Of a stretch of 64,000 nt of DNA, positions 1-64,000 are shown one piece after another (positions within the stretch are counted from its first letter, which is position 1; each line of letters starts with the position of its first letter). Position numbers and translations under genes: made by a program. This stretch comes from a virus. The stretch spans positions 1-64,000 of the IMG/VR virus record IMGVR_UViG_3300030060_003910. One strand, given 5' to 3'. The notes beneath the pieces were generated by a model. It did not search any database and was not told the DNA's origin. It saw only the letters and a list, made by a program, of their open reading frames with translations.

Positions 1-2
1 AA

Positions 3-548
3 TTCTTTGTATTCTGCAACATCTAATTTATTCTCAAGTGCTTCCTGAATTAGTTCTAAATTATGCCTAAAGTTTTCGGGCAACTTGGCTTCTTTCATCC
101 CTAATGTAGTATTTATTCTTTCTAATACATCCTTTCTAGGATTTCTAATATCAATTCTTCCTTTAATTTTATCATTTAATAATTGAGCAGAAGTGACTCT
201 TGCGCCCTGATTATAAATATTTAATCGCAAAAATGGCTTAACTGCCTCTTGCATATTAGTGTCGGCAACCTGTAATTTTTTAGCCTTCTTGCTTTTAATT
301 TGTTCATTAATATATTTTCTTGCCCCTTTGACCTTTCCAGCGACTTTAGCAAAAGCCTCCTTTCTTTCGTCTTCTCTCTCAATTAAACGAGCCTTATCTT
401 TCAGGGCGTTAGTAAATCGTGTAGTGATACTCGCAATTTCTGACCTTCTTTCAGCACCATCAGCAAGAGCCAGACCTTCAACCCTTTCGGGGGTTAAACC
501 TAACATTTCTTTTTCTTCGGGGGTTAAAGGTCTAATTTCATCCGTCAT
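3..548 (-). CDS. Hypothetical virion-region protein, runs off the left edge (3' partial)
   Basis: ATG at 548 overlaps the stop of 545..2833; the frame (MTDEIRPLTPEEKEMLG...) appears open to the window edge; not in the ORF track. Confidence 0.6.
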   Translation of the reverse strand, partial: MTDEIRPLTPEEKEMLGLTPERVEGLALADGAERRSEIASITTRFTNALKDKARLIEREDERKEAFAKVAGKVKGARKYINEQIKSKKAKKLQVADTNMQEAVKPFLRLNIYNQGARVTSAQLLNDKIKGRIDIRNPRKDVLERINTTLGMKEAKLPENFRHNLELIQEALENKLDVAEYKE

Positions 549-2833
549 TCTTCCTCATCTCCTGCGTCTTTAATGATTCCAACCTTTTGAAATTGAGTGT
601 TTGCTACGATTACTTTATTGTCTGGGAAATTTTGAGGTTTATTAACAAATTCTTCTAAGCGGCCTTTAAAAGCAACAATGATACTTTTCTTGATATTAGA
701 AATAATGCTTGGCATTTTCTTATTTAATTCTCTTGCGGCATCCCCGGCCTCTTCCGAATCGGGGTTATCGTCTATGGACTTAAACGCTTCCCTGACCTCT
801 TCGTTTCCAGCCAGTTCATCTACTTGAGCAAAGAAACTAAGGCTTCTTTCGGGAGTAATTGATTCTAAAGCAGTTGCTTTGTTTGCCATTTCATCAGCAA
901 GTCCTAAAAGTCCTCCTTGAGAGGATAATTTTTTAGCAGTAGATAACAAATATTGTTCAAAATTATCCATGTTTAATAATTCTTCACGAAGAACAGAAAG
1001 TTGCTGAGTCATATCAATTTGCTCTCTTTTTCCCGTTCTTTTTTCTGCTTCTTCAAGTCTTTGTTCAAGATTCTTAATTTTTTCGTCGGCCCGTTGCTTA
1101 GATTCTTCTTTTTGAGCACTTGCTCTTTGTTTTCTAGCATCGGCTAATTTCTTTTTTAAGCCAGCAATAGTTTTTTCTGCTCTTGCTACTTGCTCTTCGG
1201 AGGTTTCAGCAGTTTTTACTTTACCTGCTTCTTTTACCGCTTTTTCAGGAGTCATAACTTCTCCTTCAACATTAAATACAGCATAATTAGCATCTTGCTT
1301 GCCGTCTTGTTCAACAGTTAGCAACTGCCCCGATTCATCATATTGCTTATTTCCTTTTTTATCAAGGTCAGGGGCAATAAATGCTGTGCTTCTTCCATCT
1401 TTAAAATACTCAATGGAATATTCACCAAAATCAGGCTCAGGGTTATCTTCACCTGCTGGAACTCTCTCAAGTCCAGATTGTTTCAAATAATTTTCGTAAG
1501 CAGTAGCCTCTTTGACTGAAAAATTACCTTCAAGGAATTGTAAAGACTCTCTTTGCTTCTCTAATGCTGCTTGGCTAATGGAAGTTTCTAAACTATCGCT
1601 TTCTTTAATGATGTTCCTAATTTCAGCAGTAACTTTTTTCCGTGATTTGGTATTTACATTCTCAATTCTAAATGGACGGACTCTAAAATTGCTCCTTGTT
1701 CTTTGTTGTCCATCAACTAATGCTTGATAAATCTCATCAATAATCTGTTCTGTGGCTTGTTCTTCAGTAAGGTTCTGCTGAATCCTCAAAGCATCAAAGA
1801 ATGGCTTTTCCCATTCATTAGGAAACTCATTTGTTAGAATAATTTGAACAAAAGGATTCACATTCATTGATTTTGTGCTAGATTTTTCTAGAAATATAAC
1901 ATTTGCGAAGGAAGCACCATTTTCAAAAGTCTTTGGCTTAAATGCTTCAATACTTCCTGGAATTTTATTAACTGCTCTAATATATTTTACAACAGATGCA
2001 CCGGTAAAGGGCTCAACAATTGATTTTCTCTCTTTTGAAGCAACAAAAATCTTCTTTTGGCGAACTATATCATCAACTTCAACAGTTTCGTTGCCCGAAA
2101 CAAATAACATCTTCGTATTTGTCTTGCTTCCATCGGGATTTCTCATAATTCTGTTGTAAGTTTTCTTAACTCTGTCTTTTTGCTTAATAGTCGCATCATC
2201 GTCAATGATTTCTTTTGTCTTTTTGCTTCTTTTTGGAACCATTAGAGCAACCAATTCACCATTATCTTTTAAATCTGTCAAAATTGAGCCTTCTTTTAGT
2301 TCTCCACCGATTGCTTCGGCAAAATCAGCCAAAAGTTGCTCATTTGTTGGCGGATTTTCAAACATAATTACAGATTTTCCTGCCTTTTCACGCAAAATAT
2401 CTAAAGAATCTCTAACATCTCGGTGTCTTTTAAGTGTTCTTGAGGATAAATCAGCATTTTGCTCAATATTTTCTAAAATTTCATTGACTTTTTGCTCATC
2501 ATCGTTCCTTTTGGCTTCCATAGCCTCACGAAGAAGTTCTCTTACATCATCAATTGTCATAAAACTGGCGGCATCTTTCAATTTTTGAACATTTTCTTTC
2601 ATCTGTTCAACCGTTTGGTCGCCTAATGGTGGTTTTGAATAAACTCTATGCAGTTCCTCAATAGAAATGTTGCCCGTTTCTGCCTGTCTTAGAATTTCTT
2701 TGAGTTTTTGGGGAGGAGTTTTGAGATTTTGGATTTCTTGAAGGGCTTTCTCCATTTGTTTTGAACTAGCGATAACTAATCCCAGCATTGGTTTATTGAC
2801 TGGAATCATTTTTAACTGTTCAAACCAACTCAT
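545..2833 (-). CDS. Large coiled-coil protein with MSWxxxLK N-terminus (putative internal or ejected virion protein)
   Basis: 762 aa, charged and helical, starts MSWFEQLK, GGAG RBS. Confidence 0.6.
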   Translation of the reverse strand: MSWFEQLKMIPVNKPMLGLVIASSKQMEKALQEIQNLKTPPQKLKEILRQAETGNISIEELHRVYSKPPLGDQTVEQMKENVQKLKDAASFMTIDDVRELLREAMEAKRNDDEQKVNEILENIEQNADLSSRTLKRHRDVRDSLDILREKAGKSVIMFENPPTNEQLLADFAEAIGGELKEGSILTDLKDNGELVALMVPKRSKKTKEIIDDDATIKQKDRVKKTYNRIMRNPDGSKTNTKMLFVSGNETVEVDDIVRQKKIFVASKERKSIVEPFTGASVVKYIRAVNKIPGSIEAFKPKTFENGASFANVIFLEKSSTKSMNVNPFVQIILTNEFPNEWEKPFFDALRIQQNLTEEQATEQIIDEIYQALVDGQQRTRSNFRVRPFRIENVNTKSRKKVTAEIRNIIKESDSLETSISQAALEKQRESLQFLEGNFSVKEATAYENYLKQSGLERVPAGEDNPEPDFGEYSIEYFKDGRSTAFIAPDLDKKGNKQYDESGQLLTVEQDGKQDANYAVFNVEGEVMTPEKAVKEAGKVKTAETSEEQVARAEKTIAGLKKKLADARKQRASAQKEESKQRADEKIKNLEQRLEEAEKRTGKREQIDMTQQLSVLREELLNMDNFEQYLLSTAKKLSSQGGLLGLADEMANKATALESITPERSLSFFAQVDELAGNEEVREAFKSIDDNPDSEEAGDAARELNKKMPSIISNIKKSIIVAFKGRLEEFVNKPQNFPDNKVIVANTQFQKVGIIKDAGDEEE

Positions 2834-2843
2834 TTTAATCTCC

Positions 2844-3089
2844 TCAATTGTCTTTTGTTCGGATATTGTCTATCGTCTTCATAGCATCTTCAAATTGTTT
2901 CTCTTCTCCGCCTTTTCCTTCTTTCATAAGAAGAATATCAATTAATCCCGATGCAAAGGCTCGCAACTTCTGTATTTCTTTTTTGTCATCAATTGATAAT
3001 TCTGATAAAGACCTTTTCATTTCCCTTTCTAGTGAATCTTCCATAGAGTCTATAGAAAATTTGTTTTTTACTATATCTTTCCAACTCAT
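2844..3089 (-). CDS. Small protein with MSWKDIVK tag
   Basis: 81 aa, RBS GGAGAG, shared N-terminal motif. Confidence 0.7.
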   Translation of the reverse strand: MSWKDIVKNKFSIDSMEDSLEREMKRSLSELSIDDKKEIQKLRAFASGLIDILLMKEGKGGEEKQFEDAMKTIDNIRTKDN

Positions 3090-3104
3090 TGTAGTCTCTC
3101 CAAT

Positions 3105-3863
3105 CTACTCTAAATTACCCAAAAGGTCTGCTTCACCAAAAATTAAGTAAGCCTCTGGGAATCTTCTTTCTAAATTTCTAGTGTCTCCATTACTTATCGC
3201 AACAGTAAGGGCTTCTAATTCTTGATTAGTTTCTGGGTCAGTATATTCATTTTCATAATATTGTGTTTGAAAATCATCTAACGCTTCCACAATTTCTCTA
3301 TTTTGCATTCCTCTTTTATTTCCCGTTTCCTCACCGATTCTCTCTGCTAAATCGTTTCTTTCCCACTTACCAGACTCTTTCAAATATTCTACTAATTTGT
3401 TGTAGTCGGGTTCTTTAGTAAAAACAAAATTTAAACGAGTTTCTTCTTGGAAATTTGGTAATAACATCAAGTCTCGTAAAGTATCTAAGTCTTCACCATA
3501 TTTGTCTAAAAAGTCCATCGCTTCATCATCCAACTCTTCATCAGCATCAATATAGCCGATAAAATATGACTCATCTCGGTTTTTTGTGTTTTCAATGAAA
3601 AAATCAAAGTGCCCTATTAGAGTCCTATCTTCAATGTTTAAATTACCTAAAGCAACAAAACGGAAGTAGTCAGGAAATCCGACCTCATATTCTTTATCAA
3701 TAGATGAATAATAGTAGCCATCATAAATAGGAAATTCTGAAGTAAAATCTTCAATATTTAAATCAAAGCCATAGTCGGTGAGCATGGCTCTCTTAATCAA
3801 TTCCTTTTTCTCAGGGCTTAGTTTGTTATAGTCCATCTGTTTAAGAATACTCCACCAACTCAT
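3105..3863 (-). CDS. Acidic protein with MSWWSILK tag
   Basis: 252 aa, D/E-rich, shared N-terminal motif. Confidence 0.7.
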   Translation of the reverse strand: MSWWSILKQMDYNKLSPEKKELIKRAMLTDYGFDLNIEDFTSEFPIYDGYYYSSIDKEYEVGFPDYFRFVALGNLNIEDRTLIGHFDFFIENTKNRDESYFIGYIDADEELDDEAMDFLDKYGEDLDTLRDLMLLPNFQEETRLNFVFTKEPDYNKLVEYLKESGKWERNDLAERIGEETGNKRGMQNREIVEALDDFQTQYYENEYTDPETNQELEALTVAISNGDTRNLERRFPEAYLIFGEADLLGNLE

Positions 3864-4123
3864 TGTAATCTCTCCTGCTTTCTAGGTTTAAATCTCAAGA
3901 CATTGTTTTCCATATTTAATTTAGGCCCATATCCCGTTTGTTCTGCTAAAGACTCATCGGTGAAATATAGATACCTTGCCCCCATTAAACGGATTAAATA
4001 GTGAGTCTTTCCTGTCTTATTTGCTAGATTTTGAACCCTTTCTTTTGCTTCGCCAATACTAACTTCATCTCCAATAGGGGTCATTTTGCTAGTATCAATT
4101 TTTAATATATTTTCCCAACTCAT
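3860..4123 (-). CDS. Small protein with MSWENILK tag
   Basis: 87 aa; ends QERLQ like 4473..5180. Confidence 0.7.
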   Translation of the reverse strand: MSWENILKIDTSKMTPIGDEVSIGEAKERVQNLANKTGKTHYLIRLMGARYLYFTDESLAEQTGYGPKLNMENNVLRFKPRKQERLQ

Positions 4124-4140
4124 GTTAATCTCTCCTGCAT

Positions 4141-4476
4141 TTACAAATCAAATATGCTCGGTTGGTTAGGGTCTATATTTGGTCTTTGTTTGGGTTTTTC
4201 TTTTCTTTTTCTTTTAAGAGGCGGCCGTTCATTAAAAAATTCTTCAAAAGCAACAATTTTTATAAATCTTTTATAGTCATCTTCATCCAAATCTTCAGGT
4301 TTAATCTCCCCATAATTTGTAATATCGGCTAATTCGTAAGAGTCTTGATAAATAAGATTCTTTCCCGTTTCTTGCCCCATTCTTCTACCGCCCGCATTTT
4401 TAAATTCTTCTTTTCTTTTATCAATATCCTGTCTAACTTTTTCAGAATATGCCTTCAAAATTTCTTTCCAACTCAT
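4141..4476 (-). CDS. Small protein with MSWKEILK tag
   Basis: 111 aa, shared N-terminal motif. Confidence 0.7.
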   Translation of the reverse strand: MSWKEILKAYSEKVRQDIDKRKEEFKNAGGRRMGQETGKNLIYQDSYELADITNYGEIKPEDLDEDDYKRFIKIVAFEEFFNERPPLKRKRKEKPKQRPNIDPNQPSIFDL

Positions 4477-5180
4477 TGTAATCTCTCCTGCATTTTACTT
4501 TTAATATCCAACCAAATCTCAGGATTGTTCTGTGCAAGCACTTCTTGAACAATTTGCATCTGTGCGACAATAATTGTGTCCTGTCTCTTATGAATCAATT
4601 TACCCTTGAACTCCATAAGATACTTCAAAGATTCTCTAATTTCTCTTGCTAACTTTGTTAAAGCATCAATCATCTTAGGGTCAAGGTCATTCCCTAAATC
4701 ATTGAATACTTGCTCTAAACGCATGTCCAACTTCTGCACATTGTTTGAAAGCAAATCAACTTCATTTACTTCCTTTTTCGCTATCATCATGGCCGCAGAT
4801 TCTTGGACGATTGGGGCCAAGTGGTGCTTCATGTGGCGTTGCACCTGCGTTTTTGTGGTGTTGAGGGCAGAAGAAACAGCCTCACTTGAAATATTACCTT
4901 CTTTTAATGCTTGTTCGTAGTGTTTCCTCATTGGGTCTGTGCATAGAACACATTGAGGATTTGACGACATTTTGTATTCGCCCATGTGGTTTCTTTGATG
5001 TTGTGCCGCAGTTCCGCTTCTCCAATTATGAAGTGTGTCCAATTCGTCGCAGGTCGCCTGTCCTGTTTCAAGAGCCGATTCAAGTTCTTCTCTATTTGGT
5101 GCTTGACAAAGCCCACAACGCTTACGATTAACTGTCATATTATCACAAATCATACTTTGCTGCAAAACTTTTAAAACCAT
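4473..5180 (-). CDS. Duplicated Zn/HTH-like DNA-binding protein; candidate terminase small subunit (true start probably near 5153/5138)
   Basis: Two CxxC...HxxxH units (CGLC...HQRNH; CVLC...HMKHH) followed by a coiled coil; function inferred from architecture only. Confidence 0.4.
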   Translation of the reverse strand: MVLKVLQQSMICDNMTVNRKRCGLCQAPNREELESALETGQATCDELDTLHNWRSGTAAQHQRNHMGEYKMSSNPQCVLCTDPMRKHYEQALKEGNISSEAVSSALNTTKTQVQRHMKHHLAPIVQESAAMMIAKKEVNEVDLLSNNVQKLDMRLEQVFNDLGNDLDPKMIDALTKLAREIRESLKYLMEFKGKLIHKRQDTIIVAQMQIVQEVLAQNNPEIWLDIKSKMQERLQ

Positions 5181-5448
5181 TTAAATAGGTCATAAACATG
5201 TCTGTGCCAATGCTATCTTCCATTTTCATAATCAATTCTTCCATAGCCATGAGGTCATCTTCATCGTAAATTGTTGTAAATTTCATATCTGATTTAATTC
5301 TTTTAACTATTTTCTTATGTCTTTCAGTTTGAAATTCTTTTTCTTTCTCGGCTTTTTCTTTATCATGTCTTTTCATATCTTTAGGCGCATATTTGCGACC
5401 CAATCTGCGGGCTTCGTCCATATCAATTTTAAGAACATTTTTCCACAT
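5143..5448 (-). CDS. Small protein with MWKNVLK tag
   Basis: 101 aa, shared N-terminal motif. Confidence 0.65.
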   Translation of the reverse strand: MWKNVLKIDMDEARRLGRKYAPKDMKRHDKEKAEKEKEFQTERHKKIVKRIKSDMKFTTIYDEDDLMAMEELIMKMEDSIGTDMFMTYLNGFKSFAAKYDL

Positions 5449-5449
5449 T

Positions 5450-6625
5450 CTACTCTCTCCACAATAATTGTTGCCACATTTTAGAAATAACCTTTTGGTC
5501 AGGCTTCATTCTAAAACCTCTTCCCTTTGGCTCATCATATGTTTTGGGGAATGCTTCCTTTGCTGTCTTTCTATAATCAAAGCCAGTCTTTCTTTCTTGT
5601 TGCCATGCTCGGAAACCATTTGGTGCTTTCTTGGTATTCTTTCGCTTTAAGGCTCTATCTACTAAATTGATAATGGGTAAAGCAGTAAGTTTAATTCCCG
5701 AAACTGTTCCAGCCAAAGAATCCTTCTTTCCTTCTTCACCGAGGTTGGCAACTTTTCTTGCCAATGCTTGTTCTTTAGAGTTAGGCTTAATTTCAAAATT
5801 TGTGGCTTTTAATTCAGACCGAATCTTATTTGTAAGCAATCTACCGCCAGCATTCCAATAATTGCTATCACGAACAATCTTATTAAAAAAGATTTCAACA
5901 GACCTAATTCCGTCAATGTCTTCACCATCAACATCTGTGGGAATTTTAACCACATCAACTTCAATTTCCATATCATCAAGGTCTTCAACGGCTTGCTTCA
6001 TAATCCACAAAAGACCTCTTGGATTCGCAAACTTAGTTTTGACTTTTGAGAATAATGCCTGATGGGGAGGATTTCCTCCTTCAAATCCATCAATGTCAAT
6101 AACATGGGCTAACCACTCATCAGGAACTTTAGTGACTCCTTTATTTCTTTTAGCATACCATTCTGTCGCATAATGTCCTTGAACTGTGCGAGGTCTTTTC
6201 TTTTGACCTGTTTTGGTTCTTTCAACCTCAGTAAAAAGAATAAATGCTGGGTCACGGGCTGGCCCTTTTGCACCAGCATCACTTCCTTCACGATAATAAC
6301 TTTCTAGTGTTTTAGCCTGTTCTCTAATAATTTCTTCATGTTCGCCATCAAATAAATCATTATCAACAATGGCTTCAATAAATTCAATAAACTCAATAGC
6401 ACCTTCACCATCACGGCCTTTATTTCTACTTCCTGCACGAATATTATTCATCATGTGCGTTTTGAGAAACATATACAAATTAGGAACATTCTTAACTTGC
6501 ATAGCCGCACCTGAAATACCTTGACAGGTCTGCCTCCAAGTGTTAAATTCATTCACGAACTTAAACTCGCTTTGATTGACTTTATTTCCTTTATGGGGCT
6601 GAAAGTTCTTTTTCTTCTTACTCAT
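5450..6625 (-). CDS. Basic hypothetical protein
   Basis: 391 aa, K/R-rich, coupled to neighbours. Confidence 0.65.
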   Translation of the reverse strand: MSKKKKNFQPHKGNKVNQSEFKFVNEFNTWRQTCQGISGAAMQVKNVPNLYMFLKTHMMNNIRAGSRNKGRDGEGAIEFIEFIEAIVDNDLFDGEHEEIIREQAKTLESYYREGSDAGAKGPARDPAFILFTEVERTKTGQKKRPRTVQGHYATEWYAKRNKGVTKVPDEWLAHVIDIDGFEGGNPPHQALFSKVKTKFANPRGLLWIMKQAVEDLDDMEIEVDVVKIPTDVDGEDIDGIRSVEIFFNKIVRDSNYWNAGGRLLTNKIRSELKATNFEIKPNSKEQALARKVANLGEEGKKDSLAGTVSGIKLTALPIINLVDRALKRKNTKKAPNGFRAWQQERKTGFDYRKTAKEAFPKTYDEPKGRGFRMKPDQKVISKMWQQLLWRE

Positions 6626-7463
6626 CCTTCTTCCTCCGTTTCTTTCTACCTCTTACCACCTTATTAAACATAGCGGGGGCAGAACCCGTAGTGACAGCAC
6701 CAACCATTTTTAGTTCTTCATCACTAAATGAAGCACTATTATTAGGGAATTTATTGTAAGCCTCTATTTTTTCAAAGAACTTTCTATTTTCTTCACCATA
6801 TCTTTCAATCCAAGAATTGATGTCATCTGGGTTAATTATATCACTAAAAGTGTCAGCAGGATTTTGAGTTCTAGCGGTCACTTCAAGCCTTGCTAATTTA
6901 TTCTTAATTTTATCTTTAGTGGGTGTATCAACATTTATATTATCTGTAATTACCTCAGCCCATGCCAAAAACTTAGTTATTTCTGCAAGAGATTCTTTAC
7001 CTACTTGGCCGTCAAGACCCAACATCATTTCTAAGGCTGGAGGAATAACTTGCGTTTTTGTTGCAGGGTGTTCTATATATGACCGTAGCCTATAAAAAAT
7101 ATTATCTGGGAATTGTCCAGTAAAAGCACCATATTCCTTTGCGGCATCATCCATCGGTAATTGGTCAAAACCCATACCAGCATGAGTCGCTTCGTGCATA
7201 ATTGCCCTAATAACAAATTCTGTGATTTCTCTCTCTGTTGGCTGTCTGTCTAGTTTTCTTCTAAGATACCTATAAATTTCATGGTGGTTAATTCTAATTT
7301 CTTCATCTACCATTTCTTTTAATTTAGGTTTTTTTCCTGCCATAATCATACGAAACATTTCAGAAGTATTAATGGGCTTGCCTGATATACCATAATGCCC
7401 AAATCCTCTAATGCTTGAATCAAAGTCAATATCTTCAACTTTAAGAATATCAAACCAGCCCAT
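6618..7463 (-). CDS. Zincin-like metallopeptidase with MGWFDILK tag
   Basis: HEATH (HExxH) motif with a downstream E; internal ATG at 7463 gives the family N-terminal tag. Confidence 0.6.
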   Translation of the reverse strand: MGWFDILKVEDIDFDSSIRGFGHYGISGKPINTSEMFRMIMAGKKPKLKEMVDEEIRINHHEIYRYLRRKLDRQPTEREITEFVIRAIMHEATHAGMGFDQLPMDDAAKEYGAFTGQFPDNIFYRLRSYIEHPATKTQVIPPALEMMLGLDGQVGKESLAEITKFLAWAEVITDNINVDTPTKDKIKNKLARLEVTARTQNPADTFSDIINPDDINSWIERYGEENRKFFEKIEAYNKFPNNSASFSDEELKMVGAVTTGSAPAMFNKVVRGRKKRRKKDE

Positions 7464-7465
7464 AT

Positions 7466-7633
7466 TCACTCCCCCTGTCTCATTGGGCAACTTGGGCTAA
7501 GAGGCGGTGCTGGCAAACTTAATGGACACTTTTCATATTTAACGACCATTTGCTGACAACGGCGACAATAGCCTGTCTTTTGAACACGGCTTGCGGCATC
7601 TCTTTCGTCAAACTTGACGATTTCTTTCCACAT
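7466..7633 (-). CDS. Small Cys-rich protein with MWKEIVK tag
   Basis: Internal ATG at 7633; CxxC...C...C. Confidence 0.55.
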   Translation of the reverse strand: MWKEIVKFDERDAASRVQKTGYCRRCQQMVVKYEKCPLSLPAPPLSPSCPMRQGE

Positions 7634-7634
7634 C

Positions 7635-7844
7635 TCAATCTTTCCGAGAAAATGGATTTTTAGACTTAGGTTTCTTTTTAGCATCTTTTGCCGCTTCTTT
7701 CATTGACTCGGTTTTGTTTCCATCACCGTCAATATCAATAAAATCGGGCTTTGCTGCTTTTAGTTCTTCATCATCGTCAGTCTTTTCAGTCCCACAATGG
7801 GCCTTTTCATCCTCTTCCTTTCGTATAATATCTCTCCAACTCAT
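7635..7844 (-). CDS. Small protein with MSWRDIIRK tag and EF-hand-like DxDGDG motif
   Basis: KPDFIDIDGDGNKTESMKEAAKD, a DxDxDG Ca-binding-like loop. Confidence 0.65.
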   Translation of the reverse strand: MSWRDIIRKEEDEKAHCGTEKTDDDEELKAAKPDFIDIDGDGNKTESMKEAAKDAKKKPKSKNPFSRKD

Positions 7845-7963
7845 TTCTTCTCACCTGTTATCAAGTCTTTCTTTTGTTTTGCTTCTTCTTTGTCTAAACG
7901 CTTTGATTCAGCATCAAACCACGAATCTAAGTAAGTGCATCTTGTCATGTCAATTCCTCCAAA

Positions 7964-8620
7964 TTAGTAATAATATCCTCTTCTTTCGGCTCTTAATTGA
8001 CCTTCACTAAATCCTCTATCCATATTTGCGCCCATTTCATTCATTTCAGCAATAAATTGACTATATGTAATCTCTTCGGCTCTTAATTGTCTATAAAGTT
8101 CTTCGGCTCTTTTTTCGTCCATTCTGTCATCGTGTTTAATTCCGACATTAAATCCTAGCCTGTTCATAACTAAAGCAGTAAAAGCAGTAGGGTCAGTTAA
8201 TTCAAATGGTAAATGTATATTTTCTATTTCAGGGTAATCTCCGGCTACCCAATATGCTTCGGTGTCGGTGTCAAAATAAAGTATAATTTCTTTTCCTCTT
8301 GATTTGGCTTTTACCGCTACACCAAAATGAAGATGCCCCGACATATCATCGGGGGTGTTTTCATTTATTAAATCGGCCACAAAACATTCAACACCCAAAG
8401 TATTCAAAGCATCAATTCCTTTTTGAATATTAAATTGTTGAGCCTTATTAGAGACAAAAAGACTACTAGCATCTTTACTCCATGCGTTTTGCTTTAATCT
8501 TTCTTCTTCTCCCTCCATTCCCGGATTACTAGCCGTCCATTCCCATTCAAACTGCAAGTTCTTGGGCATAGAAGAGTATTTTTCGTTATTTTCCTTTTTA
8601 ATCGTTGTTTTCCATGTCAT
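7964..8620 (-). CDS. Hypothetical protein with MTWKTTIKK tag
   Basis: 218 aa, RBS AGGTGA. Confidence 0.65.
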   Translation of the reverse strand: MTWKTTIKKENNEKYSSMPKNLQFEWEWTASNPGMEGEEERLKQNAWSKDASSLFVSNKAQQFNIQKGIDALNTLGVECFVADLINENTPDDMSGHLHFGVAVKAKSRGKEIILYFDTDTEAYWVAGDYPEIENIHLPFELTDPTAFTALVMNRLGFNVGIKHDDRMDEKRAEELYRQLRAEEITYSQFIAEMNEMGANMDRGFSEGQLRAERRGYYY

Positions 8621-8812
8621 AACATCACCTTAAATTTCTCAAAATTTGGCTCGGAATTTTTTTGGCACTTGCGCCCTCATTTAAATTTTATGAAATGTAT
8701 TCCCAGGATAAAAACTTCTGCTTCAAAGTAGTTTATTTAAAGATAATGAGTTTGGCCGCCGTGTAAAAATGTTGTTATAACTAATCGGATTATCATAATT
8801 AATTTAATTATT

Positions 8813-9040
8813 TTAATTGCCAAAGTCTGTTAAACTGGTTTGTTTATCATATCTATTAATAAAATCATTAATATGGCTTTTAACTGTTTGTAGTTGCTGG
8901 CCTATTTCCCCTAGTTTAGTAATATCGGCTATACTCATATTCTTCATTTGTTTGCGTTTAGCCTTCATTTCAGATAAAATTTCAACAATCTCTTTATTGA
9001 TACCCTGTAATAGTTCTAATGCCTTATCCTCACTAGACAT
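8813..9040 (-). CDS. Small coiled-coil protein
   Basis: 75 aa, heptad pattern. Confidence 0.55.
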   Translation of the reverse strand: MSSEDKALELLQGINKEIVEILSEMKAKRKQMKNMSIADITKLGEIGQQLQTVKSHINDFINRYDKQTSLTDFGN

Positions 9041-9532
9041 ACTGTATCATGTAATGGGAGTAGGCCATACCCTATAATGGTGGCGGTTTTACCCTTGTTT
9101 AATTAAAGTTAATGCTTCAAAATGAGGCTTTTAAAGCATTTCGCTCTAGATGAGAAGAAATAAAAAATTTGAAACAAAGCCATATGGTTGTAGATTATGA
9201 ATGCGTGAAAAGTTGTTAATAACTACCATTTTCATCTATTGTCTTATTTTCATCTTCCTCTATGGTTTGCTATAGAACGCTATTGGTAACTACAAAATGT
9301 TTGTTTACAGCCATCTATGATGAATAACCATCTAATGCATCAACCCTAAATGATAGTTATTAAAAACATTAAAACCATATGGTGTTGCTTTGCTATAACC
9401 CCCAAGTGGGACGGGAAGAATTACCTCTTTTCTTCCCGCCCCCGTCTATCCCTCTATTCCCTGTTTGTTTGGGTCATAGTGCCATAACGAGAGGCTCATG
9501 GCTAACGGGCCGTTTTTGGGGTGCTACGGACT

Positions 9533-9778
9533 TCATGCCGTATTTGTTGAGTTTAGTCTTACAGAAATGCCATAATCATTTGAACTAATTTGGTAAGGGT
9601 AAGGAATACCCCAAATTAACTCATAATGGTCTGTGAAAGCCTTGATGAAGCGGTCAGCATCAAAACGCCCATTATCACGACGAAACATGAGAATCATGCT
9701 TTCAATGACTGGAACGGTAATGCCGTTCAATTCTGCTAAGGTTTCTGCTATCTTTTGGTAGTGCCTTCGTTGGAACAT
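9533..9778 (-). CDS. Cassette gene, hypothetical (MFQRRHYQKIA..., about 81 aa)
   Basis: Internal ATG at 9778 lies about 25 bp downstream of CCTTATA, implying a leaderless archaeal-type mRNA. Confidence 0.65.
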   Translation of the reverse strand: MFQRRHYQKIAETLAELNGITVPVIESMILMFRRDNGRFDADRFIKAFTDHYELIWGIPYPYQISSNDYGISVRLNSTNTA

Positions 9779-9892
9779 GATTAACCGCTTGATAAGCGGA
9801 TATAAGGTTTTATTACCAAAGTATGCAACCATATGGTAATTGCTTTGGTTTTACCTCAAGCAGTTTAGACCCATGCTTAGGGGTATTTGGGT

Positions 9893-10156
9893 TTAGATAA
9901 CCTTAGAGGCTGCCCAAACCTCAAGTTTTTGGACATCTTCGCTTCCAAGCGGGTTTTTCCGTGGAGTTGGGAAACCATGTATTTCACGATAATCGCGCAG
10001 ACCAAAACGACGGTTCAATTTATTGTTCACATATCTTTTCATTTTTTGATACTTATTCCAATGTATGTGGGAATAACCCAAACCGTTCATCTCATTGAGA
10101 CAAAACTCTTCCCCGCTAATTTTGCACACTCCCGTTATGGCTTTTTCTTTGCTCAT
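9893..10156 (-). CDS. Cassette gene, hypothetical (MSKEKAITG..., about 87 aa)
   Basis: ATG at 10156 lies about 25 bp downstream of CCTTAATA in the cassette arm. Confidence 0.6.
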   Translation of the reverse strand: MSKEKAITGVCKISGEEFCLNEMNGLGYSHIHWNKYQKMKRYVNNKLNRRFGLRDYREIHGFPTPRKNPLGSEDVQKLEVWAASKVI

Positions 10157-10271
10157 GTTAAACATTAAATTAATCATTTATTAAGGTTTTATCCAAAGTA
10201 TCAAACCATATGGTTAGGCTTTGCATTAACCCCATATAGGGGCTTCACAGGGGAAAACGCCGTGAAGAGCA

Positions 10272-10787
10272 TCATTCTTCCTCGGAAACCTCCATATCTG
10301 CTTTCACAGGGGTTGGCGTGATTTGAGGAACTCCGTCCTCAACAGCGAGTCCATCCCAACGATTTTCCTTAATGGCCTTGACCATGTAAGAATGCGCCTT
10401 ACTGCGGAAGGAATCAACCAATTCGCTAAAGGAGCCATAAACGCCGCCGGTTCGTCCGTGTGGCACAATAACCGATAGAATCATGTTGTGGTATTCAGTA
10501 GGGATTGCAGCAATAGCACCTGCCACTTTTTCCTCCACAGTCGCCAAAACAAGTTCCTGTTCGTCCGAAAGCGTGGATTCTCGCCCTCGTCGTGCCGCAG
10601 GAAAACCCTCCATAGTAGAGCCAATTGAACGAATAGCCGTCCAATAGGTGCTTCGCAGTTCATCTGTTCCCGCATTATCGCCCAAAGTGAGCGAAAGGAG
10701 AACAGCATTCAAGTTGTCGCTTTTTGGCTGTGTTTCAGCCCAAGCCCGCACTTTGTTTGTGTTCAATGTCCAATTCTTCATCTTCAT
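10272..10787 (-). CDS. Cassette gene, paralog family member 1 (LRSTYWTAIRSIGS / FPAARRGRES / PHGRTGG / RWDG)
   Basis: RBS GAGGTG before ATG 10787; clear similarity to 11410..11916. Confidence 0.8.
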   Translation of the reverse strand: MKMKNWTLNTNKVRAWAETQPKSDNLNAVLLSLTLGDNAGTDELRSTYWTAIRSIGSTMEGFPAARRGRESTLSDEQELVLATVEEKVAGAIAAIPTEYHNMILSVIVPHGRTGGVYGSFSELVDSFRSKAHSYMVKAIKENRWDGLAVEDGVPQITPTPVKADMEVSEEE

Positions 10788-10952
10788 TTTTTTCACCTCT
10801 TTCCTAAAAAAGATACTCCGCGTCGTTTTTCCCCTGTGGAGCAATAACCCACGGAGGTTGGCGTATAAGGTTGTTCCTACGCAAAGCGATTAACAACCAT
10901 ATGGTGTTACTTTGTTAATACCCTAAACAATACGACAAACAAGACATAAGGC

Positions 10953-11201
10953 ATGAACAAAGACAAAGCAAACCACATTATGAACCTTCTCGCAAAAACC
11001 TTTCCAAGCCTTGAACCGTGGCTTACTCGCCAATACATGGATGCCGTTATGAAGGATATGATACTCTATGCCGATGAACCACACGCTATGATTGGATTAG
11101 CGGAGATGGCCGCAAGTATTGAGGCTTTTGCTGATGCTATCGCTGAAGCCTCAATTGAAGAGATGTTTCATATTATGGCCGACATGATGGGGGGTGTTTG
11201 A
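10953..11201 (+). CDS. Cassette gene, Met/Ala-rich hypothetical protein (inverted cassette)
   Basis: 82 aa; in the only + strand cassette; ATG about 26 bp after CCCTAAA in the arm. Confidence 0.6.
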   Translation: MNKDKANHIMNLLAKTFPSLEPWLTRQYMDAVMKDMILYADEPHAMIGLAEMAASIEAFADAIAEASIEEMFHIMADMMGGV

Positions 11202-11363
11202 ATGATTTCCCATTGTCCTACTTGTAGTGCAGAATTGGCTAAAGATGATTTCATGTCTTTCGCTTTCATCTTAGGAGGCGATATTTGCCGTCATTGTCTT
11301 GATGACGGCCCTTCGGGGTCAAAAAAACAAAGCATGACCATATGGTTGTGCTTTGCCAGTTGA
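11202..11363 (+). CDS. Small Zn-finger protein reading through the 11338 site
   Basis: MISHCPTC...ICRHCLDD...MTIWLCFAS, 53 aa, starts right after the previous stop; not in the ORF track. Confidence 0.5.
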   Translation: MISHCPTCSAELAKDDFMSFAFILGGDICRHCLDDGPSGSKKQSMTIWLCFAS

Positions 11364-11409
11364 AAACGAAACCCCACCCGTAGGTGGGGCTGCGAGGGGA
11401 AAACCCGCA

Positions 11410-11916
11410 TCATTCCTCTTCTTGACCTCCTTCAGCCGATTTCACGGCAGGTGGGGTCAATGCTGGGATTTCACCGTTCATGGTTCCATCCCAACGACCT
11501 TCTTTGTAGCCCTTAACGAGAGCGTCATAGGCCTTTTTGCCCATTGACTGAGCCAAAGCCATGATGTCCTCAAATGCGCCACCAGTTCGCCCATGAGGGA
11601 GAATAACGGCGGTAATGAGGTCAGGGTTAGAAATGCCCGCAAAGGCAGTAATAACCGCATTCTTCACAGAAGTCGCATTTAGGTCTACTTCTTCGGGCAA
11701 AGATGATTCTCGGCCTCGGCGGGCGGCTGGGAAATCATCATAAGGACTCCCAATTGAGCGAATTGCTGTCCAATAGGTGGAGCGCAAATCATCGCTATCC
11801 GTTGCATTTCCAAGTGTAATAGACAAAGAAATGGCTTGACCCACTTCTCCCCTATCTTCAAGTTCAAGCCATGCTTGAACCGCATTTGTGTTTTTAATCC
11901 AGTTGTCTTGCTTCAT
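11410..11916 (-). CDS. Cassette gene, paralog family member 2
   Basis: RBS GGAGG before ATG 11916; shares the motif blocks of 10272..10787. Confidence 0.8.
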   Translation of the reverse strand: MKQDNWIKNTNAVQAWLELEDRGEVGQAISLSITLGNATDSDDLRSTYWTAIRSIGSPYDDFPAARRGRESSLPEEVDLNATSVKNAVITAFAGISNPDLITAVILPHGRTGGAFEDIMALAQSMGKKAYDALVKGYKEGRWDGTMNGEIPALTPPAVKSAEGGQEEE

Positions 11917-12101
11917 AATCAATTCCTCCAAAAAGGTTTGATGCGTCCGTTTTCCCCTCGGAGCAACCAATGGCGACCATAGGCGACTATGGTTGCTTTT
12001 TCATTAACACTCGCAAAGCGAAAAGCAACCATATGGTAATGCTTTGTTATTTACCCCAACGCTCCGCTATTAAGGGCATTTGAAGGGGTTATTACACTAT
12101 C

Positions 12102-12218
12102 TCACTCTTCTTCACTCTCCAAATGCGCCATCACGAGGATAGACGCTTCTATCACTAACCCATTCTTATTGCACAGCCTCACAAGGGCTTTAGCCAATTC
12201 GCACCAATCTACCTTCAT
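12102..12218 (-). CDS. Cassette mini-gene (38 aa, MKVDWCELAKAL...ESEEE)
   Basis: Read directly from the sequence; AT-rich box about 25 bp upstream; EEE ending is typical of this genome. Confidence 0.5.
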   Translation of the reverse strand: MKVDWCELAKALVRLCNKNGLVIEASILVMAHLESEEE

Positions 12219-12344
12219 TGTTCTTCCTAAGTGGGTATGCTCTTAATTTATTGATTTAAATCCTTAAAGCCCTAATTTAAATTTTAGCAGGGTATTTATA
12301 ACAAAGCAACAATACCATATGGTTGTTGTTATGCTTTGCAGTAA

Positions 12345-12926
12345 TAAAAACCATAGCGAAGGCTTCACCAAACGGACAGGGAAAAGCCTATGTTGGTTGC
12401 TTTTTGCGCTAATTTGTCCGTTTGGTGTGTGAGTAAAATAAAACGCCGCCTACTCCATACATATCCGACTAACCACGCTACTTTGTTTCCTCTCTCGTAG
12501 TCTTGAATAAATCCCATGGAATAAATTCAAGCGGAGTTTCTTTCACGATTTATTGCGCTGTGTTTCGGCTTTGTTTCACTATGGTTTTATGGCCACTAAT
12601 AGCCATAGGAATGTGAAGGGTGGGATGAAGAATTGGGTATCTCCAAGTATGATGCGATTAGGTCGCACTCATTTTGAACGCTCTAATTGTTCTTAAGAGC
12701 CATACTGCCGACTTCGTGAAGTTGGTTTGTGGCCAACCGCCTTTTGAGCCTTAATCACTTTCACAGGGAACAATTAATCTATGCCACTTGGCCGTCATAA
12801 CTGCTTTGTGTCCCACAACAGGAGAAATCGCACATTACCCCCGTTCAAAGGGCATTGATGTTAATCCCCTCCGGGGGGAGCGACCCCCCGAAGCAATAGA
12901 ACCGAGCGATTATCGCTTATGGTTCT
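12345..12926. ncRNA. Candidate large structured non-coding RNA filling one cassette
   Basis: No ORF of 60 aa or more inside; stems CACCAAACGGACA/TGTCCGTTTGGTG (12367-12427), AAAACCATAGCGAA/TTCACTATGGTTTT, CTTGAAT/ATTCAAG, CCGACTTC/GAAGTTGG, CGGGGGG/CCCCCCG (12872-12890). Confidence 0.55.
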
Positions 12927-13003
12927 CCATGTGCAAAGCAATATAGAACCATATGGTTTTACTTTGGTTAAACCCCTCAGCAATTGCTTCACAGGGGGGA
13001 TAA

Positions 13004-13366
13004 TCACCATTCATCCCTTGGGTTGAAGTAAGTGTGCCTACCTCGCTCATCGGAAGTAAATGAACCTCCCCAACCCATTTCATACGAGCGAGTTCGCATT
13101 TCGGCGTTGTCCTCACGAATGCGCTCATTGATGTCTTTTTGAGTGTAGTGGAACGGCTTGTGTTTCTTGGCGTATTCCTTCCAAATTGGAAGAATTTCAT
13201 CCAAGTCGTCCTTTTCCATCATCTCTTCGGAAACATCAGCAGTTTCCCAAAAGGTTTCGTAGATGGTATCTACGCAGAAGAAATACCTAATTCCTTCCTC
13301 GTTTCTAACCCATCGGTTTTCCCTATCTGTTTTTTCATCAAGCCATTCATAAAATGTTTTTGCCAT
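13004..13366 (-). CDS. Cassette gene, acidic Trp/Glu-rich hypothetical protein
   Basis: 120 aa, RBS GGAGG, CCTTAAG in the upstream arm. Confidence 0.75.
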   Translation of the reverse strand: MAKTFYEWLDEKTDRENRWVRNEEGIRYFFCVDTIYETFWETADVSEEMMEKDDLDEILPIWKEYAKKHKPFHYTQKDINERIREDNAEMRTRSYEMGWGGSFTSDERGRHTYFNPRDEW

Positions 13367-13559
13367 TTTTTAACCTCCAGCGAAAAAATGAGAGTAGTGG
13401 GTGCTTAAGGTATTATTTATTCAAAGTAAATAATACCATATGGTTTGAATAAATCAAAGAGCGCAGAATGTTCTTATTTAGCCATATTCAAACACGCTGA
13501 AACAGGGAGGATTTTCAGCCCCCGAAAATCCGTCAAATTTGACAGGGTGTTTCTCAACT

Positions 13560-14030
13560 GTGGTTATATTAATTCGTATTCATATTCTAATATGAATATT
13601 AGTATTATAGTAAAATAAATGGGTTGTCTCATGGTCGGGAGGGGATGAGATGAGACAACTCACGGAAGAATCATCAAGGTTATGCAACATAAGTAAAAAT
13701 ATATTTCTATTATCTCATTATCTCATCATCTCATCATCATCATCACTACTACTACACAACCCCTTATTTTCTTAGGGGTATGGAGAGAGAAACATTCCCC
13801 TTTTCGGATGAGATGAGATGAGACAACTTATTTTTGCAGGTTTCCGCAAGGTTCTAAGGGGTTGTGTTGCATAACCCCGTTGTCTCAAGATGAGACAACA
13901 GGCGAGACAATCTCATGCAGGGGGGCTTTGAAGTTATTTCAATGGGCGAACTATTGTTGAAAATAAAATCTATTTGATTCAACAACCGAATTAATTTATC
14001 ATTTAAGTTAAAATATAAAGGTGAAAAAAG
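13560..14030. repeat. Iteron-like ATGAGACAAC repeat cluster with AT-rich flanks; candidate origin or genome terminus
   Basis: ATGAGACAAC at 13650, 13818 and 13890; inverted copies at 13623 and 13879; ATGAG/CTCAT tandems; AT-rich tracts near 13565-13620 and 13950-14020; lies at the strand switch. Confidence 0.6.
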
Positions 14031-14103
14031 GGTAGGCAAACTGCTGAGTCATTAAGGAAAAGTTAGTAATTCCCTCAAAGGAAGTGCATTCGGAGGCATT
14101 TCA

Positions 14104-14118
14104 GGACTCCTTTATATA
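14104..14118 (+). promoter_or_regulatory. Archaeal-type promoter GGACTCCTTTATATA
   Basis: TATA box about 50 bp before 14170; identical 15-mer at 22087 and 39732. Confidence 0.75.
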
Positions 14119-14169
14119 CCTCAAGACAACTGTTGAGAATACCCCGCAAAGGGGAAGGAGAGATATAAC

Positions 14170-14646
14170 ATGGATGATACCACATGGGAAAGCCTCGTCA
14201 TTGAGGTGAACGAATACCTAGAAGCCGACACTACGCTTGATGCTGGATTGCGTCAGGTCGTTGAACTGAACCTGCAAATTGGGACAAACAACCCCGATGA
14301 GCGAACTGCCGCCGAAGGTGCGCTTAAAGCACTTTTGAAGGGAAGAGATGGAACCCCGTTCCGCCGAGGCCAAAAGAGCGCAGTTCCAGCCGCAGTTCGT
14401 GTTTCAATTGACCGAATCTGTGGAGTTGTTGAAGAAGCCTCTATTGGCTACTACAACCATGATGCAGTTATTGGTGCAATTACCATGAAGCACATCAAAT
14501 CTGGTGGCGGTGCTTATGATGACGCAGAAGATTACGCTTCTGCTGTTGTTAAGCGAACCCGAAACAATCTTGGCAAAATGTTCAAGAACGGTTCTTGGGA
14601 CGGTAGCGTTGATTCCCTTTTAGGAAACGACGAAACCACGCTTTGA
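14170..14646 (+). CDS. Distant third member of the cassette paralog family
   Basis: PFRRGQKS, HIKSGGGAY and KNGSWDG align with PAARRGRES, HGRTGGAF and KEGRWDG. Confidence 0.7.
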   Translation: MDDTTWESLVIEVNEYLEADTTLDAGLRQVVELNLQIGTNNPDERTAAEGALKALLKGRDGTPFRRGQKSAVPAAVRVSIDRICGVVEEASIGYYNHDAVIGAITMKHIKSGGGAYDDAEDYASAVVKRTRNNLGKMFKNGSWDGSVDSLLGNDETTL

Positions 14647-14739
14647 GATTAAAACCTCAATAAGCAACATCTCAGGTCTATGACCTGAACAACGGGGAAT
14701 AGGGAGCCAAGGCTCCTTATTCTCCCCTTTTCCACACAT

Positions 14740-14795
14740 GGGGGAAGAGAGGCGCATGAAAATGTGGCTTGGGCCAAATCCTCTCTTTCCCCGCC
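14740..14795 (+). ncRNA. tRNA-like small RNA candidate (13-bp terminal stem plus GCC)
   Basis: GGGGGAAGAGAGG/CCTCTCTTTCCCC, internal GAAA tetraloop hairpin, preceded by CACAT. Confidence 0.45.
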
Positions 14796-14808
14796 TTTGG
14801 GTGGTTTA

Positions 14809-15066
14809 ATGCGTTTAGTTGAAGAAGTTTTTGTTAAGGCTAAAGAGGATTTAATCTGCCAGTCTTGCGGTGTTGATATACCAAAAGACAGCAACCATCT
14901 TCTTGAGTCTTATGTTCATCATGGCGTTATTTCAACCAGTCATTACTGTTTAAACCCAAAGTGCAATCCACCTAATAATGTTCGTTTGAAGTTATTTTGG
15001 GGAACAATAGTCATAGGGGCTTCTCTGTGGCTAATCTACTTTTTCTATCAAAACGCAGGGCTTTAG
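14809..15066 (+). CDS. Zn-finger protein with C-terminal transmembrane helix
   Basis: CQSC...HYC...C plus a hydrophobic tail; ATG 14809 preferred over GTG 14764, which lies inside an RNA hairpin. Confidence 0.6.
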   Translation: MRLVEEVFVKAKEDLICQSCGVDIPKDSNHLLESYVHHGVISTSHYCLNPKCNPPNNVRLKLFWGTIVIGASLWLIYFFYQNAGL

Positions 15067-15072
15067 GTCTAT

Positions 15073-15148
15073 TCGCTTAGGCGACCCGTGGCCCCGCAAC
15101 ATATACGCCCTCGGCAGGTGGGGGTATGCTTGAACAGTCGCCAAGCGA
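15073..15148 (+). ncRNA. Structured small RNA candidate
   Basis: Closing stem TCGCTT-A-GGCGAC/GTCGCC-AAGCGA with a GC-rich interior; intergenic. Confidence 0.4.
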
Positions 15149-15207
15149 CTTCATTTCACTTTTACAATTTGAAATGGTGTGGTTTTTCTTCTGTTTAAGT
15201 AATTCAC

Positions 15208-15291
15208 GCTGAGATGGCTGAGTTTGGTTAAAAGCGCAGGGCTTAAACTCCTGTCCATATTGGTTCGCAGGTTCAAATCCTGCTCTCAGCA
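15208..15291 (+). tRNA. trnL: tRNA-Leu (UAA)
   Basis: Acceptor GCTGAGA/TCTCAGC, anticodon loop CTTAAAC, long variable arm, GGTTCAAATCC T-arm; CCA not encoded. Confidence 0.92.
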
Positions 15292-15300
15292 CTTTCACAT

Positions 15301-15365
15301 GGGGAAGGTTGAACAGGGGGCTAAAGAGTAATGACCGCAACGGTGGTTTTGTTCCCTTCCCCGCC
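15301..15365 (+). ncRNA. tRNA-like small RNA candidate (terminal stem plus GCC)
   Basis: GGGGAAGG/CCTTCCCC then GCC; preceded by CACAT; inner stems GAACAGG/TTTGTTC and ACCG/CGGT. Confidence 0.45.
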
Positions 15366-15393
15366 TATTCCACATTTTTAAGAGGTAATAAAA

Positions 15394-16821
15394 ATGAAAC
15401 ATACAAATGAACAAATCGCAATCTTTGATTGCATAGAAAAAACAGAAGACCACCTAATTATTAATGCAGGTGCAGGAACAGGGAAAACGACAACGATTGT
15501 TGAAGCAGCAAATCGTATCAATGGACAGAAAGCCGCATTCTTGGCTTTCAATAAATCTATTGCTACTGAATTAGCAGAAAGACTTCCAACTGGCGTAGAA
15601 GCGAAAACCTTCCACGCATTCGGATTCGCTGCGATTCGTGCGGCTGGCGTTAAAACAAAGGTGAACAACTTTAAGGTCAATAACATCATTAAAGAACTTC
15701 ATGGTGCTGATTTCTATGTCGCTCCACTAAAGAAACTTGTTTCTCTGGTTAAGGGAAGTATGGTTGATGGAACCGACAAAAAAGCAATCAACCAACTGAT
15801 TGATGAATACAATATTAACTTCAATTCTGACCGTGAAGAACGAATTGCAGTAGAATCAATACCTGCAATTCTCACGATGTGCCGAACCCAAACCCATATC
15901 ATTGATTTTGACGACATGATTTGGATGCCCATTGTTAATGGCTATCCTTTCCCAAAATACGATGTTTTGTTTGTTGATGAAGCACAGGATTTCAACGAAG
16001 TGCAACGAGAAATGATTTCTTTGTGCGTCAATGGTGGCCGTTGTATTATTGTTGGTGATAAAAACCAAGCAATTTATGGCTTCCGTGGTGCTGATTCAAA
16101 CTCAATTTCCATGTTCCGACAACGACTTCTCAAGGGTGAGAAAAAAATCAGCGAATTTCCTCTCTCAATTACTTGGCGTTGTCCTAATTCGGTTGTTCGT
16201 GAGGCCAACCGATATGTGCGTGAGTTTAATGCTCCTGATTTTGCCGAAGAAGGCACAGTTATCGTAGATGCTCCGTTCAATCCACAAAGAAATGATATGG
16301 TTCTTTGCCGATACAACGCTCCTTTGGTGTCTGCTTTCTATGATTTGATTTCACAGGGTAAATCGGCGTATGTTCTTGGTCGTGATATGACGAAGGGTTT
16401 AATTACTGCCGTTCAAAAGATTTCTAAGAACAACCACATGGGCGTTGAAGAGTTCACACAGTTATTCCAAAAAGACTTCGCTTACAACTATCAACGACTT
16501 CTTGACCAAAACAAAGAGAATCAAGCGATGGCTCTTGAAGATAAGCGTGATTGTATTATGATTTTCGTCAAGAAAGCAACGACTGTTGGTGGAATCATTG
16601 AAGAGATTAAGCGTGTCTTTGATGGAAATGATAAAGGTGAAATCATGCTTTCAACTGTTCACAAGGCTAAAGGTCTTGAAGCAGACAATGTTTATATTCT
16701 CGCAACTGAGCGAATGCCTCACCCAAATGGAAGTTTGGAAGAGAACAACATTTGCTATGTAGCGATTACACGGGCCAAAAAGAATTTGTTCTATTGTGGC
16801 CCAAAACCAGGAAAAATTTGA
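15394..16821 (+). CDS. UvrD/Rep-like SF1 helicase
   Basis: AGAGTGKT, DEAQD, VGDKNQAIYGFRGA, STVHKAKGLE and YVAITRAK motifs. Confidence 0.92.
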   Translation: MKHTNEQIAIFDCIEKTEDHLIINAGAGTGKTTTIVEAANRINGQKAAFLAFNKSIATELAERLPTGVEAKTFHAFGFAAIRAAGVKTKVNNFKVNNIIKELHGADFYVAPLKKLVSLVKGSMVDGTDKKAINQLIDEYNINFNSDREERIAVESIPAILTMCRTQTHIIDFDDMIWMPIVNGYPFPKYDVLFVDEAQDFNEVQREMISLCVNGGRCIIVGDKNQAIYGFRGADSNSISMFRQRLLKGEKKISEFPLSITWRCPNSVVREANRYVREFNAPDFAEEGTVIVDAPFNPQRNDMVLCRYNAPLVSAFYDLISQGKSAYVLGRDMTKGLITAVQKISKNNHMGVEEFTQLFQKDFAYNYQRLLDQNKENQAMALEDKRDCIMIFVKKATTVGGIIEEIKRVFDGNDKGEIMLSTVHKAKGLEADNVYILATERMPHPNGSLEENNICYVAITRAKKNLFYCGPKPGKI

Positions 16822-16830
16822 GGTGGAAAA

Positions 16831-17043
16831 ATGGAATATGCAGAATTTATGAAAATTACAGATAGATGGTCAGACAACGACACAGTTTGTTTCTTGATGG
16901 AATATCCATTGTGGAATAAACTAATTATACGTTTTATTGCGAATATTTGGCATGATGGCGTTATTGAGGCAGAACATATTGAAGGGTATGCTAATGATAA
17001 CAATATCATGGAACACACGGATTTGCCGGAGGTGGAAGAATGA
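16831..17043 (+). CDS. Hypothetical protein
   Basis: 70 aa, RBS GAGGTG. Confidence 0.55.
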   Translation: MEYAEFMKITDRWSDNDTVCFLMEYPLWNKLIIRFIANIWHDGVIEAEHIEGYANDNNIMEHTDLPEVEE

Positions 17044-17236
17044 TTACACGAATGCATTGTCGTCATGTTGATTATGAACTAACAGCAGAAGATTTAGAAT
17101 TGAATGAATTTTACAACATTATCCATCAACACTTTATTTGTTTGGATTGTGGTGCAATTGGTGAGCGAACCTATCGTATTCCAAATGAAATCACTTGGAA
17201 TGGTAATCAAGACACCCTGCCTTTGGAGGAATAAAT

Positions 17237-18541
17237 ATGGAATCAATCGTAGCAAAGCGTGAACTCGGTAATGGCCGATGGGATAAAGCCCTAAAGCGTA
17301 AAATGGTTGAATTGTCCGTTGCTGATAACTATGATGAAGCAAAAGAAGAATGGATTGCTACTGGTGAAGTTTGGTGGGCTGGAAACGAAGAAGTTCCTGA
17401 TTGGGTCGCTAATTCACAAATGGGGCAAGGTAAATGTCTTTGTGGACATATTGTAGTTTATCACTTTCAAATCACTAACACCGAAAACGGTATTGTTGAA
17501 TGCGTTGGTAGCGACCACATCAATACTTATCTAATTATGCGAGCAATTGCAGAAGATGAAGGCATTTCAATTAACGCTATCACCGATGAGAAGATTCAAC
17601 AATGGATTGATGTGCGAACTAAGTCAATGAAAGCAGAAGCATGGTGGAAAGCCAACGGTGCTGGATTTGAAATGATGTTTGATTCTGTCAAGGAAATGGA
17701 TTTGTTCTTCAATGTTCGTGATACTAACAAAACCTTTTATGACTCCGAGATTCAAGCATATTCAACTGAAAAGCATATCCGTAAGCGAGCCGAAGGTCAA
17801 TTTGGTAGTCCTGAATATAAGATGGCTTCTATCGTTTGGCGTTGGAATCACCCAGATAATCCAAAGGCTCAAATCAATACGACCGGCTATCCGAATGATA
17901 ACTTGATGAAGGATTTGTCTTTGTTCTATGTAATGCAAGCCCAGTATCTTCCACAATTCAATAAAGCAAAGAAAGCGCGTGAACAGCGTATCTTTGAAAT
18001 TGCAGAAAGAAAGCGACTAGCGGAAGAACGCATGGAACGGGAACGAATTGCCCGTGAAGAACAAGAAGCCGAGCGTTTGCGTATTTACAATCTTCCTGAA
18101 AATGTTGAGAAGCGTCGTCTTCAAGCAATTGAAGAAGAAAAGCGTTTAGCGTCGTTGGCTGAAGCCCGACGACTTGCAGCAATTGAAGACGAAAAGCGCC
18201 GTAAAGCAAGAGCCATTCAAAAACAAATGGAACAGGAGGACACGCTTAAAGATAATAACAGCGAGTTTGAGAATATGTGTGGCTATTATGGTATTCCAGT
18301 ATTTGATGAATCTTATGCAGGTAATGATTGGGAACGAGAGTTTTTGTCAAGTGTTAAGGAACAAATGCTGTCGGGCAAATCAATGTCCGATAGACAACTT
18401 AACACTATGAGAAGGATTCTAACCCAAGAACCAGCAACATCAAAGCAAATTAACTACTTGATTAGTCTTGGCTTTGAAGGTCAAACTGATAATTTATCAA
18501 AAATGCAAGCAAGCAAGTTAATTAGTGAATATATTCAATAG
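17237..18541 (+). CDS. Hypothetical protein (N-terminal Cys/His cluster, central coiled coil)
   Basis: CLCGH...CVGSDH; E/R-rich helix; RBS GGAGG. Confidence 0.7.
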   Translation: MESIVAKRELGNGRWDKALKRKMVELSVADNYDEAKEEWIATGEVWWAGNEEVPDWVANSQMGQGKCLCGHIVVYHFQITNTENGIVECVGSDHINTYLIMRAIAEDEGISINAITDEKIQQWIDVRTKSMKAEAWWKANGAGFEMMFDSVKEMDLFFNVRDTNKTFYDSEIQAYSTEKHIRKRAEGQFGSPEYKMASIVWRWNHPDNPKAQINTTGYPNDNLMKDLSLFYVMQAQYLPQFNKAKKAREQRIFEIAERKRLAEERMERERIAREEQEAERLRIYNLPENVEKRRLQAIEEEKRLASLAEARRLAAIEDEKRRKARAIQKQMEQEDTLKDNNSEFENMCGYYGIPVFDESYAGNDWEREFLSSVKEQMLSGKSMSDRQLNTMRRILTQEPATSKQINYLISLGFEGQTDNLSKMQASKLISEYIQ

Positions 18542-18759
18542 GCGGATGTTGTTATCGGTAGGGGCTTCACAGCCCTGTTGTGTCTAAACCGCCATTGATA
18601 CCGCAGGTTTAAAAGTAAAAATCATCATTAAATCCTCTCTCAGGGCGCAATTTGAAGATGGTTTTCCTGCACCTACTCACGGGGTTTTTCTAGTAAAAAC
18701 GACAATCTTTACCTCACAGAATAGTAGTATTTGCATTCTATGAGTCGTTTATCCCCACC
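18541..18759 (+). ncRNA. Three tandem small structured RNA candidates
   Basis: GGCGG/CCGCC (18541-18593); GCAGG/CCTGC plus ACC (18603-18673); GGGG/CCCC plus ACC (18681-18759) with inner stems AAACGAC/GTCGTTT and CTCACAGAAT/ATTCTATGAG. Confidence 0.4.
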
Positions 18760-19483
18760 TTTTGAGGTTTTATTATGAAATTAATGAAAGATATAATCCC
18801 ACCCGACAAACAACGCTTTTACAAAAAAGAATATCTATTGCGAAGTTGTTGGGCGGAAAAAAATAGAAAAAGAATATTTAAAGAATTAAGGAGTTTAGGA
18901 ATGCCTCCGTATCAAGCATTCCAAATATCAATAAAAAGGATGTATGAAAATGAATGAAGAAATTAAGAAAAGGATGTGGGAATTGCTTGATTATGCGACT
19001 TCTACTTTGAAGCACTATGATGAAGGAGATAACCATTGGAAAGTTACACTTTCTTTGGCTCGCCATGAAGCAAAAGAATTGCTAGAATTGACCGAATCTT
19101 TAGATGAGGAGGAATAAGTATGGATAGTTTTGTTGAAATTAAATACGGAACCATCATCTACAATGACGGGACAATTAGCAAGACCACTATTTACAATTTT
19201 AATACTGTGCAGGGTTTTCGCACATCGTGGGAAAATCGCAGTCAGTTGTCAAAAGCAGAATATCAGGCAAATGTTAGTGAATTAACTATTCAATGCCGAG
19301 AGTTTGTTGATGCTACTGAATACCTTAACTCTTTGGGTGAAGAAGAATGAATCACTATGAAAAAATCGGAAACGAAGTTATGTCAATGAATGTGGCAGAA
19401 ATGGCCGACCTACCGACCTTTGAATTGGTTGGGTTGATTTTGTATCTTCGGTTTAAACTGCGGGCATTTATGGGGGAACAACA

Positions 19484-20170
19484 ATGAATATATTTGCACT
19501 ATCACGAAGTCCAGCACAGGCGGCCAAAGAAATGATTGACAAACATATTGTCAAGATGCCGACTGAAACCTGTCAAATGTTGCATACTAATATTCTTTAC
19601 ATGCAATATGTTCAAGAACACGGTGAAGAACCTCAATTGAAAGACCTTAAGGCTTTTCACCTCGCCACCGAGTCGGAATTGATGAAGCCAGCCATGCTAA
19701 ATCACCCCTCAACCATTTGGGCGAGGCAATCTTTGGCTAACTTTGACTGGCTTTTAATGCATGGTGTGTTTCTTTGTTCTGAATACACTTATCGTTATGA
19801 GAAAACACATGGAACCGAGCATAGAATCGTTGATTGCGGTTCATACCGTGAATTGATTATTAATCACAATTATCCTTTAGATGAACTAACACCCGTTTCA
19901 ATTGCTATGGACGACAAGTATCGTATTGATAGATATGAGTTTTACAACACATCAAGAGTTCAATTTGGCATTGAAACCGATGAATGGGACTTTGTAATTG
20001 AGTCGTATCGCCACTATTATCTTGAAGGCAAGTGGCGTTTTGCCGAATGGCGTAAGAATCGTCGTCCTGATTGGTTTCCTGCCGACCACTACGCAAAGAA
20101 ATATAATGTAGGTGTTCGTGCCTATAATGCCCGTAATCCACGATACCCACAACAACTAATGGAGGAATAA
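19484..20170 (+). CDS. Pyrimidine-dimer DNA glycosylase-like (DenV-related) protein
   Basis: MNIF.L...DKHIVKM..E..QML and NHPSTIW motifs. Confidence 0.75.
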   Translation: MNIFALSRSPAQAAKEMIDKHIVKMPTETCQMLHTNILYMQYVQEHGEEPQLKDLKAFHLATESELMKPAMLNHPSTIWARQSLANFDWLLMHGVFLCSEYTYRYEKTHGTEHRIVDCGSYRELIINHNYPLDELTPVSIAMDDKYRIDRYEFYNTSRVQFGIETDEWDFVIESYRHYYLEGKWRFAEWRKNRRPDWFPADHYAKKYNVGVRAYNARNPRYPQQLMEE

Positions 20171-20172
20171 AA

Positions 20173-20424
20173 ATGTATAGTGATATTGAAATGACAATGC
20201 TTGAGTCTCTCAAGAAAGAATTTGGAGAGACTTACGAAGCATTAGAAGAAGTAATCGTGATGGATAAATTGCGTATTGCTCAAGAATTGTATAACAAAAC
20301 AGTTGATGATTATCGTGGAAACCAATCAGCCAAAAACTACAATATGCTGGTGGTTGCTATGGTTTGTCTCCAATATTGGGGTCAAAAGAAAGTCAAACTG
20401 TTTTCTCTTACGGAGGACTTTTGA
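20173..20424 (+). CDS. Hypothetical protein
   Basis: 83 aa, RBS GGAGG. Confidence 0.55.
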   Translation: MYSDIEMTMLESLKKEFGETYEALEEVIVMDKLRIAQELYNKTVDDYRGNQSAKNYNMLVVAMVCLQYWGQKKVKLFSLTEDF

Positions 20425-20727
20425 ATGAAATGTGAAAAATGTGAAGGAACGGGATGGTATAAAGTCCCAAATCATCGTCTTGAAATTATGGAGAATGTTG
20501 AATGTATGGATTGTTTAGCACATGAACACTTCAAAGACCACTTGAAAGACGAATTATCTCGCTTGTTAATCAACACAAGTCCACAAAAACTGGCACAAAT
20601 TGTAGCACAGTTAGTCGTTAATTCGGTGGATAGAAACGAGAATGACGATATTCAGCGCATTGAGGGCATGATTCATACGAAGAATGTTTTGAACGCGCTC
20701 ACGCTTGCAGAAGCGTATTCACAGTAG
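20425..20727 (+). CDS. Zn-finger protein (DnaJ-like CxxCxGxG)
   Basis: CEKCEGTG...CMDC. Confidence 0.6.
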   Translation: MKCEKCEGTGWYKVPNHRLEIMENVECMDCLAHEHFKDHLKDELSRLLINTSPQKLAQIVAQLVVNSVDRNENDDIQRIEGMIHTKNVLNALTLAEAYSQ

Positions 20728-20740
20728 GAATGGCTCACAT

Positions 20741-20816
20741 GGGCGTATGGTGTAATAGGATAGCATTCTGGCCTTCTAAGCCGGAGATTCGGGTTCAAAT
20801 CCTGATACGCCCGCCA
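20741..20816 (+). tRNA. trnR: tRNA-Arg (UCU)
   Basis: GGGCGTA/TACGCCC acceptor, anticodon loop CTTCTAA, GGTTCAAATCC, encoded CCA. Confidence 0.93.
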
Positions 20817-20929
20817 TTTCTTTTGTATGACCAACTTTTTGGGAACGACGGCCTCGGATTTTGGGTTCTTTATATACTCTCATCCGATGCTCGTTTCACC
20901 CTGAAGTAAATAAATAAAGAGGAAGAAAT

Positions 20930-21301
20930 ATGCACACAGAACAAGAAACAATACAAACCGTGTTGCTCAATGTAATGTTGAACAATGACGGTGCGACAAC
21001 AGAAGAATTAAAAAATGCTTTGATTCATGCTCAGTTGATTAAACCAACAGAGGAATCAATGCATAATACGATTAGAGCAGGTATGATTGCTTTAAGAAGG
21101 AGATTCAAAAAACAATTTAGAATTGAATTGTTGAGAACCAATCCAGCAATCAACCAAAAGAGATACACTCCAACAACAGAAGCATACTTATTTTGTATGG
21201 ATAATCTTTTAGAAGAGATGTATGACGAGGACGGAAACCAAGTTGGATATTATTTTCAACACCCAATAGCAATAAGTAAAGAGAGGATTGATTTAATATG
21301 A
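20930..21301 (+). CDS. Putative winged-helix DNA-binding protein
   Basis: 123 aa; upstream GGGTTCTTTATATAC promoter variant at 20863. Confidence 0.5.
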   Translation: MHTEQETIQTVLLNVMLNNDGATTEELKNALIHAQLIKPTEESMHNTIRAGMIALRRRFKKQFRIELLRTNPAINQKRYTPTTEAYLFCMDNLLEEMYDEDGNQVGYYFQHPIAISKERIDLI

Positions 21302-21546
21302 TACCAAAAACACCAAATGTAGAATTTAGAATAATTGACGCAGAAGATATGCCACCAATGGTTATATCACAGAATGAAAATGATGAGCCAAAGGTAGTGA
21401 TTAATACTTATCACCGACTTTGGTTAAGTCTTAACCGACGATTGATTGCAGGTATCATTGATGCTTTGCCTGAAAAACTAGATATGATTTTGTCTTCATA
21501 TCTTAGGGAACAACGAAACTTTGAAAAAATGGACAGGGAGGAATAA
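21298..21546 (+). CDS. Hypothetical protein
   Basis: 82 aa, coupled to neighbours. Confidence 0.55.
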   Translation: MIPKTPNVEFRIIDAEDMPPMVISQNENDEPKVVINTYHRLWLSLNRRLIAGIIDALPEKLDMILSSYLREQRNFEKMDREE

Positions 21547-21548
21547 AT

Positions 21549-21974
21549 ATGGCTAGTGGAATACACAAAGAATGCAGAATGTGTAAAATAACATTTGTTA
21601 CGAGAACAATTTCTTCTGCCAAGTGGCAAAATTATTGTGATGGATGTCAAATTACAAGAAAAAGAGAACAGCACATTCACCGAACTCAATCAAAGATTGA
21701 GAACCTTGAAGACTCTCTTCGCTCAGAAATGAAAACTTTGAGCAATAAAGTGTCAGATATTGATGTTCTAATCTCAGCAGAGATTAGTAATGCTTTATCC
21801 ACACTTACAAATAATGATTTGTATGAGGCTTTAATGGCTTCCATACAAAAACAAATTGATGCATTCGTGTCTCAAATTGAGACTGATAACAAAAAATTTA
21901 GAGAAAAGATTCAAAAACAATTACTTACTATGAACAACAAATTGGTAAAAATTATGAAGGAGATGGAAAAATGA
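21549..21974 (+). CDS. Zn-finger plus coiled-coil protein
   Basis: CRMC...YCDGC followed by heptads. Confidence 0.6.
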   Translation: MASGIHKECRMCKITFVTRTISSAKWQNYCDGCQITRKREQHIHRTQSKIENLEDSLRSEMKTLSNKVSDIDVLISAEISNALSTLTNNDLYEALMASIQKQIDAFVSQIETDNKKFREKIQKQLLTMNNKLVKIMKEMEK

Positions 21975-22086
21975 TTAAAACATTGGCAAAGATTGCATTT
22001 TGGGGAACATTCGGCGTAGCAACGGGTCTTGTGGGTATTGGCTTACTTGCCGCCCTTGACGATGCGGATTACCCTTTGGAGTAGGT

Positions 22087-22101
22087 GGACTCCTTTATAT
22101 A
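22087..22101 (+). promoter_or_regulatory. Promoter GGACTCCTTTATATA driving the ubiquitin-like gene
   Basis: Exact copy of the 14104 motif, about 40 bp before 22140. Confidence 0.75.
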
Positions 22102-22139
22102 CTTTGGAAGAGTAGAGAAAACACAACGGAGATGAAAAT

Positions 22140-22346
22140 ATGATTAAGTTGAGAATTATGAACGAAACTGGACACACAGAAGTTGTCCTTGCAGAAAGCG
22201 AAGTTATTGACCAAATTGACCAGCACCCGACTCATTGGGTGTTTATTGATGGTGAAATGGTTGCGAGAGAATCTATTGGAGAGATTAACTGGGACACAGT
22301 TCAATCGGTGGATTTGACTCCTGCTATTGTTGGAGGAAGTTATTGA
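22140..22346 (+). CDS. Ubiquitin-like (beta-grasp, ThiS/MoaD/SAMP-type) protein with GG-SY tail
   Basis: 68 aa, VFIDGE and VDLTPAIVGG followed by SY. Confidence 0.8.
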   Translation: MIKLRIMNETGHTEVVLAESEVIDQIDQHPTHWVFIDGEMVARESIGEINWDTVQSVDLTPAIVGGSY

Positions 22347-22381
22347 GATTAATTTCTCTTAACTCTTCCAAACCACCATTC

Positions 22382-22426
22382 GGGGGTAGCGTAGGATTTA
22401 ATCCATCCTGCGCTATCCCCTTTTTT
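22382..22426 (+). terminator. Hairpin plus T-run terminator
   Basis: GGGGGTAGCGTAGGAT/ATCCTGCGCTATCCCC followed by TTTTTT. Confidence 0.7.
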
Positions 22427-22428
22427 GG

Positions 22429-22812
22429 GTGATGACACCCGATTTGATAAATTTTATCAATCAAAATGGATTAAAAATAATGCTAGACCTCAAAGGATGG
22501 ACTTATTCCTCCGCTATTGAGATAAATGGTTTAGCAGTAGTCAAACCCGATTTTTACCCACCCCGTCATGTCCTCGCTATGGGCAAGAGGGGCTACATTT
22601 ATTGCGACGGGCAGACTCGGATAGATTACGCAGGGCAAGTGTTTTCATCAACAGATGAATTACTCAATACCTGCGGAGAAGAAGCAATTCTTCATTTTAA
22701 GGATTGGGTATTCCTTGAAGAAAAAGAATGGGTGATAACTGATGGTAGCCGTTGGTTAGCCTCATTCTCAAATCTTTCAGAATTACCTAAAAGAAGTAAA
22801 TATAGGTGTTAA
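22429..22812 (+). CDS. Hypothetical protein
   Basis: 127 aa. Confidence 0.55.
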   Translation: MMTPDLINFINQNGLKIMLDLKGWTYSSAIEINGLAVVKPDFYPPRHVLAMGKRGYIYCDGQTRIDYAGQVFSSTDELLNTCGEEAILHFKDWVFLEEKEWVITDGSRWLASFSNLSELPKRSKYRC

Positions 22813-22814
22813 AT

Positions 22815-24680
22815 ATGACTCAAGCCCCAAACAAAAAGATTTTATCAGATATTACTGTTCACATGAAATATGCAAAATACAACCCAGAATTACTCCGAAG
22901 AGAATCGTGGGATGAAATTGTTGAAAGAAATATGCAAATGCACATCAAAACCTATCCTCAATTAGAAGAGGATATTCGTGATGTTTATACTCACTTTGTC
23001 AAAACCAAGAAAGTTTTGCCTTCTATGCGCTCAATGCAATTTGGCGGTAAGCCAATTGAAATTAGCCCAAACCGTGTCTATAATTGTGCTTATATGCCAA
23101 TTGATACTCATGTTGCTTTTAGTGAAGCCATGTTTCTTTTGTTAGGAGGAACAGGCGTTGGATATTCTGTTCAGAGACATCATGTAGAATTAATGTCTGC
23201 TATTCAGCATCCCAATCCAAATCGCCAACGACGCTATTTGGTGAATGATTCAATAGAGGGCTGGGCTGATGCAGTAAAGATTCTAATGGAATGCTATTCT
23301 GGTATTAGAACATCTACACCTACATTTGATTATTCTGATATTAGACCAAAAGGTTCTCTTTTGAAAACTTCTGGTGGAAAAGCACCCGGCCCACAACCAT
23401 TGAGAGAATGTCTCGTTAAAATTGAAGGTATGCTTCAAAACATTCCTAATGGTTCTATGTTGAAACCAATTCAAGCACACGATATTATGTGTCATATTGC
23501 AGATGCAGTTCTTAGTGGCGGTATTCGTCGTGCGGCTATGATTAGCCTATTTTCAGCAGACGACCATGAAATGATTGCTTGTAAATCTGGTAATTGGTGG
23601 GAAAACAATCCACAAAGAGGTAGAGCAAACAATTCAGCAGTTCTTTTGCGACACCGAGTAACAAAAGAATTCTTTATGGATTTGTGGAATAGAATTAAAG
23701 CATCTGGTTCTGGAGAGCCGGGCATTTACTTCAACAATGATAAAGACTGGGGAACAAACCCCTGTTGTGAAATTGCGCTCCGACCATATCAATTCTGCAA
23801 TCTAACCGAGGTTAATGCTTCAGATATTACAGACCAAGCAGATTTAGAATCAAGAGTTTCTGCCGCCGCTTTCCTCGGAACACTTCAAGCGGGTTATACT
23901 GATTTCCATTATCTTCGTGAAGTATGGCGTAAAGCAACAGAAAAGGATGCTTTGCTCGGTGTTTCCATGACAGGTATTGCTTCAAATGTTGTTGAACATT
24001 TGGATTTAGAAATGGCCGCTTATGAAGTTAAGAAAGAGAATGAGCGTGTTGCTAAAGAAATCGGTATCAATCCAGCATCAAGAACAACCTGCGTTAAACC
24101 TGCTGGAACCACTTCTCTTGTTTTAGGGACTTCTTCAGGAATCCACGCATATCACGATGAGTATTACATTCGCCGTTTGCGTGTTGGTAAGAATGAGGCA
24201 ATCTATGGTTATCTCGCAAACAATCATCCCGAATTGGTTGAGGATGAGTTCTTTAACCCGCACGAACAGGCAGTTATTTCAGTTCCTCAAAAAGCACCCG
24301 AAAGGGCAATTACACGCCACGAATCAGTATTTGATTTGTTAGAGCGAGTCAAAAACTTTAGTATTCGTTGGGTTCGTGCAGGACACAATGATGGCCTGAA
24401 TACTCACAATGTTTCCGCTACAATTTCTATCAAAGAAGATGAATGGGAAACCGTAGCCGATTGGATGTGGTTAAACCGGCATTATTATAACGGTCTTTCT
24501 GTTCTCCCATATGACGGAGGAACATATACTCAAGCACCTTTTGAAACCTGTGATAAACAAACCTATGATAAATTGACTGAGGCACTTCAAGATGTTGATT
24601 TAACAATGGTTCAAGAATTACAGGATGATACAGACCTCTCAGGTGAATTAGCCTGTGCTGGCGGTGCTTGCGAAATTTAA
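22815..24680 (+). CDS. nrdJ: Class II (B12-dependent) ribonucleotide reductase
   Basis: YNCAY, GGIRRAA, GTNPCCEI, FCNLTE, TTCVKPAGT and C-terminal CAGGACEI; no small subunit seen. Confidence 0.88.
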   Translation: MTQAPNKKILSDITVHMKYAKYNPELLRRESWDEIVERNMQMHIKTYPQLEEDIRDVYTHFVKTKKVLPSMRSMQFGGKPIEISPNRVYNCAYMPIDTHVAFSEAMFLLLGGTGVGYSVQRHHVELMSAIQHPNPNRQRRYLVNDSIEGWADAVKILMECYSGIRTSTPTFDYSDIRPKGSLLKTSGGKAPGPQPLRECLVKIEGMLQNIPNGSMLKPIQAHDIMCHIADAVLSGGIRRAAMISLFSADDHEMIACKSGNWWENNPQRGRANNSAVLLRHRVTKEFFMDLWNRIKASGSGEPGIYFNNDKDWGTNPCCEIALRPYQFCNLTEVNASDITDQADLESRVSAAAFLGTLQAGYTDFHYLREVWRKATEKDALLGVSMTGIASNVVEHLDLEMAAYEVKKENERVAKEIGINPASRTTCVKPAGTTSLVLGTSSGIHAYHDEYYIRRLRVGKNEAIYGYLANNHPELVEDEFFNPHEQAVISVPQKAPERAITRHESVFDLLERVKNFSIRWVRAGHNDGLNTHNVSATISIKEDEWETVADWMWLNRHYYNGLSVLPYDGGTYTQAPFETCDKQTYDKLTEALQDVDLTMVQELQDDTDLSGELACAGGACEI

Positions 24681-24689
24681 GGTGATTAA

Positions 24690-25064
24690 ATGAAACTCTC
24701 CAAAATTTCTAATTTTGAAGAGTATTTAGATGTAATAACAATAATGGCTAGAGATTTATCCGATGAATCTTTGCATAGAATAGGTATGGCAATCAATGTC
24801 TGTGATTCCTACATGGATGAGCAGGAAAAAATATATAGGCTAAATACCACTCTCAAAAAATGTCTCTGGGAATATGAAGAAGCAATCAACATGGGCTTTC
24901 ATAAATTCATAATCAAACAGACAGGTAAAATTAAAGAATTACTTAACTACCACCACTACAATTGTGAAGGAAAATCATGTGATGTTTGTAATATATTAAA
25001 AGAAACTAAAATAAAAATGGTGATTAATAATGAAAGAAAAGAACCCAGAATATATTCTCAATAA
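24690..25064 (+). CDS. Hypothetical protein
   Basis: 124 aa, C-terminal Cys/His cluster. Confidence 0.5.
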   Translation: MKLSKISNFEEYLDVITIMARDLSDESLHRIGMAINVCDSYMDEQEKIYRLNTTLKKCLWEYEEAINMGFHKFIIKQTGKIKELLNYHHYNCEGKSCDVCNILKETKIKMVINNERKEPRIYSQ

Positions 25065-25195
25065 GAGAAGCAATAAACCAATAGCCACACGCTGTCGTGT
25101 GTGCGGTGGGCAACTTTTGTTAGCCCATGAAATCAAAAATGAAATCCATGATAAGTGTGATAATGATGATAAAAATGTATATATGATGTGATATA

Positions 25196-26353
25196 ATGAA
25201 ACTAAGAATTAAAAAACCAAATGATAGTAATGATTATTTTGAAACAAACATTACTTGTGCTACCTATGCTTTTAGGGACATTATGACAGTTGGTTATCTA
25301 CGAAATGCTAAAGACCCAATCCAAGCAGGATTAGAAGCCTTTTGGAAAGATATTATTTCTCCTAGAAAATCAAGGAGAACCTATTATAATGGCTTTGGAT
25401 ATAACTTTCATCATATTGTTTTTATTGAAGGTTGCCCTATCGTTCTTTCAAGAGAAGGCATTCGTTATCAATTGAATGGTAAGTCTTACAGCCTTGCTAC
25501 TATTTGTTCAGCACTATCAAGGATTACCTATAAATCATGTTTTGAGAAGAAGCCAGAGGCTTTGTTGTCTGCTTTGTATTCTACACTCAATTTGCCAGAA
25601 AATGTTAAGTATTGTATTGAAAATCGTGCACCATTTCATTTCTTCCAAGACTTTGAAAAGCAAGATGTTCGTTTGAATGTGGTTCAAATTGATGATAAGA
25701 TGCTTGCTATGGAAATTAGCGATGGTGTTTGGGGTGAAATAACTCCTAAGCAACTAGACTCTTACTGTAATTTTTATGTTCATGGTAAGCGCAGAGGCTC
25801 ATGGAAGTATCTTTCTCCTAAATCCCTATATACTAGGTTGATGGGTCGTGAACCAACGGAGGCTGAATTGAAAGTGATGGTTGCCTTTTTGATGCAGAAC
25901 AGAATGCAAGACATTGTGGACGCAAGAGCATTAGAATTGGTGGCTGATATGTTGATTCAACATAAAGGCCGACTATCTGCTGAGTATGACAATGATGGAG
26001 TATTGACTGACCTTTTCGTTAGAGGCAAGGATTATGACTGGCGATTGACAAATAATCGCTATAAGTCTGGTATTCAAATGGTTTCAACCTATGTCTGGCA
26101 ACCAGTCGTAGAAGCCATTAAGAGCAAAGACGACCTTAACGAAATCATTGATAAAAAATTATCCGAACCAGATTGGCGTGGCCCGATTTGTATTGATAAT
26201 ATGGCTGATGGTTCTCCATTGGGCGACCAATTCGCCGCAAGAGCATTAGCCCTTCTTAACGACTCTTTTACAATAACAATAGTGAATACGATTAAGCGGT
26301 ATCTTGCCGCCGAACCAAATGAATATAGGATTGATAATAATGATTTGCGATGA
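25196..26353 (+). CDS. Hypothetical protein; C-terminal region is a candidate divergent E2-like domain
   Basis: 385 aa; WRGPICID resembles the G-x-I-C-L active-site segment of E2 enzymes (inference). Confidence 0.4.
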   Translation: MKLRIKKPNDSNDYFETNITCATYAFRDIMTVGYLRNAKDPIQAGLEAFWKDIISPRKSRRTYYNGFGYNFHHIVFIEGCPIVLSREGIRYQLNGKSYSLATICSALSRITYKSCFEKKPEALLSALYSTLNLPENVKYCIENRAPFHFFQDFEKQDVRLNVVQIDDKMLAMEISDGVWGEITPKQLDSYCNFYVHGKRRGSWKYLSPKSLYTRLMGREPTEAELKVMVAFLMQNRMQDIVDARALELVADMLIQHKGRLSAEYDNDGVLTDLFVRGKDYDWRLTNNRYKSGIQMVSTYVWQPVVEAIKSKDDLNEIIDKKLSEPDWRGPICIDNMADGSPLGDQFAARALALLNDSFTITIVNTIKRYLAAEPNEYRIDNNDLR

Positions 26354-27197
26354 ATGTGGTAGTAATGATAACTCATTTGATGAGATACAAGGCGAAAGAG
26401 TTTGTAATAACTGTGGACTTATCTTAGTCCAAGAGATGTTTGAAGAAACCGTTCATATTTTAGATACGGGCGGAAACCTCAAACATTCTGCTGATAAAGG
26501 CAGATTAGGTTCTGTTATCACAGGTAAAGGTTCTTACAAATTCAATAAGTTCGGTAAGAATAGCGTGATTCCTCAACATATTCAAAATGCTTTAATGCAT
26601 TGTAATATGATTTTGGCTCATGTTGCTCCAGATTTGGGGCTAAACGAGCGTGTTGAGAAACTGTATCTTGATTTACATAACAAAGGCATATTTGGAAGAA
26701 GTCAAATTGAAGCAAGAGCAACGGCTGTTATCTTTTATGCTTTGAGAGAAAACGGAACACCTCATACCTTTGCAGAAGTTTCTGCTGAATTTGATGCTAA
26801 TTTAAAATCAGTTAAGAGATTAGTTAGAAAGATTAATCAAGTCTTTAGAAACAAAGCAGGATACAATCCTGTTAATCCACAGTATCTGTTAGAGAAAACT
26901 CTCAACGACATTACCGATGATTTAGTCTTTAGACGACAAACTATCAAAGTGTTGGAGTTCTTTGAAACAAAAGTAGCGCAGAATACCTTCAACAAAGGAA
27001 GGTCATATTATGCGTCTATCATTTGGATTTCAGCAAACATGAATGTGAACACGATGATAACTCAAAATCTAATCACAAAGAAAACGGGGTTCTCTCGTTT
27101 CAATATTAGGAGACAAACAAAAGCAATTCTATCTATGATTGGTTTAGAACTAGCCAGCCAAGTAAAGGGAAAACAATTAAGTGAATTAGGTGAATAA
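26340..27197 (+). CDS. tfb: Transcription initiation factor TFIIB/TFB homolog
   Basis: N-terminal Zn ribbon CDECGS...GERVCNNCGL and two cyclin-like repeats (GRS...A.VIFYALR; GRS..ASIIWIS). Confidence 0.85.
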   Translation: MICDECGSNDNSFDEIQGERVCNNCGLILVQEMFEETVHILDTGGNLKHSADKGRLGSVITGKGSYKFNKFGKNSVIPQHIQNALMHCNMILAHVAPDLGLNERVEKLYLDLHNKGIFGRSQIEARATAVIFYALRENGTPHTFAEVSAEFDANLKSVKRLVRKINQVFRNKAGYNPVNPQYLLEKTLNDITDDLVFRRQTIKVLEFFETKVAQNTFNKGRSYYASIIWISANMNVNTMITQNLITKKTGFSRFNIRRQTKAILSMIGLELASQVKGKQLSELGE

Positions 27198-27522
27198 TAT
27201 GTTTGAAAAAGAATGGAATAAAATAGCAAAAAAAGTATATAAGAACGCAGTTAATCACGGGTTTTGGAAAGAAACCCCGAATGATGGTGAACGCATGGCT
27301 TTAATCCATGCTGAAATTAGTGAAGCACTTGAGGCTTTGCGTGATGGAAACCCATCATCTTCAAAGATTATTGAGTTCAGTAATCTTGAAGAAGAATTAG
27401 CCGATGCAGTAATTCGTATTATGGATTATGCTTTTGGCAAAGATTTAGATATTGCAGGAGCAATTCTAGCAAAAATAGAATATAATGAAAGCCGTGAATT
27501 TATGCATGGTAAATCGTTTTGA
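27190..27522 (+). CDS. MazG-like NTP pyrophosphohydrolase
   Basis: LIHAEISEALEA...EEELADAVIRIMD. Confidence 0.85.
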   Translation: MNNMFEKEWNKIAKKVYKNAVNHGFWKETPNDGERMALIHAEISEALEALRDGNPSSSKIIEFSNLEEELADAVIRIMDYAFGKDLDIAGAILAKIEYNESREFMHGKSF

Positions 27523-27980
27523 GGTGAATATAATGGTTGTTTTTGGCATTAAAAAAGGAACAGGCAGAACCTATTGCAGATTATGTAGAGAAACTATACA
27601 AAATGGACAGCCCACTATTTATGTTAGCGGCTACCGAACAAGTGGGCAGATTCACGCCCTAACAGAACATTGTTTCTATCTTAGAGAAACATTAGAAAAA
27701 ATAAAGGAGGAATAAATATGAATGAATTTAATAAAAAGAAAGAAAGATTAATTATGGGATATAATCTTTATATTGAGGATTATGAATCAGACATTACATT
27801 TGAAGAATTTTTGATTTTACGCATTTTGAATCAAGAAGATGAAATTGACGCACTTATGAAGGAGTTAATAAAATATAATCCCCCGTATTTAGAAGAGGTT
27901 GATGAAGCAGTTGAAGAAATTTTAGACACTCTTAAAAAACAAGATAAAGAAGCGGAAGAAAAATTTAAGGAGGAATATCA

Positions 27981-28538
27981 ATGAGAAAAATATTAGTAGT
28001 TGGAGCAGGTGGAATTGGGAGTTTCTTGATTCCTACTTTGGATAAAGTCGGTCTTTACCGCATTCATGTGGCTGACCCTGATGGTGTAGAAACAAAGAAT
28101 CTACCTTATCAAAACTTTAAGAAAGGTCATGTTGGGCAGAATAAGGCTCAAGTAATGATGGATTCCTACGAATCTGTTAGTTCTTTTAGTAAATACCCAA
28201 TTTTAACGGCAAAACAAATGGAGGGCTATGACCTTGTGGTTTGTTGTGTTGATAACTTGGGCGTGAGGCGAACTTTATACAACACAACCCTTAAATGGCT
28301 TGACTTACGAGCGCAAGGCAGAAATGCCGCCCTTGTGTCGCATAAGGCCGACCCGAAGATGTATGATATGCTCTTAGCAGGTGAAGAAGGTTCATTCAGT
28401 TGTCAAGGAGATTCATGGGATGGAACAAATAGTAATGTTCACTTTATGCAGGTCGCAATTGCTGGATTAGGTTCACAATGGATTCAAAGATACTTCAATG
28501 AAGAAGAAGTGAGAGATTATATGGTGGTGAATGTATGA
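27981..28538 (+). CDS. ThiF/MoeB/E1-like activating enzyme
   Basis: VVGAGGIGS, D.D.VE.KNL..Q, NKA, CCVDN...R. Confidence 0.88.
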   Translation: MRKILVVGAGGIGSFLIPTLDKVGLYRIHVADPDGVETKNLPYQNFKKGHVGQNKAQVMMDSYESVSSFSKYPILTAKQMEGYDLVVCCVDNLGVRRTLYNTTLKWLDLRAQGRNAALVSHKADPKMYDMLLAGEEGSFSCQGDSWDGTNSNVHFMQVAIAGLGSQWIQRYFNEEEVRDYMVVNV

Positions 28539-29581
28539 GTAGAAAAAGGAGATTTTGGACAGATGAACAGTTAGCATTTCTTGTTGTTTGCAGGACAAAG
28601 AGACAAACATGGGAACAAATTGCTCATTCTATGCAGGAAAAGTTCGGTTTTTGGAGAAGCCCTGCTAGTATTGGAGCAAAATATCGCAGTCTTTTTGATG
28701 GCGACCACGCGAAAGAATATACACCCGAACAATCAAAATTCATTGTTGATTGTTATTTAAATCATTTCCAAACAAAAATAATTCTTGATGGTTATTTTGA
28801 ACAATTTGGTCAAACTATCAATAAATCAGATATTGATGAAGTCGTTAAAAAGCATCTAGCGACTGAAAAGAAAGTAGATGCTGAAATTAAAACAATAAAA
28901 ACAAAAATTAAGGAGAGAAAAAATATGAAAAGAAAAACATGGACAAAAGAAGAAGATGAGCAATTGCTTGCTTGTGGTTCTTGGAAGAAAGCGATGGAAT
29001 TACAGAATGGTCGCTCAAGGTCGGCTAAAAATGCTCGTTGGGCGTTGCTACAACAGCAAAAGAAAAAGAAAGGCGCAAAGCGTGGCCGAATGACAAAGGC
29101 TGAATTGGAAATGATTCGCAATTGTGAAACCGTTGAAGAAGCATTGGCTTTGAATTTGCGAAAGCCCGAAACAATTATTCGGCAATTTGCTACCTTTAAC
29201 TCAAAGAAGAAAGAAGTTGTTCTTGCTGTTGGGCCTAAGCCAAAGAAGCAAAAGAAGGTGCGTAAGCAATATGCCCCTCGTTGGACGAAAGAAGAGGATT
29301 ATGACCTCATCTTGAACTTTTACGAACTTTCAATTGATGAAGCCCGAAACCGATTCAATCGGTCATACGGGACTATCGCAACCCGCTTAGAAAAGTTGGT
29401 TGATAGCACAAAGCCTGAGCATATCTCTATGCTTATGGAGGCTTCTAAGGAAATTAAGAGTCGCAAGGAAGCACAGAAACCAACGCCCAAAAAGAGCCGC
29501 AGAACGCTACGCAAGGAGCGAAAGAAGGCTAAGAAAGAGGCTAAGTTGAAGGCCAAGTTGCAGAAAATCCGAGGTGAATAA
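28535..29581 (+). CDS. Myb/SANT-like repeat DNA-binding protein
   Basis: Repeated WT.EE(D)..L helices (FWTDEQL, TWTKEEDEQL, RWTKEEDYDL); basic tail. Confidence 0.65.
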   Translation: MSRKRRFWTDEQLAFLVVCRTKRQTWEQIAHSMQEKFGFWRSPASIGAKYRSLFDGDHAKEYTPEQSKFIVDCYLNHFQTKIILDGYFEQFGQTINKSDIDEVVKKHLATEKKVDAEIKTIKTKIKERKNMKRKTWTKEEDEQLLACGSWKKAMELQNGRSRSAKNARWALLQQQKKKKGAKRGRMTKAELEMIRNCETVEEALALNLRKPETIIRQFATFNSKKKEVVLAVGPKPKKQKKVRKQYAPRWTKEEDYDLILNFYELSIDEARNRFNRSYGTIATRLEKLVDSTKPEHISMLMEASKEIKSRKEAQKPTPKKSRRTLRKERKKAKKEAKLKAKLQKIRGE

Positions 29582-29583
29582 AC

Positions 29584-30165
29584 ATGGGAAGAATTAAAGA
29601 TAAAATGATTAAAGATGGTGATGACGACGATGATGATGGTTATGACCATTATGAGATTGAACAAGCGGAATTGGAGTATTTCCGACAAAAAGTGATTGAG
29701 GACATTGGAAACCTTCACGAAGAATTGTTTCAAGAACAGTTTAAAACAACGACTGTTGATAGAAACAAGTTTGAAGGTGCAGTTATGCACGATTTAAATT
29801 TCCACGCTGCAATTTGGAAGGCTTCAACAGAAACCCTTCCTAATCTTGAAGTGCAGGTTGTTATTGACAACAACAACAATTGTTTCGTTTCAACCGGAAG
29901 TCCGGGCTATGTTGATTTTTTCCAACCACCAGTCGGCATGACTCTTCCTATTCGTTGTTGGATTCATACTCATCCATTTGGGGCCGCATATTTTAGCGGA
30001 ACTGATATTCGGACTGTTTCTATTTGGGAACCAAACATGGAATGTGCATATGTTCTTGGAGACAATCAGTATGGTTTTTGGGAGAACCAATTTAATCCTA
30101 AACAATTAGAAATATTTTTGGACAATGAAGTGCAAAAAACTCAAACATGGGGTGAAGAAGAATGA
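29584..30165 (+). CDS. JAB/MPN+ metallo-isopeptidase
   Basis: E...WIHTHP....FSGTD (JAMM motif). Confidence 0.85.
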   Translation: MGRIKDKMIKDGDDDDDDGYDHYEIEQAELEYFRQKVIEDIGNLHEELFQEQFKTTTVDRNKFEGAVMHDLNFHAAIWKASTETLPNLEVQVVIDNNNNCFVSTGSPGYVDFFQPPVGMTLPIRCWIHTHPFGAAYFSGTDIRTVSIWEPNMECAYVLGDNQYGFWENQFNPKQLEIFLDNEVQKTQTWGEEE

Positions 30166-31351
30166 GAGGAAAACCTCTTAAAAGAGGATTAAGCACAGCC
30201 GCAAAATATCCAGATAGACCAATGCGAGAATTTGAAAAAATTTCTTTGAAGGATAGAGCAGAGCGACACGCAAAGGCTCATCCTAACGATAAGAATAAAT
30301 TAAAGGAAAACAAAGGTGTTCAATGGGCAAAGTCAAGAAAGACTGAGCGAGATAAGAAATTGAAGGAGTTTTACAAAACTCATGTTTATACTTGGGTTTC
30401 CGAAACTAACCGAGCATGGGTAGCAATTCCACAATTGGAGGAAGAAGAATGAACATTATTATACCCGACCATGCAATACACCGAACAGAATTGAGAATGA
30501 AAACTCCTGATATGGAAATGTCAGAAGAAGAAAAACTTGTTGAGCAACACAAAGAAAAGTTTCCCAACCAACATTACATTGTCTATTCTAATTGGACTGA
30601 TGCTATGCTTTGTTTGAAGCAGAAAGTTTTTATCACCCCAAAATGTCTGGGTGAGTTTAACTACAGCGAAAAGGGTCAAACTCCCACTTGCGATTATTGC
30701 GATGAAAGAAACACTTGGATTTTGAAAGAGTTTCACTACGATTTGGAGGATTTGGACTGGTTGATGGAGAACGGCCCATTCGCCCCAAATAAGGAGGTGA
30801 AAGAATGAAGGTTGAAATTAACGGAATGGATTTCAAAGAATGGATGGTTGCCTTTGAAAAGCAAAGGAACCATATGAACCAAATTATTGCAGAAACTCTT
30901 GGTGAAAGTGTTGAAAAAGTCAAGAATGATATGGATAATATGACTCATATTGCTCTTTTATATCATGAAGGGAAAATTTCAGAAGAGGAATTTACTCGTC
31001 TAATGACCCAAGAGTTTCCTGAATTAATGGAGGAAGAAGAATGACGGAAGAAAAGAAAGACTTTTGGTGGAGAATACCGTGGAATGTTTTAGCAAAAAGA
31101 CCTGGAGGAATTAGGTATAATCAAGTTTTGACTTGGTTAGAAAATGAACACAATGAAGCGTATAATCATTGGGTTTCAATTGAAAATGATTATCGTAAAG
31201 ACTTCACTTTTGGAAATTATGCTCGTATTTTGACTTGGCTAGAAGAGGAATATATTGAACTATTTATTCAATGGAAGCCAGTCCTTAAACAAATTGAGGT
31301 TGAATCGGAAAAATCGGCAAGAGAATTAGCGAGAAAGAGAGGTTGGGTAAA

Positions 31352-31570
31352 ATGAAGGCTTTAGGTAAATATGCAATAATTAAACTAGAAAACTCTACCT
31401 CTAAATCAGGTATTCAGGTTAGGATTGATAGCACAGGTATTGTGCATTCATGTCCTTCAATGCCTGAAATTGAAGGTAAATTGGTTTTGTTTGATGATAG
31501 ACACCGTTTCGTATCTCACGATGATATGATTATTGTTTCTACTGAACACTTATTGGGAGTGATTGAATGA
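31352..31570 (+). CDS. groES: GroES-like co-chaperonin
   Basis: MKALGKYAII...SKSGIQV...LLGVIE, directly upstream of GroEL. Confidence 0.65.
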   Translation: MKALGKYAIIKLENSTSKSGIQVRIDSTGIVHSCPSMPEIEGKLVLFDDRHRFVSHDDMIIVSTEHLLGVIE

Positions 31571-33090
31571 TTTTGAATGGAGAAGAAGTAAAGCAAAAGT
31601 TGCTACAAGGCATCAATCTGGTTGCTGATACAGTTAAACCAACATTAGGCCCACAAGCAAAGACTGTAATTTTGCAGGGTAATCCTCCAATTGTGATTAA
31701 TGATGGAGTGACGATTACGAAATATATTTCCCATGACGACCCTTATGTTCAAATGGGAGTTCAATTAGTTCAAAATTTAGCAAGTAAAGCCCAAGAAGGT
31801 TCAGGCGATGGAACAACAACCGCCTGTATTCTTGCACAGGCTTTTTGTAATGAATTAATGAGTAATGAAGAACAAATGACCACGCATGACTTTAACCTTC
31901 TAATGGACTCTCTTCGTGAGCAAACAATTAATTTCTTAGACGGTATCTCTATGACTGTTGATGATTCGGATATTCTAAATGTTGCTACAATTGCGGCAAA
32001 CAATGATGCTTCTCTTGGCTATTTGATTCAAGAAGCGTTTAATACGGTTGGTCGTGATGGTGTGATTACTGTTGAGGAATCTAATGATTATCAAACTCAA
32101 TTGATTCTTCGTGAAGGTATGGAAATCCAAGAAGGATATTTGAGTCATCTTATGTGCAATACGGAAAGTGGAAAGGTTGAGTTTAATAATCCCGTTGTTT
32201 TCATGTCAAATATGGGCCTTCGTCATTTTAAAGACATCATGCCTTTGCTTGAATATTCAGCGAGTCAAAGCCGACCTCTTTTGATTATGTGCAAAGGTAT
32301 GGATGGTTCAGCACTTAACAATTTGATTATGAATCTAATCAATAAGACTGTTGAATGTGCAGTAGTGATGGCTCCTAATTTCGGAGATGCTCAGATTGAT
32401 GAATTGTCGGATATTCAATCATTAATTGGTGGTAAAGTCTTTGTTGAAGAAAGCAAAGACGATTCAAAACTCTTTACTGAAACCGATTTGGGAACCTGTT
32501 CCAAGGTCATTATCACAAAAGAAACTACGACTTTTATTGGCGGAGAAGGCAAAACCGAAGATAGAATTAAAGCCCTGAAAGAACAGGCACTTGATTTGAA
32601 AGGACATGACTTGGCTCGGATTAAATCAAGAGTAGCCCGCCTCAAAGGTGGAATTGCTACTATCAAGGTTGGTGCATCTTCATCAATTGAAATGCGAGAA
32701 AAGAAAGAACGACTTGATGATGCACTTCACGCAACAAAGGCCGCTTTGGAAGAAGGTATTGTTGTTGGTGGTGGTGTCCCATTTATTCGTCTTGCTTATG
32801 CAATTGAAGCACCCGAATGGTTCAGAAAGTCTGTTGTAAAACCTTATCGTGTTTTGATGGATAATGCAAACTACACCGAGCAAACAAGGGTTGTAGGGTT
32901 TGAAATTGAAAAGACAATTGATGGAACAAATCCTAATTGGGGATTCAATGCAGTTTCATGTCAGCATGAAGATTTGTTTAAGGCAGGAGTCTTTGACCCC
33001 GTGAAGGTTTCCAAGAATAGTTTCTTGGCGGCATTGTCAATTGCTCAGTTGTTTTATTCAACAGATGTTGCAGTATTAGTGGAGGAATAA
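31567..33090 (+). CDS. groEL: Group I chaperonin (GroEL-like)
   Basis: TLGP, INDGVTI, GDGTTTA, GVITVEE, APNFGD, EKKERLDDALHATKAA, GVFDPVKV. Confidence 0.93.
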   Translation: MILNGEEVKQKLLQGINLVADTVKPTLGPQAKTVILQGNPPIVINDGVTITKYISHDDPYVQMGVQLVQNLASKAQEGSGDGTTTACILAQAFCNELMSNEEQMTTHDFNLLMDSLREQTINFLDGISMTVDDSDILNVATIAANNDASLGYLIQEAFNTVGRDGVITVEESNDYQTQLILREGMEIQEGYLSHLMCNTESGKVEFNNPVVFMSNMGLRHFKDIMPLLEYSASQSRPLLIMCKGMDGSALNNLIMNLINKTVECAVVMAPNFGDAQIDELSDIQSLIGGKVFVEESKDDSKLFTETDLGTCSKVIITKETTTFIGGEGKTEDRIKALKEQALDLKGHDLARIKSRVARLKGGIATIKVGASSSIEMREKKERLDDALHATKAALEEGIVVGGGVPFIRLAYAIEAPEWFRKSVVKPYRVLMDNANYTEQTRVVGFEIEKTIDGTNPNWGFNAVSCQHEDLFKAGVFDPVKVSKNSFLAALSIAQLFYSTDVAVLVEE

Positions 33091-33730
33091 AAATGGATAA
33101 AGTAACATTAGAAGAACTTAGAGAGTTAAGAGATGAAGGGATGCTACCGTTTATGATGTATGGTTGGGCTATACGCAAAGGAATTCCCAAAGATAAAATT
33201 GATGAAGAAGTCGCTAAATTAGAAAAAGCGATTAATGAAATGCTTGAACAGGAGGAATAAACATGGTTAAAAAATTAGAAGATATGGGTTATGTTAAAAT
33301 TTCCGAGTATGAGAAAATACAATTATTTAACAAAGATGCTGATTTTGACGAACTAGACGCTATTTTATATCTTACTGACGGTATTTCTCGTGAGAGTTTT
33401 AATATTCTTGATGAATTTGTGGAAGTTTGGCTACCAAGAGAGTATTTCTTTCCAAATAATGTGGAAGAACTAAAGGAGGATTAAATATGTTAGATGCTTT
33501 AAATATTTTACTAGATAGCGAAATTGTGAGAATGACTGTTGTTTATGCTGATGGTTCACTAGATATTTTAATTAGGCAAAAAGACGGGACATTTAGTGTA
33601 GAAAGGAGGAATCGTTGATGGAATGTCCAAATTGTAAGAGAAGTATTATTCCTCATTTTGGTGGGTATCATATGCGAAGATATGGTATGTGTCAGGATTG
33701 TTGGGAATTAAAACTCAAGGAGACTAAGAA

Positions 33731-34129
33731 ATGAAAGAGAAAGCAATTACTGTTGTTTTACCTGCGCCACACAAGCAAAGGATAAAATGCCCTATTTGTG
33801 AAGGAAATAAATGTAAAGTCTGCAATATGTCTGGGGAACTAGGTATTAATGTAGCACCAAAGATTCCGATTCAAAGGGCGCATATTATCAAATATGTTGC
33901 TGAAAATATGCACGAAGTAGCAAAGGAAATTACTCGCAAATATGGTTTAGTGCCTGAAGTTAATACGGCTGAAGTGATAGAAGTAAATGGAGGACAATTT
34001 GAAGTTGTTCAGATTTCTAGTCTTGGTGGTGTTTGCTGGGTTGTAAATCGCTTGGATGATTTAGATACTCCAAGATACTTTACATCAAAACAGGAACTTG
34101 ACAAGTTTAAACAGGGGTGGATGAATTGA
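33731..34129 (+). CDS. Zn-finger hypothetical protein
   Basis: CPICEGNKCKVCNMSG. Confidence 0.55.
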   Translation: MKEKAITVVLPAPHKQRIKCPICEGNKCKVCNMSGELGINVAPKIPIQRAHIIKYVAENMHEVAKEITRKYGLVPEVNTAEVIEVNGGQFEVVQISSLGGVCWVVNRLDDLDTPRYFTSKQELDKFKQGWMN

Positions 34130-34262
34130 TAGAAGGAGATGAATTGATAGACTTTGATAGATGGTTTTTAAAAACCTATCCTCCCAAAAACATTAGAGAC
34201 ATTATTATGGAAAAAGGATTCTTTCATAAGATACTATTTCCTATTTATTCGGAGGAAGAGGA

Positions 34263-34475
34263 ATGACAGATGAATTAGAAGTAAAAGGAACCATAGTCCG
34301 TAATGCTGAACTGGACTGTAAAATAAAGCGTGGTGTCTATTGGAACATAGATGTCATGGATATTCGTTGGTATCGTAATGACAAGCCAACAAATAAAGGC
34401 ATTCGTTTGAATGTTGATGAAGCAAAATTGTTATTACAAATTTTAAGGAGAGAATTAGATGAAGAGAGTAAGTGA
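34263..34475 (+). CDS. PC4-like ssDNA-binding protein
   Basis: DIRWY..DKPTNKGIRL motif. Confidence 0.7.
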   Translation: MTDELEVKGTIVRNAELDCKIKRGVYWNIDVMDIRWYRNDKPTNKGIRLNVDEAKLLLQILRRELDEESK

Positions 34476-34719
34476 TGTTCAATCAAAGAAAAGCCTACGG
34501 GCGGCAAATGAAGAAAGACAATATGGGCATAATGCTGTTCCTCGGTTTGGAAACTGTGCTGGAAAAATTATTGATTTGTTTGCTATTTATGTTGAAGAAA
34601 GTATGACTGTTCCGCCTAAAGGTGGAAGAGGTTGTCGTGTTCAAAAAGAACATATTGATTTGTGTTTCGGTAAGTTTTATCAGGCTATGAGAGAATTTAT
34701 GGATGGTGAAAAAGAATGA
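34459..34719 (+). CDS. Possible divergent histone-fold protein
   Basis: Helix-loop-long helix-RVQKEHI pattern, like the RKTVxxEDI end of histone folds. Confidence 0.35.
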   Translation: MKRVSDVQSKKSLRAANEERQYGHNAVPRFGNCAGKIIDLFAIYVEESMTVPPKGGRGCRVQKEHIDLCFGKFYQAMREFMDGEKE

Positions 34720-35331
34720 CTGAGAAATTTAAAAAAGGAGAGTTTTTGTATATGGAATTGACAACATGGTTATTAGAACACTTTAAAGATGTTTATGATG
34801 ATTATCAATTAAATGCTGCTGAAGCACACATTCAAAAGTGGAGAAAATACATAAAGGGTGATAAAGAATGAATAAACTTTACTTGATTACAACCAACAAT
34901 AAGAAGTTTGATTCTTGGGCTAAACAATTGAAGAAGAACCTCAAGGGACTAGCCCTTGACCACTTCAATTCAGGATATAATGATGTAGTTAATGGAAACT
35001 ATTTGGCGAGAGCCTCTTTTGTTTGTTATTGGGAAATCTATTCAAATGATTCTCTAGCAAGATTAGCACCAGCCATTACCCAAGCATCATTTATTCATAT
35101 GTTGCATAGGTTCATGGAAATGGAAATGCACGAAGAAGTGAGAGTTGTTGAGCAATTAATGATGAATTTCTTGCGGCTCCTTCAAAGACTAGAAGGAGAG
35201 GAAAATAATGAAGAAGAGTGATTGGGTCTATCTAGCAAACGCTATGTGGACTTATTCAGAAAGAAATGAAGGAAAAATCAGTATACTTCTAAAACAACTG
35301 ATTAAAGAAATAAATAATAATAAGGAGATGA

Positions 35332-36879
35332 TTGAAAATGACATGGGAAAATATGAGCAGAATGCTACAAGCAACAGACCAATTGACACCGACTCAACAA
35401 ATAAGTCGGATTTCAAGAGACTTGGAAACATTCACGACGGAGAAGAATAGCCCTTCTTTGGTTTTGCAGATTCTTGACAAAGATAAACTGGAAGCAAATA
35501 GCCTCGGTTTAGCAAAGGCAAAGAAATGGATGGCTAAAATCTTTGATGTTTTTGATGATGAAATTGATGGATTGATGTATGCCCACGATGATTTGGGCGA
35601 AGCAATTTATCACCTTGACCCATCAGCAGAAAAACAACGAACCATTTCTGTTCAGTATGTTCATCGTATTTTGAACATGAACTGCGGAAAGATTGATTCT
35701 AACGAGTTTTCTATTCTTGAGGAATCAATTTTGGCTATGTCTGCAAATGCACGACGCTGGTTCATTCGGTATATGCTAAGAACGCCACGAAATGGAATCA
35801 ATGAAGGAACCGTTGCGAAGATTATCGCCAAGCACTACAATAAGAAGCAAGCAGATGTTAAGAAACATTTGAACTTCAATTCTGTTGAGGTGGTTTGTTA
35901 TCACTATAATGCTGGTTCCAATCCTCCATGTAATCTAACCTATGGAAAATTCATCAAACCAATGCTTGCTAAGGAAGTTCCGATGAATAAGTGGCCTACT
36001 AACTTTGTTGTTGATTACAAATACGATGGAAACAGATACCAAATTCATATTGATGGCGACAAAACTATGATTTTTAATCGTAAAGGTAAAATCGTAACTC
36101 AGCAATTCCCTGATGTTGTTGAATTGGTTCAAGAGTATGATGTTGAAAATGCTATTCTTGATGGTGAAATCTATCCTATCTTGGAAAATGGCGCACCTGC
36201 ACCTCATAAGCAAATGGGAACAAGGGTTCATTCAAAGAATATTCAAGAGGCTATGGAAAGAGTCAAGGTTGAATGGGTCATTTTTGATTGTCTCATGTTG
36301 AACAACGAAACAGTCATGGATTTGTCATATACGGAACGGTTGGAGAAGATGAAAGACCTGCCGAATCAAGCACACCGAATCACCGAGGGCGACATTATGG
36401 CCTTTTACCATGAAGCAATCAACGAAGGGTTTGAAGGAATCATCGTTAAGGATGCAAGCCAACCTTATCAATCAGGAAAACGCTCCGTTTTCTGGGCTAA
36501 ATATAAACCTCCGCAGATTAATCTTGATGTTGTTATCCTCTCCGCAAAATATGGGGAAGGTAAGCGGTCAAATGTTTTCGGCACTTACGAGTTAGGCGTG
36601 AGGGCTAATAATGGTTATCACAGCGTCGGATGGTGTGGAACAGGCTTCTCGGATAGCGATTTAATCAACCTCACGAACACGCTACGGCGTAATGTTGAAT
36701 CCTTTGACAACGGGCGATTCTTTGTTTCGCCTGTTGTTATTCTTGAAGTTAAGGCTGATTTGGTTAGCCGTGATGAAAAAGGCAACTTGGGTCTAAGGTT
36801 CCCAAGATGTGTCCGTATTCGTGATGATAAATTTGTTGCGGATATTAATACCTTGAATGATGTGGAGAGATTAGAATGA
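35332..36879 (+). CDS. lig: ATP-dependent DNA ligase
   Basis: KYDGNR, ILDGE, FDCL, EGIIVK, WAKYK and LRFPR motifs. Confidence 0.93.
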   Translation: MKMTWENMSRMLQATDQLTPTQQISRISRDLETFTTEKNSPSLVLQILDKDKLEANSLGLAKAKKWMAKIFDVFDDEIDGLMYAHDDLGEAIYHLDPSAEKQRTISVQYVHRILNMNCGKIDSNEFSILEESILAMSANARRWFIRYMLRTPRNGINEGTVAKIIAKHYNKKQADVKKHLNFNSVEVVCYHYNAGSNPPCNLTYGKFIKPMLAKEVPMNKWPTNFVVDYKYDGNRYQIHIDGDKTMIFNRKGKIVTQQFPDVVELVQEYDVENAILDGEIYPILENGAPAPHKQMGTRVHSKNIQEAMERVKVEWVIFDCLMLNNETVMDLSYTERLEKMKDLPNQAHRITEGDIMAFYHEAINEGFEGIIVKDASQPYQSGKRSVFWAKYKPPQINLDVVILSAKYGEGKRSNVFGTYELGVRANNGYHSVGWCGTGFSDSDLINLTNTLRRNVESFDNGRFFVSPVVILEVKADLVSRDEKGNLGLRFPRCVRIRDDKFVADINTLNDVERLE

Positions 36880-37246
36880 AAGAAGAATCAGCAGTATGGA
36901 ATACAAAGTATTTTGCAGACCAACATGGGCGTTGTAGGAAAATTTCTGAAATGAGTATGAAACAAACAGATATAGCAATTAGGTCTTCATTTACAAGAAT
37001 GAAGACCTCTATGCTACATTTAGAAAGACTTTACCATAGAAGATTTGTTTTGAAGCAGAAATTAGGAGAAGAAGATTACATGGTGAGAAACCATAAGCAA
37101 AAGATTATTCAAAATCTTGGTCTGAAATCGGAACTTGAAAAGAATGAACATATGCAACAGATTCTTCTAACTGCTCTCACTTTCATTGAAAGCGGAAAGG
37201 ATATTTCTTTGATTAAGGCTGTTCTTGAACAAGCGAGGGATGATGA

Positions 37247-37690
37247 ATGATTCAACAAGGAGAAATGACAATTATTGATGCAATTACTTACAGGTGTTTA
37301 AAAATTGATGAAGATGGCTATGCTCATCTAAAAAATATTCTGCATGAACAAGGCCGACCTAAGTTAGTTTTACAGAAGTATTGTCCTTATATTAAGGATA
37401 ATCAAATCATTGTTCCTGAAAAGCCTGCCTATAAGAAACCAAAACCTACCACTAAAATTAATGTAACTCAGTTAATTAAAGAAACAACCGACCTTCAAGT
37501 TTCAAATGAGGCAAAATATTTTATTACTCAATGGGTTGAAACAGCGATTGCCAACCTTATTAGCAACGCAGAAGAAAACGCAATTGAAAGGGGAGAGTCT
37601 CGCTTAACGGCCGCTCACTTCTTTTGGCTTGAAACAAATACTGCACCTAATGGTTATTGGCCTTCAAATACACAATATATGCAGGACTGA
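37247..37690 (+). CDS. Protein with C-terminal archaeal-type histone fold
   Basis: VTQLIKE..DLQVSNEA...VE..IANLISNAEENAIERGESRLTAAHF. Confidence 0.65.
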   Translation: MIQQGEMTIIDAITYRCLKIDEDGYAHLKNILHEQGRPKLVLQKYCPYIKDNQIIVPEKPAYKKPKPTTKINVTQLIKETTDLQVSNEAKYFITQWVETAIANLISNAEENAIERGESRLTAAHFFWLETNTAPNGYWPSNTQYMQD

Positions 37691-37695
37691 TATTT

Positions 37696-38091
37696 ATGTA
37701 TAGTAAAGATATGCTAATTGGTATCTTACTAACTGCTGGTAAGTTGGATTTTAATATTGAAAGAGCAAGTGATTCTCAAATTGGTTATCGTGTAAGAGTG
37801 AAAATTATCCTTCGTGCTGAAGAATCATTTCTTAGGGCCGTTGAAAGAACGCTTTTTCAACATGAGATTACTTCTTCTTACAAAGAAAAAGAGTCAAAGA
37901 CAAGACCAAAGCCCATTCTAAAGATTGGCGGAATCAAAAATCTGTATAAATTGACAGAATTGGTTCCTGTATTACCTGACGCAAAAGGAGACTGGGGAAC
38001 ATTTAGAGAACTGGTTGAATTAATATCAGAGAATAAACATAGAACATCAAGTGGACTTGATAGAATATTTGAATTGAAAGGGGTCATTTAA
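37696..38091 (+). CDS. LAGLIDADG-like homing-endonuclease-fold protein (possibly inactive)
   Basis: LIGILLTAG helix, beta-saddle pattern, C-terminal KHRTSSGLDRI. Confidence 0.55.
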   Translation: MYSKDMLIGILLTAGKLDFNIERASDSQIGYRVRVKIILRAEESFLRAVERTLFQHEITSSYKEKESKTRPKPILKIGGIKNLYKLTELVPVLPDAKGDWGTFRELVELISENKHRTSSGLDRIFELKGVI

Positions 38092-38945
38092 TGGGACTAA
38101 CAAATAGAAATAATGATAATAGAACAATCCTACTAACAGGCAAAACTGGAACTGGAAAATCAATAAAGGCACTTACTTTCGTAAATGACCCAATCGTTCT
38201 ATATGCAAACGACATTGATTTTGATGTAGGTTCATTTCCTGTGGAGAACGGAATCGTTATTGAAGATGTGCATTACAAACCTGATAAGTCAGCAATCTTG
38301 CACATCATACGCAATTATCGTGGTCAAGTAGTATTGACTTCTATTAACCAAAAGTCTGTTCCCAAAGAAATTAAGGATATGTGTAAAATCAAAAGAGCAG
38401 GTTCTCATAATTTCCTTGAGGAAGAAATTAAAGCAATTGCTCCAAATAGCGAAAGTCCTTTCTCTTTAGATAGAGATACTTATTCTATTGTGAACGGTTT
38501 TCTTAAGGAGAGAAATAGAGATTTGGTCGCTGAAATTTTACTGTTTAACAAACCATCAGATACACAGATTCTATCGTGGTTGTCTGAAAATATGCACCCT
38601 AACAGATTAATTTTTGTTGATGGAAGAGTTAAGCGAAGATGGAGTCAAAGATACTTTTATGAGATGCTTGCCTATTCTCATACAGGTTCTTTTGTTGGAC
38701 AATTAAATATGCCAAAAAGAAGAGCATATTCACAAATACCAAAACTAGCAAGAAGACTTGGTGTTAAGAACCAAAGACTTCTTCCTGCTTTATTGAAAGA
38801 TGAAGCGTTTAAAGAACAGGCAAAAAAGAAACTTAACAATGCCGAATGCCGATTGCTTAAAATCGGTGAGAAACGGCGTAGAAAGAAAACTACACCTATT
38901 GTAATAACACAAACATCATTAGGTGATTTTATGAAGGATGGATAA
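38091..38945 (+). CDS. AAA+ ATPase, RFC large-subunit-like
   Basis: GKTGTGKS, IVIEDV; C-terminal QTSLGDF is PIP-box-like; adjacent to the RFC small subunit. Confidence 0.65.
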   Translation: MGLTNRNNDNRTILLTGKTGTGKSIKALTFVNDPIVLYANDIDFDVGSFPVENGIVIEDVHYKPDKSAILHIIRNYRGQVVLTSINQKSVPKEIKDMCKIKRAGSHNFLEEEIKAIAPNSESPFSLDRDTYSIVNGFLKERNRDLVAEILLFNKPSDTQILSWLSENMHPNRLIFVDGRVKRRWSQRYFYEMLAYSHTGSFVGQLNMPKRRAYSQIPKLARRLGVKNQRLLPALLKDEAFKEQAKKKLNNAECRLLKIGEKRRRKKTTPIVITQTSLGDFMKDG

Positions 38946-38947
38946 AT

Positions 38948-39181
38948 ATGCCAAGAGGAACTCACGGATTTAGCATGGCTATAGAAGAAATAATTAAATT
39001 GATTAAGAAAGAGGGGCCACTACCCACCGAAGCAATAAAGATTAAAATTGAAAATATTCCTAGACTCAAAAATACTAGAATAACTTCAAATCGTATTGGT
39101 CAGTATCTTCGTAGAATGCCCTTTTTTGTTGTTGAAAAACAGCCAAACGGAACAAAAATATATGGAATAATGGAGGAATAA
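38948..39181 (+). CDS. Small winged-helix protein
   Basis: 77 aa; SNRIGQYLRR resembles TTSIGVYLKR of 44974..45183. Confidence 0.5.
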   Translation: MPRGTHGFSMAIEEIIKLIKKEGPLPTEAIKIKIENIPRLKNTRITSNRIGQYLRRMPFFVVEKQPNGTKIYGIMEE

Positions 39182-39183
39182 AA

Positions 39184-40092
39184 ATGCTATGGACAGAAAA
39201 ATATAGACCTAAAAATTTAAATGAAGTAATTGGACAAGAACACTTTGTATCTGATGCAAGAGGTTGGGTTGAAGAAAACAATATGCCTAATATTTTGTTA
39301 TACGGAAATCCTGGAAATGGTAAAACAGGCGCAGGATTAGTGATTGGAAGAGAAATCTTGGGTGATTCCTTTCAAGATAATTTTGTTGAAGTGAATGCTT
39401 CGGATGATAGGCGATTAGAAAATGTGCGAACTACGATTAAGAATATCGCACAAAGCGGAACAATTGGGGATGCACCTTTTAGAATCGTATTATTAGATGA
39501 GATGGATGGTATGACCACCGATGCTCAAAATGCACTAAAGCGTATCATGGAACGATATGCAAGCAATATTCGTTTTATTATTACCTGCAACGACAGAAAT
39601 AAGATTATCTTTGCATTACAAAGTCGCTGTGCAAATTATCATTTTAAGCCACTCTCTAATGAGGCGGTCTTGGAAGTTTTAACTTCAATTCTCAAGGCTG
39701 AAGAAATAACCCGATTCTCCCAAGATGAATTGGACTCCTTTATATATGCGATGAATGGTGATATGCGGAGGGCGATTACGGAACTCCAAGCGGCAAAGGC
39801 AAGCAATTCCACCCTCAAAACGCAAATTGATGCAGGATTAAATGAATACAAAAAATTGTTAATGAAAATCGTCAATAAAGATAACTTCGCATTAAGCACG
39901 ATACATGATTTCTTACACAACGGATTTACTATCCGTGAAATCTGTATTGGCTTACATGATGCAGTTATTCAAACTGAATTAGAAAGTAATGTCAAATTCA
40001 AAATTTTAAGAACCATAGGAGAAAGCGAATGGCGTTCAACCACTATGACTCCAAAGGTTTTAGCATCTTGGCTAGTTAGCCAACTATCATAG
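39184..40092 (+). CDS. rfcS: Replication factor C small subunit (clamp loader)
   Basis: WTEKYRP, GNPGNGKT, NASDDR, LLDEMD, AQNALKR, LQSRC. Confidence 0.93.
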   Translation: MLWTEKYRPKNLNEVIGQEHFVSDARGWVEENNMPNILLYGNPGNGKTGAGLVIGREILGDSFQDNFVEVNASDDRRLENVRTTIKNIAQSGTIGDAPFRIVLLDEMDGMTTDAQNALKRIMERYASNIRFIITCNDRNKIIFALQSRCANYHFKPLSNEAVLEVLTSILKAEEITRFSQDELDSFIYAMNGDMRRAITELQAAKASNSTLKTQIDAGLNEYKKLLMKIVNKDNFALSTIHDFLHNGFTIREICIGLHDAVIQTELESNVKFKILRTIGESEWRSTTMTPKVLASWLVSQLS

Positions 40093-40130
40093 AATTGAAC
40101 AAAGAAAAAATAAATATGGAAGTGAAGAAC

Positions 40131-41351
40131 ATGGACGAAAACATGAAAGCAGAAATTGAAAAAGGCGCACAGGCTATCGGCTTGAGCGTTGAAGAAGCGA
40201 AGAACAAGTTTGAAGAGATTTGTTCCGAAAACAACATTGAAACCACAAACCCTATCGCAAAGGGTCTTTGGCGAAACTTTGTTGCGAATGTAAAGCGAAC
40301 ACAGAACAATGATGGTGCTGAACAGAAAGACAATGATTCTTTCTACAAAGCAGCCTTTGGTTTCTTTGTGTCGTTAGATGCACCAAGAGATATGATGGCT
40401 TGGAACAGAATGAAAGCAAAAGAAGAGTTTATGCGTGATTCTGACAATGCTCTTGAACAGGGTATTGTGGCTATTGCTTCACAGAATGCTCTTGGAAAGT
40501 GGGTTGTTTCCCGCTATCACAACGGAGAATATAATGAAAAGACCATTTCAACTCTCCCTTCGGGTGCAGAAGAAACAGAAGATGGTCGTTTCTTTATCCC
40601 ATTGGATAACACCCCTACCTACATGAATGGTGGTAGAAACAACAATTACGGTAAGCCTCTTCCCGCAGAACAAATGCGACGAAGTGGTATTTTCTTTGGT
40701 TCCGTTGGAACGGGAGAAATGAAGCCGTATTATTTCTCTTACAAAAATCAAGGTGGTGTGGACTTTGCACCAAATACTTTTGAGTGGGTGCATTTCCTTT
40801 GTGTTGCCAATGACAATGGAACTGACATTTATGGTGCTAAGGATTTGACTTTCAACAGTCTTTCTCTTAACTCTGAAATGAATCCTGATAACGAACTTTA
40901 TCGTGATATGTCCACCTTTGACTTTGAGGATTGCTTGCGTGAAAACTTTTCATCGCATCTTGTTCCTCTTGTTGATATGGATAAAGCGCACATTGAACGC
41001 CAAGCACTTCCTTCAAAGGAACGCTATGTCATTACTGACGGAACGGTGTGCAATATGAACATGACTCCAACAAAGAACGGAAACAGAATCATCAATCTAA
41101 CTGACTTGAATGCAGAAATGGATTATGATTCTAATGAATCCGGTATTACTACTTGCTGGATTCCTGAGCATTTAACGCTTGACTTTGGCATTGGTTCTTC
41201 TGTCGTTGTTATTGGCCGAACAAGCCAAAGAACAACTGATGAAGGTGTTGAACCAACAACAATTAATGTTGCTGGCCTTTACTGCACAGTTCGTCATGGT
41301 TCAGCCGTTGAGGTTTCTGTTCCTGTTGAAGAGGACTTTGACTGGTTTTGA
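40131..41351 (+). CDS. Putative ssDNA-binding (RPA/OB-fold-like) protein
   Basis: Position in the replication module, C-terminal OB-like beta pattern, acidic-aromatic tail EEDFDWF. Confidence 0.5.
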   Translation: MDENMKAEIEKGAQAIGLSVEEAKNKFEEICSENNIETTNPIAKGLWRNFVANVKRTQNNDGAEQKDNDSFYKAAFGFFVSLDAPRDMMAWNRMKAKEEFMRDSDNALEQGIVAIASQNALGKWVVSRYHNGEYNEKTISTLPSGAEETEDGRFFIPLDNTPTYMNGGRNNNYGKPLPAEQMRRSGIFFGSVGTGEMKPYYFSYKNQGGVDFAPNTFEWVHFLCVANDNGTDIYGAKDLTFNSLSLNSEMNPDNELYRDMSTFDFEDCLRENFSSHLVPLVDMDKAHIERQALPSKERYVITDGTVCNMNMTPTKNGNRIINLTDLNAEMDYDSNESGITTCWIPEHLTLDFGIGSSVVVIGRTSQRTTDEGVEPTTINVAGLYCTVRHGSAVEVSVPVEEDFDWF

Positions 41352-41687
41352 TTAAAAACCATTCATTGTGTAGTCGTTGGCGTTAATGACGGCCATAGGG
41401 GTGCGAAGCCTTTCCCTTTGGAGGGAAAAACATGGATGATATAAAGAACGAAAGATTTTTAATTAAAGAAACAAGTTATCTCGTTGATTTGAAAGATGTA
41501 GATTTTATCACTTGGAGCGAAAATGAAAGAGACTTAGGTAAGTATTTGGCTAAGTTGCATATTGGTTCTAAGGAAACAAGATATATGTGTCAATCAGCAG
41601 AAGAACTAAAGACTTTACTTCAAACTTGGTCGGAAGTGAAGGGAGAAAAATTAGACCTTGATATAGATGAATTAGCATGGTGATAAC

Positions 41688-42503
41688 ATGGGATTAACAA
41701 ATGGAAAAACGAAAATTGATGAAGGAATGGCACAAAACGCAAGAGTTGTGGCTTTTAAGGATAAACTGGCAAAACAAACGGCAGGGCGATTGGCTCGTAA
41801 AAATCGTTTAATTTGTGGTATTTGGGGAGAACCAAAGACCGTTAAAAGCGGTTTGGCTCTTGATTTTCCAGATAAGCAAATTTATGTTCTTGACTGGGAT
41901 GATGGTTGTGAACCAACATGGCGACAAAACCATGAAATGACTGATAGGATTACTCTTTGGAATCCTGAAGTGCGAAACAAAAACGGTGAATTGGATATTC
42001 AAAAGTCTGAAGCCAATTCGGAAGATTTTGTTCTCTTTGTTAAATCAAAGATTGAAGAAGGCGAAGATTGTCTTTTTGTCTTTGACGGTGTAGATAAGTG
42101 GCTTGATTGTTGCACATTAAATGTAACTGGCTCTTCAAAAATTGGAAAGCCACAAAAGATGAAGTTTGAGTGGGGCAAGAGAAACGCTCCATTTTATTCT
42201 CTTTTGATGATGTGTAAGAATCTTGATTGCGACCAAATCTACATTACACACGCAAAGGCTGATTATGGAGCAACAGGTGAAGTTATTGGTTCTAAACCAA
42301 ACTGGCACAACTGGGGCGATTATCTGTATCAAATCATTTCAACAAGAAGAACACGCAAAAAGAACGATGTTGTGTATAAGTCTGAATTAATCAGCAGTAA
42401 AACCAACACCGAGTTAGTGGGCAAATCTTGGGAAACATTGACTGTTGGTAGCGGTAAAGTTTCTTGGGGAGGAATGCCTGAATTGCGTGAGGGATTGATT
42501 TGA
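41688..42503 (+). CDS. RecA-like/AAA_24 (Sak4-type) ATPase
   Basis: GEPKTVKS, VLDWDDG, FVFDGVD, IYITHAK. Confidence 0.65.
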   Translation: MGLTNGKTKIDEGMAQNARVVAFKDKLAKQTAGRLARKNRLICGIWGEPKTVKSGLALDFPDKQIYVLDWDDGCEPTWRQNHEMTDRITLWNPEVRNKNGELDIQKSEANSEDFVLFVKSKIEEGEDCLFVFDGVDKWLDCCTLNVTGSSKIGKPQKMKFEWGKRNAPFYSLLMMCKNLDCDQIYITHAKADYGATGEVIGSKPNWHNWGDYLYQIISTRRTRKKNDVVYKSELISSKTNTELVGKSWETLTVGSGKVSWGGMPELREGLI

Positions 42504-43267
42504 AGTTCACAATTGATAGTGATACTCTAAAGAAAGCATTAGAAAGTGTTCAAGTAAGAGGCAAAGGAACAACGAATAGTGGTTTTGGCTCAACTAATTT
42601 TGGCACTTATGCTTATTTAGTGGCTGATACTGCTTCCATTGAAATTTGGAATGGGAATGCTACTTTTTGTGTTAAAATTAGCCTTGATGCTACTGTTGAA
42701 GAACAGGGTAGAGTTTGTTTTGATAGCGCAACTGTTATTCCTTATTTAAAGAATTTTAGCGGAGAAGATATAGTTTTCTCGGTTAGGGATTTTATTGTCA
42801 TCAATTGCGGAACAAAGAAGGCTTCTATTCCTTTAGTAGTTAATCACCCGAATGCTGATGCTATCGCAAGAATCCAGAATATGTTGAATCCAGTTTCATA
42901 CGAGATTCAGCCGCAGACTCTTTATAACTTCGGTAAATCTAAGTTTGAAGGAGCATTTACTCTTACACAACGACAATTACAGGATGCAATTAAAGCCTGT
43001 GAATTAGTCAAAAGTGGAGTGTATAAGTTTGATTTCAATAATGGTGTGTTGAATGTTTCAACCCGCCAAAATGTTACGAATAAATACGAAGAAACGATAA
43101 CTCCTGCTTTTCCTACGGGAGAACCTGCTACGGTGGAGTTTAGTTCACCAATCTATGCTTTCTTTAAGAAAGACCAGATGTTGAACTTTTACCTAAAAGA
43201 TGACTTTCCTCTTTTAGTAGTAGCAAATGATAGAATACTGTTGAAAGCACCACATATTTCGGGGTGA
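42500..43267 (+). CDS. pcn: Sliding clamp (PCNA-like)
   Basis: 255 aa two-domain pattern ending DFPLL...ILLKAP; between clamp loader and polymerase. Confidence 0.7.
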   Translation: MKFTIDSDTLKKALESVQVRGKGTTNSGFGSTNFGTYAYLVADTASIEIWNGNATFCVKISLDATVEEQGRVCFDSATVIPYLKNFSGEDIVFSVRDFIVINCGTKKASIPLVVNHPNADAIARIQNMLNPVSYEIQPQTLYNFGKSKFEGAFTLTQRQLQDAIKACELVKSGVYKFDFNNGVLNVSTRQNVTNKYEETITPAFPTGEPATVEFSSPIYAFFKKDQMLNFYLKDDFPLLVVANDRILLKAPHISG

Positions 43268-43273
43268 ATAATA

Positions 43274-44977
43274 ATGATAATTAGCAGAATGAATGATGGA
43301 AATAGAATATATAAATCTTGGAGAGAAAACGGAGAGAAGAAACACGAGATTGTTCCCTTTCGGCCTTATTTTTATGTTAAGGAAGATAGCGCAGAACCAT
43401 TTGAATATAGACCTTCTAAATATATTAGTCGGGAGTTTGAGTATATTCGTGGTGATTGGGTTAATCTTGACAACGAGCCATTGAAGAAAGTCATTGTTGA
43501 AACTTCTCACGATATGCGAAAAGCAAAGGATATGTTCGGTGAAACCTATGAAGCCGATGTTCCCTTTCACTTTCGGTATTGTGTTGATGAGTTAGATGAA
43601 ATGCCAGAATACAAACTGCGTAAGTGGTATTGGGATATGGAATGGCAACAAGGTGGTGATTATCACGACCAATTGACTACAATCGTTGTTTATGATAATT
43701 ATGACGAAGAATACATTCAATGGGTTTGGTGGCCTAATTTCCCATTCAAGGAAGAAACCACCCAAAAAGATTTGGCTGATGTTATTTTAGAAGGAGATAT
43801 TTGCCCACCCTCTAACTGTGCTGTGCGTTTTTTCTCATCAGAAAAAGATATGATTGAGGATTTTATGAACACCATGATTGTAAAAGACCCCGATATGCTA
43901 ATTGCTTGGTTTGGTCATTTTGCTGATTTACCAAAGTTATTTGAACGGGCTTGTGCGGTGGGTCTTGACCCTCGCATTATTTCACCAACGGCAACAGTTA
44001 AGGGAGTAAAGTCTGTAAAAGATGGCTTTGAGTTTAAATATTCCGAAAAAGGTTTTTCACCAATTGAACAACCTATTGGTGGACGAATTACACTTTCTTT
44101 GGACTTGGCCTTTGAAAGACAATGGAATGATTCTCAAAGAGGAACATTACCTTCTCTTTCTCTTGATTATATCGGTGAAACTGTTCTTGATAAGAAGAAG
44201 TTAGTATCGGAAAAATTTCCTGATACTAACGAATTTTATCGTAGGGGTTGGTTAGAAGATACAGCAACTTATCTTCAATATGCTTTAAGAGATGTTGAAT
44301 TGATGGTTGAGATTGATGAAACTAATTTTTGTAGTGAAGCAATTGTTTCTCTTCAACGACTACTGAAAGCACCATTTGATGCTTGTTTCTATGCTTCTCA
44401 CATGGGTTCTATTTACTTTATGAGAAATGCTTGGTGGAAAGCACCAACGGGTAGCAAAGTGGATAAAAGACAAGAATATGAAGGTGCTATGATTTATGAC
44501 CCATTAAGTGAAGAAACAAACGGACTACATTTGAATGTAGCCGCTTTTGATTTTGCTGGTCTATACCCTTCAATGATGATTGCTCGCAATATCAGTTGGG
44601 AAACCAAATCTCAAGAACCAACAGAATTTGCAGTTAATATTCTAACTCCTAGAGACTTTAGCGAAACCAAGCATGAACAGATGCTCTATTACAAAACAGA
44701 TGAACTCGGCCTACTACCAAGAGCCGTCCTTGAATTGAAGGAGTTGCGAAATGAATATAAACGACTGATGCGAGAGGCAAGAGAAACGGATAATGGCGAG
44801 TATGTAAAGTGGTATAACAATCAAATGGCAGTAAAGCGATTAATGGCCTCTTTTTACGGCATTGTTGCTTTTCAAGGATTTGGATGGGCTGATGTAGATT
44901 TAGCAGCATCTATTACCGCAAGTGCAAGAGAAGCAATTAGATTAGCGGCGTTTGCTGCAAAGGAGATGGAAGTATGA
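43274..44977 (+). CDS. polB: Family B DNA polymerase, N-terminal part (exonuclease plus motifs A and B)
   Basis: RPYFY, DMEW (ExoI), YALRD (ExoIII), YEGA, DFAGLYPSMM, KRLMASFYG. Confidence 0.92.
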   Translation: MIISRMNDGNRIYKSWRENGEKKHEIVPFRPYFYVKEDSAEPFEYRPSKYISREFEYIRGDWVNLDNEPLKKVIVETSHDMRKAKDMFGETYEADVPFHFRYCVDELDEMPEYKLRKWYWDMEWQQGGDYHDQLTTIVVYDNYDEEYIQWVWWPNFPFKEETTQKDLADVILEGDICPPSNCAVRFFSSEKDMIEDFMNTMIVKDPDMLIAWFGHFADLPKLFERACAVGLDPRIISPTATVKGVKSVKDGFEFKYSEKGFSPIEQPIGGRITLSLDLAFERQWNDSQRGTLPSLSLDYIGETVLDKKKLVSEKFPDTNEFYRRGWLEDTATYLQYALRDVELMVEIDETNFCSEAIVSLQRLLKAPFDACFYASHMGSIYFMRNAWWKAPTGSKVDKRQEYEGAMIYDPLSEETNGLHLNVAAFDFAGLYPSMMIARNISWETKSQEPTEFAVNILTPRDFSETKHEQMLYYKTDELGLLPRAVLELKELRNEYKRLMREARETDNGEYVKWYNNQMAVKRLMASFYGIVAFQGFGWADVDLAASITASAREAIRLAAFAAKEMEV

Positions 44978-45665
44978 ATAGTTTTTGTAAAAATTGGATT
45001 AATCAAGAAATACCTAAAATGCCAGATGGATTTACTGCATCACAAATGCACAGTAGGCTATCTAATTTAGGTAAAACTTTAAAGTATCTTGAGAATACGA
45101 CTAGCATTGGGGTTTATCTCAAAAGACACGAAGCCTTAAATATGAATGATTCATCGGGAATTAGAACCTATTGGAGGAAATAAATATGAAAACAAAATAT
45201 ATTACAGTTAAATTATCTTATGATACAGAAGAAACCTATGATATTACAATGCAGGAAGTCAAAGAGATTTTTCAAATGATGAATAATCTCAAGAGACACG
45301 CTATCATTGTAGATGTTGAACAAGGTGTGAATGAAAATGATGATGGACAGGACGAATGAATTGCTGGAGGAATTATTGATGATGATTAACAGAAGCAACA
45401 AAATTCTAATGATGGTAAATGTCGTCAATATCGCAACAATTATTACATTACTGGTGGTGGTATTATGAAAGAAGAAAAACTATATTTAGAAACATTGAAA
45501 GAAATAAGAGACATGAAAGAATATGTAAAGGACGAGATTGATTCCCTGTTTGTGGAATTACAAAAACTTCGTGATATGCGAGGAGCAATTGAAGAATTAC
45601 AAGAAGAAGTGGCGAAACTTGCAGGTGAACCTGTTGGTATGCTCTTTACTAATTATTGGGCGTGA
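44974..45665 (+). CDS. Four small ORFs between the polymerase halves
   Basis: 44974..45183 (wHTH-like), about 45186..45359, about 45340..45468 (TM tail), 45465..45665 (coiled coil), all translationally coupled. Confidence 0.55.
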
Positions 45666-45669
45666 TTGA

Positions 45670-46563
45670 ATGAAAGTGGTTTATGGACATACTGATTCTA
45701 TCTATGTGCAAATTGATTCCGTAGAAGCCGCACAAAAAGCAATTAAGGTGATTGAAGATGAAGTCAAAAAAAGTTTCCCGAATATTCTCGGACTTGAACA
45801 GCATCCCGTTAGTCTGGAGTTTGAGAAGTATTATTCGGCGTTGGGTGTTGGAACAACCAAAAACAGAAACGCAGGGTTAGTATCTTGGGAAGATGGAGAA
45901 TGGTTAGAAAAGCCCAAGTTTAGTATGACTGGATTTACGGCAAAGCGTGTTAGTGAAACTAAATTGGCTAAACATATTCAAACTGAAACTCTCAAAATGT
46001 GGGTTGAAGGTAAAACACAAGCAGAAATTGTGCATTATCTACACCGACAATATACAATGGTTCTTGATGGAGAATTGAGTATAATGCCTCTTATCAAAAG
46101 AAGCCGTCTGAGGGAAAATAGGTTCATGGTAAAATGCCCCGAATGTAATACAAAGTATCATGTTCGTGATTGTATTAACTTGAAACATAAGGTATGTGAA
46201 AAGTGTGCAACAGAAACGACTAGATTTACAACCCTTGATGGAAAGAAACCCACATTTGGTGCTGGTATTGCAGGTGTTTTGTATGCTTGGGAAAAGAAAG
46301 ACACTAATTTTGATGATTCTTATATTTATTTAAAAGTAAAGGGCGTAAATGATTTTTATACTCATCCTTTAACGCAAGAAAGGCGAGAAGTTGAATACTT
46401 ATCAGGCACAACCGCTAAGGATTTTAGCGGTTATCGTCCAGACCTTGCGTTCTATGCCTCGCAGGTGGTAAAGAAGGCCGAACCGATTTTCAAGGCGATG
46501 GATTGGGATATATCGGCCATACGGACGGGGAGATTACAGGCAAGCCTTGATGAATGGTGGTGA
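45670..46563 (+). CDS. polB: Family B DNA polymerase, C-terminal part (motif C, thumb, Zn-finger insert)
   Basis: YGHTDSIY, LEFEK, KNRNAG, CPEC...CEKC, C-terminal QASLDEWW PIP-box. Confidence 0.9.
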   Translation: MKVVYGHTDSIYVQIDSVEAAQKAIKVIEDEVKKSFPNILGLEQHPVSLEFEKYYSALGVGTTKNRNAGLVSWEDGEWLEKPKFSMTGFTAKRVSETKLAKHIQTETLKMWVEGKTQAEIVHYLHRQYTMVLDGELSIMPLIKRSRLRENRFMVKCPECNTKYHVRDCINLKHKVCEKCATETTRFTTLDGKKPTFGAGIAGVLYAWEKKDTNFDDSYIYLKVKGVNDFYTHPLTQERREVEYLSGTTAKDFSGYRPDLAFYASQVVKKAEPIFKAMDWDISAIRTGRLQASLDEWW

Positions 46564-46730
46564 AAATATGAAAAAAGATACATTAAATAAAATAAGAGAA
46601 AAATGGATTTATGAATTTGGTAAATTTCAATTAACTGTCAAAGAAGATATGTCCTTTGAGGATTTTCTTCTTTGGTATGTTGATATGTTAGATGGAGAAT
46701 ATAGAGCATTTGTTGATGAGGTGAAAAGAA

Positions 46731-47642
46731 ATGAACACAGATGAAAAATATGAAGCAAGAATTAACTCAATGAGGCCATTTACTTACGATTGGCAACCAG
46801 AAAATTATGACGACCCATCAAAGCCAATTTTGAAGATTAGTAAATCTTCTCTTGTTGGTGCATTTGCTTGGTGCAACAAGAAATATGAATTTTCATATAT
46901 CCAAAGATTACCTCAAGACCAAACAGAAGCCATGAGAAAGGGAACGGTTCTTCACAATAACCGTGAAGAATTTTTTGATGTTTTTGATATTAAGAAAGCA
47001 GAAACTATGAATAACTCCGAAGTGCTTGAATACTGCACTTCGCTTATGCCTATTGATGATTATTTTGATATTTCTTTAACAGTCGCCGCATTTGAAGCAC
47101 AGCGATTTATTGAAGCGAGAAGTGAGGGTAGAGTTGAAGAATACTTACCCGTCATTAATGAGCGAATGTTTGATTGTGAAATTACTGTTCCTCAAAATGT
47201 AAGTAAGAAATATCCTTTACAGCGAGATTATGTAGTAAGGCTTCAAGGCATCATTGACCGTGTGTTTATTGAGAACGGCAAACTTATTCCGTTTGAATAT
47301 AAGACAGGCGGTTGGAAAGATTCAAAGTTTAGTAGTATGCGGCAAGAAATGGCTTTTTATCAATTGATGATTGAAAATGCTCCCGAAGAAGTGCTTGAAA
47401 AGCATGGATTGACAAAAGACATGGAGGTTAGTCATTGGGGTTGGTATTATCCTGTTGCTAACCATATCACAGTTGAACCTGTTAAGAAGCGTTCAATGAC
47501 AGCACTTTGGGATAATATTGCTAAACTAATTTATACATATGAACAGGGAGAATTTCCGACTAGTTTTTGGAGAAGCACCTGTTCACAATATTGTTCGTAT
47601 TACGGTATTTGTCCTGCGGCACAAGAGGATGCGTGGCTATAA
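46731..47642 (+). CDS. PD-(D/E)xK Cas4/RecB-like exonuclease
   Basis: GTVLH, GIIDR, EYKTG, QMAFY-like motif, N-terminal C and C-terminal CxxxCxYxxxC. Confidence 0.8.
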   Translation: MNTDEKYEARINSMRPFTYDWQPENYDDPSKPILKISKSSLVGAFAWCNKKYEFSYIQRLPQDQTEAMRKGTVLHNNREEFFDVFDIKKAETMNNSEVLEYCTSLMPIDDYFDISLTVAAFEAQRFIEARSEGRVEEYLPVINERMFDCEITVPQNVSKKYPLQRDYVVRLQGIIDRVFIENGKLIPFEYKTGGWKDSKFSSMRQEMAFYQLMIENAPEEVLEKHGLTKDMEVSHWGWYYPVANHITVEPVKKRSMTALWDNIAKLIYTYEQGEFPTSFWRSTCSQYCSYYGICPAAQEDAWL

Positions 47643-47798
47643 TGATAGATGAGTTTATGAATTGTATTTATGATTTATTACTGATATATTGGCCTAATAT
47701 AAACCCAGTAATATTACATGACGCTTTATTTGACCCTATGAATGTAATTAAACTAGACCAACTTTTGAGTAATTTATATACAATAACGGAGGAATTAG

Positions 47799-48170
47799 AT
47801 GAAAGATTTAATTGAAAGAAAAGTGCTTGGAAGAAATTGGACATTCAATGAGATTTCTAATCTCAATGATACGGTAGCCAATCTATCGCAAGATATTTAC
47901 TCAGAAATGACTCTTATTGAAAAATTTAAACTGGTTCAGGATTTGAGAATCAAAGAAGATTATGTAGGAGCATATTTTGAAGATGTGCTTAAATTAACAG
48001 TAATGACCGTCTTAAACGGCGAGATTGCTATGACAATAAAACAGTTGCTCAATGGAGCAACAATTAATTTTGGAGGTAATACAAATGAAGTTTCCGAGGG
48101 AAGTATGGGCGGGGAGCCACATAAAGAACGCCCCGCAAATGAAAAGAAAAGTCGTCTTAGCGAGGAATGA
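47799..48170 (+). CDS. Hypothetical protein
   Basis: 123 aa, RBS GGAGG. Confidence 0.55.
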   Translation: MKDLIERKVLGRNWTFNEISNLNDTVANLSQDIYSEMTLIEKFKLVQDLRIKEDYVGAYFEDVLKLTVMTVLNGEIAMTIKQLLNGATINFGGNTNEVSEGSMGGEPHKERPANEKKSRLSEE

Positions 48171-49125
48171 TTATGCTAACTTTATTAATGCTCAAAATAA
48201 CAGGACGAATGTATATACTACGGTCTATGATTTCCAGCATTTTTCAGAGAAAGCGAAGGTAGAATCCTCAGTAATTATTGATAGAATTTTTCTTGATTTT
48301 GATGCACACGAAGATAAATTAGATTTGGCTTGGAGGGATGTTAAAGTGGTAATGCAATTAGTTCATCAAAAAGATTATCTACATACGCTTTTCTTTTCGG
48401 GTCGTGGCTTTCATCTATTTTTGTTCGGTAAGAAAACAAATAATATGAGAAATGTTCAAACTCTTTTCCGAGAGATTAAAGCATATCTCTCATCAAAAGT
48501 TGGTAGTAAAAATACACTTGATGATAGGGTAGGACAAACAACAAGATTACGCCGTATTCCTAATACGGTAAATATGTCATCTTCTGACGAAAACGGCAAA
48601 CCCTATTATTGCATACCCTTGACACAGTTTGACCTTATGTGTGAACTTGAAGATATTCTTGAGATTGCGAAAGAACCCCGCCTTATCCCCTTCCAAAAGG
48701 GTGGAAAAAACGAGGTGTTGTTTCCCGATGCACCCCCCATTGAGGCGATAGAGGGCGAGGTTTCCGTTCCTGATACGGTAGGAAAACTCCCAATGTTGCC
48801 CTGTTTGCATAATGCGGTAATGACGGAGAATCCTTCACATATGGCGAGAGCATACCTTGTTTCTTGGTATCGTGATTTGCTTTCGGGCTATCGTGATTTA
48901 TCTTCGGGACAAGAAAAAATGAAAGTGCTGAACTTAGTGGTTGAAGAACTTGAAAGAGTATTTTCTGAATCTGATTCGGTATGGCTTGATTGGGATAAAA
49001 ACGAAACTAGAAAACACGCAAGATTTACAGTATTCAATAACTACAATACGCCTCATTGTGATAAATTGATTAGTGATGGTTTTTGTGTTGGTAAATGTTG
49101 GAGGTATCACGGTGCTAGTAATTGA
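48085..49125 (+). CDS. Archaeo-eukaryotic primase, PriS-PriL(CTD) fusion
   Basis: FLDFD, FSGRGFH, RLRRIPNT; C-terminal LPCL...H.AR...YNTPHC...FC..C Fe-S-type domain. Confidence 0.85.
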   Translation: MKFPREVWAGSHIKNAPQMKRKVVLARNDYANFINAQNNRTNVYTTVYDFQHFSEKAKVESSVIIDRIFLDFDAHEDKLDLAWRDVKVVMQLVHQKDYLHTLFFSGRGFHLFLFGKKTNNMRNVQTLFREIKAYLSSKVGSKNTLDDRVGQTTRLRRIPNTVNMSSSDENGKPYYCIPLTQFDLMCELEDILEIAKEPRLIPFQKGGKNEVLFPDAPPIEAIEGEVSVPDTVGKLPMLPCLHNAVMTENPSHMARAYLVSWYRDLLSGYRDLSSGQEKMKVLNLVVEELERVFSESDSVWLDWDKNETRKHARFTVFNNYNTPHCDKLISDGFCVGKCWRYHGASN

Positions 49126-49801
49126 TTCAAGAGAGAAGTCCAAATTAGCCAAACTGGTTATGCAAAAAGCAAAGGGCTTAAATATACAATACGAACAGCG
49201 TTGGATTGAGATAGGCGACTACATCTACGATGATGTTTGTTTTGAAGCAAAATCAACAACGGACTTTTTGGGTTCAGTAATGACAAAAAGATTATGGACG
49301 CAAATTGACAATATGGATAGACACTATAAAACAAATGTAGTGATTATTCATGGTAGTCTTGATGAAGCCATTATGAATGTAATTGAGAACTCTGGAAGCA
49401 ATATGCCAATTGGAACAAGAAGTATAATGCTTAACAATAAATTTCTTGGTGCAATTGGTAGACTTATTCTTGATACAGATGTAAAACCAGTATGGGTTGA
49501 AACAGAAGAAGAAGCGGCTTTGATTATTACAGCAGTATGTAAAATGAAACCAATGACAAGAGATGTAATTGCGCCGCAAGTATTCAAGAGATTAACTACT
49601 GATGATTTGCGACTAGATTTGCTATCCAGCATTAAAGGCGTATCAATTAAGAAAGCAAAAGAATTAATAAAACAATTTGGTTCCATTATGGAAATAGGTG
49701 AGTGTTCAGAATATGAATTACAAGCCATTGAAGGAATCGGAGAAACCTTAGCCAAAAGAATACTCTCCACATTAAACTCGGAAGAGAAGGTGAAAATATG
49801 A
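49112..49801 (+). CDS. XPF/ERCC4 structure-specific nuclease with HhH domain
   Basis: IDSRE, GDY, FEAKSTTDF, IKGVS and IEGIG HhH pair; GTG start after GGAGG. Confidence 0.85.
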   Translation: MLVIDSREKSKLAKLVMQKAKGLNIQYEQRWIEIGDYIYDDVCFEAKSTTDFLGSVMTKRLWTQIDNMDRHYKTNVVIIHGSLDEAIMNVIENSGSNMPIGTRSIMLNNKFLGAIGRLILDTDVKPVWVETEEEAALIITAVCKMKPMTRDVIAPQVFKRLTTDDLRLDLLSSIKGVSIKKAKELIKQFGSIMEIGECSEYELQAIEGIGETLAKRILSTLNSEEKVKI

Positions 49802-51261
49802 ATGAAGAATATAATGAAGAAGAATATATGGAAGCATTTGAAACAAACGCAGGTGTTTTTAGCGAAGCCTTGCCCAAAGTCGTTAGAGACTTTCAATCAT
49901 CAGCAGTTGAGGTATCACACTACAATGATATTCCTGCTGGTATTAGTTTCTTTAACATTCTTGGTCAAGTGGTAAAAGATTTTATTACAATTCCTAACGG
50001 AAGAAACCATGAAGATACGCGAATCCATTTCTGTTGGGTTCAAACAAGTGGAACTGGTAAATCTACTATGTGGAACTTTGTTGGGCCAGTTGCGGAAAAA
50101 ACATTTGGTATGATTAATTCTGCAAACAATCACCCTCCGTTTGTTCGTAATAACTTACCAATGAATCGTATTTTCAATACATTCGGTGTAACTGATTATA
50201 CAGATTCAGTTCTTATTGGTGGTTATGATAAAGAAGTGGACGATGATGGAGAAATTGAATATCAAAGAAGGCCAGGAGTTTTAGAAGGAAATGGTCTTGC
50301 TCATTGGGATGAGTTTGAATATTCAGGTATCTTCAAACAAAGCCAGCACAAAGAAAACTCTATCGTTTATCTCAATACTTTGATGAACTCCTTAGCAGGT
50401 GAGTCTTGGATTATTTCTAAGGCTTTGACTTCTTTTGGTGGCATGATTATGGAATGTTTCTGTGAGCGTTCTGTTTTGGCTATGACTTATCCACCTAATA
50501 ATCTAAACGATGTTATGGCTGAGAAGGGCGTTCTTCAAAGAATGCTTTTGTATGTTTGGGAAGTGCCTGAGTTTATTCAACACAAGATGCGTCTTGAACA
50601 AATTGACAAAGCAGGAACGGTTGAAGAAGTTAATCAACCTATTGATAAATACGCAAATGCTTTGTATAAGATTTATGAATTAACTCGCGAAAGGTTCAAT
50701 CAAGTGGGAGGCGACCCACTTAAAACCATGAAATATACTCAAGACTTTAATCAAGTTCTAAGACTTGAATATGAAAGTATGCGTATGTATCTTCAAAACA
50801 CCCGGCCCGATGTTGCTAAAATTGCGGGTAATTTTACCACCCGTTTGATGAAGATTCTGTATAAAATGTCTGTTCTTTGTAGTGTTGCATCTGCGCCTTC
50901 AATTAAAGATAAAGACCAACAATTCGTAGTTACTGGGCATAATGTCCGTCAAGCGGCAACAATCGTCCGACAATGTTATATGACATTGGTTGATTGGCTA
51001 GAGCGAAGCCTACGGGCGAAGCGCAAGAGCATAGCCGAGAACTCGCTTGAGTCGGTGTTTATGGACATTTATAACAAAATGAAGAAAGACGATGATGGTT
51101 TCGTCAATAAGACTACTCTCTTAACGGAAGTCCGAACAAAGGCTAAAAAATCAAGAGCGCAAGTGTATAGGCACTTTGATGTTATTAGACATAAGTTTGA
51201 AGAACAAAAAGGGCCAAGCAATAGGACTTACATTAAGTTGATAAGGAGTGATGAAGAATGA
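49798..51261 (+). CDS. Divergent MCM-like replicative helicase
   Basis: SGTGKS, RPGVL...LAHWDEF, arginine-finger LQR, FTTRL sensor, C-terminal wHTH. Confidence 0.65.
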   Translation: MNEEYNEEEYMEAFETNAGVFSEALPKVVRDFQSSAVEVSHYNDIPAGISFFNILGQVVKDFITIPNGRNHEDTRIHFCWVQTSGTGKSTMWNFVGPVAEKTFGMINSANNHPPFVRNNLPMNRIFNTFGVTDYTDSVLIGGYDKEVDDDGEIEYQRRPGVLEGNGLAHWDEFEYSGIFKQSQHKENSIVYLNTLMNSLAGESWIISKALTSFGGMIMECFCERSVLAMTYPPNNLNDVMAEKGVLQRMLLYVWEVPEFIQHKMRLEQIDKAGTVEEVNQPIDKYANALYKIYELTRERFNQVGGDPLKTMKYTQDFNQVLRLEYESMRMYLQNTRPDVAKIAGNFTTRLMKILYKMSVLCSVASAPSIKDKDQQFVVTGHNVRQAATIVRQCYMTLVDWLERSLRAKRKSIAENSLESVFMDIYNKMKKDDDGFVNKTTLLTEVRTKAKKSRAQVYRHFDVIRHKFEEQKGPSNRTYIKLIRSDEE

Positions 51262-51485
51262 AGTGGGAAAACACATACCTAGTGTTTCAAGTTGAAAAAG
51301 GGCCAAAAGTGATTATTGATACTCTAAACACTTACGGCGATGATGGATGGGAATGTTGTTCGCAATTAATTGTTGCGAATAAGCAAATCGTCTGCTTTTT
51401 AAAGCGACGAACTGACATTGACGAGGAACCAAAGGTGAACAAGGAAGAAGAAAAGATTAGCAAACTTTGGTCTAACGGTGAATGA
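51258..51485 (+). CDS. Small DUF4177-like protein
   Basis: KWE...LNTYGDDGWE...FLKR. Confidence 0.55.
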   Translation: MKWENTYLVFQVEKGPKVIIDTLNTYGDDGWECCSQLIVANKQIVCFLKRRTDIDEEPKVNKEEEKISKLWSNGE

Positions 51486-52080
51486 TATGTCTGTATTGGC
51501 TATTGATTTAGAAACCAAAAATATGTCCTATGACATTGGTGGTTTTGGTAATACCCATATGTTTCAGGTTTCAACCGTAGCAACATGGGATGGAAACAAC
51601 GGAACTGTTTATGTTGATGAACCTGTTGAATCTTTTGCTAAATCAGGCCACACCATTAAGCCTTTGTCCGAACTTAAATATGATTTAGATAATCATTTTC
51701 AAAAGGGAGGATTATTGTTGGGACACAACATTAAGGCTTTTGATTTGCCTGTTCTTAGAGATGCGATGGATATTTATTGCATTAATAAGTATATTAAAGA
51801 AGAACAATTTATTGATACTTCAAGAATCCTGCTGAAAGAACATGGTGAGAGATTTCAACTAAAAAATCTTGTTAAATGCACCATGAATGATGCAAAATTA
51901 ATGGAAAGTGCTGATGCACCTAAATTATGGAAGATGGGTCAATTTGATGATGTGGTTGAGTATTGTATGAAAGATACCCAATTAGTCTATGACCTTTGGA
52001 AGTATGGGCAAAATAATGGTATTGTTAAGGCTTTTTCCTTAGAAAAAGGAGAACATAAAGAATTAGAGGTGATGTGGTAA
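51478..52080 (+). CDS. DEDDy 3'-5' exonuclease (RNase H-like fold)
   Basis: IDLET, GHNIKAFD, YCMKD. Confidence 0.8.
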   Translation: MNDMSVLAIDLETKNMSYDIGGFGNTHMFQVSTVATWDGNNGTVYVDEPVESFAKSGHTIKPLSELKYDLDNHFQKGGLLLGHNIKAFDLPVLRDAMDIYCINKYIKEEQFIDTSRILLKEHGERFQLKNLVKCTMNDAKLMESADAPKLWKMGQFDDVVEYCMKDTQLVYDLWKYGQNNGIVKAFSLEKGEHKELEVMW

Positions 52081-52226
52081 TGACGACATGGGAATGGATT
52101 GGTTTATTCTTTTTCATCAGTATTCTAATGCTTCTATTCTTTGCCGCTTTCGGTGGAACTAATATCACCGATGAAAGCGTTGAAGAATACATGAAGCGGC
52201 TGATGGGCGAAGATAGCCAAAAGTGA
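52080..52226 (+). CDS. Small membrane protein (48 aa)
   Basis: MTTWEWIGLFFFISILMLLFFAAF...; read directly from the sequence. Confidence 0.5.
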   Translation: MTTWEWIGLFFFISILMLLFFAAFGGTNITDESVEEYMKRLMGEDSQK

Positions 52227-52230
52227 TGAT

Positions 52231-52374
52231 ATGGGATTAAAGCAAGAGTGTTTTTACTGTAAAGAAAAGACAGTAGCAAGACGATTACTTGGCTTTTATG
52301 TCGGTTCTACTGAACAGACAAAATTATGGGAATGCCGAGCCTGTAATGCCATTTGGTCGGAAAAAACAAATTGA
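52231..52374 (+). CDS. Small Zn-ribbon protein (47 aa)
   Basis: CFYC...WECRAC; read directly from the sequence. Confidence 0.5.
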   Translation: MGLKQECFYCKEKTVARRLLGFYVGSTEQTKLWECRACNAIWSEKTN

Positions 52375-52405
52375 GGGGGAGCGTATGCTCCCTCTCTTTT
52401 TTTTT
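52373..52405 (+). terminator. Terminator at the end of the + strand block
   Basis: GAGGGGGAGC/GCTCCCTCTC hairpin followed by T9. Confidence 0.75.
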
Positions 52406-52501
52406 GGTTTTTCAACTTTTGTGAATTTTTTAAAAATTCATTAGGCCGTAATTTTTGTTTGGCTAAATGAGAGCATTTATGCTTTTTAAAAAGACGACCC
52501 C

Positions 52502-52537
52502 TGCATTCAATTCCTCCTGCGGCACGAATTGAATGCA
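52502..52537. terminator. 12-bp hairpin in the convergent intergenic region
   Basis: TGCATTCAATTC/GAATTGAATGCA just downstream of the - strand tail genes. Confidence 0.45.
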
Positions 52538-52571
52538 ACGCAAAAGTTGGTGTCTTTGGGCCAAAGCCTCA

Positions 52572-54248
52572 TCAATTGAGTTGCATAAGCATCCACATAT
52601 CAGCATCAACACAGGTAATATCATAAATTTTTCCAGCCGCCAAAGAATAAGGAAGGCTTAATACCGCACCCGTGGTATCTGTTATGGAATCGTCGCTTCC
52701 TGTTCTATTTATCTGTAAAGTATCACCAACAACCTTTGCTACAATTCTATATGTTCTTCCTATATCTACTGATTCTGCGTCAGGTAAATTAAGCATTAAA
52801 TCTTGTGGTGGCTGTCCACCACCAGCCGCAGGTGCAGAAGCAATAATCAAATCATCTGTTTTTAAAATATCATAAGCAGAAAGTGGTGGCCCCCCGCTTA
52901 AACCGTTATCACCGGCTTTGTGAACAACATTTTGTATTCTTCCTTTTGTATTTATTGCTCCGCTTAGTGATAGAACTCCATCCCCTACTGTGCTTGTTCC
53001 TATTCCTACTTTATCTTGTCCAGCATCAGCAAAAATTAAATTTGCATTTGTATCGCCCTCTACTCTAAAATTTATATCTGCTCCGGCATCATTGAAAACT
53101 GTCTCATCGCTATCCAATTCAATTCTTGAAGTGATAGCGCCATTTTTCAAAGTTCTAAAGGTTATTCTTCCGTCTTCGCTTCCATCAGTAGGGTCTACGA
53201 TTTCTGCAAAAATGTCCACATAATCTGCTGTGCTTCCTGCTGAATCTTTTCCTCTAAATCTTAAATGGGCTAAATCATCACCTGCGGCTGGACTTGCTGA
53301 ATTACGATAATAAACAACATCGGGAGAAGCAGAACCGCCATCTTCTGCAACCTCAATTAAAAAGTCAATATCAGAAGAACTTGTTCCTTTAACATGTAAA
53401 ATACCAGTTGGGTTGCCTGTCCCTATCCCTACTTTCCCATCGGTTGTTATTCTTAATCTTTCTACTGCCGAACCAGTTTTGAAAACCATAGGTTCTGAAC
53501 TAGAATATGCTTGTATTTCTGCTAAACCGCTTGTTGGCGAATTTGCATATCCTAGGGAAATTTTATTCGCTTGAATGTCTTCTGTGACTAGTAAAGAACC
53601 TTCAATCTTTACTTCTGTATTTGGAAATGATGGGTCATTGTCGCCATACAGAACCAACCTATCTACAACGCTAGAACCGTCTTTTACCTTAAAAATAATA
53701 TCTTTGTCTGTTTCTAAAGACTCAAATTCAACATCTCCGGCGTTGCTTTTTATTGTAGCACTTTCAGTATATCCTGAATCATCTCTACCGATGCTCAAAC
53801 TGTTTTCAGTTTTATTAACAGTAAGATACTGAATACCTACATTTGCAGTTCCGTTATGAGTAATAACTGCAATAATAGTATCTCCTGCCGTATATTGGGC
53901 AACCTTATCAGCCGCAGTAGGGTTTCTTATGGTTAAAACTGGAGAAGAAGCACTACTAGCAATTAATAAATGATAACCATTTGTATATGTTGAACTCAAT
54001 GTTAAATTAGCAACTGCCGAAACCGCCACTCTTTTACCATCACGGAAAATAACTCCTGCGCCAACATCAATTTGTGTTGCGCTGTCAATAGTAATGTCAA
54101 AACCACTAATTGCATAGTTTTGACCTAAACCATCTGAAAGGGCTTTAATAATCCCGGTATGAGGAAAATCTACACCATCTTCAATTTGATTAGGCGTTCC
54201 AGTTGTGCTTTGTCCATAAAAGTTCGGATTACTTACCATATTACTCAA
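52572..54248 (-). CDS. Tail fibre / receptor-binding protein
   Basis: 558 aa, repeated ERLRITTDGKVGIGT / DKVGIGT fibre motifs. Confidence 0.7.
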   Translation of the reverse strand: MSNMVSNPNFYGQSTTGTPNQIEDGVDFPHTGIIKALSDGLGQNYAISGFDITIDSATQIDVGAGVIFRDGKRVAVSAVANLTLSSTYTNGYHLLIASSASSPVLTIRNPTAADKVAQYTAGDTIIAVITHNGTANVGIQYLTVNKTENSLSIGRDDSGYTESATIKSNAGDVEFESLETDKDIIFKVKDGSSVVDRLVLYGDNDPSFPNTEVKIEGSLLVTEDIQANKISLGYANSPTSGLAEIQAYSSSEPMVFKTGSAVERLRITTDGKVGIGTGNPTGILHVKGTSSSDIDFLIEVAEDGGSASPDVVYYRNSASPAAGDDLAHLRFRGKDSAGSTADYVDIFAEIVDPTDGSEDGRITFRTLKNGAITSRIELDSDETVFNDAGADINFRVEGDTNANLIFADAGQDKVGIGTSTVGDGVLSLSGAINTKGRIQNVVHKAGDNGLSGGPPLSAYDILKTDDLIIASAPAAGGGQPPQDLMLNLPDAESVDIGRTYRIVAKVVGDTLQINRTGSDDSITDTTGAVLSLPYSLAAGKIYDITCVDADMWMLMQLN

Positions 54249-54579
54249 CCTCCAACAAAATAAACAGTTCTAGTGTTTCTGTTGTGGAAAATGGGCCAAC
54301 TCCTTCAAAATTGGTTCTATATACTAAATCGCTCCCGTTAAATAAACCTACTTCACGAATAACTTGGCCTTGAATAGCACTACCCGCTACTGATACTTTT
54401 ACCTCAATAACATTTAATGTAGAATTTGTAATTGTTAATGTTGTAGAAGCAGATAATGGAACATCTAAATCGGTAGCAGTTGGGCTAGTAGAGTTTCCAC
54501 CAAGACCAATTTTTGCAGTATCAAACAGATTATCTTTGATATGGGTAGCAATCAATGTTTTTAATTCATCTGTAATCAT
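54241..54579 (-). CDS. Small tail or baseplate protein
   Basis: IGLG...IREVGLF tail-collar-like pattern. Confidence 0.55.
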   Translation of the reverse strand: MITDELKTLIATHIKDNLFDTAKIGLGGNSTSPTATDLDVPLSASTTLTITNSTLNVIEVKVSVAGSAIQGQVIREVGLFNGSDLVYRTNFEGVGPFSTTETLELFILLEVE

Positions 54580-57500
54580 GCTAAATCTTCCTCCACTAAA
54601 TCAGTAATCGTGATTGCTCCACCTGTAAATCCTAAAGCAGTAGTAAATCCTAACGCTGTTCCAAAGCCGAGAGTCCGACCTGCGCCTCCCGCACTTCTCT
54701 TCCGAACCAACAATTTAAGTTCTTTGGTGTTCAAGGTGTTTAAGAAATTGTAAGAAATCTCATTTGATTGTAAATTAGCACTTCTTAACGCTGCTTTTGT
54801 TTCTTTGCTTGAAATCAACAGTTCCGAGAAAACATCAGAAAGGTCTTTACTGTATCGGCCAAGTTGTAATTTAATAAAACCAGTAAGTTGGTGTTCCATT
54901 TCTAATACGATAAACTCATTCATCTCAATATTCTCTCTCGGAATAAATACATTTACAATATCGCCAACTCGTAATTGATTTATTCCTTTATTTTGCATAG
55001 TGAAAGATAATTTTTGATTAAGACGAGAATGAATCAGCAAAAGTTTAGTAGCCCTCTTATCTACTTCTTCTTGAGTTAATAGAGTATTATCTACCACTTC
55101 TAATGTCTTCCGCCCTCTTTTTTGTATTGAGCGCAAGTCTTTACGAATTGCTTTATGTGCATTTCCATATACATTGATTTCGTTAAAGAAATCAAAGAGA
55201 GTTGAAACTTTATCAAATTCAGAAATTAAAAATTCTCCGCTATCATCAATGGTAATATTCGTTTTTAAAGAATTTTCACTTTCAGGAAAAATCTTGAACA
55301 CATTGTTTTCTTCAACAAGTTTCATTCCCTTTCTATCAAGAATATATTGTATTGCAGAATACAAATCTAATCCTTGATAATTAGGTGCTAAATACATAGG
55401 AGCATTAGTTGATGTTGTTTCAAATTCAATTCCTTCTTGTTCAAGTAATTCATTGATTAGGTCTTCACCTTCAAGACCAACGCTAACAGTAGAACCAATA
55501 CAGGCTCTCGTTGGGTCAATTTTTAATTCTTCATTTGATGAAACAGTAAAGGTTTCGGAAACTGAAACAATTCCTTGTCTATTCAATTGCTTACCAAGAT
55601 TAATAGAATCATATTTTAAGTTGGCTTTAGCCGTAAAAGTTACTTTTTCAGAATTGATTCCATCACTAAAATTCATAGAGTATTCACCGTCAGGAAGATT
55701 ACTTTCAAAGAAGTTAGAAGTAGAATGCAAAACCAAATTAGCGTCTGTGGATTGTTTGTCAGTATCAACCATAACAAACATGGATAGAACACCCTCATCT
55801 GAAAACTCATTATTGGTTCCTAAAACCTTCCCTTCTTTGTAAAAATAGCCATCTTTTATTTCTTCATATACTTCATTTTTATTAGATTTTTTAGTATAGG
55901 TTGAAGAAAGAATATTGAATTTTATTTCTTCTGGCATAAAATCATAGAGGCAAGTTTCATTTGGTTGTAAAATTCTATATGCTGTTTCATCAACCAAAGC
56001 GGCATCGCAAATTAAATGATGTTCTTCACTATCACTATTTGAAACTTCGTGTGAAATAACATAGATTAAAGTGTTTGAACTTGTATGTTGCGGTATCGCA
56101 CCTTCCATACCTGCTCTTTTTTCTTTTCCTCCTTTTGTAAAAGCCGTTCCTTCCGCATTGACTCCATCTTCGGGAACCAAATAGCAACCAGTTAAATCCA
56201 TAAATTTTAAAAAGGTATTGTAAAAAGTTGTTTGGCTATCATCAGGTCTTGTGGTTTTAATAACATTTTTCTTTAATGTTCCTGCTGAAGTTAAAATATC
56301 GGAAACAGAAAAATTACTCATATCATCGCCGTCGCCATCTACTGAATCGGCATCAATCCAAAGCCTAGGCTTAAAACACATAAATGCTCCATCTGCTTCA
56401 TATGGTCTTGAACCTCCATAAGAAGCACTTGAATCGGAAACATTATCAAATCCTTTAAAATGATATAAAGAACCAATAACAGCATGATTATCGCTACCTA
56501 CCACTACCTTTCTATTACCCATAAGAACCTGAGTTGTTGAGCCTTCTTCTGCTTTGTATTTTCCTCCATCTTCAATAGAAAATCTATCTAACACTACACC
56601 TATCAAAGAATTGTGCGCTCTCGCCGGAATAAAATTACCAGCAGAATGCTGTGTCATTTGTTGAATTACTGCAAAATTACCAACATCTCTATCGGCTGTG
56701 CCTAAATTGGTATCAAATGCAAGTGGCCCAATAATTTCTGACAGCCTATCTCCTGTTCCAAAACTTTCAAAACTTAATGCTCCGCTATTGGCAGTATGGG
56801 CATCATCTCCTGAATCATCACCATAATTGCTTCCATTAGGAATAATACAGCACTTTAGAGGATGAACATCATTATTATCTAATCTAGCAAAACTATCTTT
56901 TTTATTTCTGCCTTTCATAGTGATGGTATCAAAACTTATTTTAAAGCACCCATTAGTGGTTGTATCTGCACTTCCATCATTTGTTAAAAACCCGTCGCTA
57001 ACTAAGTCGTAAGTATTTCCGCTAACTGGCGTTCCGCTTGATATTGTTCCGATAGTTCTTCCCTTACTATCAAATAAGAAATCATTTGTTGATAAACTAA
57101 CACTTCCAGTAAATGTTATTTTATCACCTGTAATGTTGTCTATTGTTCCAACTAGTGTCTTTTCTCCATTTTTAACAGAAAGACCATAAGAATTGTCTCG
57201 GTATTTTATGATTGGTTTTTCTGGATTAATGGGATTAAAGAAAAAATCAACACAAACTTCTGTTAATCTCATAATTCCAAATCTATTTAGTTGAGAAATA
57301 TCTTCCGAACTAGAAAAAGAGACGGTTTGATGATTAATGTCCTTTAATTGTATTCTGTTTCCTCCGTTTGTTGCGGAGTCTTTTTGATTTTTATTTTCCA
57401 ATAAAAATAAATTATAGTTATTTATCTCTTTTGCGATACTACCAGAAGATTCACTTAATAGGCTATCTTGTCTTAAACTAGTGTATGGTAAAATATCGCT

Positions 57501-60500
57501 ATTAATATAGATAAATAATCTAGCGGCAGATTCGTCTGGATAAACAAAAGAAGCCTTTGTTCTCTGTTCTAATTCAGTCAATTGTGGAAAGGCACGATTA
57601 GATGTTTTATGAATGCGAATATCTGAAAAATTAGAGCCGAAGGGACTAGTTAATCCCCTTTCTTCTGGCGGTAAGACTCTATAAGAAGAAGAGGTTGTGT
57701 GTGCATTTGTTAGATTAGTAGTAGAAATGTTAGGTTTAAAATTATAGGAATTTGCTAAATAGTTATATTTTCCTTTATTTGGGTAGGCAGGTCTAATGGC
57801 TTTTTCTGCTCCAGTAGAACCAGTATGAACTAAAGGAAGATTTAGTGAAAAGTTTCCAATAGATAGACCTGTAATTTTGTAATATGGTTGTCCGAACCGT
57901 GAAGAATAATCACCAGCAATTGTTGTGCTATCTACATTAAGTGGAACTAATCTTACATTTGGCCCTAGTGTTGCGTATTGAAGATGAGGGCGAGTTAAAA
58001 TTTTTCCTCCCCAAAGGTGCGCTCCATTAATCAAAAGTAATTCGTTTGTAGGTTTAGCGACAGTAAAGATAATATCATTCGTATCTAAATCAACAGGAAA
58101 TCTGTCCAGCATAACTAATGTGTGATTAGCATTTGAGGTGGTTGCGGTGTGTAAAACATCAAATACTAAACCAATAAAAACTTTGTCAGCAGAAGTATCT
58201 TCGTTAGGAACAAAAAATAACGGGTCGCCAATATTTAAAGAATGAGCGTTTGCTGTTGTCATTTGAAAATGCAAATTTGTAATATTTCCAAAAGCAGTAA
58301 TCGTTCCAACTTCAGTAAAAGTAAATTCACTTACATCATCATAAAAATGAACTTTTCTACCTAAAGTGATAGGAATATATGGAGCCAATTCAATTTCTGT
58401 AATGTTGTCTTTCTTTGAAGTAGAAACCACTTCAAAGTCAATTAAAGTATTTACAGTATCAAAGGTTGATTCTCCTGCGCTCCCGTGTTCGTCTTTTAAT
58501 TTTGATTGAAAAGCAAAGTCATTTGAAATAGATGATGGCTTATGAATTGCATAACCAATTGCACCAGCACTTGCATTTGCGCTTGTTGAGACTAATGAAG
58601 TATCTTCAAGACCGCTTGACATCGTAATTTTATTTCCTGCTGTAAAAATTAATCCTTTATTAGCGGCTCCTGTAAGAGAAGAGGGTTTATTTGTAGCAAG
58701 ATGGGATGAACTAAGTGCTTTTGAGAGAACATAATTTTTCTCTGTGTCAATGTAAATTTTTTCTGAATTTGCTTCTGTTAATGCTGCAGTAAAGGTAAGA
58801 ACTACATTAGAAGTTCCAGAAACCCCAAGAATTTCTCCTATATATCCATTAACTGTAAAAATCTTATCTCCTTCTGTTGGAAGAATATCAAAGTCAGAGT
58901 CTGCAACTCCTGTTGTTAATGAACCAGCATTCAAAGGAACAGTAAAATTAGTAGAATCAATCTGCGATAATTTATTATATGGACTATTGCTAGAATAAAT
59001 AATGTCTTCACTAAACAAAGTATTTAGATTCACAATTGGAGAAAGTAATTTACTAAACTTATCTCTTCCTTGAATTTCCATAATGGTTTGTCCATTCTCC
59101 TTTTTGTTTTCAATATTTTCAACTTCACCATTGAACCTTTCAATAAAGATTTGATATTGTCCTTTAGCAAAACTCAACGGGTTAGTATGATATGAATCGG
59201 TATCAAATGATAAAGTAATCATTTCTTTTGTTGCATCACAGGCAGTAATGGTCGCAAATCTTTCATTATGGTTTAATGATGTAAAAGAGACATACATCTT
59301 GCTAAACCTGCCGTTTAGTAGTGAAATATCAAGCATAAGTGTCCCGTCAGTTGCGTTATATGCTCGCCTGTGAAGCACATCGCCGCTTGTCGGGGTCGTG
59401 GACTGTGCGGTAAAAGAAGCGTCGTTCTCCGTTCTCGCATAGGGGTGTGTGGACGATTGGAAGGTTATCTCTTGGGTTGTTCCAGACAGGCTTCCAAAAG
59501 ATTGAACAATTAAAATGTTATCTCCTAACTTGACCTCATCTCCTGCATTTAGAACAGTATTTAAATTATACTCAGTATTGAAAGAAAATACTGCATTAGA
59601 AGTCTTTGAACTATATGTTGCGGCTAAAGCAAAAAATTCGTTCATATCACCACGATGAATATTATGACGCACACGATATGCGTCAAACTCTTTCACCTTT
59701 CTGGGCATAATTCTGCCGTTATCAATAATAGATGTTTCTGCAAACCCGCCCTTTCCATCAATTGATTCAGTATTTGTGTGGTCATATACATTGTAAAGTA
59801 GATTAGATTTTGTTGGTGAAAAATCATAATGCAAATATCTTTTTGGGCCAGTATATGCAGGAGAGTTCTTCTCATCATCATCCATTCTTTTAGCATTCGG
59901 AAACATTTCATTATAATCACTATTATCAGCAGTAAGAGTTCCGCCTTCATTAATAGTAATTGAATCACCCTCAGTAATAGTATTATCTAAATCTCTTAAT
60001 TTATCTGTTAATGTGACTCTATGAGTAAATCTACTATAATCAATAACTACCTTGCCAAAGTCTTGAACAGTTCTAAATGTAATAGCATTTGTTGTATCAA
60101 AGGTATGAGAAGTGGTTGATATGCTGGCGTGTTTTTGCATAGCATAATATTTGGTATCGTGGTCTAATTCATTGTTTTTATCAAGCAATTCATTAAAGAA
60201 ATAAAATAAAGGTCTAGCACAGGAAAGTTTATCTTCTAATGTAAGGCTTGAAGTGTTGTTTAAAATACCAGCAGAGAAAGCAAGAATGTTATTATTTGTT
60301 TTTACATGGCCCTTAAAAATCATAAACTTCGTATCTTTAGGAATCTCATTTCCTAATTTTGGTTCAAACTCAAAAGCATCTCCCGCCGAATCTTCTGTTA
60401 AAATTTCTGTAATTCTAGCAAAATGATGACGAGTATCTGTGTCTGAATATACTAAAACAAAGTAATAGTGAGTAGCAAAGGCGGCGGGATTAAATTGTAT

Positions 60501-60761
60501 TCCATCTGTGGTGAGAGCATCATAACACTTAATCCTAAACCCTTTCGTTGTATTTAGATTAGAATATTGAGTAGTCCCTGTAAAGACTTCTGTTGTAAAG
60601 GTATTTGCTCCATCAGCCGCAATAGCCGTAAATATTCTTTCGTCATTATTTATAGATGTATCTGTGAATAAAGGATTTGTTGGTGCTTCTGCTAAAGAAA
60701 TAGCCGCAGAAGAAGAAGGAGTTGGGGGTTCAACTGGAATATTGCCTAAAGTGAAGGTCAT
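54576..60761 (-). CDS. Large tail-tip/hub protein
   Basis: 2061 aa, beta-rich; EIQGRD and C-terminal LRVGDIVNV hub-type motifs; position in the tail module. Confidence 0.65.
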   Translation of the reverse strand: MTFTLGNIPVEPPTPSSSAAISLAEAPTNPLFTDTSINNDERIFTAIAADGANTFTTEVFTGTTQYSNLNTTKGFRIKCYDALTTDGIQFNPAAFATHYYFVLVYSDTDTRHHFARITEILTEDSAGDAFEFEPKLGNEIPKDTKFMIFKGHVKTNNNILAFSAGILNNTSSLTLEDKLSCARPLFYFFNELLDKNNELDHDTKYYAMQKHASISTTSHTFDTTNAITFRTVQDFGKVVIDYSRFTHRVTLTDKLRDLDNTITEGDSITINEGGTLTADNSDYNEMFPNAKRMDDDEKNSPAYTGPKRYLHYDFSPTKSNLLYNVYDHTNTESIDGKGGFAETSIIDNGRIMPRKVKEFDAYRVRHNIHRGDMNEFFALAATYSSKTSNAVFSFNTEYNLNTVLNAGDEVKLGDNILIVQSFGSLSGTTQEITFQSSTHPYARTENDASFTAQSTTPTSGDVLHRRAYNATDGTLMLDISLLNGRFSKMYVSFTSLNHNERFATITACDATKEMITLSFDTDSYHTNPLSFAKGQYQIFIERFNGEVENIENKKENGQTIMEIQGRDKFSKLLSPIVNLNTLFSEDIIYSSNSPYNKLSQIDSTNFTVPLNAGSLTTGVADSDFDILPTEGDKIFTVNGYIGEILGVSGTSNVVLTFTAALTEANSEKIYIDTEKNYVLSKALSSSHLATNKPSSLTGAANKGLIFTAGNKITMSSGLEDTSLVSTSANASAGAIGYAIHKPSSISNDFAFQSKLKDEHGSAGESTFDTVNTLIDFEVVSTSKKDNITEIELAPYIPITLGRKVHFYDDVSEFTFTEVGTITAFGNITNLHFQMTTANAHSLNIGDPLFFVPNEDTSADKVFIGLVFDVLHTATTSNANHTLVMLDRFPVDLDTNDIIFTVAKPTNELLLINGAHLWGGKILTRPHLQYATLGPNVRLVPLNVDSTTIAGDYSSRFGQPYYKITGLSIGNFSLNLPLVHTGSTGAEKAIRPAYPNKGKYNYLANSYNFKPNISTTNLTNAHTTSSSYRVLPPEERGLTSPFGSNFSDIRIHKTSNRAFPQLTELEQRTKASFVYPDESAARLFIYINSDILPYTSLRQDSLLSESSGSIAKEINNYNLFLLENKNQKDSATNGGNRIQLKDINHQTVSFSSSEDISQLNRFGIMRLTEVCVDFFFNPINPEKPIIKYRDNSYGLSVKNGEKTLVGTIDNITGDKITFTGSVSLSTNDFLFDSKGRTIGTISSGTPVSGNTYDLVSDGFLTNDGSADTTTNGCFKISFDTITMKGRNKKDSFARLDNNDVHPLKCCIIPNGSNYGDDSGDDAHTANSGALSFESFGTGDRLSEIIGPLAFDTNLGTADRDVGNFAVIQQMTQHSAGNFIPARAHNSLIGVVLDRFSIEDGGKYKAEEGSTTQVLMGNRKVVVGSDNHAVIGSLYHFKGFDNVSDSSASYGGSRPYEADGAFMCFKPRLWIDADSVDGDGDDMSNFSVSDILTSAGTLKKNVIKTTRPDDSQTTFYNTFLKFMDLTGCYLVPEDGVNAEGTAFTKGGKEKRAGMEGAIPQHTSSNTLIYVISHEVSNSDSEEHHLICDAALVDETAYRILQPNETCLYDFMPEEIKFNILSSTYTKKSNKNEVYEEIKDGYFYKEGKVLGTNNEFSDEGVLSMFVMVDTDKQSTDANLVLHSTSNFFESNLPDGEYSMNFSDGINSEKVTFTAKANLKYDSINLGKQLNRQGIVSVSETFTVSSNEELKIDPTRACIGSTVSVGLEGEDLINELLEQEGIEFETTSTNAPMYLAPNYQGLDLYSAIQYILDRKGMKLVEENNVFKIFPESENSLKTNITIDDSGEFLISEFDKVSTLFDFFNEINVYGNAHKAIRKDLRSIQKRGRKTLEVVDNTLLTQEEVDKRATKLLLIHSRLNQKLSFTMQNKGINQLRVGDIVNVFIPRENIEMNEFIVLEMEHQLTGFIKLQLGRYSKDLSDVFSELLISSKETKAALRSANLQSNEISYNFLNTLNTKELKLLVRKRSAGGAGRTLGFGTALGFTTALGFTGGAITITDLVEEDLA

Positions 60762-61921
60762 TCATCCACCTCCTCAAATCGTAAATATAAAACAGTATTA
60801 TTTAAATTAGGCATTAGGTTATTAACTGCACTAAATTCAGTTTTTCTAATATTCATGATACTTAACTCATGCAATTCTCCCATGAATTGATTATTTGTTG
60901 TAGCAGAATTAGCCCCCGTTGCACCTCCACCATTCGCCCCGATAAAAAAATCTTCTGCTTCCATTGTAAAGGAATCCGTTTGAGTATGCGTTCCTGTTTT
61001 AACCAGTCTTCCGTTTAAAAAGACTAGGACTTCTTTATTTTGATTATCCCATGAACAAGCAACATGATAAGTATTATTTATGTAAGAAGGCTCAAAGAAA
61101 TCGTCATGTATAAATATTTCACTACCCGAAGAAACAGAAACCGAAGGGTCTAATTTCAAAGTAAGTGCGCTTGATGAAGCAGAATCTACTATACCAAAAG
61201 AAGTAAATGTAAAACCATCCCTAATGAATACTTCCTTGCCATCAAAAACATATTGATTGGCATTAGATAAATTAGCAGCCTTGCTTGAAAAAGCACTTGT
61301 AGTAGAACCGATTGATTTATATTTTACTTTTCCATCTTCTTCAAAACCCTTTTCTACAAAAGAATCATATTGGCTTCCAAGATTCGGGATAATCACGGCA
61401 TCACTTGTAAAGTATTCCATTGATGCAGTTCCTAATTTGATTCCTACTTTGATTTTATATCTTGCTGGATTATTCTCATTGTGTAAAGTATCGTTCACTA
61501 AACTCACTTGAAAATTAGTGCTGTGAAAAATTCTCATTTCATGTGTAATTCTGCTGGCTCTTGGTAAATACAATTCACTTTCAAAATTATTTTGCTCAGT
61601 AGCAGTAAAGATTGCCTGTTCTAAACCTGGCATAATTTTTTTATTATGTGCATTAAAAGAAAAACCACTACCGATAGTAGTTTGAGTAATATTTGATGGT
61701 TTGGTTATGCTACCCGTGGTTCGGTGGATGCCATAGCCATTTATTTCATACGGTGTCAAAACACACTCAAAGGTAAAATTATCTTCTAAATCCCAAAGAC
61801 CATAGGGAATACCCGTTCCTGTTGAAACGATATTGTCTGTATAATCTAAAGTCAAAAAACCATTACACATAATCGGAAAAACAAGCGAGCGTTGTTTTCC
61901 TGTAAAAATAGCATATGACAT
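60758..61921 (-). CDS. LamG/concanavalin-like tail protein
   Basis: YHVACSWD...VFLNG...FFIG...FMGELHELSI. Confidence 0.7.
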   Translation of the reverse strand: MSYAIFTGKQRSLVFPIMCNGFLTLDYTDNIVSTGTGIPYGLWDLEDNFTFECVLTPYEINGYGIHRTTGSITKPSNITQTTIGSGFSFNAHNKKIMPGLEQAIFTATEQNNFESELYLPRASRITHEMRIFHSTNFQVSLVNDTLHNENNPARYKIKVGIKLGTASMEYFTSDAVIIPNLGSQYDSFVEKGFEEDGKVKYKSIGSTTSAFSSKAANLSNANQYVFDGKEVFIRDGFTFTSFGIVDSASSSALTLKLDPSVSVSSGSEIFIHDDFFEPSYINNTYHVACSWDNQNKEVLVFLNGRLVKTGTHTQTDSFTMEAEDFFIGANGGGATGANSATTNNQFMGELHELSIMNIRKTEFSAVNNLMPNLNNTVLYLRFEEVDE

Positions 61922-61930
61922 AATAAAACC

Positions 61931-62545
61931 TCAAGGAAGAACATTTGCTACGACAAATTCTAAATTAAATGAAATATCAATGCTTTCTCCAGTCATTTCG
62001 TATGAAAAACTTTGAATAAATCCACTTAACCCCTTTGATGTAGATGATGTAGGAAATGTTCCTGCTCTGACCACATTTGTATTATCCTTTTCTAAAGAAT
62101 TTCCTCTTGATTTAAAGGTTAAAGGAATTTGAACAGTAGTTCCTCTATCTGCATAATTTTCATCAACCTTTGAATCCATAAGAACAACTAATTCATTGAT
62201 TGCTTGATAAGAAGCCAGACCTGTTGAATCAACACCAGATGCAATCATTTGAGCCACTTCTTGCGCTGTAAAGGTTAGGTTAGTAGCACTTCCACCCGAT
62301 TTAGTGTGGCTTCTGCGTATTTCCGTATCAACGATAAAACCACTTAATGAAATTCTCTTATTAGACATCCCTAAATCTAAAGCAACCGTGGTAGATTCTC
62401 CTGTGGCTAAACCGCTTAAAGGAATGGGAATAGCAGGAATTGTTTTATCAACTGATACGCTCACACTATTTACTTTTAATGGTATAGTATCAATAGATGA
62501 ACTACTACCACTATGTTCTTGTAATTTAAGATAAACAAAACTCAT
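61931..62545 (-). CDS. Distal-tail-like protein
   Basis: 204 aa directly after the tape measure gene; beta-rich. Confidence 0.5.
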   Translation of the reverse strand: MSFVYLKLQEHSGSSSSIDTIPLKVNSVSVSVDKTIPAIPIPLSGLATGESTTVALDLGMSNKRISLSGFIVDTEIRRSHTKSGGSATNLTFTAQEVAQMIASGVDSTGLASYQAINELVVLMDSKVDENYADRGTTVQIPLTFKSRGNSLEKDNTNVVRAGTFPTSSTSKGLSGFIQSFSYEMTGESIDISFNLEFVVANVLP

Positions 62546-62550
62546 TTAAA

Positions 62551-63999
62551 TCACCTAAATGTGCTTGAAGAGGTGCTTCTGTTAATTTTTGAATTAATCA
62601 TTCGTCCAATTTCATCGGCCATTCTTCTCATTTCTGCCTTTGAAGTGTCTTTAGCATTAATAGTAATATTGAAATTATTTACTGTTCCACCTGCCATTTT
62701 TCTTGAATTAGTATTTGAATGAACTCTTGAACCTCTTGGTAATGAAACTAATTCTGGCCCTTTCTCTCCAACAACGGCAAGACCACCCGCCGAAACACCG
62801 CCGTTAGCAAAGAAAGGAATTTTATTTAATAACTTTTTAATACCTAATTTAACCAAAAGCGATGCTACTGCTCCGACAACAATTGCACCAATAATAACAG
62901 GAAGACCGAAGATAAAAGCAGATACAACGGTTGCTATCACTAAAATCCTAATAATTTTCTCTTTTAAGGTAGTTGTTCCTGAAAGAATATTGAAAACATA
63001 TCTAAGTCCTTGTTCAAGGGCTTTTCCTGCAATACCAACTAGAAAAGCGATAACGGTAGATATTAGTCCCGTAAAGATACCAAATGAAATTTGAAGTAGG
63101 CCCCAAATAATTTCCCACATTCCGCCAAACATTTTAATAAAATCGCCTTGCATGAGTCCTTCATAGATTTCACTTATACCCTGCCAAACATCAGAGAAGC
63201 CCTCAATAATCATAGGTAAAAATGATGAAACTACCTTTGATGCAAATTCAAAGCCTTTCATAATAGGGCCTTTAAACATCCACAATAAACCAAAGAAAAG
63301 AGTAATGTAAATAGTTCCCATCACAACAAATTTAAACAATGCCTTGCCTAATCCTTTAGCAAATAATTTGAAAGACTGTCCTGCAAGTTTCCATTTAGGA
63401 TTCTTAAAGAAAGCCACAACTCCTTCTCTTATATTTTTCATGGCTTGTTTTCTTTGAAGCATACCCTGTTTCATCATTCCTTTGAATCCTCGCTTTTTGC
63501 CTTTAAATTGGCCTTCCATTTCAAATCCTGTCGGGAACATTAACGGAGCCTTATCAATTACTTCTCCATAGCGCAAATCCTGAATACTCTTAAAAGAAGG
63601 AAGGGCTTTTCCTATTTTTCCAATATTTCCTAAAAATGAACCTTCTTTTCCTTCTTTCATTTTTCTAGTTATGCTACCTAGAGTTCTAAAAGCAGTTGAA
63701 AGTTTATTTACCGCCCTAAACATTCCAGGCGGTAAAAACCCATACATAATTTTTCTAGCGTTTGCTGCTTCTAAACCAAAGATTTTTACTTGCTCATTAG
63801 TGCTAGATAAGGCTAAATCAAAGAATTCAAAGATGTTAGCACCTTTATTTGCTTCTAGAAATGCTTTTCTTGATGCTTTGTTTGTTAATTCAAATGCCTT
63901 TCCTTGACGATTTAAAAGTTTAATTGAATCAGTAAGTGCTTTGCTTCTTCTTTCAAAACTAACATCTAATTCCTTTTCAACTTTATTTAGTCTTTCATT
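62551..63999 (-). CDS. Tape measure protein (5' partial; frame open to the window edge)
   Basis: Hydrophobic amphipathic repeats and FANGG...VVGEKGPELV motif; no stop codon upstream of 63747. Confidence 0.8.
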   Translation of the reverse strand, partial: NERLNKVEKELDVSFERRSKALTDSIKLLNRQGKAFELTNKASRKAFLEANKGANIFEFFDLALSSTNEQVKIFGLEAANARKIMYGFLPPGMFRAVNKLSTAFRTLGSITRKMKEGKEGSFLGNIGKIGKALPSFKSIQDLRYGEVIDKAPLMFPTGFEMEGQFKGKKRGFKGMMKQGMLQRKQAMKNIREGVVAFFKNPKWKLAGQSFKLFAKGLGKALFKFVVMGTIYITLFFGLLWMFKGPIMKGFEFASKVVSSFLPMIIEGFSDVWQGISEIYEGLMQGDFIKMFGGMWEIIWGLLQISFGIFTGLISTVIAFLVGIAGKALEQGLRYVFNILSGTTTLKEKIIRILVIATVVSAFIFGLPVIIGAIVVGAVASLLVKLGIKKLLNKIPFFANGGVSAGGLAVVGEKGPELVSLPRGSRVHSNTNSRKMAGGTVNNFNITINAKDTSKAEMRRMADEIGRMINSKINRSTSSSTFR

Positions 64000-64000
64000 T

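Follow-up and report, generated by a model that had tools for sequence, protein, structure and literature searches.

The ten sites described here are best read as DNA junctions at which cassettes are exchanged without regard to orientation, probably by way of an end-joined intermediate and through the action of a putative enzyme; we give this reading an even chance of being correct. The region is best explained as a hyperplastic block of self-contained accessory-gene cassettes lying beside a probable replication origin. It is found in the window (the whole 64,000-nucleotide stretch that was analysed), which forms the start of the 94,354-bp genome of a magrovirus of group-B type, a marine archaeal virus. 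Arrays of the same kind are present on more than 100 IMG/VR contigs, and the array is a feature common to many magroviruses rather than a peculiarity of this genome.

Organization of the array

The first-pass annotation placed the core sequence at 9180, 9375, 9829, 10206, 10897, 11338, 12029, 12315, 12949 and 13436, and all ten positions were matched exactly, where shuffled windows averaged 0.63 and never held more than 3. The concern that the motif might occur at background frequency was not borne out, in that the whole genome holds a single extra CCATATGG copy, at 72755, which is armless and without CAAAG/CTTTG flanks. The cores are all-or-none: variants with one mismatch number 2 within the array versus 25 outside, with no enrichment in the array and no excess of degenerate copies. 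The features are as follows.

9180..13443, no strand: whole array, with ten exact CCATATGG cores, usually as ACCATATGGT
9188..9374, no strand: W1, an armless, non-coding backbone spacer between two cores (core pattern 'L- -R')
9383..9828, minus: W2 cassette; 3′ arm 9381-9400, 5′ arm 9806-9830
9533-9778, minus: W2 gene; ORF open up to 9832
9837..10205, minus: W3 cassette; 3′ arm 9835-9855, 5′ arm 10185-10207
9893-10156, minus: W3 gene; ORF open up to 10177
10214..10896, minus: W4 cassette; 3′ arm 10212-10231, 5′ arm 10869-10898
10272-10787, minus: W4 gene, 171 aa, of an array-linked helical family
10905..11337, plus: W5 cassette; 5′ arm 10903-10922, 3′ arm 11317-11339
10953-11201 and 11202-11363, plus: W5 genes
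11346..12028, minus: W6 cassette; 3′ arm 11344-11373, 5′ arm 11991-12030
11410-11916, minus: W6 gene, 168 aa, paralog of the W4 gene
12037..12314, minus: W7 cassette; 3′ arm 12035-12055, 5′ arm 12291-12316
12102-12218, minus: W7 ORF, 38 aa
12323..12948, no strand: W8 cassette, non-coding and highly structured; arms 12321-12352 and 12921-12950
12957..13435, minus: W9 cassette; 3′ arm 12955-12974, 5′ arm 13409-13437 with an 11-bp stem
13004-13366, minus: W9 gene, 120 aa
13444..14169, no strand: right backbone flank, non-coding, with repeats ATGAGACAAC / GTTGTCTCAT
14170..14646, plus: third paralog of the array-linked helical family, the first gene past the array
15394..16821, plus: UvrD/Rep-type SF1 helicase, an array neighbour conserved in relatives

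Within a cassette the order is 5′ arm, promoter, one or two small genes or a structured RNA, GC-rich hairpin and 3′ arm. A TATA-like box (ACC-YYATAWA) directly follows the 5′ arm, with the ATG 27-30 nt past the ACC, and such a promoter-like box abuts every 5′ arm; the 3′ arm is flanked by a GC-rich, terminator-like CC..GGGG hairpin. It is likely, as judged from these motifs, that each unit is an expression cassette with its own archaeal-type promoter and terminator-like hairpin. In W2 the arm is followed by TTATAT (ATG 27 nt past the ACC), in W3 by TTAATAAAT (ATG at 28 nt), and in W4 by TTATACG, behind which lies a ~100-nt leader bearing a Shine-Dalgarno (SD) motif. As the sole plus-strand unit, W5 makes the junction at 10897 divergent and that at 11338 convergent; across arrays, which hold both orientations, the minority orientation accounts for 22% of cassettes. 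The longest ORF in W8 is 52 aa, its folding z is -3.6 on the plus strand and -5.4 on the minus strand, and it is kept in three relatives at 78-84% identity.

The right flank (13444..14169) is a candidate replication origin, located where the coding strand switches and cumulative GC skew reaches its minimum, and carrying iteron-like repeats. The protein of the gene beyond it is 28% identical to the W6 protein (E 3e-13), and has homologs at 41 of 119 array loci.

Hairpin arms and the ends of a cassette

The arms facing into the central units had been described as sharing a single pattern, and alignment bears this out for 16/16 (ATGGT-N-RCTTTG-N-ACC, aligned as ATGGT..(A/G)CTTTG..(A)CC), with lengths from 19 to 31 nt. 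The pattern GGT-N3-10-RCTTTG-N5-12-ACC is found 14 times in the array and once in the rest of the genome, against an expectation of 0.7. Each arm was also said to fold on itself with CTTTG at the tip. This stands insofar as 15/16 window arms, folded as ssDNA, place CTTTG at the tip and pair the core GG with the distal CC, but about five of the 16 individually fold no better than shuffles. Most are weak hairpins of -1 to -3 kcal/mol, with z-scores from +0.6 to -6.6 (<= -1.1 in 11/16); the strongest is the W6 5′ arm, at -12.2 kcal/mol.

The proposal that structure is kept while sequence varies is upheld by the IMG/VR arms, in which GG-anchored stems of at least 5 bp occur in 219/545, a figure that drops to 4/545 on shuffling of the downstream sequence. 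Stems average 3.84 bp, compared with 2.86 +/- 0.03 after 3′ halves are swapped among arms, and there is R:Y covariation at the pair closing the CTTTG tip. At this pair on the outward strand, the depletion of A:C is much stronger than that of G:T, and this is true of both 5′ and 3′ arms. Of the two strands, it is the outward one that folds better in 234 arms and the inward one in 107. Compensatory changes are few: among double changes in orthologous arms, pairing is preserved in 3 and lost in 3.

Within a cassette, the two ends are co-adapted. Duplex energy between arms of the same cassette is -17.6 kcal/mol; for arms that face each other across a core it is -15.0, as it is for random pairs (p 2e-5 and 2e-9, respectively). 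The two arms of a cassette resemble and complement each other; those meeting at a core do not match, and are no more alike than random pairs. Both W8 arms contain TGCTTTGCA, so that the ends of this unit are able to pair. The boundary cores 9375 and 13436 lack the outward CTTTG arm, as had been noted, and edge cores without outward arms recur in many other arrays (pattern -R LR..LR L-).

Rearrangement among relatives and the role of the sites

Comparison with related viruses, suggested at the outset as a check, showed that they differ in which cassettes they hold and in how these are ordered and oriented, through gain, inversion and reordering, and that homology breaks off exactly at the core. 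With the cores taken as unit boundaries, units can be aligned over their full length from one virus to another but follow one another differently, and alignments reach to within 5 nt of both unit ends in 67/99 cases. W2 matches G002a unit 4 end to end (85%), and W4 has end-to-end matches in G001, G002a and G004 at differing array positions. Family 1 (W4) precedes family 0 (W6) in the window genome and G001, with the order reversed in G002a and G003. G001 has one additional unit, of 395 bp, and at core 12029 its left side is identical to the window genome while the right side is unrelated. W7 is inverted in G001 along with both of its arms, the pivots being the cores, and an inverted allele could not have entered through flanking homology. 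The neighbours of homologous cassettes (366 units) were homologous in 56 cases, flipped in 1 and unrelated in 92, and the W1 spacer is conserved (96% identical in G001, 72% in G003). The initial view that arms are parts of the cassettes and CCATATGG is the junction thus holds, given that arms move with the cassette and boundary cores are armless on the outside. Cassette order is the same in near-identical genome pairs (95-100%), and so such events are infrequent in evolutionary time, and it is unlikely that programmed switching happens often. The compared genomes showed no cassette whose similarity exceeded that of its backbone.

How might such exchange work? Cassettes joined at the invariant palindrome ACCATATGGT would be inserted, removed or inverted as wholes at the palindrome and cassette-borne arms, and could be exchanged between co-infecting viruses at these core-plus-arm sites. 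The crossover would lie inside the core, which is symmetric, so that either orientation of the cassette would be possible. The arms would act as hairpin-forming recognition elements anchored on the core GG, folding on whichever strand leads away from the core in the 5′-to-3′ direction. The cassette ends may be co-adapted because they meet in the proposed end-joined, probably circular, intermediate, whose junction (3′ arm, core, 5′ arm) would be a better palindrome than any array junction. We infer a dedicated enzyme acting at the sites, folding in vivo and a circular intermediate. The 94-kb genome yielded no detectable tyrosine or serine recombinase (including integrase and resolvase), Y1 HUH enzyme, transposase or LAGLIDADG nuclease, which extends beyond the window the earlier remark that no integrase or HUH nuclease is recognisable. 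It does encode a TFB-like protein, a RadA/KaiC-like ATPase, an XPF-type nuclease and a Cas4-like nuclease.

In our weighing of exchange, the points counted for it were core breakpoints, the W7 inversion, armless edges, end co-adaptation, convergent sites, anchored hairpins, all-or-none cores, both orientations and the neighbour statistics. Counted against it were the undetected recombinases and transposases, the weak arms, the promoter-like box beside every 5′ arm, the stable order in near-identical pairs, the 3 vs 3 double changes, and cassettes no more similar than backbone.

The main alternative, which we consider appreciably less probable, is a regulatory junction like the PeSLs (promoter-early stem-loops) of T4-type phages. 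The palindrome would be an operator or roadblock for a dimeric viral or host regulator, coordinating or insulating early promoters; the arms would be upstream promoter (BRE-side) and terminator (T-rich) elements; and shuffling would follow incidentally from general recombination of RadA type, acting on short homology between the repeated junctions. Because a promoter-like box adjoins every 5′ arm, a regulatory role is plausible, with recombination as a possible by-product. The ATG peak at 27-30 nt fits archaeal TATA-to-start geometry with leaderless mRNAs, the A-rich distal half of an arm resembles a BRE when read one way and is T-rich when read the other way, an exact 10-bp palindrome resembles the site of a dimeric regulator, and the hairpins flanking 3′ arms, the TFB-like protein, the ATPase and the two nucleases are also in keeping with it, as is the same behaviour in T4-type PeSLs (PMC2839356, PMC4122927). 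However, full two-armed sites are just as frequent at convergent 3′/3′ junctions (14/18) as at tandem ones (58/76), and a promoter role cannot account for sites at promoter-less convergent junctions; the non-coding unit is likewise flanked by full sites. The core-to-TATA distance is not fixed, varying by ~12 nt because of the range in arm length. The sites share just 10 bp and CTTTG, scant homology for general recombination, and arms on either side of a core resemble each other no more than random pairs do. Finally, inversion pivoting exactly on the cores requires the palindrome itself, and within-arm complementarity and end co-adaptation are left unaccounted for.

It is unlikely that the sites act at the RNA level, with transcripts starting at or crossing the cores and the arms forming 5′ and 3′ hairpins, or a 5′-3′ panhandle, for stability, processing or translation control. 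The tolerance of G:T over A:C, the better-folding outward strand and the possible pairing between cassette ends are consistent with this idea, and in micro-cassettes of other magroviruses the SD-ATG lies only 3 nt past the arm, leaving no room for a promoter, so that the arm must be transcribed there. Yet on either side of the core the favoured strand is the outward one, and for 3′ arms this is the antisense strand. In most cassettes, moreover, the 5′ arm precedes the TATA-like box and the 3′ arm comes after the terminator-like hairpin, which would put the arms outside the transcript. Rfam gave no match, and armless boundary cores are unexplained by this idea. Marginally less likely still is a link to replication, in which each core would be an unwinding or nicking point by the origin and the outward-strand hairpins priming or loading signals on lagging-strand templates of a core-opened bubble, with recombination arising from breaks there: the skew minimum, strand switch, adjoining iteron-like repeats and helicase favour it, as does an outward-strand asymmetry on both sides, the exposure expected from a bubble or strand displaced at the core, but there is no precedent for ten such sites alternating with genes, neither an initiator nor a nickase was identified, and cassette-owned arms, end co-adaptation and armless backbone cores are not accounted for.

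Comparison with known systems

The literature searched contains no description of such arrays; the proposed exchange at core-plus-arm junctions shares features with several known systems. Like MITE-like non-autonomous TIR elements, the units have terminal inverted repeats more alike within than between units, and the same 8-bp sequence flanks each unit on both sides, readable as a target duplication. In contrast, no transposase was detected in the magrovirus genome, the units carry diverse genes, the repeats are themselves hairpins, and all copies are tandem at one locus. REP/BIME-RAYT and IS200/IS605 (HUH Y1) elements offer short intergenic imperfect hairpins in inverted pairs, a conserved short sequence at the hairpin foot, and evidence for folding of one particular strand. 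Here, however, a Y1 HUH protein was not detected and a GTAG-type tetranucleotide is absent, the elements are not dispersed but delimit mobile gene cassettes, and they are arranged symmetrically about a palindrome on the two strands.

Integrons (attC x attI, IntI) also have arrays of small-gene cassettes, with sites conserved as a fold and not a sequence, a triplet pair at the base of the stem (AAC:GTT, versus GGT:ACC in the magrovirus) and an array-edge backbone site without a cassette part; in a circular cassette, likewise, the two ends would together restore one complete site. The differences are that neither IntI nor any tyrosine recombinase was detected in the magrovirus genome, the R/L box sequence is absent, and the core is a perfect palindrome, so that insertion is directionless and cassettes point both ways. 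Moreover, the cassettes bring their own promoter and terminator, whereas integron cassettes depend on Pc, and the host element is a lytic-type tailed archaeal virus.

Because each cassette has its own promoter and terminator-like hairpin, the closest described system is not the integron but the PeSL cassettes in hyperplastic regions of T4-type phages (Arbiol et al. 2010, PMC2839356; Comeau et al. 2014, PMC4122927). Excised mini-circles were both proposed and detected there as vectors, and recombination was proposed as a by-product (PMC2839356, PMC4122927). In both systems small ORFan genes lie in a single plastic block, a repeated composite motif marks each boundary beside a promoter and stem-loop, and the motif bounds insertions, deletions and replacements between related viruses. 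The magrovirus array differs in being archaeal, with TATA/BRE-type promoters where PeSLs are sigma-70, and in having sites that share a 10-bp perfect palindrome and CTTTG with structure-conserved arms, whereas PeSLs are long, similar repeats that give homology. Its units also occur in both orientations, its arms are owned by the cassette and co-adapted within it, and its sites are present at promoter-less junctions too.

Sites of the array and their genomic setting

The palindrome CCATATGG occurs ten times in the window (at 9180, 9375, 9829, 10206, 10897, 11338, 12029, 12315, 12949 and 13436), compared with a mean of 0.63 and a maximum of 3 in dinucleotide-preserving shuffles; the count and positions reported in the first-pass annotation are thus correct. 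The window covers the opening 64 kb of an IMG/VR record of 94,354 bp that is rated complete, and the remainder of that genome holds one further copy, at 72755, which is without CAAAG/CTTTG flanks. Because variants with one mismatch are at background level (2 in the array and 25 outside), the cores are all-or-none. Each unit between successive cores (W1, an armless non-coding spacer, and the cassettes W2 to W9) is bounded by the same 8-bp core. In the eight central units, all 16 inward-facing hairpin arms follow one alignment (ATGGT, spacer, (A/G)CTTTG, spacer, (A)CC), so that the single format claimed for them stands, and the site can be written as ACCATATGGT with GGT..RCTTTG..ACC arms. Fourteen matches to the arm pattern lie in the array, and the rest of the genome has a single one (0.7 expected). 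Cores 9375 and 13436 carry no arm on the outward side, as had been noted.

The array is located at a minus-to-plus switch of gene strand and at the minimum of cumulative GC skew, and its G+C content is 0.41-0.46, compared with about 0.36 in the rest of the genome. Genes in the window include those for a split family-B DNA polymerase, an RFC-like clamp loader, a UvrD-type helicase that adjoins the array, an ATP-dependent ligase, a class II ribonucleotide reductase and a Cpn60/TCP1-family chaperonin, together with virion genes (portal, prohead protease, capsid and tail-tube proteins), tRNA-Leu and tRNA-Arg. This gene set fits what is described for magroviruses of group B/B1, which infect Marine Group II archaea (PMC5434244). 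An Rfam search of the window returned two tRNAs only. To the right of the array, a non-coding stretch (13617-13902) contains ATGAGACAAC / GTTGTCTCAT at least five times, with both orientations represented, as well as GATGAGATGA / TCATCTCATC repeats; situated at the skew minimum and strand switch, it is a candidate replication origin with iterons.

Rearrangement of cassettes among relatives

The arrays of four relatives were cut at the core centres and their units compared. Units match from end to end between relatives, and their order differs. The virus of the window has the order W1 to W9, whereas G001, a relative with a backbone about 93% identical, has W1 to W6, an extra 395-bp unit, W7 in inverted orientation, W8 and W9; identity of units between the two ranges from 72% to 96%. 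To the left of core 12029 the two viruses are identical, and to its right they are unrelated. W7 is turned around in G001 together with both of its arms, and the pivot is therefore the core itself. In two other relatives (G002a and G003), a W6-like unit precedes a W4-like one. Cassette content, order and orientation thus differ with breakpoints at the cores, through an extra unit, an inversion and an order swap, which is the outcome on which the mobile-cassette proposal of the first-pass annotation had depended.

An IMG/VR scan with the pattern CAAAG-N2-12-CCATATGG-N2-12-CTTTG gave at least 119 stretches, many of them on contigs of 60-100 kb with 3-14 cores each. The 366 units of all loci make up 295 nucleotide-level families, and 67 of 99 inter-contig alignments reach to within 5 nt of both unit ends. 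The neighbours of homologous units are homologous in 56 cases, flipped in 1 and unrelated in 92, and 22% of cassettes lie in the minority orientation. Cassette order is unchanged between genomes of 95-100% identity; a search for recent cassette transfer between distant backbones found no cassette more similar than its backbone. For these two reasons cassette events look rare on the evolutionary scale, and frequent programmed switching looks unlikely.

One relative's record, G002 (IMGVR_UViG_3300021958_000021, 184,733 bp), has two arrays with different cassettes (5107-9028 and 99516-103194) and looks like a join of two related magrovirus genomes. When a 22-base site pattern was scanned across 185,579 cellular genomes, Poseidoniales yielded no site; unrelated bacteria gave 43 single matches, which look like chance, though they exceed a rough estimate of about 3. 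The only array in a cellular record (NZ_NZTP01000027.1, a 14.7-kb contig of an 'Altibacter sp.' MAG) has five full sites within 2 kb, and is probably a magrovirus contig mis-binned into a flavobacterial MAG.

Arms, cassette ends and predicted expression signals

Predicted single-stranded DNA folds have the core GG paired with the distal CC, and CTTTG at the tip, in 15 of the 16 arms of the window. Energies are mostly weak, at -1 to -3 kcal/mol, with four strong arms at -7 to -12, and z-scores range from +0.6 to -6.6. The earlier claim that each arm folds on itself with CTTTG at its tip accordingly holds for the shape of the fold in these 15, but about five arms are individually no better than shuffles. 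The wider set is clearer, with pairing well above the shuffled controls: stems of at least 5 bp are formed by 219 of 545 arms, against 4 of 545 with the downstream sequence shuffled, and the contiguous Watson-Crick stem from GG averages 3.84 bp, compared with 2.86 +/- 0.03 when 3' halves are swapped among arms. CTTTG lies 4-12 nt after GG in 68% of 773 unique arms. The bases flanking CTTTG covary as purine and pyrimidine (Watson-Crick 297 versus 186 expected, G:T 63, A:C 14), equally in arms at the 5' and 3' ends of genes, where G:T reaches about 0.4 and A:C about 0.1 of expectation. In 20 pairs of orthologous arms, stems change more slowly than loops, and clean compensatory pairs number only 3. 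Arm-specific complementarity is real. Folding of one particular strand is suggested by the fold predictions, since in 234 arms the better fold is that of the strand that runs away from the core, against 107 arms in which it is that of the complement; the in-stem excess of G:T is modest after correction for composition (176:47 versus 796:322 in controls).

Two other geometries were considered. Arms that meet at one core resemble each other no more than random arm pairs do, for which reason an extended palindrome was rejected, and the bulge-helix-bulge splice geometry was set aside, as the arms form an internal loop instead of 3-nt bulges 4 bp apart.

The arms belong to the cassettes, as first proposed: in many arrays the outermost cores are armed on the inner side only, giving the pattern -R LR ... 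LR L-, and short armless backbone units between two cores, like W1, are also found. The two arms of one cassette share CTTTG-flanking bases at 0.46-0.60, versus 0.25-0.45 expected, and on a single strand they form a duplex of -17.6 kcal/mol, compared with -15.0 for array junctions (p = 2e-5) and -15.0 for random pairs (p = 2e-9). We conclude from this sharing and better pairing that cassette ends are co-adapted. The indirect implication is that the two ends meet, either at the palindromic junction of a circular cassette or in a panhandle.

When 215 units were oriented by their longest ORF, the flanks beyond the 5' and 3' arms were found to differ. Past the ACC that closes a 5' arm, the consensus reads Y-Y-A-T-A-W-A, and 84% of arms have A at its third position. 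An ATG follows 27-30 nt after ACC in 36 of 150 units, a sharper peak than when the distance is measured from the core, and a TATA-type box lies 23-26 nt ahead of the ATG; this matches archaeal leaderless mRNAs, in which the TATA box is centred about 26 nt before the start. Other units have leaders of 60-100 nt with GGAGG. Past 3' arms, C-rich and then G-rich runs form terminator-like hairpins.

Gene starts relative to the closing ACC of the 5' arm in window cassettes
W2: start at 9778, 27 nt after ACC
W3: start at 10156, 28 nt after ACC
W5: start at 10953, 30 nt after ACC
W4, W6, W7 and W9: longer leaders

This arrangement suggests TATA-driven transcription starting beyond the arm, and the positions of the promoter-like boxes and terminator-like hairpins would place most arms and cores outside the transcription units. 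The core itself was set aside as a TATA box, ATAT between CC and GG being a poor one.

Some units depart from this plan. W8 (12323-12948) has a longest ORF of only 52 aa and is 78-84% conserved in three relatives. On each strand its folding greatly exceeds that of shuffles (z = -3.6 plus, -5.4 minus), and we regard it as a candidate non-coding RNA, about 600 nt in length, for which Rfam has no match. Other magroviruses contain tandem micro-cassettes with 80-134 bp between cores (loci include L119:4202-4310, L074:3478-3590, L044:7602-7897 and L050:9253-9359), in which a hairpin with a 7-bp stem and no CTTTG (GGTTCAT..ATGAACC) is followed 3 nt on by GGAGGG and by an acidic micro-ORF of 6-9 codons, e.g., M-F-F-D-D-D-E. 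Akin to these are GGAGGGG-ATGAGATGAGA motifs to the right of the window's array. 'Empty' units (L014:5280-5316, L115:4212-4248 and L017:115-154) consist of one 29-32-bp hairpin between two cores, the arm's closing ACC already belonging to the next core; many 5' arms end in ACC-(YY)-ATAT, resembling half a core. Cassette proteins gave no significant match to Pfam or PHROGs.

Possible enzymes, readings of the sites and known systems

That no integrase or HUH nuclease is recognizable holds not only for the window but for the whole 94-kb genome: neither the tyrosine recombinase family PF00589 nor the Y1 HUH family PF01797 (transposase/RAYT) had a match at E <= 1, and the serine recombinase family PF00239 was also absent, while control genomes were positive for all three families (14 of 14 for PF00589). 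Pfam surveys of 104 ORFs, which for the replicative half took in the best 25 of 40 families, included no transposase or homing endonuclease and, among the matches listed, no RNA polymerase family; a 2061-aa ORF had no Pfam match. The genome does encode an ERCC4/XPF-HhH nuclease, and there is a weak match to a KaiC/RadA-like ATPase. The XPF-type nuclease, the Cas4-like nuclease and the PC4-like protein listed below are possible players at hairpin or branched DNA.

The most constant array-linked protein is a helical family of about 170 aa, with matches in 41 of the 119 loci listed. It has three paralogs here, with the motifs P-x-R-x-G-x-x-S-x-L-P, H-G-x3-G-G and G-R-W-D-G, and those of W4 and W6 end in an acidic EEE tail. 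Its AlphaFold model is confident (pLDDT 89). It has no PDB sequence match and no Foldseek match at E <= 0.001; VIA-align gave only generic three-helix bundles (Z about 8), and the ESM Atlas nothing informative. By eye, GGGGAAAAC and its complement flank the paralog genes of W4 and W6 alike, one in the 5' leader and the other past the stop codon. These copies could form loop-loop or panhandle contacts in the mRNA, or be inverted DNA motifs. The virus also encodes a TFB-like protein, whose N-terminal TFIIB/TFB zinc ribbon (residues 13-41, E = 2e-5) is just under the Pfam cut-off and whose cyclin-repeat match is weak (E = 0.009); it may be an initiation factor that redirects the host RNA polymerase.

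Array-linked genes, flanking repeats and other candidate proteins
10240-10265 with 10815-10845: GGGGAAAAC/complement pair around the W4 paralog gene
10272-10787, minus strand: helical-family paralog in W4
11385-11410 with 11940-11965: GGGGAAAAC/complement pair around the W6 paralog gene
11410-11916, minus strand: helical-family paralog in W6
14170-14646, plus strand: third helical-family paralog
26304-27197, plus strand: 297-aa ORF, TFB-like protein
34263-34472, plus strand: PC4-like single-stranded DNA-binding protein
46731-47639, plus strand: Cas4-like PD-(D/E)XK nuclease

The best-supported reading, to which we give about an even chance, is that cores and arms are DNA junction sites for orientation-free exchange of cassettes, which would pass through a circular intermediate. 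The main rival, a real possibility that we do not favour, is a regulatory junction like the promoter-early stem-loop (PeSL) cassettes of T4-type phages, with recombination as a by-product. It accords with the predicted promoters and terminators on either side of the sites. Full two-armed sites are, however, as common at convergent 3'/3' junctions (14 of 18; core 11338 is one within the window) as at tandem junctions (58 of 76), which argues that the site is more than a promoter element, and the spacing between core and TATA box changes with the length of the arm, which ranges from 19 to 31 nt. That the sites act at the RNA level is improbable, with most arms and cores seemingly outside transcripts, and a link to replication is about as improbable; the strand asymmetry of folding and the micro-cassettes keep both alive.

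More tentatively, the exchange of cassettes between junction sites may amount to a new, structure-read and orientation-free recombination system of magroviruses, integron-like but with self-expressed genes. In such a system ACCATATGGT would be a perfectly palindromic crossover core, and it and the cassette-borne arms would be recognized by a recombinase or nickase, candidates for which are the three-paralog helical family, another viral ORF or a host enzyme; cassettes would pass from one co-infecting virus to another as circles with joined ends.

In the surface ocean magroviruses rank among the most abundant viruses of archaea, and to our knowledge neither they nor their hosts have been cultured. 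Turnover of their accessory and host-interaction genes takes place in the array, as the number of families indicates, and paired cores with CAAAG/CTTTG are a simple metagenome marker for such regions. If an enzyme does read the sites, it would offer a new recombination tool and explain the diversification of these viruses; even with a regulatory role, the sites would give viruses of Poseidoniales their first clear models of promoter and terminator. The two main magrovirus genome papers do not mention palindromes, promoters or hairpins, and a full-text literature search for CCATATGG returned, among the matches listed, only primers and unrelated sites.

Several known systems were compared with the array. 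N4-type hairpin promoters use a single-subunit virion RNA polymerase, with none here among the Pfam matches listed, although remote homologs are possible. Their transcripts begin at a set, short interval past the hairpin of the template strand; the sequence here suggests a TATA-driven start beyond the arm. REP/RAYT and IS200/IS605 elements have a Y1 HUH enzyme, which had no match here, and their single-stranded DNA hairpins are strand-specific; in the arms the outward strand tolerates G:T and avoids A:C, the in-stem effect being modest. As in TIR transposons and MITEs, terminal inverted repeats are specific to each unit, while the Pfam surveys contained no transposase for them; the uniform 8-bp flanking core, which could be read as a target-site duplication, fits reciprocal site-specific exchange equally well.

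Among described systems, the PeSL cassettes of T4-type phages (PMC2839356, PMC4122927) come closest; there, too, a terminator-type hairpin and a promoter lie between the small ORFs of a hyperplastic region, and the array has what appears to be an archaeal form of this arrangement. For the excised mini-circles of PeSL systems the array offers an indirect parallel at most, in the co-adaptation of cassette ends. Unlike PeSL repeats, which are similar over tens of base pairs, the sites have only the 10-bp core and CTTTG in common, and a TATA-type box in an archaeal host takes the place of the sigma-70 early promoter. By analogy, integrons are the closest in logic. In both, cassette content and order vary among relatives with breakpoints at the sites, and the sites, like attC, appear to be conserved in secondary structure more than in sequence. 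The IntI-type tyrosine recombinase beside an integron array is without counterpart here, the R''-L''/L'-R' boxes (RYYYAAC...GTTRRRY) are replaced by ACCATATGGT and its arms, and the promoterless, co-oriented, Pc-driven cassettes of integrons contrast with units that have their own predicted promoters and, in 22% of cases, lie in the minority orientation. Because defining features of each class were tested and failed, the array lies outside both. We suggest that these viruses of archaea possess a device for shuffling cassettes that is akin to T4 PeSLs and integrons, yet built differently, from a perfect palindrome, structure-conserved arms and units that would be self-expressed in either orientation.

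Follow-up and report, generated by a model that had tools for sequence, protein, structure and literature searches.

Results

The locus and its virus

Nine exact copies of a 10-bp palindrome, ACCATATGGT (the core), span positions 9374-13444 of the window, the 64,000-nucleotide stretch analysed here, and bound eight small cassettes. With at most one mismatch allowed, the window has 11 cores where 1.55 would be expected, far more than by chance and a number not attained in any of 100 shuffles. Structural genes lie leftward of the array, and a putative origin and replication genes lie rightward. The features of the locus are as follows.

9179..9188, no strand: degenerate tenth core (GCCATATGGT, one mismatch) without CTTTG arms, probably a relic
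9374..9383, no strand: core 1, left array boundary, CTTTG arm on the right side only
9379..9832, minus: cassette 1; terminator-type arm 9379-9400, then GC hairpins to about 9440
9778..9533, minus: cassette 1 gene, 81 aa, leaderless
9805-9800 (TATA box TTATAT) and 9806-9832 (arm), minus: promoter-type end of cassette 1
9833..10209, minus: cassette 2; terminator-type arm 9833-9855 and hairpin
10156..9893, minus: cassette 2 gene, 87 aa, leaderless
10184-10179 (TATA box TTAATA) and 10185-10209 (arm), minus: promoter-type end of cassette 2
10210..10900, minus: cassette 3; terminator-type arm 10210-10231, hairpin CCCC-ATATA-GGGG 10230-10242
10787..10272, minus: cassette 3 gene, 171 aa, SD-led; paralog of the cassette 5 gene and of 14170-14646
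10868-10863 (TATA box TTATAC) and 10869-10900 (arm), minus: promoter-type end of cassette 3
10901..11341, plus: cassette 4, an inverted unit; promoter-type arm 10901-10922, TATA-like CTAAAC 10923-10928
10953-11201, plus: first gene of cassette 4, 82 aa
11202-11363, plus: second gene of cassette 4, 53 aa, zinc-ribbon-like; its frame continues through the right core
about 11281-11319 (GC hairpins) and 11317-11341 (terminator-type arm), plus: right end of cassette 4
11342..12032, minus: cassette 5; terminator-type arm 11342-11373, hairpin CCCCACC-CGTA-GGTGGGG 11372-11389
11916..11410, minus: cassette 5 gene, 168 aa, SD-led
11990-11985 (TATA-like ATAGTC, in ACC-ATAGTC) and 11991-12032 (arm, 10-bp foot stem), minus: promoter-type end of cassette 5
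12033..12318, minus: cassette 6; terminator-type arm 12033-12055, promoter-type arm 12291-12318
12218..12102, minus: cassette 6 gene, 38 aa, acidic tail
12319..12952, no strand: cassette 7, non-coding, promoter-type ends on both sides
12319-12352: left arm of cassette 7, then ATAGCG; promoter-type
12921-12952: right arm of cassette 7, then ATAAGC 12920-12915; promoter-type
12953..13439, minus: cassette 8; terminator-type arm 12953-12974, hairpin CCCCT..GGGGGG 12973-12999
13366..13004, minus: cassette 8 gene, 120 aa, SD-led
13408-13403 (TATA-like TTAAGC) and 13409-13439 (arm, 11-bp foot stem), minus: promoter-type end of cassette 8
13435..13444, no strand: core 9, right array boundary, no CTTTG arm on the flank side
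14170..14646, plus: conserved backbone gene, 158 aa, next to the array wherever a related genome shows the flank

The backbone protein is a distant paralog (approximately 25-30% identity) of many cassette genes; its predicted structure is all-helical, with no known fold.

The whole genome is 94 kb long, and by gene-content comparison its gene set is that of a group B magrovirus. Pfam scans of the larger ORFs revealed PolB, an ATP-dependent ligase, a class II RNR, a Cpn60 chaperonin and a UvrD helicase, as well as RFC and an XPF-like nuclease, and the genome carries tRNA-Leu and tRNA-Arg genes. The tRNA pair, the RNR and the chaperonin have been named as group B traits (PMC5434244), and here they are found along with a PolB-based, archaeal-type replication module and a genome size in the range of about 90-100 kb. 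Judged by these traits, the virus is a group B magrovirus, a tailed virus of Marine Group II (Poseidoniales) archaea. Since the gene set is of this kind, it is legitimate to read the TATA boxes and leaderless ATGs of the array as archaeal signals.

The boundary hairpin

Every cassette end is formed by the same hairpin element, ATGGT-x-[CTTTG loop]-x'-ACC. The ACC with which the arms continue in the earlier note is the 3' foot of this hairpin, its 5' foot being the GGT of the core, and two abutting elements make up the invariant palindrome ACCAT/ATGGT. Of the cassette ends, 89% have CTTTG. The foot stems covary: among 654 ends we observed 85 distinct stems, and a perfect stem of at least 5 bp is present at 42% of the ends, versus 10% when the tails are swapped between ends. 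The only strictly common sequence among the joints is the 10 bp of the core. At core 9, the flank side folds as a hairpin of its own, GTTTGAATA...TATTCAAAC, reaching approximately to 13495.

The arm-plus-core pattern is confined to the array within the 94-kb genome. The same site occurs in at least 120 stretches of IMG/VR contigs, many of them arrays; in 596 Gb of prokaryote genomes, the sole multi-site match was one contig, which is probably mis-binned.

Polarity of the cassette ends

It had been proposed from this sequence that the cassette ends are polar, and all coordinates quoted for the promoter- and terminator-type ends were verified. Arms upstream of genes do continue into a TATA-like box (at 9801-9807, 10181-10186, 10868-10863, 13408-13403 and 11990-11985). 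In cassette 1, CCTTATA (9801-9807) lies 25 bp ahead of the minus-strand ATG at 9778, and in cassette 2, CCTTAA (10181-10186) lies 26 bp ahead of the ATG at 10156, in agreement with the proposed leaderless starts. Downstream arms lead into C/G hairpins (10230-10242, 11372-11389, 12973-12999). The plus-strand cassette 4 has the reversed polarity, with ACC-CTAAAC (10920-10928) on the left, 30 nt ahead of the ATG at 10953, and CCC-TTCG-GGG (approximately 11309-11319) on the right. The earlier note regarded two units as fitting less cleanly; this holds for cassette 7, an RNA cassette whose two ends are both promoter-type, but not for cassette 6, which fits, being terminator-type on the left and promoter-type on the right.

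The pattern was confirmed outside the window, in related virus loci. For 138 cassettes oriented by their ORF, from about 100 related virus contigs, the gene-start side just inside the boundary hairpin carries a TATA-like box (ACC-YTAWA; 69% A+T), and the gene-end side carries a GC hairpin (ACC-CC...GG; C-C, then G-rich). Over the 30 nt that follow the arm, folding energy is -2.3 kcal/mol at the gene start and -6.0 kcal/mol at the gene end; of 134 pairs, 104 fold more stably at the gene end and 30 at the gene start (Wilcoxon p = 2e-13). The arms themselves are alike in length (median 25 vs 24 nt, not significant). Both ends carry one and the same boundary element, in inverted copies, so that only the TATA box and the GC hairpin give a unit its polarity. 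The distance from ACC to the ATG is bimodal, with a sharp peak at about 25-34 nt (leaderless genes) and a second one at about 65-85 nt (SD-led genes).

Of the classified cassettes, 141 pair a promoter-type with a terminator-type end, 51 (about one quarter) have promoter-type motifs at both ends, a class owing partly to classifier noise, and 12 are double terminator-type. Tandem, convergent and divergent junctions all occur. Archaeal termination normally depends on oligo-T rather than on hairpins; hence "terminator" is a mere label for the GC hairpins.

RNA-library contigs

In the contigs assembled from four RNA-library runs, which are blind to strand and true ends, depth is very uneven between neighbours: the core part of cassette 7 (about 380 nt, 12511-12894) is highly abundant, with 191-441 versus 0-40 beside it. 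This cassette is probably a minus-strand structured RNA starting near 12894. In cassettes 5 and 7, contigs end approximately 24-27 nt past the TATA-like box (for cassette 5 at 11964, about 24 nt beyond it), and loose ends fall exactly at the cores at 9374 and 13435; transcript ends in the array are hinted at. Contigs also cross the cores at 9374, 10896, 11337 and 12948, which may reflect DNA carry-over or read-through. Together with the 25-34 nt ATG peak and the gene-end GC hairpins, the uneven depth supports the suggestion that each cassette is a self-contained unit.

Gain, loss and reordering among related viruses

The 392 cassettes fall into 305 nucleotide clusters. Cassettes shared between relatives have different neighbours and orientations, and the common ones occur in differing order (67-1-68-0-x-3-32 in the window, 0-x-x-x-1-x-3 in L104). 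The arms are conserved along with the cassette, and the adjacent sequence diverges past the core; in clear cases similarity ends at ACCAT/ATGGT, and in 17 end comparisons identity drops from 80% or more inside the core to less than 50% outside it. Cassette 2 is precisely missing (joint 9826 to 10204) in contigs of runs X17 and X20 from two studies, and compared with L104, in which the homologue of cassette 7 abuts the same right flank, the window has cassette 8 as an additional insertion. These observations support the movement of cassettes as blocks at the palindrome, as had been suggested.

One could suppose instead that the palindrome and arms are purely regulatory (operator or insulator, promoter and terminator signals), serving a gene block under common control and having no role in gene exchange, the cassette differences arising from unrelated illegitimate recombination. 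A promoter-type arm is indeed present at 176 of 200 classified joints, and two ORFs of the virus may encode transcription factors: 26304-27197, weakly TFIIB-like, and 28535-29581, Myb-like. We consider this quite improbable, however, as break points recur at the core in independent genomes and read sets, pointing to core enrichment, the arms move with the cassettes, the full site is retained at joints between two terminator-type ends, and the number of clusters at one fixed locus indicates targeted turnover.

Relative to the conserved backbone, 62 cassettes are directed away and 34 toward it. Both orientations occur in 4 of 13 multi-member cassette protein families, and in two of two inspected opposite-orientation pairs the promoter-type arm stays at the gene start. 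The proposed flipping of cassettes with their arms is thus supported across families, but not for cassette 4, whose orientation is the same in both relatives carrying a homologue (the L092 contig and L019). The palindromic joints and the convergent and divergent arrangements would suit an active, shufflon-like switch, with cassette 4 or others flipping in the population and altering expression. This is extremely improbable given the single orientation of cassette 4 and its homologues and the lack of integrase or resolvase/invertase family matches in the 94-kb genome; moreover, since each unit has its own promoter, flipping would alter little. Thus, the data support evolutionary shuffling rather than an active switch.

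Recombinase searches

Six-frame searches of the whole 94-kb genome gave no match to tyrosine recombinases (PF00589; 14 of 14 control genomes positive), serine recombinases (resolvase/invertase) or Y1 HUH transposases (TnpA, PF01797), the controls being positive in the latter two cases as well, and Pfam scans of 60 larger ORFs genome-wide yielded no such enzyme. No junctions of cassette circles were seen in the assembled contigs from four runs.

These results bear on the possibility of a dedicated site-specific system, in which an unrecognised virus or host enzyme would act on the CTTTG-loop hairpins, cutting and rejoining at AT/AT and moving cassettes as circles in either orientation, comparable to integron attC folding or to hairpin-guided IS200/IS605 transposition. 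The invariance of the core, the retention of CTTTG even at promoterless terminator-terminator joints, and the limitation of clear-case break points to the core are consistent with it; the foot-stem covariation suggests a structure-specific reader, the outermost sites are half sites, and the array is fixed beside the 158-aa gene and the putative origin. Still, the negative searches make such a system rather unlikely, and the exact break points fit general recombination equally well: as the core is the only sequence common to all joints, any recombination maps there, and hence the break points do not discriminate. The more specific reading, that the palindrome and hairpins form the att site of an undescribed, structure-reading recombination system with an enzyme outside the known recombinase families, is unlikely; the enzyme may be the conserved 158-aa protein, which has paralogs in the cassettes, or the XPF-like nuclease with the ligase. 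If true, this would be an "integron without an integrase" of archaeal viruses, moving promoter-bearing cassettes in either orientation.

Comparison with known systems

Integrons comprise attC and attI sites and the IntI integrase, with cassettes that lack promoters, lie in one orientation and depend on a shared Pc for expression. Similarly, the magrovirus cassettes are small, highly diverse and arrayed at one fixed locus, and the sites fold as imperfect palindromes with stems that covary instead of being conserved in sequence. Unlike in integrons, no tyrosine recombinase (IntI) was found in the 94-kb genome, individual cassettes have their own TATA-like box with an ATG 25-34 nt downstream rather than a common Pc, both orientations occur, and the site is present at both ends of every cassette, the joint being a perfect palindrome. 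The array differs from IS200/IS605 elements in having no TnpA by the six-frame PF01797 search. For a shufflon, the searches gave no match to the resolvase/invertase or integrase families, and rare flips may have escaped the contigs of the four runs.

The closest known system is the promoter-early stem-loop (PeSL) cassettes of T4-type phages, to which the array is an analogue, not a member. PeSLs are mobile regulatory cassettes of a hyperplastic region, where small, mostly ORFan genes are bracketed by a conserved composite of stem-loop and promoter and form transcriptionally insulated units; deletions, insertions, replacements and circles have been described, crossovers map between the -10 box, SD and ATG, and the system is not known to have a recombinase of its own (Arbiol et al. 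2010, PMC2839356; Comeau et al. 2014, PMC4122927). The magrovirus array likewise has small, mostly ORFan genes in a hypervariable region, each bracketed by such a composite, here at every joint of the window and in 368 related cassettes, with an archaeal rather than a sigma-70 promoter; its units appear to be transcriptionally insulated and are inserted, deleted or replaced as a whole at the motifs in related genomes, with no dedicated recombinase known in either system. There is no sequence relationship: PeSLs have a GGGG..CCCC stem and a sigma-70 early promoter and belong to T4-like bacterial myoviruses, whereas the magrovirus signals are archaeal (TATA box, leaderless starts), the joint is a strict 10-bp palindrome with a covarying CTTTG-loop hairpin on either side, and the clear break points are in the core. 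As the element is inverted at both unit ends, units occur in both orientations, unlike in the described PeSL changes.

The haloarchaeal myovirus HGTV-1 was described as having a TATA-plus-inverted-repeat motif before many ORFs of one genome arm, which its authors likened to PeSLs (Sencilo et al. 2013, as described in PMC3950731). The description is silent on palindromic joints, terminator-type ends, cassettes in both orientations and comparative evidence for shuffling. The likeness to the magrovirus is that of an archaeal tailed virus with a repeated TATA-like box and inverted repeat before ORFs.

Discussion

The explanation that we favour, and hold to be fairly probable, is that the locus is a magrovirus hypervariable array of autonomous cassettes, with polarity set just inside the boundary hairpins and units exchanged at the shared boundary sequence. 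The unit plan is a boundary hairpin, an archaeal TATA box, a gene (leaderless or SD-led) or RNA, a GC-rich hairpin and the same boundary hairpin inverted; each unit would be fired by its own TATA box, and the GC hairpin would end or stabilise its RNA. Units would be swapped by recombination inside the short common sequence, presumably by the general replication and recombination machinery of the virus, by analogy with what has been proposed for T4-type PeSLs, and a dimeric protein probably docks at the palindrome as well. Being palindromic, each joint repeats every other joint in direct and in inverted orientation alike, so that deletion, insertion and inversion are all permitted, and since the TATA box and the GC hairpin are within the unit, both necessarily turn when it sits the other way. 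Against this explanation, the 10 bp common to the joints is short for ordinary homologous recombination.

An ocean virus of marine archaea thus appears to keep its small accessory genes in units that run from promoter to terminator and meet at a single 10-letter palindrome. Among relatives, units have been gained, lost, reordered and flipped there, much like the gene shuffling of T4-type phages.

Array of cassettes and its cores

Eight cassettes (C1-C8) at 9374-13444 are joined by a 10-letter palindromic core, ACCATATGGT, exact copies of which (n = 9) start at 9374, 9828, 10205, 10896, 11337, 12028, 12314, 12948 and 13435, while a tenth, at 9179, has one mismatch. With at most one mismatch allowed, the core occurs 11 times versus 1.55 times by expectation, a count not attained in any of 100 shuffles. 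Each exact core is accompanied by an arm, a CTTTG-loop hairpin with the 3' foot ACC, and within the whole genome the arm-plus-core pattern is confined to this array. A re-check of the sequence recovered each motif quoted in the earlier note at its position.

The array lies between leftward genes (to 9040) and rightward genes (from 14170), at the cumulative GC-skew minimum, and adjoins an iteron-rich origin-like block. Its G+C content is 0.41-0.46 (10001-14000) vs 0.34-0.40 elsewhere in the genome. The segment directly to the right of the array (13445-14170), with GATGAGATGAGACAAC-type repeats in both orientations, microsatellites, AT-rich DNA and the cumulative GC-skew minimum, is a putative replication origin.

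Virus and host

In the surface ocean, magroviruses rank with the most abundant viruses of archaea, and to our knowledge neither they nor their hosts are in culture. The source record of the window (IMG/VR, 94,354 bp, rated complete by CheckV) encodes a split family B DNA polymerase, an ATP-dependent ligase with the N-terminal domain, a class II ribonucleotide reductase, a Cpn60-type chaperonin, UvrD helicase, RFC, an XPF/ERCC4-HhH2 nuclease, and caudoviral head and tail genes; tRNA-Leu and tRNA-Arg are the only Rfam matches above threshold in the whole window. Ribonucleotide reductase, chaperonin and these two tRNAs are named by Philosof et al. (PMC5434244) as traits of the group B magroviruses, whose hosts are Marine Group II (Poseidoniales) archaea. 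Thus, the archaeal terms (TATA box, leaderless ATG) are appropriate here. A bacterial phage reading, with GGAGG motifs and the TATA boxes taken as -10 elements, was dropped because the gene content is that of a magrovirus; comparison with a phage collection yielded matches only to bacterial-phage helicases, at about 34% identity or less.

Several other genes were observed. The 297-aa product of an ORF at 26304-27197 weakly resembles TFIIB, with a zinc ribbon at E=2e-5 and a cyclin repeat at E=0.009, both below Pfam thresholds; the virus may thus encode a TFB-like factor of its own, by which the cassette promoters could be recognised. The consecutive ThiF/E1-like (27981-28538), Myb-like (28535-29581) and JAB-like (29584-30165) ORFs form a row at 27981-30165 and might constitute a module for ubiquitin-like modification. 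In the structural module, a 1001-aa ORF (L180:13547-16552; genome 76547-79552) includes a second ligase domain of the ATP-dependent type (E=3e-28).

Polarity of the cassette ends

When IMG/VR was scanned for the pattern, at least 120 stretches proved to contain the full site; many come from contigs of about 90-96 kb, and the related arrays often contain several cores, up to 11. For the resulting comparison set (517 cores, 368 unique cassettes), a cassette was oriented by its longest ORF if this covered at least 60% of the unit (n = 138). At the gene-start end of the oriented cassettes, ACC is followed by Y-T-A-W-A and the A+T content is 69%, whereas at the gene-end end it is followed by C-C and then by a G-rich stretch, forming a hairpin that shares the ACC. 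The folding energy of the 30 nt past the arm is -2.3 kcal/mol on the start side vs -6.0 on the end side, the more stable fold being on the end side in 104 pairs, with the reverse in 30 (Wilcoxon p=2e-13). Start codons show two preferred distances from ACC: a broad peak at 65-85 nt is made up of SD-led genes, and a sharp one at 25-34 nt is compatible with a transcript start at or beside the ATG, some 25 nt past the TATA box.

We refer to the two kinds of ends as promoter-type (P) and terminator-type (T), the latter being only a label. Ends were typed by a log-odds matrix combined with folding energy, which replaced regular-expression classifiers that had proved too crude. Among the classified cassettes, 141 are P+T, 51 are P+P and 12 are T+T.

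End types of the cassettes in the window
C1: left end T, right end P
C2: left end T, right end P
C3: left end T, right end P
C4: left end P, right end T
C5: left end T, right end P
C6: left end T, right end P
C7: left end P, right end P
C8: left end T, right end P

These types agree with the gene strands, all genes except those of C4 being on the - strand. The reversed polarity that the earlier note had described for the + strand cassette is thus seen in C4; of the two units which it considered to fit less cleanly, C6 does conform, whereas C7 remains an exception with P at both ends.

A 53-aa zinc-ribbon-like ORF of C4 (11202-11363) has no stop before the boundary, and its frame crosses the T-type hairpin, arm and core into the arm of C5.

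Boundary hairpin

Every cassette end carries a hairpin of the form ATGGT-x-[loop with RCTTTG]-x'-ACC, in which GGT of the core and a variable spacer pair with the complementary spacer and ACC. The ACC noted previously at cassette ends can therefore be defined more precisely, as the 3' foot of this hairpin. Of 654 ends from related viruses, 42% form a perfect foot stem of 5 bp or more vs 10% after swapping the 3' parts between ends, and 85 different foot stems are present; hence, the structure is conserved, not the sequence. A joint consists of two such hairpins placed back to back around AT|AT, and the outermost cores are half sites with the CTTTG arm on the array side only.

Two other descriptions of the arm were rejected. 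An asymmetry caused by a longer promoter-side spacer is not seen in total arm length (median 25 vs 24 nt, p=0.65), and a simple TTT-triloop palindrome fits only 48 of 643 arms, most having an asymmetric loop. A hairpin promoter of the N4 type, served by a virion RNA polymerase, was considered as a further conceivable reading.

Exchange and inversion of the units

Nucleotide clustering of the 392 cassettes yields 305 clusters, the order of which differs between related contigs: 67-1-68-0-x-3-32 in the window, 0-x-x-x-1-x-3 in L104 and 0-...-1 in L057 (reversed), with clusters 63 and 64 swapped between L068 and L079. Aligned copies of one cassette retain their own arms up to ACCAT, and beyond the core diverge into whatever adjoins, be it a P-type arm, a T-type arm or the array flank. 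This drop is seen in 17 end comparisons, identity of 80% or more over the 25 nt inside the core giving way to less than 50% outside it. In L104, the C7 homologue abuts the same right flank that C8 adjoins in the window, so C8 is a precise extra unit in the window, and in a relative of about 90% identity C6 is replaced by two other units. In RNA-library contigs, a joint 9826->10204, where 11 letters fit both sides, removes C2 exactly (two studies), and loose contig ends coincide exactly with cores 9374 and 13435. All this agrees with the suggestion that units were moved as blocks at the palindrome.

The junctions are tandem (n = 112), divergent (n = 64) or convergent (n = 24). Relative to the 158-aa backbone gene (14170-14646 in the window) and the UvrD gene, both of which border the array wherever a related locus extends far enough, 62 cassettes are directed away and 34 toward. 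In the opposite-orientation pairs L106/L117 and L057/L117, the P-type arm (84% identical in L106/L117) stays on the gene-start side; thus, the ends flip with the unit, as proposed in the earlier note. Orientation among relatives varies in four of the 13 multi-member cassette protein families, which occur both ways, whereas C4, the inverted unit of the window, has a single orientation in the two relatives with a homologue. The assembled contigs of four RNA-library runs contain no strand-changing joints in the array, which is uninformative on rare inversion; cover is missing for e.g. C6 and the left part of C7, and missing cover does not mean silence. We see here evolutionary shuffling rather than an active switch.

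Non-coding cassette C7

C7 (12319-12952) has no ORF and is present in nine copies including eight homologues, two of which are short (about 460 nt), with the left 200 nt missing.

Homologues of C7 in related contigs
L019:777-1398, long
L104:3083-3705, long
L182:10500-11121, long
L184:9847-10522, long
L185:7811-8432, long
L186:4833-5451, long
L101:2688-3148, short
L183:5192-5653, short

Compensatory pairs are frequent in the consensus fold, and in the conserved core the - strand folds slightly better than the +. C7 has no match in Rfam, nor did a search of the array up to E=1 reveal anything significant. Contigs from 12511/12620 to 12893/4 reach depths of 191 and 441 in two metatranscriptome runs from a single study, the core (12511-12894) being 5-40 times deeper than the neighbouring cassettes (depth 0-40); the contigs end 24-27 nt past the TATA-like box on the right. 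C7 is probably an abundant structured RNA of about 380 nt, the - strand being predicted. Its right end is P-type in all nine copies and its left end is T-type in both short ones, and we read C7 as carrying an additional left-hand module with its own promoter-type end.

Cassette proteins

The cassette proteins gave no convincing family in Pfam or PHROG. A protein family of about 160-190 aa (14170-14646, 10272-10787 and 11410-11916; alignment A2) is represented by a single conserved backbone copy next to the array and, at 25-30% identity, by numerous paralogs carried in cassettes; W6, R45, P63, G67, an H-GKSGG-like motif, WDG and an acidic EEE tail are conserved. For the 158-aa family, the AlphaFold model is all-helical (pLDDT 87); it has no Foldseek match in PDB at E<=0.001, and VIA-align yielded only generic helical-bundle matches (Z<=7.4).

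Possible mechanism

In T4-type phages, promoter-early stem-loop (PeSL) cassettes are insulated promoter/terminator modules whose short shared boundary sequences have been proposed as preferred crossover points (PMC2839356, PMC4122927). By analogy, a model of this type is the best-supported one for the magrovirus cassettes: insulated modules would be exchanged at the short shared boundary sequences, with the crossovers made by the general recombination machinery. A similar TATA-plus-inverted-repeat motif of the haloarchaeal myovirus HGTV-1 has been likened to PeSLs (as described in PMC3950731). The magrovirus units differ in that either end of each unit forms a strict palindromic joint with a pair of covarying hairpins, which accounts for the occurrence of units in both orientations.

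Alternatively, a dedicated, unrecognised enzyme could act on the site, as the core and the CTTTG loop are invariant even at promoterless joints and the joints share 10 bp only. Neither six-frame family searches of the whole genome, run with positive controls, nor Pfam scans covering 60 of the larger ORFs detected a recombinase of the tyrosine or serine type or a Y1 transposase. We consider such an enzyme rather unlikely; if true, it would represent a new kind of recombination system. The PeSL-type exchange remains our preferred model.

In prokaryote genomes, the site is missing except for chance singles and one probably mis-binned contig. The latter, L166 (NZ_NZTP01000027.1, 14.7 kb, labelled Altibacter sp. 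MAG), has five full sites and close homologues of the 158-aa (86% identity) and UvrD (73%) genes; it almost certainly derives from a magrovirus and was wrongly binned with a flavobacterial MAG.

Significance

A keyword search of the magrovirus papers PMC5434244 and PMC11706807 found no mention of promoters, palindromes or cassettes, and a literature search for the core sequence returned NdeI cloning primers only. As a compact, portable promoter-gene-terminator module, the cassette is a candidate for archaeal genetics. For magrovirus genomes, the polar architecture provides a sequence-only rule for gene orientation, promoters and unit boundaries, and marks the sites at which accessory genes are swapped, as is at least one abundant RNA. 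It is an archaeal-virus counterpart of PeSL-style modular shuffling, in which the palindromic joint also permits inversion.

Follow-up and report, generated by a model that had tools for sequence, protein, structure and literature searches.

Our analysis of 64,000 nucleotides (nt) of viral DNA (positions 1 to 64,000 of the IMG/VR record IMGVR_UViG_3300030060_003910, here referred to as the window) revealed two paralogous genes whose messages appear to fold end to end. The predicted first ~30 nt of each message would be complementary to ~30 nt that begin at its stop codon. This complementarity is conserved through compensatory changes, is restricted to one gene family (the two paralogs and their homologs), and keeps a fixed position with respect to a promoter box and the stop codon. 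[quoted passage not shown]

The complete 94-kb genome is, judged by its gene set, that of a group B magrovirus, whose hosts, the Marine Group II archaea, are among the most abundant marine archaea and are not culturable. It carries the markers with which this group was described, namely, a split family B DNA polymerase (PolB), a ribonucleotide reductase (RNR), a GroEL-type chaperonin (Cpn60), and tRNA-Leu and tRNA-Arg, in genomes of ~65 to 100 kb (PMC5434244). Since the window belongs to such a virus, archaeal transcription rules apply. An identity as a crAss-like phage, first suggested by a 2061-amino-acid (aa) open reading frame (ORF) and relatives of ~95 kb, was rejected on the PolB matches and the gene set, which lead to the magroviruses; a PDB sequence search with the 2061-aa ORF returned no match, and no early-promoter motif is described in the crAss paper. 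As far as we searched it, the magrovirus literature does not mention promoters, repeats, or UTRs. An Rfam search over 8.5 to 15 kb gave no match above the threshold, and the cassette had neither a DNA nor a protein match in the cultured-phage collection.

Architecture of the two cassettes

The elements of both cassettes are listed in Table 1. The two proteins are 47% identical, and the gene was duplicated together with its arms as one whole unit. Each paralog would be expressed as a separate message of ~600 to 620 nt from an archaeal TATA-type promoter.

Table 1. Elements of the two cassettes, in window positions
Element	Positions	Strand	Remarks
Cassette 1 promoter region	10863..10914	−	palindrome ACCATATGGT (10896-10905), CTTTG, TATA-like box CCTTATAC (10870-10863)
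Cassette 1 5′ arm	10812..10842	−	GCUCCACAGGGGAAAAACGACGCGGAGUAUC; predicted first base of mRNA, 10842
Paralog 1 ORF	10272..10787	−	171 aa; GAGGUG ribosome-binding site, 10794-10799
Cassette 1 3′ arm	10242..10274	−	opens with stop UGA (10274-10272); alone folds as hairpin 1 (CUUCAC...GUGAAG)
Cassette 1 hairpin 2	10228..10243	−	GCCCC-UAUAU-GGGG, then UU; adjoins 3′ arm; terminator-like
Cassette 2 promoter region	11985..12046	−	palindrome ACCATATGGT (12028-12037), CCATAG box (11992-11987) 28 nt before 5′ arm
Cassette 2 5′ arm	11939..11964	−	GCUCCGAGGGGAAAACGGACGCAUCA; predicted mRNA start, 11964
Paralog 2 ORF	11410..11916	−	168 aa; GGAGG ribosome-binding site, 11925-11929
Cassette 2 3′ arm	11389..11412	−	opens with stop UGA (11412-11410)
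Cassette 2 hairpin 2	11362..11390	−	GCCCCACC-UACG-GGUGGGG, U-rich tail UUUCGUUUUC

The first C of the TATA-like box of cassette 1 lies 28 nt ahead of the 5′ arm. Among 72 upstream regions, the distance from a CC(T/A)TA box to the arm downstream of it is exactly 28 nt in 57 and 27 to 31 nt in 68, while that from the arm to the ATG varies between 45 and 65 nt. An identical box precedes the leaderless start codons of three neighboring cassettes by 28 to 31 nt. From the spacing of box and arm, the message is predicted to begin at the arm's first base. Transcription thus probably starts at the 5′ arm, both transcript ends being predictions from the sequence; this start coincides with the arm's outer end and does not fall inside the paired segment. 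The ends of short contigs showed no pattern relative to the predicted transcript ends among the loci examined. As a by-product, these data provide a predicted promoter grammar for the early-gene array of a magrovirus, in which a box precedes the start by 28 nt and the neighbors are leaderless. The ribosome-binding site (RBS; GGAGG or GAGGUG, at about −14 to −7) lies outside the helix, the 5′ arm ending 19 to 32 nt before the ATG, and a simple translational block is therefore not evident. At the other end of the message, the GC-rich hairpin 2 adjoining the 3′ arm is 92% paired (helix 4 of the 38-sequence alignment described below), and the run of 2 to 4 T residues behind it is short and weak for an archaeal terminator.

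A repeat search recovered both arm pairs, which flank the paralogs as gene-specific inverted repeats, and the minimum free energy (MFE) folds of cassettes 1 and 2 contain the long-range helix (z-scores of −2.4 and −7.2, respectively). When the upstream and downstream flanks of all 77 window ORFs were paired, the two paralogs ranked at the top (−51 and −49 kcal/mol; median, −15); the third-ranked ORF (14809-15066) displayed only scattered pairing that came from GC-rich local hairpins. The 5′/3′ complementarity was looked for and found absent in the other cassettes of the array and in a distant third paralog (14170-14646). The pairing energies of the cognate arms were −37.0 and −35.0, and those of the cross-paralog arms −19.6 and −27.9.

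These results bear on an earlier note made from the letters of this DNA alone. The complementary strings it had quoted, CACAGGGGAAAACG (10246-10259) with CGTTTTTCCCCTGTG (10824-10838) and CGAGGGGAAAACCCGCATCA (11393-11412) with TGATGCGTCCGTTTTCCCCTCG (11939-11960), lie where it had placed them, and GAGCATC (10267-10273) stands opposite GATACTC (10812-10818) with a single U·G pair in the minus-strand RNA. The helix also reaches the stop codon as described, since the 3′ arm opens with TGA. The note had stressed that both cassettes measure exactly 691 bp from core to core. The measurement is correct for both (10205 to 10896 and 11337 to 12028) but does not hold as a constraint: the distance ranges from 677 to 726 bp in homologs, and the equal spacing is therefore a coincidence. 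Its claim that each arm covaries with its own partner stands insofar as cognate arms pair better than cross-paralog arms; however, the two paralogs by themselves give only weak covariation because their cores are nearly alike in this genome (GGGGAAAAC). The ability of each arm to form a hairpin of its own and the adjoining hairpin 2 had been overlooked in that reading.

Paralog 1 encodes a predicted all-helical soluble protein of 171 aa with an acidic tail (AlphaFold model, pLDDT of 83). Searches against Pfam and PHROG, a profile search against PDB, and an ESM Atlas search returned no match for it. Foldseek and VIA-align with the model retrieved only generic helical bundles (best Z of 8.0 over 59 residues), and no transposase or recombinase family or fold was matched.

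Compensatory change and local hairpins in homologous cassettes

We found 243 protein homologs and examined ~90 distinct cassettes from marine metagenomes of oceans worldwide. When these were checked for loss of UTR complementarity, the inverted repeats flanking the gene proved to be kept in 90 of 90 distinct cassettes while their sequence changed. The complementarity score of cognate arms remained constant at ~32 over the 90 unique cassettes, whereas that of noncognate pairs dropped to ~15 once the proteins were less than 65% identical.

In support of this, 38 whole cassettes were aligned with MAFFT blind to structure, and from this alignment RNAalifold returned the long-range helix as the sole sizeable conserved structure, with compensated changes in 10 of its 14 pairs. 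Its covariation score reached 0.296, compared with 0.127 for shuffled alignments (none of 500 shuffles attained 0.296) and at most 0.108 when the partner was slid out of register, and both sides of a pair had changed in 111 cells. The 5′/3′ UTR pairing with compensatory change that the earlier note had proposed was thereby borne out. Loop columns 27 to 29 covary with columns 697 to 699 (e.g., CG in 16, GC in 8, AU in 4, and UA in 4), and local hairpins therefore cannot account for the long-range pairing. The G17-C709 pair is G-C in 34 of 35 sequences. At equilibrium, that is, leaving ribosomes and cotranscriptional folding aside, the MFE folds of all 38 predicted full-length transcripts contained at least 15 long-range pairs, with a mean pairing probability of 0.88. 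The homologs thus provide the strong covariation, and their sequences argue firmly that the pairing is kept through compensatory change. As to the strand on which it acts, G·U pairs outnumber A·C pairs by ~2:1 in counts that, like the Wilcoxon test, ignore kinship, but the two are equal in the core helix (columns 21 to 31 with 695 to 705; ~8 each) and there favor neither strand, and hence neither RNA nor DNA; the evidence from G·U pairs is only moderate. Recoding of the stop codon by the downstream hairpin was considered and rejected, since the stop of some homologs is TAA and the frame behind it is not conserved.

The arms also fold locally. The 5′ arm of cassette 1 alone forms a hairpin of −7.0 kcal/mol, and the local hairpins have a covariation score of 0.173, compared with 0.107 for shuffled alignments and at most 0.074 for slid ones. 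Column 20 forms a U·U mismatch in the long helix in 29 of 38 sequences and is locally paired in 28 of 38, with the variants UA, UG, CG, and AU; what is a conserved mismatch at long range is made good by pairing within each arm. Folded as the sense strand, the 5′ hairpin gains 2.2 kcal/mol in stability over its antisense counterpart. The conserved G4 and C4 cores sit in the two loops, the G-run in the 5′ arm and the C-run in the 3′ arm, and pairing therefore most likely begins as a loop-loop contact. Such a kiss could likely be extended to an imperfect duplex of ~25 bp that reaches the stop codon, in which the local stem halves CUUG and CAAG would each take a new partner.

Proposed mechanism and alternative explanations

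We propose that the loop-loop contact would come first and then spread into an imperfect helix of 23 to 27 bp with the conserved U·U mismatch, which would stack on the second GC-rich 3′ hairpin. Formed in cis, this helix may hide both the 5′ and the 3′ end from exonucleases. A ribosome arriving at the stop codon would have to open its inner part, and the helix could thus make the lifetime or the translation of the message depend on ribosome traffic. The model is testable, and it would show how the two ends of a message can be linked in archaea, whose mRNAs have neither a cap nor a poly(A) tail. In a more far-reaching version, to which we give little credence, the panhandle and the 3′ hairpin would set the first nucleotide beside the 3′ end on one continuous helix, and a ribosome ending at the stop would be passed back to the start ~50 nt away; its extreme form would be a circular translatable mRNA. 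If true, such a closed loop would be the archaeal-virus counterpart of the eukaryotic closed-loop mRNA, achieved by RNA pairing alone.

Four other explanations have to be weighed against cis pairing. The 3′ end is shaped like a small RNA, in that a seed hairpin is followed by a second, GC-rich one resembling a terminator and by a tail rich in U, and a product comprising hairpin 1, hairpin 2, and the U tail could be released or made separately and exert negative feedback in trans, its C-rich loop pairing with the G-rich 5′ loop on other copies of the message. Feedback by 3′-UTR-derived small RNAs is a known principle, exemplified by OppZ and CarZ in Vibrio (PMC7398697), antisense systems use loop-loop complementarity, and local hairpins are selected in both arms. 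Nevertheless, the complementarity does not stop at the loops but takes in both halves of the stem and reaches the message's very first bases, neither of which a seed needs, the target lies 10 to 30 nt upstream of the RBS, and neither a processing site nor an internal promoter was identified. Cis pairing predicts the same covariation, so that the data do not favor action in trans, and we regard it as unlikely. Equally improbable in our estimate is a role of the inverted repeats in DNA, be it as a lox- or hix-like binding or recombination site for gene inversion, in DNA looping, as the ends of a mobile unit, or as cruciforms or single-stranded DNA hairpins in replication. Each arm is indeed a short palindrome around an asymmetric core that recurs in opposite orientation in the other arm, recombination sites with identical spacers have a similar appearance, and the balance of G·U and A·C in the core helix and the duplication of gene and arms as a whole would both fit. 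Hybrid arms, or a gene facing the other way with respect to promoter box and hairpin 2, as in an invertible segment of the hix, gix, or lox-like kind, occurred in none of the 90 unique cassettes, however, and neither a tyrosine nor a serine recombinase (integrase, resolvase/invertase) was found in the complete 94-kb genome; the protein itself matched no such family or fold. The 5′ arm keeps its outer end at a fixed 28 nt from the TATA-like box, which fits a transcript start and not the end of a mobile element, and the 3′ arm begins at the stop codon. In addition, the 5′ hairpin has a sense-strand G·U bias, and a U-A pair in the 5′ arm against an A-U pair in the 3′ arm persists across lineages; the arms are therefore not being homogenized. 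The single-stranded DNA cassette intermediate that the earlier note had offered, taken as one of the integron kind, is countered by the same absence of an integrase or resolvase and of hybrid arms, and the arms are inverted and not direct as attC sites of integron cassettes would require.

The remaining two explanations are less probable still. The inverted repeats that flank archaeal rRNAs are cut and then ligated into circles, and the panhandle could be a processing signal of this type, cut by the splicing endonuclease or joined at its ends into a circular message. In its favor are the archaeal host and the stacking of the panhandle on hairpin 2, which would bring the predicted 5′ end near the 3′ end. 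Inspection of the duplexes of both window cassettes and of the main clade, however, revealed no bulge-helix-bulge (two 3-nt bulges, 4 bp apart); the irregularities of the helix are 1×1 mismatches and variable internal loops. Ring closure would further depend on a suitable end chemistry, and we consider this explanation very unlikely. RNase III processing as in T7 early mRNAs was downgraded because the host is archaeal; to our knowledge, RNase III is absent from most archaea. Finally, a 5′ stabilizer hairpin and a 3′ terminator hairpin, two ordinary elements that are both conserved and each useful alone, might resemble each other by chance. This is hardly credible, as loop nucleotides covary between the hairpins across lineages (columns 25 to 31 with 695 to 701), complementarity is lost in noncognate arms, and no other gene of the window has the feature.

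Comparison with known systems

Cis pairing of UTRs has relatives in several systems. The type I toxin-antitoxin system hok/Sok combines a small hydrophobic toxin and an overlapping frame with an antisense RNA. In the hok fold-back, the two ends of the full-length message pair with each other, and this much is common to both; the viral gene, however, codes for a 171-aa protein predicted to be soluble and helical in place of a small membrane toxin, no mok-like frame overlaps it, and its translation signals are not sequestered. The hok-type inhibition suggested in the earlier note was not upheld, given that the cassettes lack a small toxin ORF and leave the RBS free. Flavivirus cyclization sequences and plant-virus 3′ translation enhancers likewise place hairpins at the ends and switch between local and long-range pairing. 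They share with the cassettes the local hairpins at both ends with complementary loops or stems but belong to RNA genomes of eukaryotic viruses, where they serve replication or cap-independent translation, whereas the cassettes would encode an ordinary mRNA of a double-stranded DNA archaeal virus.

Among archaea, both UTRs of Haloferax volcanii messages are jointly needed for the regulation of translation (PMC2636863). The text of that report contains no terms for complementarity or base-pairing, and its authors describe a functional interaction only; there, a functional link stands without a structure, while the viral cassettes offer base-pairing with covariation that is known from sequence alone.

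Within one prokaryotic message, base-pairing between UTRs has been described for a few bacterial genes only, whose 3′ UTRs are poorly conserved (PMC7821165). The cassettes have the complementary 5′- and 3′-UTR stretches of this class (icaR, hbs, and RNAIII type). In Staphylococcus aureus icaR (Ruiz de los Mozos 2013), as summarized in PMC7821165, the C-rich 3′-UTR motif UCCCC pairs with a G-rich 5′-UTR stretch of the same message, and the 3′ arm in the window similarly contains UUCCCCUG. According to the same summary, however, it is the RBS itself that is targeted in icaR, in a duplex that serves RNase III as a substrate, whereas the viral G-run is a separate element that precedes the start codon by 30 to 40 nt, the RBS being free; pairing of a 3′-UTR motif with the RBS was looked for in the cassettes and was absent. 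The 5′-UTR/3′-UTR interaction of Bacillus subtilis hbs (Braun, Durand and Condon 2017), also as summarized in PMC7821165, involves ~14 nt of the message's own UTRs in a short monocistronic prokaryotic message; it acts on mRNA stability and is linked to translation. Pairing in the viral cassettes is longer (23 to 27 bp, imperfect), includes both the stop codon and the nucleotide predicted to be the first of the message, and would operate in an archaeal host; both of its partners are hairpins, and protection from nucleases would be its presumed effect. Furthermore, the summary describes the hbs interaction as not conserved in close relatives, in contrast to the covariation across the whole viral family. 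By analogy, the cassettes would thus be better compared with hbs or icaR than with hok, and they appear to resemble hbs most, with icaR following less closely.

A predicted long-range helix around two paralogous genes

The earlier note had described two paralogous cassettes in each of which the mRNA ends pair with each other. All of the strings that it quoted were found where it placed them, and both inverted pairs were recovered in a repeat search. When each cassette was folded as minus-strand RNA, the minimum free energy (MFE) structure contained a long-range helix between the inverted repeat preceding the gene (5′ arm) and its counterpart running from the stop codon (3′ arm), with z = −2.4 and −7.2. 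Among 77 non-overlapping ORFs of the window, pairing between upstream and downstream flanks was by far the strongest for the two paralogs (−51 and −49 kcal/mol versus a median of −15 kcal/mol), and the other small genes of the array showed no comparable pairing. The third-best flank duplex, at the ORF 14809-15066, stems from GC-rich local hairpins (14734-14803 and 15073-15125, e.g., GGGGGAAGAGAGG...CCUCUCUUUCCCC), and a clean long-range helix is absent there.

The two proteins are 47% identical; that of paralog 1 has 243 relatives in marine metagenomes but none in cultured phages. Its predicted structure is all-helical (pLDDT 83), its Arg/His loops are conserved, and its tail is acidic; family and fold searches returned no matches. 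The arms are missing from the distant third paralog, which shows no comparable flank pairing either, and are thus confined to the subfamily formed by the two genes. Related viruses (loci L053, L086, L095, L111, L113, L025, and L077) likewise carry the two paralogs, with a separate pair of arms for each. The cores of the two paralogs are nearly identical in some genomes (this window and L095), where the two messages could possibly cross-pair, and differ in others.

The reported 691-bp spacing is correct for both window cassettes, but homologs vary from 677 to 726 bp. Similarly, each 5′ element does match its own partner best in terms of energy (cognate, −37.0 and −35.0; cross, −19.6 and −27.9), but the two window cores are almost identical, and so the real evidence for covariation comes from homologs. 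From 108 collected loci, we obtained 90 cassettes that differ in their flanks. In every cassette, the 5′ arm matched the reverse complement of its own 3′ arm with a strand-symmetric score of about 32, while non-cognate combinations dropped to about 15 when the proteins were less than 65% identical. The arms are highly divergent, yet each still matches its partner (GGGGAAAAACG, GGGGGAUAACAGA, GGGCUGAAAC, GGUAGGCAUGAAG, GGAGUAACAAAC, and GGGAAGAUUGGC). When 38 diverse cassettes were aligned over their whole length with MAFFT, blind to structure, RNAalifold recovered a single conserved structure of any size, the long-range helix; 84% of the cells of the full structure were paired, and 24 of its 30 pairs showed two-sided changes. 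Its covariation score of 0.296 was reached in none of 500 shuffles (shuffled, 0.127) and fell to 0.108 or less when the partner was slid by 1 to 3 columns, although these controls remove the effect of shared ancestry only in part. At least 15 pairs between the first 35 nt and the last 80 nt were present in the MFE structure of all 38 predicted full-length transcripts, and nt 5 to 15 paired with the 3′ end with a mean probability of 0.88.

Local hairpins and the level at which the arms act

Two recurrent mismatches of the long helix, seen in the arm alignments, find their compensation inside the individual arms, which in the main clade run CUUCAAG...CUUGAAG (5′) and CUACAAG...CUUGUAG (3′). Column 20 of the alignment is U·U across the long helix in 29/38 cassettes, whereas it forms a standard local pair in 28/38 (UA 15, UG 7, CG 3, AU 3). 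The local hairpins have covariation of their own, with a score of 0.173 compared with 0.107 for shuffles and no more than 0.074 for slid partners. In addition, the loop of the 5′ hairpin (columns 25 to 31) covaries with that of the 3′ hairpin (695 to 701), which is not explicable by local folding. Taken together, the local-hairpin support and the loop covariation argue that selection acts on both forms. The 3′ partner in cassettes of the paralog-2 type is mostly single-stranded and not in a loop. The 3′ arm starts 0 to 13 nt from the stop codon and is directly abutted by a second, GC-rich hairpin followed by a short U-rich tail.

We favor the reading that the helix acts as sense-strand RNA. 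The position of the 5′ arm is tied at its outer end to the promoter box, and that of the 3′ arm to the stop codon. For the 5′ hairpin, folding of the sense strand is favored over that of the antisense strand by 2.2 kcal/mol. G·U outnumbers A·C about 2:1 over all tested pairs, but the two are equal in the core long-range helix, which weakens the sense-strand case; both counts ignore relatedness. Three separate groups of cassettes, different in other respects, carry A-to-G changes that yield U·G in the 5′ stem; as we read the sequences, these changes appear independent. Five observations count against a role of the arms at the DNA level. Hybrid arms or a reversed gene occurred in 0 of 90 cassettes, the genome contains no integrase or resolvase, and the protein does not resemble transposases or recombinases. 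Moreover, the difference between the arms is maintained across lineages, contrary to homogenization, and the promoter lies outside the arm at a constant distance, which would not be expected if the arm were a mobile-element terminus.

Virus identity and a probable promoter array

The window covers the first 64 kb of a complete virus record of 94,354 bp. Besides the split family-B DNA polymerase, whose closest cultured relatives are in haloarchaeal tailed viruses, the gene set includes a class II-like ribonucleotide reductase, a Cpn60 chaperonin, an RFC-like clamp loader, an ERCC4/HhH nuclease, an ATP-dependent ligase, tRNA-Leu, and tRNA-Arg. The same combination, split polymerase included, is described for group B magroviruses, the viruses of Marine Group II Euryarchaeota (Philosof et al., PMC5434244). 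By gene content, the virus is thus assigned to this group, and archaeal transcription rules would apply. A crAss-like phage was the lead followed at first and was then dropped.

Features of the window discussed in the text
Feature	Position	Strand	Remarks
In-frame ATG, gene 9533-9832	9778	−	28-31 nt from box
In-frame ATG, gene 9893-10177	10156	−	28-31 nt from box
Paralog 1	10272-10787	−	171 aa
Predicted mRNA start, paralog 1	10842	−	first base of 5′ arm
Neighbor gene, candidate leaderless	10953-11201	+	in-frame ATG at 10953, 28-31 nt from box
Paralog 2	11410-11916	−	168 aa
Predicted mRNA start, paralog 2	11964	−	first base of 5′ arm
Distant third paralog	14170-14646	+	23% identity; first gene of rightward replication module
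Family-B DNA polymerase, two ORFs	43274-44977 and 45670-46563		ORFs ~700 bp apart

The palindrome ACCATATGGT has nine exact copies genome-wide, all at 9.3 to 13.5 kb (window 9172-13444). Every copy is nested in a larger palindrome, CAAAG-N-ACCATATGGT-N-CTTTG, and is followed by a CC(T/A)TA(A/T)A box, and two copies bracket every small gene of the array. The module looks like a repeated archaeal promoter with a putative site for a dimeric regulator, each delimiting one small gene. The cassette at 12323-12947 lacks a convincing ORF but contains many GC-rich nested helices, such as CUUCGGGGGGUCGCUCCCCCCGGAGG near 12870-12895 and a perfect 13-bp stem formed by 12367-12379 and 12415-12427. It may specify a structured noncoding RNA, for which Rfam gave no match.

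In three neighboring cassettes, the distance from the CC(T/A)TA box to an in-frame ATG suggests leaderless archaeal messages. For two of these genes, the start of the longest ORF falls inside or beside the promoter, and the internal ATGs are likely the true starts. The two paralogs, in contrast, have predicted leaders of 45 to 59 nt. We aligned 73 unique upstream regions of homologous cassettes, anchored at the start of the 5′ arm, and found a conserved CAACC(T/A)TATAC box followed by AT-rich sequence, with T|G where the arm begins. The distance from the first C of CC(T/A)TA to the first G of the arm was exactly 28 nt in 57/72 regions and 27 to 31 nt in 68/72, while that from arm to ATG varied from 45 to 65 nt across homologs. 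An archaeal TATA box is centered about 26 nt ahead of the start site. Because of this distance and the fixed box-to-arm spacing, we infer that the mRNA starts at the first base of the 5′ arm.

Proposed closure of the message ends

The helix does not include the ribosome-binding site, and hence a plain block of initiation in the style of icaR is not indicated. No bulge-helix-bulge motif was seen on inspection of the arm duplexes, which makes cleavage by the archaeal splicing endonuclease unlikely. In the simplest reading, first contact would be made loop to loop, or loop to single strand, through the conserved G4/C4 core and could extend into an imperfect duplex of 23 to 27 bp. The helix would conceal the predicted 5′ triphosphate end and, together with the second hairpin, the 3′ region, and its inner part would have to be opened by the ribosome at the stop codon. 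On these grounds, we favor a model in which the ends are closed in cis and this closure sets message stability and couples it to translation, for which hbs of Bacillus subtilis is the nearest studied case (PMC7821165).
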